This document shows, piece by piece, positions 1 to 64,000 of a DNA stretch of 64,000 nucleotides (positions within the stretch are counted from its first letter, which is position 1; the number at the start of each line of letters is the position of its first letter). A model generated the notes under the pieces. That model ran no database searches and was not told the origin of the DNA. It was given only the letters and a program-made list of their open reading frames with translations. The translations under genes were made by a program, and so were the position numbers. Source of the DNA: Balanoglossus misakiensis (lineage: Eukaryota; Animalia; Hemichordata); NCBI GenBank assembly GCA_040954595.2, contig CM082579.2, positions 14,608,550 to 14,672,549 of the forward strand, written 5' to 3'.

Positions 1-86
1 CTCAGTGTGAGGTGTTCAGCGATTGCATCTGATAAGTCGAAAATGCTTGATCACGTGTCATGTTCAGTTGGGAAATTGGATATGTC

Positions 87-348
87 TCAGGCCAAAAAAA
101 CTAATATGTGCTATTCCGATTACATGGTTTTCAAAAATATTGTAGGTAGAAAGGGACATTTTTTTATTTTTCAATTTTTTTTATATCTTTGGCCGTCGTA
201 GTGTAGAAGAATGACATCATAGTTCTTGCGTGATTCTCGCAATTTTCATGAATTGTTTTATATTTGACATCGTTATTTTTACTTCCGGTTTGCGAAGATC
301 TAAACTGTTTTGGGTCGGCGGGCTAAAATTAGGGTAGTTCGGGTAATC
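87..348. mobile_element. Possible truncated MITE / non-autonomous DNA transposon fragment
   Basis: Starts aggccaaaaaaa...ttccgattac and carries two (tagg)gtag(g/t)t motifs. Ends in gtaatcg, the reverse complement of cgattac, so the right TIR would be incomplete. Resemblance to invertebrate MITEs is from recall only. Confidence 0.3.
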
Positions 349-521
349 GTTATGACATTGGGAGCTACGGCTGCAAAGCCATGTGTCTCGTGCGAAAAGG
401 GCCCTTAACCTTTTGCAATATTTAACAGCAAACAACAGACAGTTTTGAGAATAAAAGGTTTCCGTCGTGTCTGACTTTCATATCGCATTAATAGCATATC
501 CCTAATTTTAAAGAAATTAGG

Positions 522-750
522 AGAGACAGAGTGAAACAGGCAGAGTGGCAGACAGACACAAGCAGACAGACAGAGCAACATTCATCAGTAGAGACACTCA
601 CCGGTCGCTCGCTCGCTCGCTCGCTCACTCTCTCTCTCAGAGAGAGGGGGCAGACAGTCAGACAGACCGACGTTGACAGACAGTCAGTAAGTCAGTCAGC
701 CAGTTAATCAGTCAGTCAGACGTCAAAGACACAGTGACACAAACACAGCG
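522..750. repeat. Compound microsatellite (GACA / GCTC / CT / TCAG)
   Basis: gacagacaga, cgctcgctcgctcgc, ctctctctc and cagtcagtcag tracts; also present in the second copy at ~62632-62815. Confidence 0.8.
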
Positions 751-3700
751 AGGGAGACAACAGGACCTTTCATGCTTAAACCCCTGTTCTTCTGTTATAA
801 ACTTTGAAAACCGTTCGTTTTCAGACTGCAGATTGCTCGAATAACGCGACACACTGCCGAAACAATAAAACAAATACTAGTGGGAGCTCATAAAATAAAA
901 TCGCTCAACCATTCCGTCGTCCTGAGTGACCTCAGCCACATTAATTCCGACGTCTTTTTAGGGTCATGAAAAAAGTCACAAATAAGGTATTTCCCCTAGG
1001 TCCACCTGAAGCAAAAAGTTTTCGTTTCGACTCCATCATTCCGAATAGTAAGAAAGCAACAAAATTGAAAAGACAGATGTAAAATGCAATCTCTCTCACG
1101 TGGTAACGTTTGTAACTATGGCAATCACGGTACGTGTTCAGTACACAGACAGGGAGAAAAGTTTCTCCATGCAATACATGTGTTCAGTAAGGTTTGACCT
1201 TGGTTTTACTTTGTACCATGATCGCCGCTTTCTAAGCATGGATGAACGACGGCGGTCAGACCCAATCGAACCCTTTCATGTCAGATGACCACGGTATCTC
1301 CAGTGTGAGATGACATTTGACAAACCATTTGATTTCAACAAAATCTTCGCGTCGTCAACGCGTCGCATACCAGTCGCATATCGGTATTTACCCAATCATA
1401 AAAGTTGGAAATTCGGGAGACTCGATCTGCAACCAAGTTGAGAGTAAATTTTGACGTTTGACTATTGGCAAGTAAACAGGTTACACAATGACTTGTCGGT
1501 TTTTCCTCCGTCATGGTCGTTCTTGACCCAAGTGTCCTTCCTTGACATTTAGACACACCTTGCGGTATGACCTTGGTGGTCATGTGCAATTAGTTTTCTT
1601 GTATAAGACGCTTTTCATGCCGGGGTAGACGACTTGTGCGTGGATCATCAACATTTCAGTGATATTTCAACGCAAAGTTTTAGCAATATTGAGAAAACAG
1701 ATAGTGAGGTGTCAAATGCATATCAATGTACGAAAATTAGGTCAAGCCACCCGACAGCAACCGCTTTCACACAGTGTCGGACGTTGCACGGAATGTGAAA
1801 CGTTACACTGCTTCGGCCGTTCACATGCACCTGGGCGTGGTTTTGATTGATGGTCAAACGCCCCCACTTACTTTGGGCGTTTTCAATGGTAAATGTGTCG
1901 TATTGATCGAAACCTTGCCGTAAACACATTTTTTTTGCTGAATCAACATTCAGAGTTCAGCCGTCTAGTTAACGAAGTATTGAAATAAGCCACTTGTTCA
2001 TCATTTTTTGTCTGTCAAACGTGTTTATTCGGACAGGGACCGGCCGCCAATGAGTGGTTTAGGGAGCCCACACGTACACTCTGGTACCTGGACAATTAAC
2101 AAAGACATGACGTGTGTACCGTCCGGTTCGAAAAGATTGGTTTAAGGTAGTCCTGGTAACAGTCATCCTAACGAGGCCAGGGGAGGTCTCCAAGGGCGAA
2201 ATAAACAAAGCTACCGATGACGAGTCAATTCGAATCGGACGATGCTTGTTTTCGACTTTGCAAAATCTCAAAATTTCGTCGAGTTTTGAAAAAAAATCAT
2301 GGGTGAAAATGCATCAAAAAATGAGAAATTTTCGACTTTGCAAAATCTCAAAATTTCGTCAATTTTGAAAAAAATCATGGGTGAAAATCATCAAAAAATG
2401 ACAAATTTTCGACTTTGCAAAATCTCAAAATTTCGTCGATTTTTGAAAAAAATCATGGGTGAAAATCATCAAAAAAATGACAAATTTTCGACTTTGCAAA
2501 ATCTCAAAATTTTGTTGATTTTTGAAAAAAATCATAGGTGAAAATCATCAAAAAATGACAAATTTTCGCCTTTGCAAAATCTCAAAATTTCGTCGATTTT
2601 TGAAGAAAATCATGGGTGAAAATCATCAAAAAATGACAAATTTTCGACTTTGCAAAATCTCAAAATTTTTTCGATTTTTGAAAAAAGACATGGGTGAAAA
2701 TCATCAAAAAATGACAAATTTTCGACTTTGCAAAATCTCAAAATTTCGTCGATTTTTGAAAAAAATCATGGGGGAAAATCATGAAAAAAATGACAAATTT
2801 TCCTCTTTGCAAAATCTCAAAATTTCGTCGATTTTTAAAAAAAGACATGGGTGAAAATCATCAAAAAATAACAAATTTTCGACTTTGCAAAATCTCAAAA
2901 TTTCGTCCATTTTTGAAAAAAAATCATGGGTAAAAATCATCAAAAAATGACAAATTTTGAAAAAAAAACGGGTGAAAATCATCAAAATATGACACATTTT
3001 CGACTTTGCAAAATCTCAAAATTTCGTCGATTTTTGAAAAAAAATCATGGGTGAAAATCATCAAAAAATGACAAATTTTCGTCTTTGCAAAATCTCAAAA
3101 TTTCGTCCATTTCTGAAAAAAAATTATGGGTAAAAATCATCAAAAATGACAAATTTTCATCTTTGCAAAATCTCAAATTTTCGTCGATTTTTGAAAAAAA
3201 ATCATGGTTGAAAATCATCAAAAAATGACAAAATTTTCGACTTTGCAAAATCTCAAAATTTCGTCGATTTTTGAAAAAAATCATGGGGGAAAATCATGAA
3301 AAAATGACAAATTTTCCTCTTTGCAAAATCTCAAAATTTCGTCGATTTTTGAAAAAAAATCATGGGTGAAAATCATCAAAAAATGACAAATTTTCGTCTT
3401 TGCAAAATCTCAAAATTTCGTCCATTTTTGAAAAAAATCATGGGTGAAAATCATCAAAAAATGACAAATTTTCGACTTTGCAAAATCTCAACATTTCGTC
3501 AATTTTTGAAAAAATCATGGGAGAAAATCATCAAAAAATGACAAATTTTCGACTTTGCAAAATCTCAAAATTTCGTCGATTTTGAAAAAAATCATAGGTT
3601 CGTCGATTTTAAAAAAAAAAACATGGGTGAAAATCATCAAAAAATGACAAATTTTGATAAAAAAAAACGGGTGAAAATCATCAAAAAATGACACATTTTC

Positions 3701-6700
3701 CTCTGCAAAATCTCAAAATTTCGTCGTTTTTTGAAAAAAAATCATGGGTGAAAATCATCAAAAAATGACAAATTTTCGTCTTTGTAAAATCACAAAATTT
3801 CGTCGATTTTTGATAAAAATCATGGGGGAAAATCATGAAAAAATGAAAAATTTTCCTCTTTGCAAAATCTCAAAATTTCGTCGATTTTTGAAAAAAAATC
3901 ATGGGTGAAAATCATCAAAAAATGACAAATTTTCGTCTTTGCAAAATCTCAAAATTTCGTCCATTTTTGAAAAAAAATCATGGGTAAAAATCATCAAAAA
4001 TGACAAATTTTCGTCTATGCAAAATCTCAAATTTTCGTCGATTTTTGAAAAAAAATCATGGTTGAAAATCATCAAAAAATGACAAAATTTTCGACTTTGT
4101 AAAATCACAAAATTTCGTCGATTTTGAAACAAATCATAGGTTCGTCGATTTTTTTAAAAAAAACATGGGTGAAAATCATCAAAAAATGACAAATTTTGAA
4201 AAAAAAACGGGTGAAAATCATCAAAAAATGACACATTTTCGTCGACTTTGCAAAATCTCAAAATTTCGTCGATTTTTGAAAAAAATCATGGGGGAAAATC
4301 ATGAAAAAATGACAAATTTTCCTCTGCAAAATCTCAAAATTTCGTCGATTTTTGAAAAAAAATCATGGGTGAAAATCATCAAAAAATGACAAATTTTCGT
4401 CTTTGCAAAATCTCAAAATTTCGTCCATTTTTGAAAAAAAATCATGGGTAAAAATCATCAAAAATGACAAATTTTCGTCTATGCAAAATCTCAAATTTTC
4501 GTCGATTTTTGAAAAAAAATCATGGTTGAAAATCATCAAAAAATGACAAAATTTTCGACTTTGTAAAATCACAAAATTTCGTCGATTTTGAAACAAATCA
4601 TAGGTTCGTCGATTTTTTTAAAAAAAACATGGGTGAAAATCATCAAAAAATGACAAATTTTGAAAAAAAAACGGGTGAAAATCATCAAAAAATGACACAT
4701 TTTCGTCGACTTTGCAAAATCTCAAAATTTCGTCGATTTTTGAAAAAAATCATGGGGGAAAATCATGAAAAAATGACAAATTTTCCTCTGCAAAATCTCA
4801 AAATTTCGTCGATTTTTAAAAAAAGACATTGGTGAAAATCATCAAAAAAAAACAAATTTTCGACTTTGCAAAATCTCAAAATTTCGTCCATTTTTGAAAA
4901 AAAATCATGGGTAAAAATCATCAAAAAATGACAAATTTTCGTCTTTGCAAAATCTCACAATTTCGTCGATTTTTGAAAACAATCATGTGTGAAAATCATC
5001 AAAAAATGACAAATTTTCGACTTTGCAAAATCTCAAAATTTCGTCAATTTTTGAAAAAATCATGGGTGAAAATCATCAAAAAATGACAAATTTTCGTCTT
5101 TGCAAAATCTCAAAATTTCGTCCATTTTAAAAAAAAAACGGGGGAAAATCATCAAAAAATGACAAATTTTCGACTTTGCAAAATCTCAAAATTTCGTCGA
5201 TTTTTGAAAAAAATCATGGGTGAAAATCATCAAAAAATGACAAATTTTTGACTTTGCAAAATCTCAAAATTTCGTCAATTTTTGAAAAAATCATGGGTGA
5301 AAATCATCAAAAAATGACAAATTTTCGTCTTTACAAAATCTCAAAATTTCGTCGGTTTTTGAAAAATAATATGGGTGAAAATCATCAAAAAATGACAAAT
5401 TTTTGACTGCAAAATCTCAAAATTTCGTCGATTTTTGAAAAAAATCATGGGTGAAAATCATCAAAAAATGACAAATTTTCGACTTTGCAAAATCTCAAAA
5501 TTTCGTCGGTTTTGAAAAAAATCATGGGTTCGTCGATTTTTTTAAATAAAAACATGGGTAAAAATCATCAAAAAATGACAAATGTTCGACTTTGCAAAAT
5601 CTAAAAATTTCGTCGATTTTTGAAAAAAAATCATGGGTGAAAATCATCAAAAAATGACAAATTTTCGTCTTTGCAAAATCTCAAAATTTCGTCCATTTTT
5701 GAAAAAAAATCATGGGTAAAAATCATCAAAAATGACAAATTTTCGACTTTGCAAAATCTCAAAATTTTGTTGATTTTTGAAAAAAATCATAGATGAAAAT
5801 CATCAAAAAATGACAAATTTTCGACTTTGCAAAATCTCAAAATTTCGTCGATTTTTGAAGAAAATCATGGGTGAAAATCATCAAAAAATGACAAATTTTG
5901 AAAAAAAAACGGGTGAAAATCATCAAAAAATGACAAATTTTCCTCTTTGCAAAATCTCAAAATTTCGTCGATTTTTGAAAAAAATCATGGGTGAAAATCA
6001 TGAAAAAATGACAAATTTTCCTCTTTGCAAAATCTCAAAATTTCGTCGTTTTTTGAAAAAAAATCATGGGTGAAAATCATCAAAAAATGACAAATTTTCG
6101 TCTTTGCAAAATCTCAAAATTTCGTCCATTTTAGAAAAAAAATCATGGGTAAAAATCATCGAAAATGACAAATTTTCGTCTTTGCAAAATCTCAAATTTT
6201 CGTCGATTTTTGAAAAAAATCATGGGGGAATATCATGAAAAAATGACAAATTTTAAAAAAAAAAACTGGTGAAAATCATCAAAAAATGACACATTTACGA
6301 CTTTGCAAAATCTCAAAATTTCGTCGATTTTTGAAAAAAAATCATGGGTGAAAATCATCAAAAATGACAAATTTTCGTCTTTGCAAAATCTCAAATTTTC
6401 GTCGATTTTTGAAAAAAAATCATGGTTGAAAATCATCAAAAAATGACAAAATTTTCGACTTTGTAAAATCACAAAATTTCGTCGATTTTTGAAAAAAATC
6501 ATGGGGGAAAATCATGAAAAAATGACAAATTTTCCTCTTTGCAAAATCTCAAAATTTCGTCCATTTTTGAAAAAAAATCATGGGTAAAAATCATCAAAAA
6601 TGACAAATTTTTGTCTTTGCAAAATCTCAAATTTTCGTCGATTTTTGAAAAAAAATCATGGTTGAAAATCATCAAAAAATGACAAAATTTTCAACTTTGT

Positions 6701-9700
6701 AAAATCACAAAATTTCGTCGATTTTGAAAAAAATCATAGGTTCGTCGATTTTTTAAAAAAAAAACGGGTGAAAATCATCAAAAAATGACACATTTTCGTC
6801 GACTTTGCAAAATCTCAAAATTTCGTCGATTTTTGAAAAAAATCATGGGGGAAAATCATGAAAAAATGACAAATTTTCCTCTTTGCAAAATCTCAAAATT
6901 TCGTCGATTTTTAAAAAAAGACATGGGTGAAAATCATCAAAAAATAACAAATTTTCGACTTAGCAAAACCTCAAAATTTCGTCCATTTTTGAAAAAAAAT
7001 CATGGGTAAAAATCATCAAAAAATGACAAATTTTCGTCTTTGCAAAATCTCACAATTTCGTCGATTTTTGAAAAAAATCATGTGTGAAAATCATCAAAAA
7101 ATGACAAATTTTCGACTTTGCAAAATCTCAAAATTTCGTCAATTTTTGAAAAAATCATGGGTGAAAATCATCAAAAAATAACAAATTTTCGTCTTTGCAA
7201 AATCTCAAAATTTCGTCCATTTAAAAAAAAAAACATGGGGGAAAATCATCAAAAAATGACAAATTTTCGACTTTGCAAAATCTCAAAATTTCGTCGATTT
7301 TTGAAAAAAATCATGGGTGAAAATCATCAAAAAATGACAAATTTTCGACTTTGCAAAATCTCAAAATTTCGTCAATTTTTGAAAAAAATCATGGGAGAAA
7401 ATCATCAAAAAATGACAAATTTTGAAAAAAAAAACGTGTGAAAATCATCAAAAAATGACACATTTTCCTCTGCAAAATCTCAAAATTTCGTCGTTTTTTG
7501 AAAAAAAATCATTGGTGAAAATCATCAAAAAATGACAAATTTTCGTCTTTGCAAAATCTCAAAATTTCGTCCATTTTTGAAAAAAAATCATGGGTAAATA
7601 TCATCAAAAATGACAAATTTTCGTCTTTGCAAAATCTCAAATTTTCGTCGATTTTTGAAAAAAATCATGGGGGAAAATCATGAAAAAATGACAAATTTTC
7701 CTCTTTGCAAAATCTCAAAATTTCGTCGATTTTTGAAAAAAATCATGGGTGAAAATCATGAAAAAATGACAAATTTTCCTCTTTGCAAAATATCAAAATT
7801 TCGTCGTTTTATGAAAAAAAATCATGGGTGAAAATCATCAAAAAATGACAAATTTTCGTCTTTGCAAAATCTCAAAATTTCGTCCATTTTTGAAAAAAAA
7901 TCATGGGTAAAAATCATCAAAAATGACAAATTTTCGTCTTTGCAAAATCTCAAATTTTCGTCGATTTTTGAAAAAAATCATGGGGGAAAATCATGAAAAA
8001 ATGACAAATTTTCCTCTTTGCAAAATCTCAAAATTTCGTCGATTTTTTAAAAAAATCATGGGTGAAAATCATGAAAAAATGACAAATTTTCCTCTTTGCA
8101 AAATATCAAAATTTCGTCGTTTTATGAAAAAAAAATCATGGGTGAAAATCATCAAAAAATAACAAATTTTCGTCTTTGCAAAATCTCACAATTTCGTCGA
8201 TTTTTGAAAAAAATCATGTGTGAAAATCATCAAAAAATGACAAATTTTCGACTTTGCAAAATCTCAAAATTTCGTCAATTTTTGAAAAAATCATGGGTGA
8301 AAATCATCAAAAAATAACAAATTTTCGTCTTTGCAAAATCTCAAAATTTCGTCCATTTAAAAAAAAAAAACATGGGGGAAAATCATCAAAAAATGACAAA
8401 TTTTCGACTTTGCAAAATCTCAAAATTTCGTCGATTTTTGAAAAAAATCATGGGTGAAAATCATCAAAAAATGACAAATTTTCGACTTTGCAAAATCTCA
8501 AAATTTCGTCAATTTTTGAAAAAAATCATGGGAGAAAATCATCAAAAAATGACAAATTTTGAAAAAAAAAACGTGTGAAAATCATCAAAAAATGACACAT
8601 TTTCCTCTGCAAAATCTCAAAATTTCGTCGTTTTTTGAAAAAAAATCATTGGTGAAAATCATCAAAAAATGACAAATTTTCGTCTTTGCAAAATCTCAAA
8701 ATTTCGTCCATTTTTGAAAAAAAATCATGGGTAAATATCATCAAAAATGACAAATTTTCGTCTTTGCAAAATCTCAAATTTTCGTCGATTTTTGAAAAAA
8801 ATCATGGGGGAAAATCATGAAAAAATGACAAATTTTCCTCTTTGCAAAATCTCAAAATTTCGTCGATTTTTGAAAAAAATCATGGGTGAAAATCATGAAA
8901 AAATGACAAATTTTCCTCTTTGCAAAATATCAAAATTTCGTCGTTTTATGAAAAAAAATCATGGGTGAAAATCATCAAAAAATGACAAATTTTCGTCTTT
9001 GCAAAATCTCAAAATTTCGTCCATTTTTGAAAAAAAATCATGGGTAAAAATCATCAAAAATGACAAATTTTCGTCTTTGCAAAATCTCAAATTTTCGTCG
9101 ATTTTTGAAAAAAATCATGGGGGAAAATCATGAAAAAATGACAAATTTTCCTCTTTGCAAAATCTCAAAATTTCGTCGATTTTTTAAAAAAATCATGGGT
9201 GAAAATCATGAAAAAATGACAAATTTTCCTCTTTGCAAAATATCAAAATTTCGTCGTTTTATGAAAAAAAAATCATGGGTGAAAATCATCAAAAAATAAC
9301 AAATTTTCGACTTTGCAAAATCTCAAAATTTCGTCCATTTTTGAAAAAAAATCATGGGTAAAAATCATCAAAAAATGACAAATTTTGAAAAAAAACCGGG
9401 TGAAAATCATCAAAAAATGACACATTTTCGACTTTGCAAAATCTCAAAATTTCGTCAATTTTTGAAAAAAAATCATGGGTGAAAATCATCAAAAAATGAC
9501 AAATTTTCGTCTTTGCAAAATCTCAAAATTTCGTCCATTTCTGAAAAAAAATTATGGGTAAAAATCATCAAAAATGACAAATTTTCATCTTTGCAAAATC
9601 CCAAATTTTCGTCGATTTTTGAAAAAAAATCATGGTTGAAAATCATCAAAAAATGACAAAATTTTCGACTTTGCAAAATCTCAAAATTTGGTCGATTTTT

Positions 9701-12700
9701 GAAAAAAATCATGGGGGAAAATCATGAAAAAATGACAAATTCTCCTCTTTGCAAAATCTCAAAATTTCGTCGATTTTTGAAAAAAAATCATGGGTGAAAA
9801 TCATCAAAAAATGACAAATTTTCGTCTTTGCAAAATCTCACAATTTCGTCGATTTTTGAAAAAAATCATGGGAGAAAATCATCAAAAAATGACAAATTTT
9901 CGACTTTGCAAAATCTCAACATTTCGTCGATTTTTGAAAATAATCATGGGTGAAAATCATCAAAAAATGACAAATTTTCGACTTTGCAAAATCTCAACAT
10001 TTCGTCGATTTTTGAAAAAAATCATGGGTGAAAATCATCAAAAAATGACAAATTTTCGACTTTGCAAAATCTCAACATTTCGTCAATTTTTGAAAAAAAT
10101 AATGGGTGAAAATCATCAAAAAATGACAAATTTTCGACTTTGCAAAATCTCAACATTTCGTCGATTTTTGAAAAAAATCATGTGTGAAAATCATCAAAAA
10201 ATGACAAATTTTCGACTTTGCAAAATCTCAAAATTTCGTCAATTTTTGAAAAAATCATGGGTGAAAATCATCAAAAAATAACAAATTTTCGTCTTTGCAA
10301 AATCTCAAAATTTCGTCCATTTAAAAAAAAAAACATGGGGGAAAATCATCAAAAAATGACAAATTTTCGACTTTGCAAAATCTCAAAATTTCGTCGATTT
10401 TTGAAAAAAATCATGGGGGAAAATCATCAAAAAATGACATATTTTCGACTTTGCAAAATCTCAAAATTTCGTCGATTTTTGAAAAAAATCATGGGAGAAA
10501 ATCATCAAAAAATGACAAATTTTGAAAAAAAAAACGGGTGAAAATCATCAAAAAATGACACATTTTCCTCTGCAAAATCTCAAAATTTCGTCGTTTTTTG
10601 AAAAAAAATCATTGGTGAAAAACATCAAAAAATGACAAATTTTCGTCTTTGCAAAATCTCAAAATTTCGTCCATTTTTGAGAAAAAATCATGGGTAAAAA
10701 TCATCAAAAATGACAAATTTTCGTCTTTGCAAAATCTCAAATTTTCGTCGATTTTTGAAAAAAATCATGGGGGAAAATCATGAAAAAATGACAAATTTTC
10801 CTCTTTGCAAAATCTCAAAATTTCGTCGATTTTTGAAAAAAATCATGGGTGAAAATCATGAAAAAATGACAAATTTTCCTCTTTGCAAAATATCAAAATT
10901 TCGTCGTTTTATGAAAAAAAATCATGGGTGAAAATCATCAAAAAATGACAAATTTTCGTCTTTGCAAAATCTCAAAATTTCGTCCATTTTTGAAAAAAAA
11001 TCATGGGTAAAAATCATCAAAAATGACAAATTTTCGTCTTTGCAAAATCTCAAATTTTCGTCGATTTTTGAAAAAAATCATGGGGGAAAATCATGAAAAA
11101 ATGACAAATTTTCCTCTTTGCAAAATCTCAAAATTTCGTCGATTTTTGAAAAAAATCATGGGTGAAAATCATGAAAAAATGACAAATTTTCCTCTTTGCA
11201 AAATATCAAAATTTCGTCGTTTTATGAAAAAAAATCATGGGTGAAAATCATCAAAAAATAACAAATTTTCGACTTTGCAAAATCTCAAAATTTCGTCCAT
11301 TTTTGAAAAAAAATCATGGGTAAAAATCATCAAAAAATGACAAATTTTGAAAAAAAAACGGGTGAAAATCATGAAAAAATGACAAATTTTCGACTTTGCA
11401 AAATCTCAAAATTTCGTCAATTTTTGAAAAAAAATCATGGGTGAAAATCATCAAAAAATGACAAATTTTCGTCTTTGCAAAATCTCAAAATTTCGTCCAT
11501 TTCTGAAAAAAAATTATGGGTAAAAATCATCAAAAATGACAAATTTTCATCTTTGCAAAATCCCAAATTTTCGTCGATTTTTGAAAAAAAATCATGGTTG
11601 AAAATCATCAAAAAATGACAAAATTTTCGACTTTGCAAAATCCCAAATTTTCGTCGATTTTTGAAAAAAAATCATGGTTGAAAATCATCAAAAAATGACA
11701 AAATTTTCGACTTTGCAAAATCTCAAAATTTGGTCGATTTTTGAAAAAAAATCATGTGTGAAAATCATCAAAAAATGACAAATTTTCGACTTTGCAAAAT
11801 CTCAAAATTTCGTCAATTTTTGAAAAAATCATGGGTGAAAATCATCAAAAAATAACAAATTTTCGTCTTTGCAAAATCTCAAAATTTCGTCCATTTAAAA
11901 AAAAAAACATGGGGGAAAATCATCAAAAAATGACAAATTTTCGACTTTGCAAAATCTCAAAATTTCGTCGATTTTTGAAAAAAATCATGGGGGAAAATCA
12001 TCAAAAAATGACAAATTTTCGACTTTGCAAAATCTCAAAATTTCGTCGATTTTTGAAAAAAATCATGGGTGAAAATCATCAAAAAATGACAAATTTTCGA
12101 CTTTGCAAAATCTCAAAATTTCGTCAATTTTTGAAAAAAATCATGGGAGAAAATCATCAAAAAATGACAAATTTTGAAAAAAAAAACGGGTGAAAATCAT
12201 CAAAAAATGACACATTTTCCTCTGCAAAATCTCAAAATTTCGTCGTTTTTTGAAAAAAAATCATTGGTGAAAAACATCAAAAAATGACAAATTTTCGTCT
12301 TTGCAAAATCTCAAAATTTCGTCCATTTTTGAGAAAAAATCATGGGGGAAAATCATGAAAAAATGAAAAATTTTCCTCTTTGCAAAATCTCAAATTTTCG
12401 TCGATTTTTGAAAAAAATCATGGGGGAAAATCATGAAAAAATGACAAATTTTCCTCTTTGCAAAATCTCAAAATTTCGTCGATTTTTGAAAAAAATCATG
12501 GGTGAAAATCATGAAAAAATGACAAATTTTCCTCTTTGCAAAATATCAAAATTTCGTCGTTTTATGAAAAAAAATCATGGGTGAAAATCATCAAAAAATG
12601 ACAAATTTTCGTCTTTGCAAAATCTCAAAATTTCGTCCATTTTTGAAAAAAAATCATGGGTAAAAATCATCAAAAATGACAAATTTTCGTCTTTGCAAAA

Positions 12701-12849
12701 TCTCAAATTTTCGTCGATTTTTGAAAAAAATCATGGGGGAAAATCATGAAAAAATGACAAATTTTCCTCTTTGCAAAATCTCAAAATTTCGTCGATTTTT
12801 GAAAAAAATCATGGGTGAAAATCATGAAAAAATGACAAATTTTCCTCTT

Positions 12850-15800
12850 TGCAAAATATCAAAATTTCGTCGTTTTATGAAAAAAAATCATGGGTGAAAA
12901 TCATCAAAAAATAACAAATTTTCGACTTTGCAAAATCTCAAAATTTCGTCCATTTTTGAAAAAAAATCATGGGTAAAAATCATCAAAAAATGACAAATTT
13001 TGAAAAAAAAACGGGTGAAAATCATGAAAAAATGACAAATTTTCGACTTTGCAAAATCTCAAAATTTCGTCAATTTTTGAAAAAAAATCATGGGTGAAAA
13101 TCATCAAAAAATGACAAATTTTCGTCTTTGCAAAATCTCAAAATTTCGTCCATTTCTGAAAAAAAATTATGGGTAAAAATCATCAAAAATGACAAATTTT
13201 CATCTTTGCAAAATCCCAAATTTTCGTCGATTTTTGAAAAAAAATCATGGTTGAAAATCATCAAAAAATGACAAAATTTTCGACTTTGCAAAATCCCAAA
13301 TTTTCGTCGATTTTTGAAAAAAAATCATGGTTGAAAATCATCAAAAAATGACAAAATTTTCGACTTTGCAAAATCTCAAAATTTGGTCGATTTTTGAAAA
13401 AAAATCATGGGTGAAAATCATCAAAAAATGACAAATTTTCGACTTTGCAAAATCTCAACATTTCGTCGATTTTTGAAAAAAATCATGGGTGAAAATCATC
13501 AAAAAATGACAAATTTTCGACTTTGCAAAATCTCAACATTTCGTCGATTTTTGAAAAAAATCATGTGTGAAAATCATCAAAAAATGACAAATTTTCGACT
13601 TTGCAAAATCTCAAAATTTCGTCAATTTTTGAAAAAATCATGGGTGAAAATCATCAAAAAATAACAAATTTTCGTCTTTGCAAAATCTCAAAATTTCGTC
13701 CATTTAAAAAAAAAAACATGGGGGAAAATCATCAAAAAATGACAAATTTTCGACTTTGCAAAATCTCAAAATTTCGTCGATTTTTGAAAAAAATCATGGG
13801 TGAAAATCATCAAAAAATGACAAATTTTCGACTTTGCAAAATCTCAAAATTTCGTCGATTTTTGAAAAAAATCATGGGGGAAAATCATCAAAAAATAACA
13901 AATTTTCGACTGCAAAATCTCAAAATTTCGTCGATTTTTGAAAAAATCATGGGTGAAAATCATGAAAAAATGACAAATTTTCGACTGCAAAATCTGAAAA
14001 TTTCGTCGATTTTTGAAAAAAAATCATGGGTGAAAATCATCAAAAAATGACAAATTTTCGATTTTGCAAAATCTCAAAATTTCGTCGATTTTTGAAAAAA
14101 AACGGGTGAAAATCATCAAAAAATGACACATTTTCGTCGACTTTGCAAAATCTCAAAATTTCGTCGATTTTTGAAAAAAATCATGGGGGAAAATCATGAA
14201 AAAAATGACAAATTTTCCTCTTTGCAAAATCTCAAAATTTCGTCGATTTTTAAAAAAAAGACATGGGTGAAAATCATCAAAAAATAACAAATTTTCGACT
14301 TTGCAAAATCTCAAAATTTCGTCCATTTTTGAAAAAAAATCATGGGTAAAAATCATCAAAAAATGACAAATTTTGAAAAAAAACCGGGTGAAAATCATCA
14401 AAAAATGACACATTTACGACTTTGCAAAATCTCAAAATTTCGTCGATTTTTGAAAAAAAATCATGGGTGAAAATCATCAAAAAATAACAAATTTTCGATT
14501 TTGCAAAATCTCAAAATTTCGTCGATTTTTGAAAAAAAACGGGTGAAAATCATCAAAAAATTACACATTTTCGTCGACTTTGCAAAATCTCAAAATTTCG
14601 TCGATTTTTGAAAAAAATCATGGGGGAAAATCATGAAAAAAATGACAAATTTTCCTCTTTGCAAAATCTCAAAATTTCGTCGATTTTTAAAAAAAAGACA
14701 TGGGTGAAAATCATCAAAAAATAACAAATTTTCGACTTTGCAAAATCTCAAAATTTCGTCCATTTTTGAAAAAAAATCATGGGTAAAAATCATCAAAAAA
14801 TGACAAATTTTGAAAAAAAAACGGGTGAAAATCATCAAAAAATGACACATTTTCGACTTTGCAAAATCTCAAAATTTCGTCAATTTTTGAAAAAAAATCA
14901 TGGGTGAAAATCATCAAAAAATGACAAATTTTCGTCTTTGCAAAATCTCAAAATTTCGTCCATTTCTGAAAAAAAATTATGGGTAAAAATCATCAAAAAT
15001 GACAAATTTTCATCTTTGCAAAATCCCAAATTTTCGTCGATTTTTGAAAAAAAATCATGGTTGAAAATCATCAAAAAATGACAAAATTTTCGACTTTGCA
15101 AAATCTCAAAATTTGGTCGATTTTTGAAAAAAATCATGGGGGAAAATCATGAAAAAATGACAAATTCTCCTCTTTGCAAAATCTCAAAATTTCGTCGATT
15201 TTTGAAAAAAAATCATGGGTGAAAATCATCAAAAAATGACAAATTTTCGTCTTTGCAAAATCTCAAAATTTCGTCCATTTTTGAAAAAAATCACGGGTGA
15301 AAATCATCAAAAAATGACAAATTTTCGACTTTGCAAAATCTCAACATTTCGTCAATTTTTGAAAAAATCATGGGTGAAAATCATCAAAAAATGACAAATT
15401 TTCGACTTTGCAAAATCTCAAAATTTCGTCGATTTTTGAAAAAAATCATGGGGGAAAATCATGAAAAAATGACAAATTTTCCTCTCTGCAAAATCTCAAA
15501 ATTTCGTCGATTTTTGAAAAAAAATCATTGGTGAAAATCATCAAAAAATGACAAATTTTCCTCTTTGCAAAATCTCAAAATTTCGTCGATTTTTGAAAAA
15601 AAATCATGGTTAAAAATCATCAAAAAATGACAAAATTTTCGACTTTGTAAAATCACAAAATTTCGTCGATTTTGAAAAAAATCATAGGTTCGTCGATTTT
15701 TAAAAAAAAAACATGGGTGAAAATCATCAAAAAATGACAAATTTTGAAAAAAAAACGGGTGAAAATCATCAAAAAATGACACATTTTCCTCTGCAAAATC

Positions 15801-18800
15801 TCAAAATTTCGTCGTTTTTTGAAAAAAAATCATTGGTGAAAATCATCAAAAAATGACAAATTTTCGTCTTTGCAAAATCTCAAAATTTCGTCCATTTTTG
15901 ACAAAAAATCATGGGTAAAAATCATCAAAAATGACAAATTTTTGTCTTTGCAAAATCTCAAATTTTCGTCGATTTTTGAAAAAAATCATGGGGGAAAATC
16001 ATGAAAAAATGACAAATTTTCCTCTTTGCAAAATCTCAAAATTTCGTCGATTTTTGAAAAAAATCATGGGTGAAAATCATGAAAAAATGACAAATTTTCC
16101 TCTTTGCAAAATCTCAAAATTTCGTCGTTTTTTGAAAAAAAATCATGGGTGAAAATCATCAAAAAATGACAAATTTTCGTCTTTGCAAAATCTCAAAATT
16201 TCGTCCATTTTAGAAAAAAAATCATGGGTAAAAATCATCGAAAATGACAAATTTTCGTTTTTGCAAAATCTCAAATTTTCGTCGATTTTTGAAAAAAATC
16301 ATGGGGGAAAATCATGAAAAAATGACAAATTTTGAAAAAAAAACTGGTGAAAATCATCAAAAAATGACACATTTACGACTTTGCAAAATCTCAAAATTTC
16401 GTCGATTTTTGAAAAAAAATCATGGGTGAAAATCATCAAAAAATGACAAATTTTCGTCTTTGCAAAATCTCAAAATTTCGTCCATTTTTGAAAAAAAATC
16501 ATGGGTAAAAATCATCAAAAATGACAAATTTTCGTCTTTGCAAAATCTCAAATTTTCGTCGATTTTTTAAAAAAAATCATGGTTGAAAATCATCAAAAAA
16601 TGACAAAATTTTCGACTTTGTAAAATCACAAAATTTCGTCGATTTTTGAAAAAAATCATGGGTGAAAATCATCAAAAAATGACAAATTTTCGACTTTGCA
16701 AAATCTCAACATTTCGTCGATTTTTGAAAAAAATCATGGGTGAAAATCATCAAAAAATGACAAATTTTCGACTTTGCAAAATCTCAAAATTTCGTCAATT
16801 TTTGAAAAAATCATGGGTAAAAATCATCAAAAAATGACAAAATTTTCGACTTTGCAAAATCTCAAAATTTCGTCGATTTTGAAAAATATCATAGGTTCGT
16901 CGATTTTTTAAAAAAAACATGGGTGAAAATCATCAAAAAATGACAAATTTTTGACTTTGCAAAATCTCACAATTTCGTCGATTTTTGAAAAAAATCATGG
17001 GTGAAAATCATCAAAAAATGACAAATTTTCGACTTTGCAAAATCTCAAAATTTCGTCGATTTTGAAAAAAACCATTGGGGGAAAATCATCAAAAAATGAC
17101 AAATTTTCGACTTTGCAAAATCTCAACATTTCGTCGATTTTTGAAAAAAATCATGGGTGAAAATCATCAAAAAATGACAAATTTTCGACTTTGCAAAATC
17201 TCAACATTTCGTCGATTTTTGAAAAAAATCATGGGTGAAAATCATCAAAAAATGACAAATTTTCGACTTTGCAAAATCTCAACATTTCGTCGATTTTTGA
17301 AAAAAATCATGGGTGAAAATCATCAAAAAATGACAAATTTTCGACTTTGCAAAATCTCAAAATTTCGTCGATTTTGAAAAAAACCATTCGGGGAAAATCA
17401 TCAAAAAATGACAAATTTTCGACTTTGCAAAATCTCAACATTTCGTCGATTTTTGAAAAAAATCATGGGTGAAAATCATCAAAAAATGACAAATTTTCCT
17501 CTTTGCAAAATATCAAAATTTCGTCGTTTTATGAAAAAAAATCATGGGTGAAAATCATCAAAAAATAACAAATTTTCGACTTTGCAAAATCTCAAAATTT
17601 CGTCCATTTTTGAAAAAAAATCATGGGTAAAAATCATCAAAAAATGACAAATTTTGAAAAAAAAACGGGTGAAAATCATGAAAAAATGACAAATTTTCGA
17701 CTTTGCAAAATCTCAAAATTTCGTCAATTTTTGAAAAAAAATCATGGGTGAAAATCATCAAAAAATGACAAATTTTCGTCTTTGCAAAATCTCAAAATTT
17801 CGTCCATTTCTGAAAAAAAATTATGGGTAAAAATCATCAAAAATGACAAATTTTCATCTTTGCAAAATCCCAAATTTTCGTCGATTTTTGAAAAAAAATC
17901 ATGGTTGAAAATCATCAAAAAATGACAAAATTTTCGACTTTGCAAAATCCCAAATTTTCGTCGATTTTTGAAAAAAAATCATGGTTGAAAATCATCAAAA
18001 AATGACAAAATTTTCGACTTTGCAAAATCTCAAAATTTGGTCGATTTTTGAAAAAAAATCATGGGTGAAAATCATCAAAAAATGACAAATTTTCGACTTT
18101 GCAAAATCTCAACATTTCGTCGATTTTTGAAAAAAATCATGGGTGAAAATCATCAAAAAATGACAAATTTTCGACTTTGCAAAATCTCAACATTTCGTCG
18201 ATTTTTGAAAAAAATCATGTGTGAAAATCATCAAAAAATGACAAATTTTCGACTTTGCAAAATCTCAAAATTTCGTCAATTTTTGAAAAAATCATGGGTG
18301 AAAATCATCAAAAAATAACAAATTTTCGTCTTTGCAAAATCTCAAAATTTCGTCCATTTAAAAAAAAAAACATGGGGGAAAATCATCAAAAAATGACAAA
18401 TTTTCGACTTTGCAAAATCTCAAAATTTCGTCGATTTTTGAAAAAAATCATGGGTGAAAATCATCAAAAAATGACAAATTTTCGACTTTGCAAAATCTCA
18501 AAATTTCGTCGATTTTTGAAAAAAATCATGGGGGAAAATCATCAAAAAATAACAAATTTTCGACTGCAAAATCTCAAAATTTCGTCGATTTTTGAAAAAA
18601 TCATGGGTGAAAATCATGAAAAAATGACAAATTTTCGACTGCAAAATCTGAAAATTTCGTCGATTTTTGAAAAAAAATCATGGGTGAAAATCATCAAAAA
18701 ATGACAAATTTTCGATTTTGCAAAATCTCAAAATTTCGTCGATTTTTGAAAAAAAACGGGTGAAAATCATCAAAAAATGACACATTTTCGTCGACTTTGC

Positions 18801-21400
18801 AAAATCTCAAAATTTCGTCGATTTTTGAAAAAAATCATGGGGGAAAATCATGAAAAAAATGACAAATTTTCCTCTTTGCAAAATCTCAAAATTTCGTCGA
18901 TTTTTAAAAAAAAGACATGGGTGAAAATCATCAAAAAATAACAAATTTTCGACTTTGCAAAATCTCAAAATTTCGTCCATTTTTGAAAAAAAATCATGGG
19001 TAAAAATCATCAAAAAATGACAAATTTTGAAAAAAAACCGGGTGAAAATCATCAAAAAATGACACATTTACGACTTTGCAAAATCTCAAAATTTCGTCGA
19101 TTTTTGAAAAAAAATCATGGGTGAAAATCATCAAAAAATAACAAATTTTCGATTTTGCAAAATCTCAAAATTTCGTCGATTTTTGAAAAAAAACGGGTGA
19201 AAATCATCAAAAAATTACACATTTTCGTCGACTTTGCAAAATCTCAAAATTTCGTCGATTTTTGAAAAAAATCATGGGGGAAAATCATGAAAAAAATGAC
19301 AAATTTTCCTCTTTGCAAAATCTCAAAATTTCGTCGATTTTTAAAAAAAAGACATGGGTGAAAATCATCAAAAAATAACAAATTTTCGACTTTGCAAAAT
19401 CTCAAAATTTCGTCCATTTTTGAAAAAAAATCATGGGTAAAAATCATCAAAAAATGACAAATTTTGAAAAAAAAACGGGTGAAAATCATCAAAAAATGAC
19501 ACATTTTCGACTTTGCAAAATCTCAAAATTTCGTCAATTTTTGAAAAAAAATCATGGGTGAAAATCATCAAAAAATGACAAATTTTCGTCTTTGCAAAAT
19601 CTCAAAATTTCGTCCATTTCTGAAAAAAAATTATGGGTAAAAATCATCAAAAATGACAAATTTTCATCTTTGCAAAATCCCAAATTTTCGTCGATTTTTG
19701 AAAAAAAATCATGGTTGAAAATCATCAAAAAATGACAAAATTTTCGACTTTGCAAAATCTCAAAATTTGGTCGATTTTTGAAAAAAATCATGGGGGAAAA
19801 TCATGAAAAAATGACAAATTCTCCTCTTTGCAAAATCTCAAAATTTCGTCGATTTTTGAAAAAAAATCATGGGTGAAAATCATCAAAAAATGACAAATTT
19901 TCGTCTTTGCAAAATCTCAAAATTTCGTCCATTTTTGAAAAAAATCACGGGTGAAAATCATCAAAAAATGACAAATTTTCGACTTTGCAAAATCTCAACA
20001 TTTCGTCAATTTTTGAAAAAATCATGGGTGAAAATCATCAAAAAATGACAAATTTTCGACTTTGCAAAATCTCAAAATTTCGTCGATTTTTGAAAAAAAT
20101 CATGGGGGAAAATCATGAAAAAATGACAAATTTTCCTCTCTGCAAAATCTCAAAATTTCGTCGATTTTTGAAAAAAAATCATTGGTGAAAATCATCAAAA
20201 AATGACAAATTTTCCTCTTTGCAAAATCTCAAAATTTCGTCGATTTTTGAAAAAAAATCATGGTTAAAAATCATCAAAAAATGACAAAATTTTCGACTTT
20301 GTAAAATCACAAAATTTCGTCGATTTTGAAAAAAATCATAGGTTCGTCGATTTTTAAAAAAAAAACATGGGTGAAAATCATCAAAAAATGACAAATTTTG
20401 AAAAAAAAACGGGTGAAAATCATCAAAAAATGACACATTTTCCTCTGCAAAATCTCAAAATTTCGTCGTTTTTTGAAAAAAAATCATTGGTGAAAATCAT
20501 CAAAAAATGACAAATTTTCGTCTTTGCAAAATCTCAAAATTTCGTCCATTTTTGACAAAAAATCATGGGTAAAAATCATCAAAAATGACAAATTTTTGTC
20601 TTTGCAAAATCTCAAATTTTCGTCGATTTTTGAAAAAAATCATGGGGGAAAATCATGAAAAAATGACAAATTTTCCTCTTTGCAAAATCTCAAAATTTCG
20701 TCGATTTTTGAAAAAAATCATGGGTGAAAATCATGAAAAAATGACAAATTTTCCTCTTTGCAAAATCTCAAAATTTCGTCGTTTTTTGAAAAAAAATCAT
20801 GGGTGAAAATCATCAAAAAATGACAAATTTTCGTCTTTGCAAAATCTCTAAATTTCGTCCATTTTAGAAAAAAAATCATGGGTAAAAATCATCGAAAATG
20901 ACAAATTTTCGTCTTTGCAAAATCTCAAATTTTCGTCGATTTTTGAAAAAAATCATGGGGGAAAATCATGAAAAAATGACAAATTTTGAAAAAAAAACTG
21001 GTGAAAATCATCAAAAAATGACACATTTACGACTTTGCAAAATCTCAAAATTTCGTCGATTTTTGAAAAAAAATCATGGGTGAAAATCATCAAAAAATGA
21101 CAAATTTTCGTCTTTGCAAAATCTCAAAATTTCGTCCATTTTTGAAAAAAAATCATGGGTAAAAATCATCAAAAATGACAAATTTTCGTCTTTGCAAAAT
21201 CTCAAATTTTCGTCGATTTTTTAAAAAAAATCATGGTTGAAAATCATCAAAAAATGACAAAATTTTCGACTTTGTAAAATCACAAAATTTCGTCGATTTT
21301 TGAAAAAAATCATGGGTGAAAATCATCAAAAAATGACAAATTTTCGACTTTGCAAAATCTCAACATTTCGTCGATTTTTGAAAAAAATCATGGGTGAAAA
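12850..21400 (+). repeat. 4654-bp tandem duplication (higher-order repeat) within the satellite; boundaries approximate
   Basis: Eleven ORF-track pairs at offset 4654: 13088/17742, 13407/18061, 13601/18255, 14153/18807, 14590/19244, 14898/19552, 15331/19985, 15525/20179, 15931/20585, 16244/20898, 16646/21300. Confidence 0.9.
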
Positions 21401-24400
21401 TCATCAAAAAATGACAAAATTTTCGACTTTGCAAAATCTCAAAATTTCGTCGATTTTGAAAAATATCATAGGTTCGTCGATTTTTTAAAAAAAAACATGG
21501 GTGAAAATCATCAAAAAATGACAAATTTTTGACTTTGCAAAATCTCACAATTTCGTCGATTTTTGAAAAAAATCATGGGTGAAAATCATCAAAAAATGAC
21601 AAATTTTCGACTTTGCAAAATCTCAAAATTTCGTCGATTTTGAAAAAAACCATTGGGGGAAAATCATCAAAAAATGACAAATTTTCGACTTTGCAAAATC
21701 TCAACATTTCGTCGATTTTTGAAAAAAATCATGGGTGAAAATCATCAAAAAATGACACATTTTCGACTTTGCAAAATCTCAAATTTTCGTCGATTTTTGA
21801 AAAAAAATAGAAGTTGAAAATCATCAAAAAATGACAAAATTTTCGACTTTGTAAAATCACAAAATTTCGTCGATTTTGAAAAAAATCATAGGTTCGTCGA
21901 TTTAAAAAAAAAAAACATGGGTGAAAATCATCAAAAAATGACAAATTTTCGACTTTGCAAAATCTCACAATTTCGTCGATTTTTGAAAAAAATCATGGGA
22001 GAAAATCATCAAAAAATGACAAATTTTCGACTTTGCAAAATCTCAACATTTCGTCGATTTTTGAAAAAAATCATGGGTGAAAATCATCAAAAAATGACAA
22101 ATTTTTGACTTTGCAAAATCTCAACATTTCGTCGATTTTTGAAAAAAATCATGGGTGAAAATCATCAAAAAATGACAAATTTTCGACTTTGCAAAATCTC
22201 AAAATTTTTTCGATTTTTGAAAAATATCATTGGTGAAAATCATCAAAAAATGACAAATTTTGAAAAAAAAACGGGTGAAAATCATCAAAAAATGACACAT
22301 TTTCGACTTTGCAAAATCTCAAAATTTTTTCGATTGTTGAAAAAAATCATGGGTAAAAATCATCAAAAATGACAAATTTTCGTCTTTGCAAAATCTCAAA
22401 ATTTCGTCCATTTTTAAAAAAAAATCATGGGGGAAATCATCAAAAAATGACAAATTTTCGATTTTGCAAAATCTCAAAATTTCGTCGATTTTTGAAAAAA
22501 AAACGGGTGAAAATCATCAAAAAATGACACATTTTCGTCGACTTTGCAAAATCTCAAAATTTCGTCGATTTTTTAAAAAAATCATGGGGGAAAATCATGA
22601 AAAAATGACAAATTCTCCTCTTTGCAAAATCTCAAAATTTCGTCGATTTTTGAAAAAAAATCATGGGTGAAAATCATCAAAAAATGACAAATTTTCGACT
22701 TTGCAAAATCTCAACATTTCGTCGATTTTTGAAAAAAATCATGGGTGAAAATCATCAAAAAATGACAAATTTTCGACTTTGCAAAATCTCAACATTTCGT
22801 CGATTTTTGAAAAAAATCATGTGTGAAAATCATCAAAAAATGACAAATTTTCGACTTTGCAAAATCTCAAAATTTCGTCAATTTTTGAAAAAATCATGGG
22901 TGAAAATCATCAAAAAATAACAAATTTTCGTCTTTGCAAAATCTCAAAATTTCGTCCATTTAAAAAAAAAAACATGGGGGAAAATCATCAAAAAATGACA
23001 AATTTTCGACTTTGCAAAATCTCAAAATTTCGTCGATTTTTGAAAAAAAATCATGGGTGAAAATCATCAAAAAATGACAAATTTTCGACTTTGCAAAATC
23101 TCAAAATTTCGTCGATTTTTGAAAAAAATCATGGGGGAAAATCATCAAAAAATTACAAATTTTCGACTGCAAAATCTCAAAATTTCGTCGATTTTTGAAA
23201 AAATCATGGGTGAAAATCATCAAAAAATGACAAATTTTCGACTTTGCAAAATCTCAAAATTTCGTCCATTTTTGAAAAAAAATCATGGGTAAAAATCATC
23301 AAAAAATGACAAATTTTGAAAAAAAACCGGGTGAAAATCATCAAAAAATGACACATTTACGACTTTGCAAAATCTCAAAATTTCGTCGATTTTTGAAAAA
23401 AAATCATGGGTGAAAATCATCAAAAAATAACAAATTTTCGATTTTGCAAAATCTCAAAATTTCGTCGATTTTTGAAAAAAAACGGGTGAAAATCATCAAA
23501 AAATTACACATTTTCGTCGACTTTGCAAAATCTCAAAATTTCGTCGATTTTTGAAAAAAATCATGGGGGAAAATCATGAAAAAAATGACAAATTTTCCTC
23601 TTTGCAAAATCTCAAAATTTCGTCGATTTTTAAAAAAAAGACATGGGTGAAAATCATCAAAAAATAACAAATTTTCGACTTTGCAAAATCTCAAAATTTC
23701 GTCCATTTTTGAAAAAAAATCATGGGTAAAAATCATCAAAAAATGACAAATTTTGAAAAAAAAACGGGTGAAAATCATCAAAAAATGACACATTTTCGAC
23801 TTTGCAAAATCTCAAAATTTCGTCAATTTTTGAAAAAAAATCATGGGTGAAAATCATCAAAAAATGACAAATTTTCGTCTTTGCAAAATCTCAAAATTTC
23901 GTCCATTTCTGAAAAAAATTTATGGGTAAAAATCATCAAAAATGACAAATTTTCATCTTTGCAAAATCCCAAATTTTCGTCGATTTTTGAAAAAAAATCA
24001 TGGTTGAAAATCATCAAAACGTGACAAAATTTTCGACTTTGCAAAATCTCAAAATTTGGTCGATTTTTGAAAAAAATCATGGGGGAAAATCATGAAAAAA
24101 TGACAAATTCTCCTCTTTGCAAAATCTCAAAATTTCGTCGATTTTTGAAAAAAAATCATGGGTGAAAATCATCAAAAAATGACAAATTTTCGTCTTTGCA
24201 AAATCTCAAAATTTCGTCCATTTTTGAAAAAAATCACGGGTGAAAATCATCAAAAAATGACAAATTTTCGACTTTGCAAAATCTCAACATTTCGTCAATT
24301 TTTGAAAAAATCATGGGTGAAAATCATCAAAAAATGACAAATTTTCGACTTTGCAAAATCTCAAAATTTCGTCGATTTTTGAAAAAAATCATGGGGGAAA

Positions 24401-26019
24401 ATCATGAAAAAATGACAAATATTCCTCTCTGCAAAATCTCAAAATTTCGTCGATTTTTGAAAAAAAAATCATTGGTGAAAATCATCAAAAAATGACAAAT
24501 TTTCCTCTTTGCAAAATCTCAAAATTTCGTCGATTTTTGAAAAAAAATCATGGTTAAAAATCATCAAAAAATGACAATTTTCGACTTTGTAAAATCACAA
24601 AATTTCGTCGATTTTGAAAAAAATCATAGGTTCGTCGATTTTTAAAAAAAAAACATGGGTGAAAATCATCAAAAAATGACAAATTTTGAAAAAAAAAAAC
24701 GGGTGAAAATCATCAAAAAATGACACATTTTCCTCTGCAAAATCTCAAAATTTCGTCGTTTTTTGAAAAAAAATCATTGGTGAAAATCATCAAAAAATGA
24801 CAAATTTTCGTCTTTGCAAAATCTCAAAATTTCGTCCATTTTTGACAAAAAATCATGGGTAAAAATCATCAAAAATGACAAATTTTTGTCTTTGCAAAAT
24901 CTCAAATTTTCGTCGATTTTTGAAAAAAATCATGGGGGAAAATCATGAAAAAATGACAAATTTTCCTCTTTGCAAAATCTCAAAATTTCGTCGTTTTTTG
25001 AAAAAAAATCATGGGTGAAAATCATCAAAAAATGACAAATTTTCGTCTTTGCAAAATCTCAAAATTTCGTCCATTTTAGAAAAAAAATCATGGGTAAAAA
25101 TCATCGAAAATGACAAATTTTCGTCTTTGCAAAATCTCAAATTTTCGTCGATTTTTGAAAAAAATCATGGGGGAAAATCATGAAAAAATGACAAATTTTG
25201 AAAAAAAAACTGGTGAAAATCATCAAAAAATGACACATTTACGACTTTGCAAAATCTCAAAATTTCGTCGATTTTTGAAAAAAAATCATGGGTGAAAATC
25301 ATCAAAAAATGACAAATTTTCGTCTTTGCAAAATCTCAAAATTTCGTCCATTTTTGAAAAAAAATCATGGGTAAAAATCATCAAAAATGACAAATTTTCG
25401 TCTTTGCAAAATCTCAAATTTTCGTCGATTTTTTAAAAAAAATCATGGTTGAAAATCATCAAAAAATGACAAAATTTTCGACTTTGTAAAATCACAAAAT
25501 TTCGTCGATTTTTGAAAAAAATCATGGGTGAAAATCATCAAAAAATGACAAATTTTCGACTTTGCAAAATCTCAACATTTCGTCGATTTTTGAAAAAAAT
25601 CATGGGTGAAAATCATCAAAAAATGACAAATTTTCGACTTTGCAAAATCTCAAAATTTCGTCAATTTTTGAAAAAATCATGGGTAAAAATCATCAAAAAA
25701 TGACAAAATTTTCGACTTTGCAAAATCTCAAAATTTCGTCGATTTTGAAAAATATCATAGGTTCGTCGATTTTTGAAAAAAAATCATGGTTGAAAATCAT
25801 CAAAAAATGACAAAATTTTCGACTTTGCAAAATCTCACAATTTCGTCGATTTTTGAAAAAAATCATGGGTGAAAATCATCAAAAAATGACAAAATTTTCG
25901 ACTTTGCAAAATCTCAAAATTTGGTCGATTTTTGAAAAAAAATCATGGGTGAAAATCATCAAAAAATGACAAATTTTCGACTTTGCAAAATCTCAACATT
26001 TCGTCGATTTTTGAAAAAA

Positions 26020-29000
26020 ATCATGGGTGAAAATCATCAAAAAATGACAAATTTTCGACTTTGCAAAATCTCAACATTTCGTCGATTTTTGAAAAAAATC
26101 ATGGGTGAAAATCATCAAAAAATGACAAATTTTCGACTTTGCAAAATCTCACAATTTCGTCGATTTTTGAAAAAAATTATGGGTGAAAATCATCAAAAAA
26201 TGACACATTTTCGACTTTGCAAAATCTCAAATTTTCGTCGATTTTTGAAAAAAAATAGAAGTTGAAAATCATCAAAAAATGACAAAATTTTCGACTTTGT
26301 AAAATCACAAAATTTCGTCGATTTTTGAAAAAAATCATGGGGGAAAATCATGAAAAAATGACAAATTTTGAAAAAAAAACTGGTGAAAATCATCAAAAAA
26401 TGACACATTTACGACTTTGCAAAATCTCACAATTTCGTCGATTTTTGAAAAAAATTATGGGTGAAAATCATCAAAAAATGACACATTTTCGACTTTGCAA
26501 AATCTCAAATTTTCGTCGATTTTTGAAAAAAAATAGAAGTTGAAAATCATCAAAAAATGACAAAATTTTCGACTTTGTAAAATCACAAAATTTCGTCGAT
26601 TTTGAAAAAAATCATAGGTTCGTCGATTTAAAAAAAAAAACATGGGTGAAAATCATCAAAAAATGACAAATTTTCGACTTTGCAAAATCTCACAATTTCG
26701 TCGATTTTTGAAAAAAATCATGGGAGAAAATCATCAAAAAATGACAAATTTTCGACTTTGCAAAATCTCAACATTTCGTCGATTTTTGAAAAAAATCATG
26801 GGTGAAAATCATCAAAAAATGACAAATTTTTGACTTTGCAAAATCTCAACATTTCGTCGATTTTTGAAAAAAATCATGGGTGAAAATCATCAAAAATGAC
26901 AAATTTTCGACTTTGCAAAATCTCAAAATTTCGTCAATTTTTGAAAAAATCATGGGTGAAAATCATCAAAAAATGACAAAATTTTCGACTTTGCAAAATC
27001 TCAAAATTTCGGCGATTTTGAAAAATATCATAGGTTCGTCGATTTTTTAAAAAAAAACATGGGTGAAAATCATCAAAAAATGACAAATTTTTGACTTTGC
27101 AAAATCTCAAAATTTCGTCAATTTTTGAAAAAATCATGGGTGAAAATCATCAAAAAATGACAAAATTTTCGACTTTGCAAAATCTCAAAATTTCGTCGAT
27201 TTTGAAAAATATCATAGGTTCGTCGATTTTTAAAAAAAAAACATGGGTGAAAATCATCAAAAAATGACAAATTTTTGACTTTGCAAAATCTCACAATTTC
27301 GTCGATTTTTGAAAAAAATTATAGGTGAAAATCATCAAAAAATGACAAATTTTCGACTTTGCAAAATCTCAAAATTTCGTCCATTTTAAAAAAAAACATG
27401 GGGGAAAATCCTCAAAAAATGACAAATTTTCGACTTTGCAAAATCTCAAAATTTCGTCGATTTTGAAAAAAACCATTGGGGGAAAATCATCAAAAAATGA
27501 CAAATTATCGACTTTGCAAAATCTCACAATTTCGTCGATTTTTGAAAAAAATCATGGGTGAAAATCATCAAAAAATTACAAATTTTCGACTTTGCAAAAT
27601 CTCAACATTTCGTCGATTTTTGAAAAAAATCATGGGTGAAAATCATCAAAAAATGACAAATTTTCGACTTTGCAAAATCTCAAAATTTCGTCAATTTTTG
27701 AAAAAATCATGGGTGAAAATCATAAAAAAATGACAAATTTTCGTCTATGCAAAATCTCAAAATTTCGTCAATTTTTGAAAAAAAATCATGGGTGAAAATC
27801 ATCAAAAAATGACACATTTTCGACTTTGCAAAATCTCAAAATTTCGTCGATTTTTGAAAAAAAATCATGGGTGAAAACCATCAAAAAATGACAAATTTTC
27901 GACTTTGCAAAATCTCAACATTTCGTCGATTTTTGAAAAAAATCATGGGTGAAAATCATCAAAAAATGACAAATTTTCGACTTTGCAAAATCTCACAATT
28001 TCGTCGATTTTTGAAAAAAATTATGGGTGAAAATCATCAAAAAATGACACATTTTCGACTTTGCAAAATCTCAAATTTTCGTCGATTTTTGAAAAAAAAT
28101 AGAAGTTGAAAATCATCAAAAAATGACAAAATTTTCGACTTTGTAAAATCACAAAATTTCGTCGATTTTTGAAAAAAATCATGGGGGAAAATCATGAAAA
28201 AATGACAAATTTTGAAAAAAAAACTGGTGAAAATCATCAAAAAATGACACATTTACGACTTTGCAAAATCTCACAACTTCGTCGATTTTTGAAAAAAATT
28301 ATGGGTGAAAATCATCAAAAAATGACACATTTTCGACTTTGCAAAATCTCAAATTTTCGTCGATTTTTGAAAAAAAATAGAAGTTGAAAATCATCAAAAA
28401 ATGACAAAATTTTCGACTTTGTAAAATCACAAAATTTCGTCGATTTTGAAAAAAATCATAGGTTCGTCGATTTAAAAAAAAAAACATGGGTGAAAATCAT
28501 CAAAAAATGACAAATTTTCGACTTTGCAAAATCTCACAATTTCGTCGATTTTTGAAAAAAATCATGGGAGAAAATCATCAAAAAATGACAAATTTTCGAC
28601 TTTGCAAAATCTCAACATTTCGTCGATTTTTGAAAAAAATCATGGGTGAAAATCATCAAAAAATGACAAATTTTTGACTTTGCAAAATCTCAACATTTCG
28701 TCGATTTTTGAAAAAAATCATGGGTGAAAATCATCAAAAATGACAAATTTTCGACTTTGCAAAATCTCAAAATTTCGTCAATTTTTGAAAAAATCATGGG
28801 TGAAAATCATCAAAAAATGACAAAATTTTCGACTTTGCAAAATCTCAAAATTTCGGCGATTTTGAAAAATATCATAGGTTCGTCGATTTTTTAAAAAAAA
28901 ACATGGGTGAAAATCTTCAAAAAATGACAAATTTTTGACTTTGCAAAATCTCAAAATTTCGTCAATTTTTGAAAAAATCATGGGTGAAAATCATCAAAAA

Positions 29001-29750
29001 ATGACAAAATTTTCGACTTTGCAAAATCTCAAAATTTCGTCGATTTTGAAAAATATCATAGGTTCGTCGATTTTTAAAAAAAAAACATGGGTGAAAATCA
29101 TCAAAAAATGACAAATTTTTGACTTTGCAAAATCTCACAATTTCGACGATTTTTGAAAAAAATTATAGGTGAAAATCATCAAAAAATGACAAATTTTCGA
29201 CTTTGCAAAATCTCAAAATTTCGTCCATTTTAAAAAAAAACATGGGGGAAAATCCTCAAAAAATGACAAATTTTCGACTTTGCAAAATCTCAAAATTTCG
29301 TCGATTTTGAAAAAAACCATTGGGGGAAAATCATCAAAAAATGACAAATTATCGACTTTGCAAAATCTCACAATTTCGTCGATTTTTGAAAAAAATCATG
29401 GGTGAAAATCATCAAAAAATTACAAATTTTCGACTTTGCAAAATCTCAACATTTCGTCGATTTTTGAAAAAAATCATGGGTGAAAATCATCAAAAAATGA
29501 CAAATTTTCGACTTTGCAAAATCTCAAAATTTCGTCAATTTTTGAAAAAATCATGGGTGAAAATCATAAAAAAATGACAAATTTTCGTCTATGCAAAATC
29601 TCAAAATTTCGTCAATTTTTGAAAAAAAATCATGGGTGAAAATCATCAAAAAATGACACATTTTCGACTTTGCAAAATCTCAAAATTTCGTCGATTTTTG
29701 AAAAAAAATCATGGGTGAAAACCATCAAAAAATGACAAATTTTCGACTTT
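26020..29750 (+). repeat. 1844-bp tandem duplication within the satellite; boundaries approximate
   Basis: ORF pairs at offset 1844: 26193/28037, 26325/28169, 26455/28299, 26642/28486, 26934/28778, 27476/29320. Rare variants (ttcggcgat, aatcctcaa, aattatcga) occur in both copies. Confidence 0.9.
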
Positions 29751-31371
29751 GTAAAATCTCAAAATTTCGTCGATTTTTGAAAAAAATGATGGGTGAAAAT
29801 CATGAAAAAATGACAAATTTTCGACTTTGCAAAATCTCAAAATTTCGTCGATTTTTGAAGAAAATCATGGGTGAAAATCATCAAAAAATGACAAATTTTC
29901 GACTTTGCAAAATCTCAAAATTTCGTCGATTTTTGAAAAAAATCATGGGGGAAAATCATCAAAAAATTACAAATTTTCGACTGCAAAATCTTAAAATTTC
30001 GTCGATTTTTGAAAAAATCATGGGTGAAAATCATGAAAAAATGACAAATTTTCGACTGCAAAATCTGAAAATTTCGTCGATTTTTGAAAAAAAATCATGG
30101 GTGAAAATCATCAAAAATTGACAAATTTTCGACTGCAAAATCTCAAAATTTCGTCAATTTTGAAAAAAATCATGGGTGAAAATCATCAAAAAATGACAAT
30201 TTTTTTACTGCAAAATCTCAAAATTTCGTCCATTTTAGAAAAAAAATCATGGGTAAAAATCATCGAAAATGACAAATTTTCGTCTTTGCAAAATCTCAAA
30301 TTTTCGTCGATTTTTAAAAAAAAATCATGGTTGAAAATCATCAAAAAATGACAAAATTTTCGACTTTGTAAAATCACAAAATTTCGTCGATTTTTGAAAA
30401 AAATCATGGGTGAAAATCATCAAAAAATGACAAATTTTCGACTTTGCAAAATCTCAAAATTTTGCCAATTTTGAAAAAATCATGGGTGAAAATTATCAAA
30501 AAATGACAAATTTTTTACTGCAAAATCTCAAATTTTCGTCGATTTTTTAAAAAAATTGTTGAAAATCATCAAAAAATGACAAATTTTTGACTGCAAAATC
30601 TCAAAATTTCGTCGATTTTTGAAAAAATATCATTGTTGAAAATCATCAAAAAATGACAAATTTTCCTCTTTGCAAAATCTCAAAATTTCGTCGATTTTTG
30701 AAAAAAGACATGGGTGAAAATCATCAAAAAATGACAAATTTTCGACTTTGCAAAATCTCAAAATTTCGTCGATTTTTGAAAAAAAAACGGGTGAAAATCA
30801 TCAAAAAATTACAAATTTTCGACTGCAAAAACTCAAAATTTCGTCAATTTTGAAAAAAATCATGGGTGAAAATCATCAAAAAATGACAAATTTTCCTCTT
30901 TGCAAAATCTATAAATTTCGTCGATTTTTGAAAAATTTTCAACTTTGCAAAATCTCAAAATTTCGTCGATTTTTGAAAAAAATCATGGGGGAAAATCATC
31001 AAAAAATGACAAATTTTCGACTGCAAAATCTCAAAATTTCGTCGATTTTTGAAATAAATCATTGTTGAAAATTATCAAAAAATGACAAATTTTCCTCTGT
31101 GCAAAATCTCAAAATTTCGTCGATTTTTTGAAAAAAGACGGGTGAAAATCATCTAAAAATGACAAATTTTCGACTTTGCAAAATCTCAAAATTTCGTTGA
31201 TTTTTGAAAAAAATCATGGGGGAAAATCATCAAAAAATGACAAATTTTCGACTTTGCAAAATCTCAAAATTTTGCCAATTTTGAAAAAATCATGGGTGAA
31301 AATCATCAAAAAAAAATAGCGTCAAGGACACTGTGGTCCCATTTGAGGACATAGCAAATAAAAACATAGCA

Positions 31372-32540
31372 ATGGATGGCAAGATATGGAAAAGTAGGTC
31401 AAAGGTCACCTGAGGTCATGCAAAATTTGGGCAAGAAATTTTGACCCTATACTGGTCCAAGTTGAACAAAAACCAAACCTATAGCCCTATTGGTTAGCCT
31501 GTAATTAGGTATGCACATAATTAATGAGATATGCAGGTGTCACAGGTGACCCATATTTTGGCTTTTCAATTTTAGTCCCAACCCTCCAAACGCGAAGTCT
31601 GTATCTGCTCTGGATGCCAAGATATGATAAAGTAGGTCAAAGGTCACCTGAGGTCATGCAAAATTTGGGCAAGAAATTTTGACCTTATACTGGTCCATGT
31701 TCAATAAAAACCAAACCTATAGCCTTATTGGTTAGCCTAGGATTAGGTATGCACATAATTAATGAGATATGCAGGTGTCACAGGTGACCCCCAATTTTGG
31801 CTTTTCAATTTTAGTGCCAACCCTCCAAACGCCAAGTCTGTACCTCCTCTAGATGCCAAGATTTGGTAAAGTAGGTCAAAGGTCACCTAAGGTCATGCAA
31901 AATTTGGGCAAGAAATTTTGACCCTATACTGGTCCATGTTCAACAAAAACCAAACCTATAGCCTTATTGGTTAGCCTGGAATTAGGTATGCACATAATTA
32001 ATGAGATATGCAGGTGTCACAGGTGACCCTCAATTTTGGCTTCTCAATTTTAGTGCTAATCCTCCAAACGCCAAGTCTGTACCTGCTCTGGATGCCAAGA
32101 TATGGAAAAGTAGGTCAAAGGTCACCTGAGGTCATGCAAAATTTGGGCAAGAAATTTTGACCCTATACTGGTCCATGTTCAACAAAAACCAAACCTATAG
32201 CCCTATTGGTTAGCCTGGAATTAGGTATGCACATAATTAATGAGATATGCAGGTGTCACAGGTGACCCATATTTTGGCTTTTCAATTTTAGTCCCAACCC
32301 TCCAAACGCCAAGTCTGTACCTGCTCTGGATGCCCAGATATAGGAAAGTAGGTCAAAGGTCACCTGAGGTCACCCAAAATTTGGGCAAGAAATTTTGACC
32401 CTATACTGGTCCATGTCCCACAAGAACGAAACCTCTAGCCCTATTAATTAGCCCGGAATTAGGTATGCACATAATTAATGTGTTAAGCAGGTGTTACAGG
32501 TGAGCCCAAAAATTTGCCTTTTATTTTGGCCCCATTGTGC
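31372..32540. repeat. Central tandem repeat of 238-239 bp, about 5 copies
   Basis: Marker agtaggtcaaaggtcacc at 31393, 31631, 31870, 32109 and 32347. Confidence 0.95.
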
Positions 32541-32940
32541 TCACTGGCCAATAGACAGTCACTGTACAGGACTATTGCAAAGACCAGAATTCCACAATAA
32601 GACGTGGACATAGCTTAACCATAGAGGTATAAGTAAAGGTATAAATTTAATAAAAAGACTAAAAAATTCATAAAAAATAAAACATCCATGATATCAACTT
32701 AACACTTACAGGTCGGTGTGAGGTTGACATAAGGTACATACATATCAATTTTCAAAGCAATCTGACCAGTAATTGTTGACTTACAGAGTTTTGATCAATT
32801 TCACATTTTACAAGCTAATTTGCATATTTTTGGGCCTAGCAACTTCGTTTGGACAAACTCCCATCTACAGCCCAGCCTGCACCTACACACCAAATATTGA
32901 GGTGATACGCGCAGCGGTTTTCAAGTTTTTGATGTGGACG

Positions 32941-33021
32941 GACATACAGACATACATCCATACATCCATACATCCATACATCCATACATCCATACATCCA
33001 TCCATCCATACATACATACAG
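32941..33021. repeat. (CATA/CATC)n microsatellite inside the HINE
   Basis: gacatacagacatacatccatacatccatacatcc...catacatacag. Confidence 0.95.
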
Positions 33022-33075
33022 ACGCAACCCATCCCATAAGGTCCCATGGTATATAGGCCTATACCAATGGGACCT

Positions 33076-36000
33076 AATGACAATTTTTTTACTGCAAAAT
33101 CTCAAATTTTCGTCGATTTTTTAAAAAAATTGTTGAAAATCATCAAAAAATGACAAATTTTTGACTGCAAAATCTCAAAATTTCGTCGATTTTTGAAAAA
33201 ATATCATTGTTGAAAATCATCAAAAAATGACAAATTTTCCTCTTTGCAAAATCTCAAAATTTCGTCGATTTTTGAAAAAAGACATGGGTGAAAATCATCA
33301 AAAAATGACAAATTTTCGACTTTGCAAAATCTCAAAATTTCGTCGATTTTTGAAAAAATCATGGGTGAAAATCATGAAAAAATGACAAATTTTCGACTTT
33401 GCAAAATCTGAAAATTTCGTCGATTTTTGAAAAAAATCATGGGGGAAAATGATCAAAAAATGACAAATTTTCGACTGCAAAATCTCAAAATTTCGTCAAT
33501 TTTGAAAAAAATCATGGTCGAAAATCATCAAATAATGACAATTTTTTTACTGCAAAATCTCAAAATTTCATCGATTTTTGAAAAAAATCATGAGTGAAAA
33601 TCATCAAAAAATGACAAATTTTCGACTTTGCAAAATCTCAAAATTTCGTCGATTTTTGAAGAAAATCAAGGGTGAAAATCATCAAAAAATGACAAATTTT
33701 CGACTTTGCAAAATCGCAAAATTTCGTCGATTTTTGAAAAAAATCATGGGGAAAATGATCAAAAAATGACAAATTTTCGACTGCAAAATTTCAAAATTTC
33801 GTCAATTTTGAAAAAATCATGGGTGAAAATCATCAAAAAATGACAAATTTTCGACTGCAAAATCTCAAAATTTCGTCGATTTTTGAAAAAAAAACGGGTG
33901 AAAATCATCAAAAAATTACAAATTTTCGACTGCAAAAACTCAAAATTTCGTCAATTTTGAAAAAAATCATGGGTGAAAATCATCAAAAAATGACAAATTT
34001 TCCTCTTTGCAAAATCTATAAATTTCGTCGATTTTTGAAAAATTTTCAACTTTGCAAAATCTCAAAATTTCGTCGATTTTTGAAAAAAATCATGGGGGAA
34101 AATCATCAAAAAATGACAAATTTTCGACTGCAAAATCTCAAATTTCGTCGATTTTTGAAAAAATATCATTGTTGAAAATCATCAAAAAATGACAAATTTT
34201 CCTCTTTGCAAAATCTCAAAATTTCGTCGATTTTTGAAAAAAGACATGGGTGAAAATCATCAAAAAATGACAAATTTTCGACTTTGCAAAATCTCAAAAT
34301 TTCGTCGATTTTTGAAAAAATCATGGGTGAAAATCATGAAAAAATGACAAATTTTCGACTTTGCAAAATCTGAAAATTTCGTCGATTTTTGAAAAAAATC
34401 ATGGGGGAAAATGATCAAAAAATGACAAATTTTCGACTGCAAAATCTCAAAATTTCGTCAATTTTGAAAAAAATCATGGTCGAAAATCATCAAATAATGA
34501 CAATTTTTTTACTGCAAAATCTCAAAATTTCATCGATTTTTGAAAAAAATCATGAGTGAAAATCATCAAAAAATGACAAATTTTCGACTTTGCAAAATCT
34601 CAAAATTTCGTCGATTTTTGAAGAAAATCAAGGGTGAAAATCATCAAAAAATGACAAATTTTCGACTTTGCAAAATCGCAAAATTTCGTCGATTTTTGAA
34701 AAAAATCATGGGGAAAATGATCAAAAAATGACAAATTTTCGACTGCAAAATTTCAAAATTTCGTCAATTTTGAAAAAATCATGGGTGAAAATCATCAAAA
34801 AATGACAAATTTTCGACTGCAAAATCTCAAAATTTCGTCGATTTTTGAAAAAAAAACGGGTGAAAATCATCAAAAAATTACAAATTTTCGACTGCAAAAA
34901 CTCAAAATTTCGTCAATTTTGAAAAAAATCATGGGTGAAAATCATCAAAAAATGACAAATTTTCCTCTTTGCAAAATCTATAAATTTCGTCGATTTTTGA
35001 AAAATTTTCAACTTTGCAAAATCTCAAAATTTCGTCGATTTTTGAAAAAAATCATGGGGGAAAATCATCAAAAAATGACAAATTTTCGACTGCAAAATCT
35101 CAAAATTTCGTCGATTTTTGAAATAAATCATTGTTGAAAATTATCAAAAAATGACAAATTTTCCTCTTTGCAAAATCTCAAAATTTCGTCGATTTTTTGA
35201 AAAAAGACGGGTGAAAATCATCTAAAAATGACAAATTTTCGACTTTGCAAAATCTCAAAATTTCGTTGATTTTTGAAAAAAATCATGGGGGAAAATCATC
35301 AAAAAATGACAAATTAACGACTTTGCAAAATCTCAAAATTTCGTCGATTTTTGAAAAAAATCATGGGTGAAAATCAACAAAAAATGACAAATTTTCGACT
35401 TTGCAAAATCTCAAAATTTCGTCGATTTTTGAAGAAAATCATGGGTGAAAATCATCAAAAAATGACAAATTTTCGACTTTGCAAAATCTCAATATTTCGT
35501 CGATTTTTGAAAAAAATCATGGGTGAAAATCATCAAAAAATTACAAATTTTCGACTGCAAAATCTCAAAATTTCGTCGATTTTTGAAAAAATCATGGGTG
35601 AAAATCATGAAAAAATGACAAATTTTCGACTTTGCAAAATCTGAAAATTTCGTCGATTTTTGAAAAAAATCATGGGGGAAAATCATCAAAAAATGACAAA
35701 TTTTCGACTTTGCAAAATCTCAAAATTTCGTCGATTTTTGAAAAAAATCATGGGGAAAATGATCAAAAAAAGACAAATTTTCGACTGCAAAATTTCAAAA
35801 TTTCGTCAATTTTGAAAAAATCATGGGTGAAAATCATCAAAAAATGACAAATTTTCGACTGCAAAATCTCAAAATTTCGTCGATTTTTGAAAAAAAAAAC
35901 GGGTGAAAATCATCAAAAAATGACAAATTTTCGACTGCAGAAACTCAAAATTTCGTCAATTTTGAAAAAAATCATGGGTGAAAATCATCAAAAAATGACA

Positions 36001-39000
36001 AATTTTCCTCTTTGCAAAATCTATAAATTTCGTCGATTTTTGAAAAATTTTCAACTTTGCAAAATCTCAAAATTTCGTCGATTTTTGAAAAAAATCATGG
36101 GGGAAAATCATCAAAAAATGACAAATTTTCGACTGCAAAATCTCAAAATTTCGTCAATTTTTGAAATAAATCATTGTTGAAAATTATCAAAAAATGACAA
36201 ATTTTCCTCTTTACAAAATCACAAAATTTCGTCGATTTTTTGAAAAAAGACGGGTGAAAATCATCTAAAAATGACAAATTTTCGACTTTGCAAAATCTCA
36301 AAATTTCGTTGATTTTTGAAAAAAATCATGGGTGAAAATCATCAAAAAATTACAAATTTTCGACTGCAAAATCTCAAAATTTCGTCGATTTTTGAAAAAA
36401 TCATGGGTGAAAATCATGAAAAAATGACAAATTTTCGACTTTGCAAAATCTGAAAATTTCGTCGATTTTTGAAAAAAATCATGGGGGAAAATCATCAAAA
36501 AATGACAAATTTTCGACTTTGCAAAATCTCAAAATTTCGTCGATTTTTGAAAAAAATCATGGGGAAAATGATCAAAAAAAGACAAATTTTCGACTGCAAA
36601 ATTTCAAAATTTCGTCAATTTTGAAAAAATCATGGGTGAAAATCATCAAAAAATGACAAATTTTCGACTGCAAAATCTCAAAATTTCGTCGATTTTTGAA
36701 AAAAAAAACGGGTGAAAATCATCAAAAAATGACAAATTTTCGACTGCAGAAACTCAAAATTTCGTCAATTTTGAAAAAAATCATGGGTGAAAATCATCAA
36801 AAAATGACAAATTTTCCTCTTTGCAAAATCTATAAATTTCGTCGATTTTTGAAAAATTTTCAACTTTGCAAAATCTCAAAATTTCGTCGATTTTTGAAAA
36901 AAATCATGGGGGAAAATCATCAAAAAATGACAAATTTTCGACTGCAAAATCTCAAAATTTCGTCAATTTTTGAAATAAATCATTGTTGAAAATTATCAAA
37001 AAATGACAAATTTTCCTCTTTACAAAATCACAAAATTTCGTCGATTTTTTGAAAAAAGACGGGTGAAAATCATCTAAAAATGACAAATTTTCGACTTTGC
37101 AAAATCTCAAAATTTCGTTGATTTTTGAAAAAAATCATGGGGGAAAATCATCAAAAAATTACAAATTTACGACTACAAAATCTCAAAATTTCGTCGATTT
37201 GTGAAAAAAAATCATGGGTGAAAATCATCAAAAAATGACAAATTTTCGACTTTGCAAAATCTCAAAATTTTGCCAATTTTGAAAAAATCATGGGTGAAAA
37301 TAATCAAAAAATGACAAATTTTTTACTGCAAAATCTCAAATTTTCGTCGATTTTTTAAAAAAATTGTTGAAAATCATCAAAAAATGACAAATTTTTGACT
37401 GCAAAATCTCAAAATTTCGTCGATTTTTGAAAAAATATCATTGTTGAAAATCATCAAAAAATGACAAATTTTCCTCTTTGCAAAATCTCAAAATTTCGTC
37501 GATTTTTGAAAAAAGACATGGGTGAAAATCATCAAAAAATGACAAATTTTCGACTTTGCAAAATCTCAAAATTTCGTCGATTTTTGAAAAAATCATGGGT
37601 GAAAATCATGAAAAAATGACAAATTTTCGACTTTGCAAAATCTGAAAATTTCGTCGATTTTTGAAAAAAATCATGGGGGAAAATGATCAAAAAATGACAA
37701 CTTTTCGACTGCAAAATCTCAAAATTTCGTCAATTTTGAAAAAAATCATGGTCGAAAATCATCAAAAAATGACAAATTTTAGACTTTGCAAAATCTCAAA
37801 ATTTCGTCGATTTTTGAAAAAAAATCATGGAGGAAAATCATTAAAAAATGACAAATTTACGACTGCAAAATCTCAAAATTTCGTCGATTTGTGAAAAAAA
37901 ATCATGGGTGAAAATCATCAAAAAATGACAAATTTTCGACTGCAAAAACTCAAAATTTCGTCAATTTTGAAAAAAATCATGGGGAAAATGATCAAAAAAT
38001 GACAAATTTTCGACTGCAAAATTTCAAAATTTCGTCAATTTTGAAAAAATCATGGGTGAAAATCATCAAAAAATGACAAATTTTCGACTGCAAAATCTCA
38101 AAATTTCGTCGATTTTTGAAAAAAAAACGGGTGAAAATCATCAAAAAATTACAAATTTTCGACTGCAAAAACTCAAAATTTCGTCAATTTTGAAAAAAAT
38201 CATGGGTGAAAATCATCAAAAAATGACAAATTTTCCTCTTTGCAAAATCTATAAATTTCGTCGATTTTTGAAAAATTTTCAACTTTGCAAAATCTCAAAA
38301 TTTCGTCGATTTTTGAAAAAAATCATGGGGGAAAATCATCAAAAAATGACAAATTTTCGACTGCAAAATCTCAAAATTTCGTCGATTTTTGAAATAAATC
38401 ATTGTTGAAAATTATCAAAAAATGACAAATTTTCCTCTTTGCAAAATCTCAAAATTTCGTCGATTTTTTGAAAAAAGACGGGTGAAAATCATCTAAAAAT
38501 GACAAATTTTCGACTTTGCAAAATCTCAAAATTTCGTTGATTTTTGAAAAAAATCATGGGGGAAAATCATCAAAAAATGACAAATTAACGACTACAAAAT
38601 CTCAAAATTTCGTCGATTTGTGAAAAAAAATCATGGGTGAAAATCATCAAAAAATGACAAATTTTCGACTTTGCAAAATCTCAAAATTTTGCCAATTTTG
38701 AAAAAATCATGGGTGAAAATCATCAAAAAATGACAAATTTTTTACTGCAAAATCTCAAATTTTCGTCGATTTTTTAAAAAAATTGTTGAAAATCATCAAA
38801 AAATGACAAATTTTTGACTGCAAAATCTCAAAATTTCGTCGATTTTTGAAAAAAAATCATTGTTGAAAATCATCAAAAAATGACAAATTTTCCTCTTTGC
38901 AAAATCTCAAAATTTCGTCGATTTTTGAAAAAAGACATGGGTGAAAATCATCAAAAAATGACAAATTTTAGACTTTGCAAAATCTCAAAATTTCGTCGAT

Positions 39001-42000
39001 TTTTGAAAAAAAATCATGGAGGAAAATCATTAAAAAATGACAAATTTACGACTGCAAAATCTCAAAATTTCGTCGATTTGTGAAAAAAAATCATGGGTGA
39101 AAATCATCAAAAAATGACAAATTTTCGACTGCAAAAACTCAAAATTTCGTCAATTTTGAAAAAAATCATGGGGAAAATGATCAAAAAATGACAAATTTTC
39201 GACTGCAAAATTTCAAAATTTCGTCAATTTTGAAAAAATCATGGGTGAAAATCATCAAAAAATGACAAATTTTCGACTGCAAAATCTCAAAATTTCGTCG
39301 ATTTTTGAAAAAAAAACGGGTGAAAATCATCAAAAAATTACAAATTTTCGACTGCAAAAACTCAAAATTTCGTCAATTTTGAAAAAAATCATGGGTGAAA
39401 ATCATCAAATAATGACAAATTTTCCTCTTTGCAAAATCTATAAATTTCGTCGATTTTTGAAAAATTTTCAACTTTGCAAAATCTCAAAATTTCGTCGATT
39501 TTTGAAAAAAATCATGGGGGAAAATCATCAAAAAATGACAAATTTTCGACTGCAAAATCTCAAAATTTCGTCGATTTTTGAAATAAATCATTGTTGAAAA
39601 TTATCAAAAAATGACAAATTTTCCTCTTTGCAAAATCTCAAAATTTCGTCGATTTTTTGAAAAAAGACGGGTGAAAATCATCTAAAAATGACAAATTTTC
39701 GACTTTGCAAAATCTCAAAATTTCGTTGATTTTTGAAAAAAATCATGGGGGAAAATCATCAAAAAATGACAAATTAACGACTACAAAATCTCAAAATTTC
39801 GTCGATTTGTGAAAAAAAATCATGGGTGAAAATCATCAAAAAATGACAAATTTTCGACTTTGCAAAATCTCAAAATGTTGCCAATTTTGAAAAAATCATG
39901 GGTGAAAATCATCAAAAAATGACAAATTTTTTACTGCAAAATCTCAAATTTTCGTCGATTTTTTAAAAAAATTGTTGAAAATCATCAAAAAATGACAAAT
40001 TTTTGACTGCAAAATCTCAAAATTTCGTCGATTTTTGAAAAAAAATCATTGTTGAAAATCATCAAAAAATGACAAATTTTCCTCTTTGCAAAATCTCAAA
40101 ATTTCGTCGATTTTTGAAAAAAGACATGGGTGAAAATCATCAAAAAATGACAAATTTTAGACTTTGCAAAATCTCAAAATTTCGTCGATTTTTGAAAAAA
40201 AATCATGGAGGAAAATCATTAAAAAATGACAAATTTACGACTGCAAAATCTCAAAATTTCGTCGATTTGTGAAAAAAAATCATGGGTGAAAATCATCAAA
40301 AAATGACAAATTTTCGACTGCAAAAACTCAAAATTTCGTCAATTTTGAAAAAAATCATGGGTGAAAATCATCAAAAAATGACAAATTTTCCTCTTTGCAA
40401 AATCTATAAATTTCGTCGATTTTTGAAAAATTTTCAACTTTGCAAAATCTCAAAATTTCGTCGATTTTTGAAAAAAATCATGGGGGAAAATCATCAAAAA
40501 ATGACAAATTTTCGACTGCAAAATCTCAAAATTTCGTCGATTTTTGAAATAAATCATTGTTGAAAATTATCAAAAAATGACAAATTTTCCTCTTTACAAA
40601 ATCACAAAATTTCGTCGATTTTTTTAAAAAAGACGGGTGAAAATCATCTAAAAATGACAAATTTTCGACTTTGCAAAATCTCAAAATTTCGTTGATTTTT
40701 GAAAAAAATCATGGGGGAAAATCATCAAAAAATGACAAATTTACGACTACAAAATCTCAAAATTTCGTCGATTTGTGAAAAAAAATCATGGGTGAAAATC
40801 ATCAAAAAATGACAAATTTTCGACTTTGCAAAATCTCAAAATTTTGCCAATTTTGAAAAAATCATGGGTGAAAATCATCAAAAAATGACAAATTTTTTAC
40901 TGCAAAATCTCAAATTTTCGTCGATTTTTTAAAAAAATTGTTGAAAATCATCAAAAAATGACAAATTTTTGACTGCAAAATCTCAAAATTTCGTCGATTT
41001 TTGAAAAAATATCATTGTTGAAAATCATCAAAAAATGACAAATTTTCGACTTTGCAAAATCTCAAAATTTCGTTGATTTTTGAAAAAAATCATGGGGGAA
41101 AATCATCAAAAAATTACAAATTTACGACTACAAAATCTCAAAATTTCGTCGATTTGTGAAAAAAAATCATGGATGAAAATCATCAAAAAATGACAAATTT
41201 TCGACTTTGCAAAATCTCAAAATTTTGCCAATTTTGAAAAAATCATGGGTGAAAATAATCAAAAAATGACAAATTTTTTACTGCAAAATCTCAAATTTTC
41301 GTCGATTTTTTAAAAAAATTGTTGAAAATCATCAAAAAATGACAAATTTTTGACTGCAAAATCTCAAAATTTCGTCGATTTTTTGAAAAAATATCATTGT
41401 TGAAAATCATCAAAAAATGACAAATTTTCCTCTTTGCAAAATCTCAAAATTTCGTCGATTTTTGAAAAAAGACATGGGTGAAAATCATCAAAAAATGACA
41501 AATTTTCGACTTTGCAAAATCTCAAAATTTCGTCGATTTTTGAAAAAATCATGGGTGAAAATCATGAAAAAATGACAAATTTTCGACTTTGCAAAATCTG
41601 AAAATTTCGTCGATTTTTGAAAAAAAATCATGGGGGAAAATGATCAAAAAATGACAAATTTTCGACTGCAAAATCTCAAAATTTCGTCAATTTTGAAAAA
41701 AATCATGGTCGAAAATCATCAAATAATGACAATTTTTTTACTGCAAAATCTCAAAATTTTATCGATTTTTGAAAAAAATCATGAGTGAAAATCATCAAAA
41801 AATGACAAATTTTCGACTTTGCAAAATCTCAAAATTTCGTCGATTTTTGAAGAAAATCAAGGGTGAAAATCATCAAAAAATGACAAATTTTCGACTTTGC
41901 AAAATCTCAAAATTTCGTCGATTTTTGAAAAAAATCATGGGGAAAATGATCAAAAAATGACAAATTTTCGACTGCAAAATTTCAAAATTTCGTCAATTTT

Positions 42001-44129
42001 GAAAAAATCATGGGTGAAAATCATCAAAAAATGAAAAATTTTCGACTGCAAAATCTCAAAATTTCGTCGATTTTTGAAAAAAAAACGGGTGAAAATCATC
42101 AAAAAATTACAAATTTTCGACTGCAAAAACTCAAAATTTCGTCAATTTTGAAAAAAATCATGGGTGAAAATCATCAAAAAATGACAAATTTTCCTCTTTG
42201 CAAAATCTATAAATTTCGTCGATTTTTGAAAAATTTTCAACTTTGCAAAATCTCAAAATTTCGTCGATTTTTGAAAAAAATCATGGGGGAAAATCATCAA
42301 AAAATGACAAATTTTCGACTGCAAAATCTCAAAATTTCGTCGATTTTTGAAATAAATCATTGTTGAAAATTATCAAAAAATGACAAATTTTCCACTTTGC
42401 AAAATCTCAAAATTTCGTCGATTTTTTGAAAAAAGACGGGTGAAAATCATCTAAAAATGACAAATTTTCGACTTTGCAAAATCTCAAAATTTCGTTGATT
42501 TTTGAAAAAAATCATGGGGGAAAATCATCAAAAAATGACAAATTAACGACTACAAAATCTCAAAATTTCGTCGATTTGTGAAAAAAAATCATGGGTGAAA
42601 ATCATCAAAAAATGACAAATTTTCCTCTTTGCAAAATCTATAAATTTCGTCGATTTTTGAAAAATTTTCAACTTTGCAAAATCTCAAAATTTCGTCGATT
42701 TTTGGAAAAAAATCATGGGGGAAAATCATCAAAAAATGACAAATTTTCGACTGCAAAATCTCAAAATTTCGTCGATTTTTGAAATAAATCATTGTTGAAA
42801 ATTATCAAAAAATGACAAATTTTCCTCTTTACAAAATCACAAAATTTCGTCGATTTTTTGAAAAAAGACGGGTGAAAATCATCTAAAAATGACAAATTTT
42901 CGACTTTGCAAAATCTCAAAATTTCGTTGATTTTTGAAAAAAATCATGGGGGAAAATCATCAAAAAATGACAAATTTACGACTACAAAATCTCAAAATTT
43001 CGTCGATTTGTGAAAAAAAATCATGGGTGAAAATCATCAAAAAATGACAAATTTTCGACTTTGCAAAATCTCAAAATTTTGCCAATTTTGAAAAAATCAT
43101 GTGTGAAAATCATCAAAAAATGACAAATTTTTTACTGCAAAATCTCAAATTTTCGTCGATTTTTTAAAAAAATTGTTGAAAATCATCAAAAAATGACAAA
43201 TTTTTGACTGCAAAATCTCAAAATTTCGTCGATTTTTGAAAAAAAATCATTGTTGAAAATCATCAAAAAATGACAAATTTTCCTCTTTGCAAAATCTCAA
43301 AATTTCGTCGATTTTTGAAAAAAGACATGGGTGAAAATCATCAAAAAATGACAAATTTTAGACTTTGCAAAATCTCAAAATTTCGTCGATTTTTGAAAAA
43401 AAATCATGGAGGAAAATCATTAAAAAATGACAAATTTACGACTGCAAAATCTCAAAATTTCGTCGATTTGTGAAAAAAAATCATGGGTGAAAATCATCAA
43501 AAAATGACAAATTTTTGACTGCAAAATCTCAAAATTTCGTCAATTTTTGAAAAAAATCATGGTTGAAAATCATCATGACAATGACAAATTTTCGACTTTG
43601 CAAAATCTCAAAATTTCGTCGATTTTGAAAAAAATCATGGGTTCGTCCATTTTTGAAAAAAAAACATTGGGTGAAAATCATCAAAAAATGACAAATATTC
43701 GACTTTGCAAAATCTCAAAATTTCGTCGATTTTTGAAGAAAATCATGGGTGAAAATCATCAAAAAATGACAAATTTTCGACTTTGCAAAATCTCAAAATT
43801 TCGTCGATTTTTGAAAAAAATCATGGGGGAAAATCATCAAAAAATTACAAATTTTCGACTGCAAAATCTCAAAATTTCGTCAATTTTGAAAAAAATCATC
43901 GGTGAAAATCATCAAAAAATTACAAATTTTTTACTGCAAAATCTCAAATTTTCGTCGATTTTTTAAAAAAAATGTTGAAAATCATCAAAAAATGACACAT
44001 TTTCCTCTTTTGCAAAATCTCAAAATTTCGTCGATTTTTGAAAAAAGACGGGTGAAAATCATCAAAAAATGACAAATTTTCGACTTTGCAAAATCTCAAA
44101 ATTTCGTCGATTTTTGAAAAAAATCATGG
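33076..44129 (+). repeat. 78/76-bp satellite array, right block
   Basis: Same monomer and orientation, rich in the 2-bp-deleted cgactgcaaa variant. Local duplications of 962 bp (33298/34260), 809 bp (35489/36298) and 1189 bp (38052/39241, 38880/40069). Confidence 0.99.
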
Positions 44130-45082
44130 CAGGTGTCAAAGGTATCCCCCTGTATTTGGCATTTCATGATAGTTTCATCCCTCCAAATACCAAAGCTGCA
44201 CCTGTACAACGGGATGAGATATGGCACTGTATGACAGAGGTCATCAAAATCACCTTATACATTTGGGCAAAAACCAACTGACACTTACATTCGTCCCTGT
44301 GGAACAAAAACCACACCTATCGCCCTGTTGGTTAGTGTCCAATTAAATGTACAAAATCAATGACTTAGGCAGGTGCAACAGGTGACCCCGCCTTTGGTAT
44401 ATCATTATGGTCCCATCCGTATATGCCCCCCCCCCCCAAGCCAAAGCTGCATGCATCTTCTGTAGATGCTCACTAAGCAAAAGTAGGTGAAAGGTCACAT
44501 AAGGTCGCCCACAACTTGACGGGAAAATCGGACTTCATATTGATCCATGTGCAACAAATACCACGCTACCACCCCTTTCATTGACCCCACAATTACGCAT
44601 GCACATAATTATTGAGTTACGCAGGTGTCACAGGTGACCCCCGAATCGGGTGTATTATTTTGGTCCCATACAGCTGCATGTAGCTGCGTGCCGTTACGGG
44701 CGACCTGATAACCCACACGGCCACCTGCGGGCCGACCCCCATACTGAACGTCCAGTTGCAACATCACGACTGAAGTAGGAACTTTTGAACGGCAACGAAG
44801 CCTGATCTCTGATTATTGCTGGTACCAAACTCCCTTCGTGCAAGAAAATCACTGGTCTGCTGACGTATTTCAGGCAATTTCCCAAACTACTATCCACTAC
44901 ATGTGACTACAATGCTAATGAAACCTCCCACAACATTAGCGACTTAGAGTCAAAGCCCACTGCCAGTGTAGCCGGGTTTGCGTAGACACATTTGAATGGC
45001 AACAGCTAACAAATAATAACAATTCTTTATTTCAGACTTTAAAAAAAGTCCATATACCCAAAAGAGAGAAGAAAAAAAAACA
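44130..45082 (-). mobile_element. Degenerate truncated HINE-family fragment (two diverged ~240-bp repeats plus unique segment)
   Basis: gcaggtgtca.aggt motifs at ~44129, 44369 and 44621; aaagtaggtgaaaggtcac at ~44480; segment ~44800-44960 resembles ~59283-59446; no termini recognised. Confidence 0.65.
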
Positions 45083-48000
45083 ATTAAAGCTGCGAGCAGC
45101 ATTGTCGGGCCCAAGCGCTGATCTTGAATTATATATGCACAGTATGAATGAGAAGAAACAGAATGCTTTATCAGGTTTTTTATCTCATGACATAACAAGG
45201 ACGTATGTATTTTTGCTGCAGAAATAGAGTAAAGTAGGTAAAAGGTCACCTGAGGTCATCCAAATTTTGGGAAATTTTTTTTTATCCATATTCGTCCATG
45301 TCCAACAAAAACCAAAACTCTAGCTCTATTGGTTCGTCTGTAATTAGGTATGTGCATATTTAATGAGGTCAGCAGGTGTCTCTGGTGACCCAAAAATGTG
45401 GGTTTACATTTTGGTCCCATCCTGCCAAATGCTAAGGTTGTATCTGCTCTGGATGCTGAGATATGCGAAAGTAGGTCATAGGTCACCTGAGGTCACCAAA
45501 CATTTGGGCAACATTTTTTGACCCATACTGGTCCATGTCAAACAAAAACTAAAACTCTAGCTCTATTGGTTCGCCTGTAATTAGGTATGTGCATATTTAA
45601 TGAGGTCAGCAGGTGTCACAGGTGACCCAAAAATGTGGCTGTACATTTTGGCCCCATCCTGCCAAATGCCAAGGCTGTATCTGCTCTGGATGCTGAGATA
45701 TGCGAAAGTAGGTCAAAGGTCGCCTGAGGTCACCAAACATTTGGGCAAAATTTATTGACCCATACTGTTCCATGTCCAACAAAAACTAAAACTCTAGTTC
45801 TATTGGTTCGCCTGTAATTAGGTATGTGCATATTTAATGAGGTCAGCAGGTGTCACAGGTGACTCAAAAATGTGGCTTTACATTTTGGTCCCATCCTACC
45901 AAATGCCATGGCTGTATCTGCTCTGGATGCTGAGATATGCGAAAGTAGGTCAAAGGTCACCAGAGGTCACCCAACATTTGGGCAAAAAATTTTAATCCCA
46001 TACTGGTCCATGTCCAACAAAAACCAAACCTCTAGCTCTATTGGTTCGCCTGTAATTAGCTATGCACATAATTAATGAGGTCAGCTGAGGTCAAAGGGCT
46101 CATGAAAAGTAGCAAAATATTTTGATCACACACTAATCCACATTCATCAAAAACCAAACGTCTAGCCCTATAGGTTAGCCTGGAATTAGATATGCAGAAA
46201 TAATAATGCGTGATAAGTAGGTCAAAGGTCATGTGAAAAATCGCCAAAAAATTGTAACATATTTTAGTCACATGACGATTGATATCCATAAAAAGAATTT
46301 GTATGCTATCAATTTTTAGACTAGAAAAAGGAATGTCAATTTTTCACTGCTTTTTACAAAATCCAATATGGCCGCCATAATCTTCGACCAATCACAATGC
46401 TCTTTGCAAACTTGATAGACATCAGTGTAGTGACCATACTCCCCGAATCTTGCAACTCAGTCATCTCCCATTCTGGAGAAGAAGATTTTTGGAGTTTAAC
46501 TATGGTTTTTCGAAAATCCAATATGGCCGCCATAATCTTCGACCAATCACAATGATCTTCGCAAACTTGATAGACATCAGTTAGGTGACCACATACCCCA
46601 AACCCCGTGTCTCGGTTATCACCGGTTCTGGAGAAGAAGATTTTTGAAATTTAAGCCAGATTTCACAAAAAAAATTGTAGCAAAAAAACTGCAACATTTT
46701 GAGCAAAATTTCCAATTACAAAAATGATGGGTAGAAGGTAGTCTACCTGTATGCCAAATTTGAAGTCTATCTGACTTGTAGTTTCTGAGATCTGAGATTT
46801 GCATTTTTTCAGAAAATCCAATATGGCCGCCAGATCACGTGACTAATTAAGTATTCACAAGTCACTGCACATCTACTCATTGACCTTGACCACTGTAGCA
46901 AGTTTGAGAAGTGTACCTGCAGTAGTTTCAGAGATCTCGTTGGCCGAAGAATTGACACAAGAATAAAGAAAGAAAGAAAGATTAAAGCTGCAAGCAGCAT
47001 TGTCCGGGCCCAAGCTCTATTATCTGATCTGATTATTAGATATGCACATAATTAATGAGTAGAAACATAATGCAGTGTTTTATCCCATGAAATATCAAGG
47101 TTATATCTATGTTTGGTGCTGATATAGTGTTAAGTAGGTCAAAGGTCACCCAGGGGTCACCCACAATTTGGGCAGAATATTTTGACCCATAGTGGTCAAT
47201 GTCCAACAAAAACCAGACCTCTAGCCCTTTTGGTTAACCCGGAATTAGGTATTCACATAAATAATGCGTAAAGCAGGTGTCACAGGTGACCCCACAACTT
47301 TGGCTTTTCATTATGGCCCCATACCTCCAAACGCCAAGGTTGTACCTGCTTTGGATGCTGAGATATGCAAAAGTAGGTCAAAGGTCATCTGAGGTCACCC
47401 AAAATTTGGGTAGAAAATTTTGACCCATAGTGGTCCATGTATAACAAAAACAAAACCTCTAGGTCTATTGGTTCATCTGTAATTAGGTATGTGCATATTT
47501 AATGAGGTCAGCAGAGGTCAAAGGGGTCATGAAAAGTAGCAAAATTTGTTGATCACATACAAATCCACATACATCAAAAACCAAACTTATAGCCCTATTG
47601 GTTAGCCTGGAATTAGATATGCAGAAAAATGATGCGTCAAAAGTAGGTCAAAGGTCATTGCCAAAATTACCAAAATATTTATAGCTTATTCTTGTCATAT
47701 GATGATTCATATCCATAAAAAGAATTTCTGTGCTATCAATTTTTAGGCTAGAAACGGAATTTTTACTTTTTAATCGTTGTTCACAAAATCCAATATGGCC
47801 GCCAAAATCTTCGACCAATCACAATGATCTTCGCAAACTTGATAGACATCAGTGTAGTGACCATACTCCCCAAATCTTGTGACTCGGTTATCGCTGGTTC
47901 TTGAGAAGAAGATTTTTGAAATTTTACTAGGGTTTTTCGAAAATCCAATATGGCCGCCATAATCTTCGACCAATCACAATGATCTTCGCAAACTTGATAG

Positions 48001-50407
48001 ACCTCAGTTTGGTGACCACATACCCCAAACCCAGTGTCTCGGTTATCACCGGTTCTGGAGAAGAAGATTTTTGAAATTTAAGCCAGATTTCAGAAAAAAA
48101 ATTGTAGCAAAAAAACTGCAACTTTTTCAGCATAATTTCCAATTACAAAAATGATAAGCAGAAGGTAGTCTACCTGCACGCCAAATTTGAAGTCGATCTG
48201 ACTTGTAGTTTCTGAGATCTGAGATTTGCATATTTTCAGAAAATCCAAGATGGCTGCCAGGTCATGTGACTAATTAGAAATTCAAGGGTTCAATGCACGA
48301 CTACTCATTGACCTTGACCACTGTAGCAAGTTTCAGAAGTGTACCTGCAGTGGTGTCTGAGATCTAGAGCGACAAAGAATTGACACAAGAATAAAGAAAG
48401 AAGAAAGAAAGAATATAGCTGCAAGCAGCGATGACGGGCACAAGCTTAAGCCGAAGGTCAAAGGTCATATGTGGTCACCCAAAATTTGGGCAAAAAGTTT
48501 TGACCCCCATACTAGTCCAGGTCCAACAGAAACCTGACCTCTAGCCCTATTGGTTTGTCTGAAATTAGAAATGCACATAATTAATGATGTAAAGTGGAAG
48601 ACTCCATTAATAGTTCGATCCATCCAAACACAAATGATGTACCTGCTCTGGATGCCGAGATATAGCAAAGTAGGTCAAATGTCACCTGAGGTCACCCAAA
48701 ATTTGGGCAAAATGTTTGACCCCATACTGATCCATGTCCCACAAGAACAAAACCTCTAGCCCTATTGGTTAGCCTGGAATTAGGTATGCACATAATTAAT
48801 GAGATATGCAGGTGTCACAGGTGACCCCCAATTTTGGCTTTTCAATTTAAGTCCCAACCCTCCAAACGCCAAGTCTGTACCTGCTGTGAATTCCGAGATA
48901 TAGGAAAGTAGGTCAAAGGTCACCTGAGGTCACCTAAAATTTGGGCAAAAATTTTTGATCCCATACTGGTCCATGTCCCACAAGAACAAAACCTCTAGCC
49001 CTATTAGTTAGCCTGGAATTAGGTATGCACATATTTAATGAGTTAAGCAGGTGTTACAGGTGAGCCCAAAATTTTGCCTTTTATTGTGGTCCCATTCTGA
49101 TCACGGGCCAATAGAGAGTCACTGTACAGGACCATTGCACAGCCAACGTGGACATAGCGTGATAGCTTAACTATAGAAAGTATAGGCCTATGGCTGGGTC
49201 CAAAAACATGAAAAATAAAAAAATCTTCTTCTCAAAATAGACTTGGCCCACGGCCTTGACATTTGGCATGTAGGACACTGACCACATGGTCTGCAAAAAT
49301 CCCTAAAAGAATTTTGATATCTCCATTCATATGCAAATTAGGCCCATTTGAAAACTTTGCCCATATATGGTCATCAGGTCACATGACTTATTAAACATTC
49401 ACGAGGGTACAGCACCAGCTCTCATAGGCCTGCATCAGTGTGCCAAGTTTGAGATTTGTAGGTTCAGCCGTTTTCAAGATCCTGTTGGGCAAAAAAACGA
49501 CACAAGAAAAAAAAAAAGAAGAATTAAAGCTGCAAGCAGCATTGTCCGGGCCCAAGCTCTATTATCTGATCTGATGCTGATATAGTGTTAAGTAGGTCAA
49601 AGGTCACCCGAGGTCACCCAACATTTGGGCAAAATATTTTGACCCCATACTGGTCCATGTATAACAAAAACAAAACTTCTAGGTCTATTGGTTCATCTGT
49701 AATTAGGTATGTGCATATTTAATGAGGTCAGGAGAGGTCAAAGGGGTCATGAAAAGTAGCAAAATTTTTGGATCACATACAAATCCACAAACATCAAAAA
49801 CCAAACTTATAGCCCTATTGGTTAGCCTGGAATTAGATATGCAGAAAAATCATGCGTCAAAAGTAGGTCAAAGGTCATTGCCAAAATTACCAAAATATTT
49901 ATAGCTTATTCTTGGCATATGATGATTCATATCCATAAAAAGAATTTCTGTGCTATCAATTTTTAGGCTAGAAAGGGAATTTTTACTTTTTAATCGTTTT
50001 TCACAAAATCCAATATGGCCGCCAAAATCTTCGACCAATCACAATGATCTTCGCAAACTTGATAGACATCAGTGTAGTGACCATACTCCCCAAATCTTGT
50101 GACTCGGTTATCGCTGGTTCTTGAGAAGAAGATTTTTGAAATTTTACTAGGGTTTTTCGAAAATCCAATATGGCCGCCATAATCTTCGACCAATCACAAT
50201 GATCTTCGCAAACTTGATAGACCTCAGTTTGGTGACCACATACCCCAAACCCAGTGTCTCGGTTATCACCGGTTCTGGAGAAGAAGATTTTTGAAATTTA
50301 AGCCAGATTTCAGAAAAAAAATTTCAGAAGTGTACCTGCAGTGGTGTCTGAGATCTAGAGCGACAAAGAATTGACACAAGAATAAAGAAAGAAGAAAGAA
50401 AGAAAGA

Positions 50408-52125
50408 ATTAAAGCTGCAAGCAGCATTGTCCGGGCCCAAGCTCTATTATCTGATCTGATTATTAGATATGCACATAATTAATGAGTAGAAACATAATGC
50501 TGTGTTTTATCCCATGAAATATCAAGGTTATATCTATGTTTGGTGTTGATATAGTGTTAAGTAGGTCAAAGGTCATCTGAGGTCACCCAAAATTTGGGCA
50601 GAAAATTTTGACCCATAGTGGTCCATGTCCAACAAAAACCAGACATCTAGCCCTTTTGGTTAGCCCGGAATTAGGTATGCACATAAATAATGAGTAAAGA
50701 AGGTGTCACAGGTGACCCAAAACTTTGGCTTTTCATTATGGCCCCATACCTCCAAATGCCAAGACTGTACCTGCTTTGGATGCCGATATATGCAAAAGTA
50801 GGTCAAAGGTCATCTGACTTCATCCAAAATTTGGGCAGAAAATTTTGACCCATAGTGGTCCATGTCCAACAAAAACCAGACATCTAGCCCTTTTGGTTAG
50901 CCCGGAATTAGGTATGCACATAAATAATGAGTAAAGCAGGTGTCACAGGTGACCCAAAACTTTGGCTTTTCATTATGGCCCCATACCTCCAAACGCCAAG
51001 GCTGTATCTGGTGTGGATGTCGAGATATGCAAAAGTAGGTCAAAGGTCACCCGAGGTCACCCAACATTTGGGCAAAATATTTTGACCCCATACTGGTCCA
51101 TGTATAACAAAAACAAAACCTCTAAGGTCTATTGGTTGATCATTAATTAGGTATGCGCATATTTAATGAGGTCACCAGAGGTCAAAGGGGTCATGAAAAG
51201 TAGCAAAATTTTTTGATCACATACAAATCCACATACATCAAAAACCAAACTTATAGCCCTATTGGGTAGCCTGGAATTAGATATGCAGAAAAATGATGCG
51301 TCAAAAGTAGGTCAAAGGTCATTGCCAAAATTACCAAAATATTTATAGCTTATTCTTGGCATATGATGATTCATATCCATAAAAAGAATTTCTGTGCTAT
51401 CAATTTTTAGGCTAGAAAGGGAATTTTTACTTTTTAATTGTTTTTCACAAAATCCAATATGGCCGCCATAATCTTCGACCAATTACATTCCTCTTCGCAA
51501 ATTTGATAGACATCTGTTTAATGACCACACACACCAAATCTTGTGACTCAGTTATCGCCGGTTCTTGAGAAGTAGATTTTTGAAATTTTACTAGGGTTTT
51601 ACGAAAATCCAATATGGCTGCCATAATCTTCGACCAATCACAATGATCTTCGCAAACTTGATAGACATCAGTTAGGTGACCACATACCCAAAACCCCGTG
51701 TCTTGGTTTTCACTGGTTCTGGAGAAGAAGATTTTTAAAATTTAAGCCAGATTTCAGAAAAAAAATTGTAGCAAAAAACTGCAACTTTGTCAGCATAATT
51801 TCTAATTACAAAAATGATGGGCAGAAGGTAGTCTACCAGCTTGCCAAATTTGAAGTCGATCTGACTTGTAGTTTCTGAGATCTGAGATTTGCATTTTTTC
51901 AGAAAATCCAAGATGGCCGCCAGGTCACGTGACTAATTAAAAATTCAAGGGTTCAATGCACGACTACTCATTGACCTTGACCACTGTAGCAAGTTTCAGA
52001 AGTGTACCTGCAGCGGTGTCTGAGATCTCGTGGGTCAAAGAATTGACACAAGAATAAAGAAAGAAAGAAAGTAAAATTCCAACGAAACCAATACGGGCCC
52101 AAGCCTGGCTTGGCTTGGGCCCGTA
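50408..52125 (-). mobile_element. HINE E5 (B-like), uninterrupted full-length copy nested in E4
   Basis: B-type head at 50408; ~240-bp repeats; (GAAA)n runs directly into its own hairpin tacgggcccaagc-ctggcttg-gcttgggcccgta (52092-52125). Confidence 0.87.
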
Positions 52126-55092
52126 ATTAAAGCTGCGAGCAGCATTGTCGGGCCCAAGCGCTGATCTTGAATTATATATGCACAGTATGAATGAGAAGAA
52201 ACAGATTTTAATATCGGATGTATTATCTCATGACATAACAGGGATGTGTGTATTTTTGCTGCTGAAATAGGGTGAAGTAGGTCAAAGGTCACCTGAGGTC
52301 ACCCAACATTTGGCCAATTTTTTTACCCATACTGGTCCATGTCCAACAAAAACCAAAACTCTAGCTGTATTGGTTCACCTGTAATTAGGTATGTGCATAT
52401 TAAATGAGGTCAGTAGGTGTCACAGGTGACCCAAAAATTTGGCTTTACATTTAGCTCCCATCCTGCCAAATGCCAAGGCTGTATCTGCTCTGGATGCTGA
52501 GATATGCGAAAGTAGGTCAAAGGTCACCAGAGGTCACCCAACATTTGGGCAAAAAATGTTGACCCCATACTGGTCCATGTTCAACAAAAACCAAACCTCT
52601 AGCTCTATTGGTTCGCCTGTAATTTGCTATGCACATAACTAATGAGGTCAGCAGAGGTCAAAGGGGTCATGAAAAGTAGCAAATTTTTTTGATCACACAC
52701 TAATCCACATGCATCAAAAACCAAACGTCTAGCCCTATAGGTTAGCCTGGAATTAGATATGCAGAAATAATAACGCGTGAAAAGTAGGTCAAAGGTCATG
52801 TGAAAAATCGCCAAAAATTTGTAACATATTGTAGTCATATGACGATTGATATCCATAAAAAGAATTTGTATGCTATCAATTTTTACACTAGAAAAAGGAA
52901 TTTTAATTTTTCACTACTTTTTACAAAATCCAATATGGCCGCCATAATCTTCGACCAATCACAATGCTCTTTGCAAACTTGATAGACATCAGTATAGTGA
53001 CCATACTCCCCAAATCTTGCGTCTTAGTTATCGCCCGTTCTGGAGAAGAAGATTTTTGGAGTTTAACTATGGTTTTTCGAAAATCCAATATGGCCGCCAT
53101 AATCTCCGACCAATCACAATGATCTTCGCAAACTTGATAGACATCAGTTAGGTGACCACATACCCCAAACCCCGTGTCACGGTTATCACCGGTTCTGGAG
53201 AAGAAGATTTTTGAAATTTAAGCCAGATTTCAGAAAAAAAAATTGTAGCAAAAAAACTGCAACATTGACAGCAAAATTTCCAATTACAAAAATGATGGGT
53301 AGAAGGTAGTCTACCTGCATGCCAAATTTGAAGTCGATCTGACTTGTAGTTTCTGAGATCTGAGATTTGATTTTTTTCAGAAAATCCAATATGGCCGCCA
53401 GGTCACGTGACTAATTAAGTATTCACAAGTCACTGCACATCTACTCATTGACCTTGACCACTGTAGCAAGTTTGAGAAGTGTACCTGCAGCGGTGTCTGA
53501 GATCTCGTTGCCCAAAGAATTGACACAAGAATAAAGAAAGAAAGAAAGATTAAAGCTGCAAGCAGCATTGTCGGGCCCAAGCGCTGATCTTGAATTATAT
53601 ATGCGCAGTATGAATGAGAAGAAACAGAATTTTCTATCGGGTGTATTATCTCATGACATAACAAGGACGTGTGTATTTTTGCGGCTGAAATAGGGTAAAG
53701 TAGGTCAAAGGTCACCTGAGATCACCAACATTTGGGCAAAAATTTTTGACCCATGCTGGGCCATGTCCAACAAAAGCCAAAACTCTAGCTCTATTGGTTC
53801 GCGTGTAATTAGGTATGTGCATATTTAATGAGGTCAGCAGGTGTCACAGGTGATCCAAAAATTTGGCTTTACATTTAGGTCCCATCCTGCCAAATGCCAA
53901 GGCTGTATCTGCTCTGGACGTTGAGATATGCGAAAGTAGGTCAAAGGTCACCAGAGGTCACCCAACATTTGGGCAAAAAATTTTGACCCCATACTGGTCC
54001 ATGTTCAACAAAAACCAAACCTCTAGCTGTATTGGTTCGCCTGTAATTAGCTATGCACATAATTAATGAGGTCGGCAGAGGTCAAAGGGGTCATGAAAAG
54101 TAGCAAAATATTTTGATCACACACTAATCCACATGCATCAAAAACCAAACGTCTAGCCCTATAGGTTAGCCTGGAATTAGATATGCAGAAATAATAATGT
54201 GTGAAAAGTAGGTCAAAGGTCATGTGAAAAATCGCCAAAAATTTATAACATATTGTAGTCATATGACGAATGATATCCATTAAAAGAATTTGTATGCTAT
54301 CAATTTTTATACTAGAAAAAGGAATTTTAATTTTTCACTGCTTTTTACAAAATCCAATATGGCCGCCATAATCTTCGACCAATCACATTGCTCTTTGCAA
54401 ACTTGATAGACATCAGTGTAGTGACCATACTCCCCGAATCTTGCGACTCAGTCATCGCCCGTTCTGGAGAAGAAGATTTTTGGAGTTTAACTATGGTTTT
54501 TCGAAAATCCAATATGGCCGCCATAATCTCCGACCAATCACAATGATCTTCGCAAACTTGATAGACATCAGTTAGGTGACCACATACCCCAAACCTTGTG
54601 TCTCGCTTATCACCGGTTCTGGAGAAGAAGATTTTTGAAGTTTAAGCTAGATTTCAGAAAAAAAATTGTAGCAAAAAAACTGCAACATTGACAGCAAAAT
54701 TTCCAATTACAAAAATGATGGGTAGAAGGTAGTCTACCTGCATGCCAAATTTGAAGTCGATCTGACTTGTAGTTTCTGAGATCTGAGATTTGATTTTTTT
54801 CAGAAAATCCAATATGGCCGCCAGGTCACGTGACTAATTAAGTATTCACAAGTCACTGCACATCTACTCATTGACCTTGACCACTGTAGCAAGTTTGAGA
54901 AGTGTACCTGCAGCGGTGTCTGAGATCTCGTTGCCCAAAGAATTGACACAAGAATAAAGAAAGAAAGAAAGCCGGAAAGAAAGAAAAATTCCAACGAAAC
55001 CAATAGGGCCCAAGCGCTTGCGTGCGCTTGGGCCCTAAAAAATTCCAACGAAACCAATAGGGCCCAAGCGCTTGCGCGCGCTTGGGCCCTAA
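52126..55092 (-). mobile_element. HINE E6 (subfamily A), nested in E4 next to E5; body 52126-53548, tail 55039-55092
   Basis: A-type head attaaagctgcgagcagcattgtcgggcccaagcgctgatcttg; A-type tail. Confidence 0.8.
53549..55038 (-). mobile_element. HINE E7 (subfamily A), innermost uninterrupted full-length copy nested in E6
   Basis: A-type head at 53549; body continuous through (GAAA)n into tail 54986-55038. Confidence 0.87.
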
Positions 55093-55303
55093 AAACCCCA
55101 ACGAAACCAATAGGGCCCAAGCGCTGGCTTGCGCTTGGGCCCTAAAAAACCCAGTAATACCAATAGGGCACAAGCCTGCTTGGCTTGTGCCCTAAAAAAC
55201 CCCAACGAAACCAATAGGGCCCAAGCGCTGGCTTGCGCTTGGGCCCTAAAAAATTCCAACGAAACCAATAGGGCCCAAGCGCTTGCTTGCGCTTGGGCCC
55301 TAA
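54986..55303. repeat. Stack of six ~50-54-bp palindromic hairpin units (displaced HINE termini)
   Basis: Six units of ..ccaatagggc(c/a)caagc-loop-gcttg(g/t)gccctaa, in variant order A,A,B,C,B,A. Confidence 0.95.
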
Positions 55304-55458
55304 TAATAATAATCTGACACTGAGACACACACAAAAAAAAACTTACATGATATACAATTGCTTTCGCCAATGTTTGAAAAATATGCTGTCAGTCGCTCTA
55401 TCTGATGAACAGATCGCATCAAGTAAAACATTAGAAGAATTTTCGAGTCTACGCTTAA

Positions 55459-56253
55459 TATGGGTCCCTGGGATCTTTTTGCTCGTTGCTATGGGCCTTT
55501 ATAGGACATTACACCCCGATTTGGACTAAGCCGTTTTCAGAGTCTAACAAGGGGCTGGTAACTAGTTGAAAATCTGCACGATTGTGAGCGCGCGCCCCCT
55601 GACGCCATTGATATGAAAATTAGCTAGGTCAAATTTCAAAAGCCTAAGGCTTTTTATTCCGTGACCTCAAAAACGAACTTGATACGTATTCATTAGTTGC
55701 TTGAACCAGGGAAGATCGTGACGGATTTTGTTTTCGAATATTATCGTTGTATCCTAAGATTTCAGCATACCCGTACCACACCTGAAAAAGTCATCGATTT
55801 TGGGTGTTTTTGGACGCACTCTTCCACCGGTATCGCTTCTTAGCACGACGAAAACCGAAAAAACGATCCGTCACACTGTGCGGAAGTGCGTTCTCAACAA
55901 GCAGGTCAAATTTGACTGGCGTACGTGGCCTATGAAAAAAGCCTTAGGGATTTTCGTGAACGGTACAAAATCTCTGTGTACAAAACATTGGATTTTTAGC
56001 GTTCGATCCAGTTACTGTGGTTACAGGACGCGCACGCTATCGCTGACCGCTGCTTTGCCGTATTAGCGTGGCGGCCTATGGCCGGGTGGTAGCTGCCGTA
56101 AACATACTCGGACAGGGGGTGTGCACATAATCGTGCAGATTTTCAACTAGTTACCAGCCCCTTGTTAGACTCTGAAAACGGCTTAGTCCAAATCGGGGTG
56201 TAATGTCCTATAAAGGCCCACAGCAACGAGCAAAAAGATCCCAGGGACCCATC
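55459..56253. mobile_element. TTAA-targeting MITE with ~140-bp TIRs (Kolobok-like), 795 bp
   Basis: 55460-55600 (atgggtccctgggatctttttgctcg...ccccctg) is the near-perfect reverse complement of ~56113-56252; TTAA at 55455-55458 and 56254-56257; right terminus reads GA inward, fitting Kolobok RR ends rather than piggyBac CCC. Confidence 0.88.
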
Positions 56254-56385
56254 TTAAAACTGTACATATTGCGTCTAAAAACTTCACCAAGTGACAATAC
56301 ATGTACATGGTTTGTAGCAAACATACCCGATGCACAGCAAAATGGTGGAAGACCGAGAAATCTTCTGCAAACATTATTGTACATA

Positions 56386-57267
56386 CAGTAAAACCTGTCA
56401 AAACCGGACCCTGGTAAAACCGGACCACTGTCCATACCGAACGATTTTTTCAGTCCCTGCCCACTCCCATAGACGCCCTGTGTTAAAAAACCTCTGCAGA
56501 CCGGCCACTGTCTACTGTGGAAACCGGACGGGATTTCGAGCGAAAACCGGACGGAACGACTGTTTGAAGACGGCATCTTTTCAAGTTTCTTTGTTTTTGC
56601 TACGTTAAAGATATGATGAATCACTGTCTTTTGTCTTTGAGTTTTGTTTTGACCAATTTAACAAGCAATCAACGGCGTGGAGCTGTCACTCAAGCAAGGC
56701 GTGAACGCATTCTATTGTTCGACTCCTTTGTCGCATATTTTTGACAAGTGGAGTGTCACCGCAGTAATGAGCTCTGTTGTCGGCTGATCAAACATAACGT
56801 TTCCCCGTGTCATTTTTTTCGGACGGTCAAAGCTATGAAGGCACATTTAATCAGAGCGATGTATACGAGCGCGTCTGTCCTGGCTAGCAACGGAGTCGTA
56901 CGATCGTGCGGTTGTAGATTGCTCCATCACTTCCGCGTTCGGCGCGTTCGGCGGCGCTAGTGCGTTCGCTCGCATATTTTGCGAGTCCAGCTGTAGCCAG
57001 GCCGTTCGTGAGTGTAGTTCTCGTTCACATAAAAAAAAGGAAAAATATTTATTGTGTATTCGTTTAGACCTATGCTAAATTATCCATACACTTTATTGTT
57101 CCATGACGCCCGTGGTCGTACGTGCGTATGGTATGTATACGGTCGATGTGTGAAACACGGCCGGATCGGAAAACTTTTGACCACGCCCACCCCTCCAAAC
57201 CGGACCACTGTTCAAACCGGACAGATTTCTCAGTCCCCCCAGAGTCCGGTTTTGACAGGTTTTACTG
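56386..57267. mobile_element. Tc1/mariner-pogo-type MITE, 882 bp, TA TSD
   Basis: Perfect 24-bp TIR cagtaaaacctgtcaaaaccggac / gtccggttttgacaggttttactg; TA at 56384-56385 and 57268-57269; repeated subterminal aaaccggac motifs; no transposase ORF. Confidence 0.93.
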
Positions 57268-59250
57268 TAGTTTTAAATTTTTTCATCGGTTTAACTTTAA
57301 AGGATGCCCACAAACTGCAACAGTAAATATTACTACAATATGCCAAAAATAAAACTTTCTTCACATCTTGACTACAATGTTGAAAATGTCTCAATAGCAT
57401 GTTTGCTCTTACACAAAATGCTCTTCTCTGTCGTTCAATATCTTCATTATCACAACCATCACAAGATATAACATGGCCCAGATAGGTGTGTACAGGTACA
57501 AACTTTAAAGTGATGTCATTAAGTTTAACCGAAGGAATTCTTTGAACGCTCATATTCTTCCCATTAAAAAGCATGCACACAGTTTTACTAGAATTATAAA
57601 TGATATCATAATCCTTGCCATAAATTTCACAAATTCTAAGAAGACGGCGTAGACCCTTAATACTTGGACTGAGTAGAGTCATGTCGTCAGCGTAACCTAA
57701 AGTGTTAGCGCTGACACCACACATGGTACAGCTAACTTTGGCTTTACAGAGTGCATTGATAATATCATCAATGTAGACATTAAAAAGATAGGGAGAGAGT
57801 ACCCCCCCTTGTCTTACACCGTTAGAAACAGAAAACAACTCTGAGGTTTCATTACCCCACAACACAGTAAACAATTGATTTCTGTACCATTAATATAAAA
57901 TTCGTACAGCATACAAGGGAACATTCCTGTCGATGTGCTTGTTAATTATAACCAGTTTAAAGTGATTAACTCTGTCAAAAGCTTTTGAAGCATCCAGAAA
58001 ACAAGTAAACACTGGTCTTCCATTGCTGGTGTAGTAGCTAATGATTTCTTTAAATGCAAATAAACACAGGTCAGTTGAATGTTCTCGCTTGAAACCAAAT
58101 TGTAAATAATGAGAGGTAAGAAACTCCTCACAACGAGAAAGTAAAATATGCTCAAAAACTTTAGAGAAAACAGTTGCTAGTGCTATCGGCCGGTAGTTAC
58201 TGGCATCACTACAAAGCTTAGTTTTATCCTTAATAATTGGAACTAAATTAACATTGATAGCCTCAGTTGGCAGGTAACCATGAACAATCATTGCATTAAT
58301 ACAACAAGTCAAAAAGGGTAAAATAGAGGAGTCTGAGAATTTGAGGTGCTCAGCTAAAATATTGTCAATGCCAGCTGTCTTACCATCAGGTAACTTATGT
58401 ATAGCAGAAATTACTTCGTCTTCAGAAACATACATATCAGAAGAAAATTTAACATACTTCATTTTCTCCTCGATGTCATTTCTACCAGTCTGAGCCTGGA
58501 CAGAATTCAAAATATCACTGAAATGCTTGTGCCACATAATTGCAATTTCACTCTCACCAGTCGCTCCACCTACAGTGTCAGAAAGCGGCGTTTTTCTGCT
58601 AGTTTGCTTTCTGACTTCCTCCCAGAAGTCGTTCTGTTTGTGGCAGCGTAAATTATCAGCCATCTTGTCAGCCCTATTTTGATTCTCAATCTTTTTACAA
58701 GCACGTAAAGCATACTAAAAACGAGCTCTGGAAGATTTCATGGTTTCAAAAAGCGGGCCTTGTTTAGGTTAACCCACATTAACCCATAATAAAAACATGG
58801 AACGGGCATAGTCGTGACTTTCTTTTACAAAATCGTTCCAGCCAGGCACAACATGAACTTTCTGGTGAAACTTACGTCTAATGGTATCTTTTGCAGCACA
58901 ATTCAATGCGTCCACAATACTACTATAACAAGTATCAATTGCCTGTAAATGCGAAGGGTCTGTACAGTTCACATTAGTGCAGAATAACTCTTCGGATAAA
59001 TTAATCTTATCAATCTTGGCTTTGGTACAACCGGTGTAGGCGGATATATTCTGCTGTGACAATTGTTTCCAATCAACTCGAAAATTACATTGCTTGAAGG
59101 AACTACTGCTGAAGCTTTCATCAGCAGAAGTGTTGAAATGAACCTCTATTGAAACAGGAATATGGTCGGAGTCAACAACATTGCAAAGACTCGAAATTGA
59201 AAGAACATTGCTATGAGAAATTTCAGTGGTAACACAGTAGTCAATCCAAA

Positions 59251-59850
59251 CTCAGCGTAATTCAATAAAACGCCCTAACACAGCCTGAACTCCGATAATG
59301 TGTTGTCCCAAAATTCATTCCGTGGAAAATAATCACTGGTCTGTTTACGTATTTCAGCCGATTTTCCAAGGACTACTGCAACCCGCCAGAAGTGAGTAGC
59401 CTGCTAATGAGATCTCCACAACATAACGTAATGACGGTCAAAGTCCGATGCCCCAGTGTCCGTCCTCAGCCCACCAAAAAAAGCGAAAAAATATTACAAA
59501 AATCTTCTTCTCAAAATCGACGTGGCCTAGGACCTTGAAATTTGGCACAGGGGATTTTGGCCACATGGTCTACAAAAATCGCGAAAAGAATGTACATGCC
59601 CCCATTAACGTGCAAATTAGGTCAATTTGAAAATTTCGCTCGATTATAGCAACAAAGTCACGTGACTAATTACAAATTCAAAGGGCTGGTGCACCAGTAC
59701 TATGGGCCCCAACCACCGTGCCAAATTTGGAAGGCGCACCTGCCGGAATTTCAGAGAAAAACGGGCGCAAAAAACGACTCAAGAAGAAAGAAGACAAACT
59801 CCAGCAATAACAGAAGGGGACCAAGCGCCTGAGGGCTCTTGGTCCCCTAA
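59251..59850 (-). mobile_element. Truncated HINE retaining core, GAA tract and terminal hairpin
   Basis: Core from aaaaatcttcttctcaaaat (~59498) resembles E3 ~49218-49500; aagaagaaagaag tract; hairpin aggggaccaag...cttggtcccct (59815-59848) followed by AA. Confidence 0.78.
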
Positions 59851-60587
59851 ATATGGGACTAAACTTGACAGATACCCGGAATATTTTCCTATTCAGGATA
59901 CCTGGTTGCATTTCCACCTAAAGGCGTCCTATTGGCGTGGAAATTGTATAACTTGAAATCGTTTGACTGGGTGATAGGTATTAATATCTTATGATGTTAT
60001 AAAACACTTGGCTCGCCGAAGGTATGGACCGATTATAGCGTCAGTCGTGTCGTACAATCTATATGAACGTCATGGGTCAATAAACTTGATGGTCCAATAA
60101 AATTCAATGGTTAGTAAAACTATTGTGTCCAATGTCTGCAGAGTATACTGGCTGCAACATGTGTATGAGTCAGGATTAATGTCTGTAGCCATCAACCCAA
60201 AAGGTGAACGTCCTATTCTCACTAACTTAAATAGGTTTTGCGACCTAGTTGAGTTATAAAAACCTTATGATAAAGTCGACACAATTTCAAGATGACGATG
60301 TGCAAATGAGAGTTCATAAGCTAAAGTAAAGTTCAATGAATTCTATACAAAGTTCAAAAAAGATTGTTTACTAAAGGAAGACATGAAAAAACTGATATCG
60401 TCTCTTCATATTCGTACATGTCCAACTGTTGTGATTTGACCCCTCCCCCCCCCCAGGACATGGTACATGAAGCTATTACTTAGTACACACTTAAACAATT
60501 GGCATTTGAAGTGCCTTGCTTGACAGTGTTTAATGCGGTGGTCAGTCGCGTTTATCTCTCGCCACTTCATGCATCATGTCGCCTTAA

Positions 60588-60895
60588 AGGGGCAAACTCT
60601 CTCTCCCGTCGCCCTTTTCTATTAATAATGTTTGATACAAGACACCGTTTATATTAATGGGCATGTGTATATGTAGTGAATGAACGTTCAACCACACACA
60701 ACTTCCATCCTGCTTGTATGATATGAGAGTAAAAACTCGCCCAAAATGAATAAATGGTAGAGACCGATTTTTCAGTTTGGCGAGTTTTCGCTCTCGTGTC
60801 TACATGCGGGATGGAAGGTGTGTGCGGTTGAACGTTGCATCACTATATATCCACATTTACATTAACATAAACGGTGTTTTGTATTGTCATTTCTT
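60588..60895. mobile_element. Fold-back TTAA MITE (Kolobok-like), copy 1
   Basis: TTAA at 60584-60587 and 60896-60899; long inverted arms (aacgttcaaccacacac / gtgtgtgcggttgaacgtt); homologous to 61679-61969; right terminus degenerate. Confidence 0.75.
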
Positions 60896-61678
60896 TTAAT
60901 CGTGGATTTTCGTTTCTGATTTGTATGTATAATGAAAATCCATTTTGGGTCACTGCACTTGTTTTCGACTTTAAACAAGGCCGTGAATTTAGTCGATAAT
61001 TGAAGAAAACTGCTGACGGTCAGCATTTTCTACCAATGGTTTGCCTATGGATACAATATTGAACAAAGTTTATCTCAAAATAGACCGTGGTGAATTTATT
61101 TTGATTTGTCGGAGCTATGTGTAAAATTTCCTGAAAATGACAATAATAGAAGGGAGTTTTCTAACTATTCTCCATGTACTCCTATGGGAAGAGACACAGG
61201 CGCACTGTTTACCAGTTGACGTTCTGCGCGTACATCATTGAGTGTACTGGCAGCTAACTTATTGTTTATTTGTAACAGCAATTGGATCTTGGAGCACTGT
61301 TTGGAACACCCTTTGTGAAATATGAATGTCCAGAAGGTAAGTTGAATTGACCCTAGCCCTTTCACCAACATGGTTCAGTCAAAACCAATTGTTTTCTATG
61401 GTAATGTTGGACCTCTAAAGAGGAAACGGGGGGGGGGGGGGTGATGAAAGGTTTAAGACTTACAGATCACAACTTAAATAGCCATTCAGAAAGAGGCTTA
61501 GAGTGGAGTATCAAATCGGACGATACCACTGACTGGTGGAGGAAGACAAAATAAGCAAACTGAGTAGATGAGTGCTCAGATTTCTTCAGAGGACCAAACG
61601 TTTCAAAGAATTATACGTGACAATCCATGCCTGGTCCGTCAGTAGATATAAACAGAACATTGTGGCTGTATTCATTAA

Positions 61679-61969
61679 AGGGACAAAGTCTCTCTCTCGC
61701 TGCCCTTTTTCCATTAATTATGTTTGATACAAGACTGCGTTTATATTATTCTACATGTGGATATAGTGAATCAACGTTCAACCATACACACCTTCCACTC
61801 CGCTTGTATAGACACGAGAGTTTTAAAAAGTCGCCAAAATGAATAAACGGTCTCTACCATTTATTCATTTCGGGCGGGTTTTTACTCTCGTATCATACAA
61901 GCGGGATGGAAGTTGTGTGTGGTTGAACGTTCATTCACTAACATAAACGGTGTCTTGTATCATGTCCCT
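61679..61969. mobile_element. Fold-back TTAA MITE (Kolobok-like), copy 2
   Basis: ttaa-agggaca ... tgtccct-ttaa termini; inverted arms gatacaagac / gtcttgtatc and aacgttcaacca / tggttgaacgtt. Confidence 0.85.
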
Positions 61970-62230
61970 TTAACACTTTTGAAGCATTTTACTAATGCTA
62001 ACATGACTAGACCAATTGAATGATGTTACATTGCAGGTTATCAACTCAGAGGGGCGTCTTGTTATAAAGCGGTACCTGACAAACAATCAGCTGGCAATGC
62101 TGAAAATACCTGTCAGTCGTAAGTATGAAAGTATACATCATTTGAGTAGAATTTTATGGGAGATCTTAACAAGGCTTGGACATGTCACGCACAAATACAA
62201 AGGGCGCGTATAAAGACAGACAAAACCTCG

Positions 62231-64000
62231 CTTAGTGTGAGGTGTTCAGCGATTGCATCTGATAAGTCGAAAATGCTTGATCACGTGTCATGTTCAGTTG
62301 GGAAATTGGATATGTCTCAGGCCAAAAAAACTAATATGTGCTATTCCGATTACATGGTTTTCAAAAATAGGGTAGGTAGAAAGGGACATTTTTTTATTTT
62401 TCAATTTTTTTATATCTTTGGCCGTCGTAGTGTAGAAGAATGACATCATAGTTCTTGCGTGATTCTCGCAATTTTCATGAATTGTTGTATATTTGACATC
62501 GTTATTTTTACTTCCGGTTTACGAAGATCTAAACTGTTTTGGGTCGGCGGGCTAAAATTAGGGTAGTTCGGGTAATCGTTATGACATTGGGAGCTACGGC
62601 TGCAAAGCCATGTGTCTCGTGCGAAAAGGGCCAGACAGAGCAACATTCATCAGTAGAGACACTCATCGGTCGCTCGCTCGCTCGCTCGCTCACTCTCTCT
62701 CTCAGAGAGAGGGGGCAGACAGTCAGACAGACCGACGTTGACAGACAGTCAGTAAGTCAGTCAGCCAGTTAATCAGTCAGTCAGACGTCAAAGACACAGT
62801 GACACAAACACAGCGAGGGAGACAACAGGACCTTTCATGCTTAAACCCCTGTTCTTCTGTTATAAACTTTGAAAACCGTTCGTTTTCAGACTGCAGATTG
62901 CTCGAATAACGCGACACACTGCCGAAACAATAAAACAAATACTAGTGGGAGCTCATAAAATAAAATCGCTCAACCATTCCGTCGTCCTGAGTGACCTCAG
63001 CCACATTAATTCCGACGTCTTTTTAGGGTCATGAAAAAAGTCACAAATAAGGTATTTCCCCTAGGTCCACCTGAAGCAAAAAGTTTTCGTTTCGACTCCA
63101 TCATTCCGAATAATAAGAAAGCAACAAAATTGAAAAGACAGATGTAAAATGCACTCTCTCTCACGTGGTAACGTTTGTAACTATGGCAATCACGGTACGT
63201 GTTCAGTACACAGACAGGGAGAAAAGTTTCTCCATGCAATACATGTGTTCAGTAAGGTTTGACCTTGGTTTTACATTGTACCATGATCGCCGCTTTCTAA
63301 GCATGGATGAACGACGGCGGTCAGACCCAATCGAACCCTTTCATGTCAGATGACCACGGTATCTCCACTGTGAGATGACATTTGACAAACCATTTGATTT
63401 CAACAAAATCTTCGCGTCGTCAACGCGTCGCATACCAGTCGCATGTCGGTATTTACCCAATCATAAAAGTTGGAAATTCGGGAGACTCGATCTGCAACCA
63501 AGTTGAGAGTAAATTTTGACGTTTGACTATTGGCAAGTAAACAGGTTACACAATGACTTGTCGGTTTTTCCTCCGTCATGGTCGTTCTCGACCCAAGTCC
63601 CCCCTCCCAATGTCCTTCCTTGACATTTAGACACACCTTGCGGTATGACCTTGGTGGTCATGTGCAATTAGTTTTCTTGTATAAAAGCTTTTCATGCCGG
63701 GGTAGACGACTTGTGCGTGGATCATCAACATTTCAGTGATATTTCAACGCAAAGTTTTAGCAATATTAAGAAAACAGGTAGTGAGGTGTCAAATGCATAT
63801 CAATGTACGAAAATTAGGTCAAGCCACCCGACAGCAACCGCTTTCACACAGTGTCGGACGTTGCACGGAATGTGAAACGTTACACTGCTTCGGCCGTTCA
63901 CATGCACCTGGGCGTGGGTTTGATTGATGGTCAAACGCCCCCACTTACTTTGGGCGTTTTCAATGGTAAATGTGTCGTATTGATCAAAACCTTGCCGTAA
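62231..64000 (+). repeat. Copy 2 of the long direct repeat (matches 1-1923)
   Basis: Same sequence lacking 404-567 (164 bp), with 13 extra bp (tcccccctcccaa near 63598) and roughly 20 scattered substitutions by eye. Confidence 0.97.

Follow-up and report, generated by a model that had tools for sequence, protein, structure and literature searches.

Our analysis of a 64-kb window (the whole stretch of DNA analysed) revealed seven short, non-coding copies with Helentron-type ends, all on the minus strand and with their 5' hairpins stacked. Very probably, these copies were inserted serially and in the same orientation, each into a run of 5 to 6 T that lies 48 to 52 nt in from a resident copy's 5' end. 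By Helentron convention the elements run on the minus strand, and what the first-pass annotation called tails are therefore 5' termini. As far as the accessible parts of the literature go, the kind is already known, i.e., stacked 5' termini from self-insertion (Fusarium FoHelis) and GAAA targeting (MINE-1); what is new is a six-deep nest that spans subfamilies and is preserved intact, in an animal-type genome.

Architecture of the nest

Scanning both strands of the window for the head motif (a stem-loop plus GGGC[C/A]CAAGC) yielded seven occurrences, on one strand only, with TTAA/TAT cores at 45084, 46982, 48414, 49524, 50409, 52127, and 53550; four extra matches at 44445-44685 are bare 14-mers with mismatches and without a subTIR. 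The hairpin motif, sought on both strands of the same window, also occurred seven times, once alone (52087) and six times in a stack (54999, 55053, 55106, 55159, 55210, and 55264), giving seven 5' termini and seven 3' termini. The copies belong to three subfamilies in the order A,B,C,B,B,A,A, with 76-96% identity between units, and are nested six deep (E1 > E2 > E3 > E4 > E6 > E7), E5 sitting beside E6.

All features described below are on the minus strand. The outermost copy, E1 (subfamily A; 45084..46981), has a 3' end made of a subTIR and a small stem-loop (45084-45120) and a body with internal repeats of 237 bp and 155 bp, and its (TTTC)n tract stops at the insertion site. Placed within its T-run is E2 (subfamily B; 46982..48413; 3' end, body, and microsatellite), within E2's T-run E3 (subfamily C; 48414..49523; subTIR GGGCACAAGC at the 3' end, body, and pyrimidine tract), and within E3's T-run E4 (subfamily B; 49524..50408). 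E3 is about 76-82% identical to the other copies over the aligned parts, and E4 differs from E2 by internal deletions of 84, 237, and 229 nt and by 14 substitutions, none of which is in the tail-proximal part. E4's T-run holds both E5 (B lineage; 50409..52126), which is complete and uninterrupted and carries its own hairpin variant, T0 (about 52073-52124), and E6 (subfamily A; 52127..53549; 3' end, body, and microsatellite). The innermost copy, E7 (subfamily A; 53550..55038), is complete with its own 5' hairpin, T1, and equals E6 across 300 nt beside the microsatellite except for one 1-nt gap.

Stacked with T1 are five 5' stubs of 48-52 nt, each ending at the T-run behind a hairpin. T2 (55039..55092; spacer and hairpin with subTIR) probably belongs to E6; T3 (55093..55145) was assigned to E4, T4 (55146..55195), the sole hairpin with a subTIR matching the E3 head, to E3, T5 (55196..55249) to E2, and T6 (55250..55303), the outer end of the nest, to E1. 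T1, T2, and T6 are of the aattcc type, T3 and T5 are identical, and GGGCACAAGC occurs in T4 alone. Five of the six internal heads (E2, E3, E4, E5, and E7) directly adjoin the preceding copy's GAA(A) tract, and the sixth, that of E6, comes 2 A after the E5 hairpin. Of the six internal junctions, that between E5 and E6 alone joins two copies truly end to end. The first-pass annotation had described the end counts (one plus six hairpins), the tail classes with T4 resembling the C head, the five heads behind GAA(A) tracts, and the six-deep nesting, and all of these were recovered here.

Element type and known relatives

Judged by their sequence, the copies look like non-autonomous Helentrons (HINE/HLE2). 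The 5' subTIR lies 3-4 nt from the end, beside an inverted repeat that forms stems of 13-14 bp (-16.3 to -19.1 kcal/mol) in all seven hairpins. A GCTGC/GCAGC repeat is found in 7/7 heads; the resulting 3' stem-loop is weak (about -3 kcal/mol) and appears in the minimum-energy fold of four of the seven only. A (TTTC)n tract near the 5' end and central 237/155-bp repeats are present, and the copies have no coding frame, the longest stop-free frame being 114 aa. Rfam at gathering scores returned no match in 44000-56500, and the window contains no autonomous RepHel partner. In the available portions of the descriptions of HINE/DINE-1-like elements (Thomas, Vadnagara and Pritham 2014, PMC4067079) and HLE2 (PMC11417382), the same set of traits recurs, namely subTIRs, an inverted repeat by the 5' subTIR, a short 3' stem-loop, a microsatellite, central tandem repeats, the lack of a coding frame, and a T-rich target, here probably without duplication, with variable terminal T. 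Clustering and tandem arrays are described for HINEs in the accessible part of PMC4067079, but repeated insertion at a single internal site is not.

The first-pass annotation had presented the architecture as undescribed, which was too strong a claim. According to the available text, FoHeli (Helitron2) copies of Fusarium that have more than one 5' terminus (Chellapan et al. 2016, PMC5148889; also PMC13342296) carry 5' stubs of 31-85 nt, which are stacked in head-to-tail fashion and attributed to self-insertion close to the 5' end; FoHeli3.3 has four stacked stubs, with a T-run closing each behind its hairpin (PMC5148889), up to five termini occur in TR4, and a double case is mentioned for Metarhizium acridum (PMC5148889/PMC13342296). 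The present stubs are likewise short and end at a T-run behind a hairpin. FoHelis, however, combine several 5' termini with one 3' terminus, self-insertion being only proposed, whereas here there are seven of each, and all seven bodies and 3' ends are retained, from three subfamilies and in an animal-type genome. The nest thus looks like the nested precursor of FoHeli Fig. 7a, five times repeated. In Lepidoptera, (GAAA)n is the target of the Helitron-like MINE-1 elements (Coates et al. 2010, cited in PMC3812793); the GAAA microsatellite is the shared insertion site, but the MINE-1 target is a host microsatellite, whereas in the nest the element itself carries the tract. Tandem Helitron arrays, which the summaries in PMC4067079 and PMC5148889 trace to missed termination or to amplification of a circle, share the run of co-oriented bodies, but here units are 4-24% divergent and their 5' ends have been moved out into a single stack. 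The accessible parts of PMC3630058 and PMC9075770 contain nothing on self-nesting.

The insertion site

In silico excision from the inside out rebuilt five hosts, each with a run of 5-6 T at 48-52 nt inside the 5' end. When each child was removed together with 2 A, 5, 5, 6, 6, and 5 A remained before the stub, compared with 5 A in intact E7; the intact-like junctions that the first-pass annotation expected of such an excision were therefore obtained. Removal of E1 left a clean (AAT)4 in the UTR of a LINE. Judged from the rebuilt sites, no target duplication is apparent beyond about two added T per insertion, and these sites fit a T-rich target in 5/5 hosts and in the LINE UTR, the partition of the T being ambiguous.

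That all five hosts were entered at one run is improbable by chance (log10 P of -9.1 for any TT and -5.9, a chance of about 1e-6, for a site between TTTT and Y); for five hosts sharing any such run, of which each host has 13-31, log10 P is -6.6. The TTTT/Y rule corresponds to the integration of Helitron2 between TTTT and T or C, as given in the available text of PMC5148889. The tract also holds the most purine-rich 25-mer in all seven copies (23-25/25 versus 20-21 elsewhere). The site is not entirely constant: in one of the joints listed (52127 to 54980, depth 1255), the hairpin lies about one repeat unit further in.

Pairing of ends and order of insertion

Assigned head/tail pairs share an exact subTIR match of 10-12 nt in 7/7 cases, and GGGCACAAGC of T4 matches the E3 head alone (10 nt versus 6-7 nt with the other six tails). 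SubTIR complementarity failed as a label separating A from B tails: B heads match T0 over 11 nt but T3/T5 over 10 nt, and the match of A heads is 12 nt both with their own tails and with T3/T5. The E5 head equals the E2 head over 60 nt, yet the E5 hairpin is of the aattcc type, unlike T3/T5, and heads are therefore not strict labels of tails. The label is the tail-proximal body, which is identical between E2 and E4 and between E6 and E7 over the final 53 nt. Accordingly, the earlier pairing of brackets by head stands insofar as E5 closes with its own hairpin, but the rule that a B head has a B-type tail fails for E5.

Distances between body ends and tails fit the order of the classes, which falls within the top 4 of 120 pairings. 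By permutation of the 120 body-to-tail pairings, the parallel order took ranks 1-2 (r 0.884), against 3-4 (r 0.866) for the mirrored order. Once T1 is fixed, the five classes left, A,B,C,B,A, form a palindrome and cannot separate last-in-first-out from first-in-first-out; the main reason for rejecting the parallel order is that crossed brackets cannot arise by insertion, and a single derived loop base common to T1 and T2 is the only label favouring the mirror order. Of the first-pass argument, the class-matched tail order A,A,B,C,B,A and the arithmetic of one in 30 possible orders were correct, but because of the palindrome they neither prove the mirrored order nor distinguish it from the parallel one.

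The order of E5 and E6 is not set by the brackets. Between E6 and E7, there are 0 substitutions in the tail-proximal 300 nt, as against 52 in the remainder (P about 7e-8 under a uniform distribution); conversion or chimeric masters therefore acted as well. Trees of three segments (E4 excluded from all, E3 from two) support A versus B and do not date the layers.

Flanking LINE

Both flanks read as one LINE in register. The left flank (45005..45083) is apparently the LINE 3' end, with a pyrimidine tract followed by a poly-A-signal-like AATAAA, and has no hairpin. In the right flank (55304..59250), the broken LINE has RVT_1 in two frames at 57230-58714, its C-terminal frame runs on at 56256-56388 and 55330-55457, and its stop and short 3' UTR adjoin T6. 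Two TIR elements break up this flank, so the region is a landing ground. The region is also rich in satellite DNA. The head of a fourth-family element at 59251-59850 was not found within the window.

Junctions in other sequence data

Three sequencing runs of one sample (X1, X2, and X3) were available as contigs only, and junctions were sought among the joints listed, microsatellite tracts being skipped. X1 and X2 contain fractions of 0.62 and 0.52 of the nest words; X3 holds 0.12, may represent another kind or a relative, and was used as a hint. An X1 contig matches E7's intact body-microsatellite-T1 join letter for letter. Among the joints listed are hairpin-on-hairpin junctions absent from the nest, at depths of thousands, so stacking recurs. 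An E5-type hairpin is joined to an aacccc-type stub (depths 6100/2253 and 3875/1568, short side 22-23 letters), which is the junction expected of E5 in E4 prior to the arrival of E6; other joints have a C hairpin followed by a C stub, an E5-type hairpin followed by an aattcc stub, and, in X3, a C hairpin followed by a fourth-family stub. Hairpin-head joins likewise occur in independent contigs. Long X2 contigs have depths of 29.5 and 37.2; contig depth is not copy number, and the high-depth double hairpins may be a few amplified composites. A 298-nt X3 contig, read as a single record of body and hairpin from its length, depth, and strand, seems to link a C-like body (14 differences/167 nt) to a GGGCCCAAGC hairpin rather than to GGGCACAAGC.

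Among the listed contigs of X1, X2, and X3, none crosses the whole nest, although a lack of coverage in these data is no evidence of absence. The hairpin pattern matched one locus in viral contigs and at least 119 in metagenome contigs; none of these at least 120 loci resembles the element, the matches being limited to 31-32 nt of the hairpin. An internal 19-mer matched three loci in viral contigs, confined to the motif, and a tail 26-mer gave 0 matches in genome contigs.

Mechanism and alternatives

The equal ends, the class-matched brackets, and the five rebuilt hosts are most simply read as the outcome of serial, co-oriented insertion at a single internal site, a reading further backed by the other combinations of hairpin-on-hairpin junctions in the other sample. 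RepHel transposase acting in trans would place a new copy in the T-run of a resident copy; every insertion would drive the host's 5' stub outward, and the new copy would supply a fresh T-run and (TTTC)n tract, allowing the cycle to repeat. Co-orientation would arise because the tract presents TT on one strand only. We somewhat favour the view that the T-run is chosen by sequence preference, i.e., for a T-run followed by a pyrimidine tract of 20-30 nt, and the hairpin-free LINE site also has a T-run and a pyrimidine tract. More tentatively, the transposase may be held by the resident 5' hairpin, which with its subTIR would recruit a RepHel-donor complex and steer integration into the nearest T-run behind it; a small share of probability goes to the two acting together. 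If hairpin recruitment were true, it would amount to a homing mode in which the Helentron origin also serves as a landing site for members of its own subfamily and of sister subfamilies. This mode would make copies safe havens and would feed composites and chimeras, and the nest would directly preserve, as a fossil, the self-insertion step so far only proposed for Fusarium and would be a ready substrate to test target choice by the HLE2 transposase.

An unlikely but serious alternative retains the same chemistry and has the nest built partly or wholly elsewhere and moved in as a composite, by nicking at the outermost 5' end and reading through the inner 3' ends, so that the stack would not equal seven local events. 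Composite FoHelis with several 5' termini do transpose as units, according to the available text of PMC5148889, and in the nest both outer ends, the E1 head and T6, remain intact, with a 12-nt match between them. Specific double-hairpin junctions at depths of thousands would also fit, as would a young host LINE, which its letter-for-letter match to an X2 contig (109 nt, depth 3235) makes it look. Against this, the Fusarium model, as accessible, halts at the first 3' end and leaves more 5' than 3' ends, whereas seven of each would require read-through at every inner 3' end; moreover, the LINE received two other insertions. This route is compatible with serial insertion and differs only in where the events happened. 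Correspondingly, the first-pass proposal that the locus records insertion order is upheld for serial stacking but not necessarily for order at the present locus, since sub-nests may have arrived preassembled.

Tandem amplification, in which rolling-circle replication or unequal exchange makes a head-plus-body array and a 53-bp hairpin minisatellite expands separately, is very improbable. TRF calls the six hairpins a 54-bp array with 87% matches, E6/E7 and E2/E4 share long identical tracts, and satellite DNA is abundant nearby; however, the three subfamilies are interleaved, open heads equal stubs in number, stub classes track bodies rather than neighbours (T3 equals T5 across T4), and stubs and bodies break at the same A-run. 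With divergent units of three subfamilies and one end-to-end junction in six, the earlier dismissal of a rolling-circle concatemer was justified. Homologous recombination between a circle and a resident copy was dismissed on logical grounds, as it would give end-to-end tandems and not displaced stubs. False joining of reads from dispersed copies is the least probable explanation: the family is very abundant and a spanning contig is absent from those listed, but an assembler has no reason to balance and class-match seven and seven ends with A counts kept, hairpin joins recur in independent contigs, and one LINE lies in register on both flanks.

The nest addresses HLE2/Helentron target choice beyond "TT", as five insertions in one 5-6 nt run across subfamilies imply a far sharper preference, and it offers two concrete, separable hypotheses, a pyrimidine tract versus hairpin tethering. 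For the published model, in which multiple 5' termini arise by self-insertion, it supplies the intact intermediate, and it widens that model from a fungus to an animal-type genome. It also advises caution, as what assemblies show as short hairpin "minisatellites" or as long "tandem" HINE arrays may be nests, and such nests may order subfamily activity in time.

Copy layout and surroundings

A motif scan of both strands of the 64-kb window recovered the seven heads (a small stem-loop plus GGGC[C/A]CAAGC, 45084 to 53550) and seven hairpins (one lone at 52087, six stacked at 54999-55264) that the first-pass annotation had counted, all in a single orientation. The seven copies (E1-E7), with bodies of 853-1874 nt up to an anchor common to them, fall into class A (E1, E6, and E7; 95-96% identity among members), class B (E2, E4, and E5; 92-96%), and class C (E3 alone; 76-82% to the other copies). 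Trees built from the middle segment and from the head segment, with E3 and E4 left out, gave full support to the A versus B split. Neither an open frame >114 aa nor an Rfam match was found in the nest. On the minus strand, the 5' part of a copy runs from T's through a 13-14 bp hairpin holding a subTIR (fold energy -16 to -19 kcal/mol), a 17-nt spacer, and a T-run to a (TTTC)n tract, and the 3' part through internal repeats of 155 bp and 237 bp, a second subTIR, and a weak 5-bp stem-loop to T's. This is the order of parts in the DINE-1/HINE layout described in PMC4067079; therefore, the hairpins previously called tails are 5' termini.

Both flanks of the nest are parts of a single minus-strand LINE, with RVT_1 matches at 57230-58714 in two of the three frames tested. 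Its C-terminal frame, though interrupted by two TIR elements, continues up to a stop immediately ahead of the outermost stub (T6), and a pyrimidine tract plus AATAAA lie left of E1; the nest appears to sit in the LINE 3' UTR. LINE positions 55350-55458 are identical to a contig (depth 3235) of X2, one of three sequencing runs (X1-X3) of another sample, and an X1 loose end at 55458 shows a LINE from which the first TIR element is absent. That element (55458-56255) is non-autonomous, with 143-bp TIRs (95% alike), TTAA flanks, and the X1 loose end as its empty form; the second (56386-57261), within the LINE frame, has CAGT... ends and TA flanks. Older related HINE pieces lie one on each side of the LINE (44130-44970 and 59251-59850; 72% match between 44799-44969 and 59282-59459). 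They may be parts of one element into which the LINE inserted, in which case the doll would have further outer layers (HINE, LINE, then nest plus two TIR elements); the head of the 59251-59850 piece was looked for in the window and not found. Directly upstream of the HINE/LINE cluster, an AT-rich satellite (78-bp unit, higher-order repeats present) fills ~42 kb (2249-44129), and inside it lies a solo, unnested HINE-like element of a related family (31315-33077) with the same 239-bp internal repeat, a (CATC/CATA)n microsatellite, a terminal hairpin, the subTIR GGTCCCATT at either end, and an A-run as insertion site. Direct and inverted repeats at 60584-61948 (180-270 nt, 79-85% identity) suggest a further TIR-type element. 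Positions 1-1923 and 62231-64000, ~62 kb apart, are 98% identical apart from a 163-nt extra piece in the first copy (404-566), and represent a dispersed repeat or a large duplication.

Excision and order of the nested copies

Serial, co-oriented insertion at one internal site had been proposed, and excision in silico supports it. We removed inner copies each together with two A's, rebuilding E4 by taking out both E5 and E6. In the rebuilt hosts, the stub (48-52 nt) was then separated from the GAA(A) tract by 5 (E6), 5 (E4), 6 (E3), 6 (E2), and 5 (E1) A's, as at the intact E7 end (5 A), and removal of E1 left (AAT)4 behind. Each host contains 13-31 runs of the type TTTT followed by Y, both strands counted, and the same run on the same strand was struck in 5/5 hosts (log10 P of -9.1, -5.9, or -6.6, depending on the model; these values presuppose independent events, and the target was chosen after the fact).

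When body-end distances were correlated with tail distances over 120 pairings, the tail classes in the order A,B,C,B,A came within the top 4, but this statistic does not by itself prove the claimed mirrored order, the sequence of classes being palindromic and the parallel pairing (r of 0.884) slightly exceeding the mirror pairing (0.866). One loop base only, common to stubs T1 and T2, favors the mirror order, which follows instead from topology, because insertion cannot produce crossed brackets. Heads label tails poorly, C being the sole diagnostic class: E5 has a B head yet its own distinct hairpin (T0), and the match of B heads to T0 (11 nt) is longer than that to T3/T5 (10 nt). E6 and E7 (52127-55038) show 0 substitutions in 300 nt beside the microsatellite tract and 52 elsewhere (~5% divergent), and E2 and E4 show 0 in the tail-proximal part common to both; either gene conversion within the nest or chimeric/mosaic masters may account for these stretches.

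Junctions in a second sample

The outside data are contigs of one sample, which contain 0.62 (X1), 0.52 (X2), and 0.12 (X3) of the nest words; this sample probably carries another haplotype than the assembled one, and no nest-spanning contig was among those listed for the three runs. Among 15 listed of 154 joints, an E5-type hairpin met an aacccc stub through 5 A (depth 6100 in X1, 2253 in X2) or 6 A (3875 and 1568), as would be expected of E5 in E4 prior to the arrival of E6, and a hairpin, GAAA unit, and stub were joined at 1255; hairpin-to-head joins in the same sample stood at 714 and 1143. A C hairpin preceding a C stub and an E5-type hairpin preceding an aattcc stub were also present, as was a letter-perfect match to the intact E7 end (depth 2917), and A-run length varied at three hairpin-stub joins (55037, 7044/6138; 55248, 18042/3800; 55143, 3827/680; far-side letters unstated). 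In X3, a T4-like hairpin came after an E3-like body end, and another came before a stub of the 59800 family; a 298-nt contig apparently linking a C-like body to a hairpin without T4's diagnostic A but with a T4-like spacer is mixed evidence. Long X2 contigs had depths of 29.5 and 37.2, contig depth not being equal to copy number. We infer that hairpin-on-hairpin junctions recur many times, via many events or few amplified composites. No relatives of the nest element were among the matches listed in viral, metagenome, and genome contig collections; a short hairpin repeat occurs three times in metagenome contig L019 (12-758) and recurs in L085, but it seems to be bacterial, with no relation to the nest.

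That the nest was built from composites assembled beforehand is compatible with serial insertion, and we hold it to be rather improbable. Tandem amplification is very unlikely: TRF calls the six stacked hairpins a 54-bp array, yet the bodies span classes A, B, and C. Misassembly is slightly less probable still.

Proposed mechanism and meaning

In our judgment, the nest likely arose as a putative RepHel inserted copies one after another, each time at the T-run that follows a resident copy's 5' hairpin. Supplied in trans, the enzyme would place each new copy in the resident's T-run, pushing the host stub outward and providing the next target; TT is confined to one strand of the tract, and so the orientation would be fixed. 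Target choice may somewhat more readily reflect sequence preference (T-run plus pyrimidine tract), with tethering to the resident hairpin a doubtful alternative, because the pyrimidine tract downstream of the T-run is purest in every copy and is present at the LINE insertion site, where a hairpin is absent. The HINE-like elements at 31315-33077 and 59251-59850 have no T5 run at the matching position and no insertion there, consistent with T-run targeting in a small sample (n = 2).

According to PMC5148889, Helitron2 insertion sites have TTTT on one side and T or C on the other, and there are FoHelis with duplicated 5' stubs of 31-85 nt (four in one element, each ending in a T-run), for which self-insertion was proposed. 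PMC13342296 gives two to five 5' termini, and GAAA repeats are the MINE-1 target as cited in PMC3812793. Stacked 5' stubs with a T-run are common to FoHelis, as described there, and the nest, whereas the nest keeps every body; searches of open-access literature showed no account, for an animal, of a complete nest of several layers in which every body is retained. The nest is real as a feature, and the first-pass interpretation is essentially right. Hairpin-directed homing by HLE2 transposases is the boldest reading of it, and a rather improbable one.
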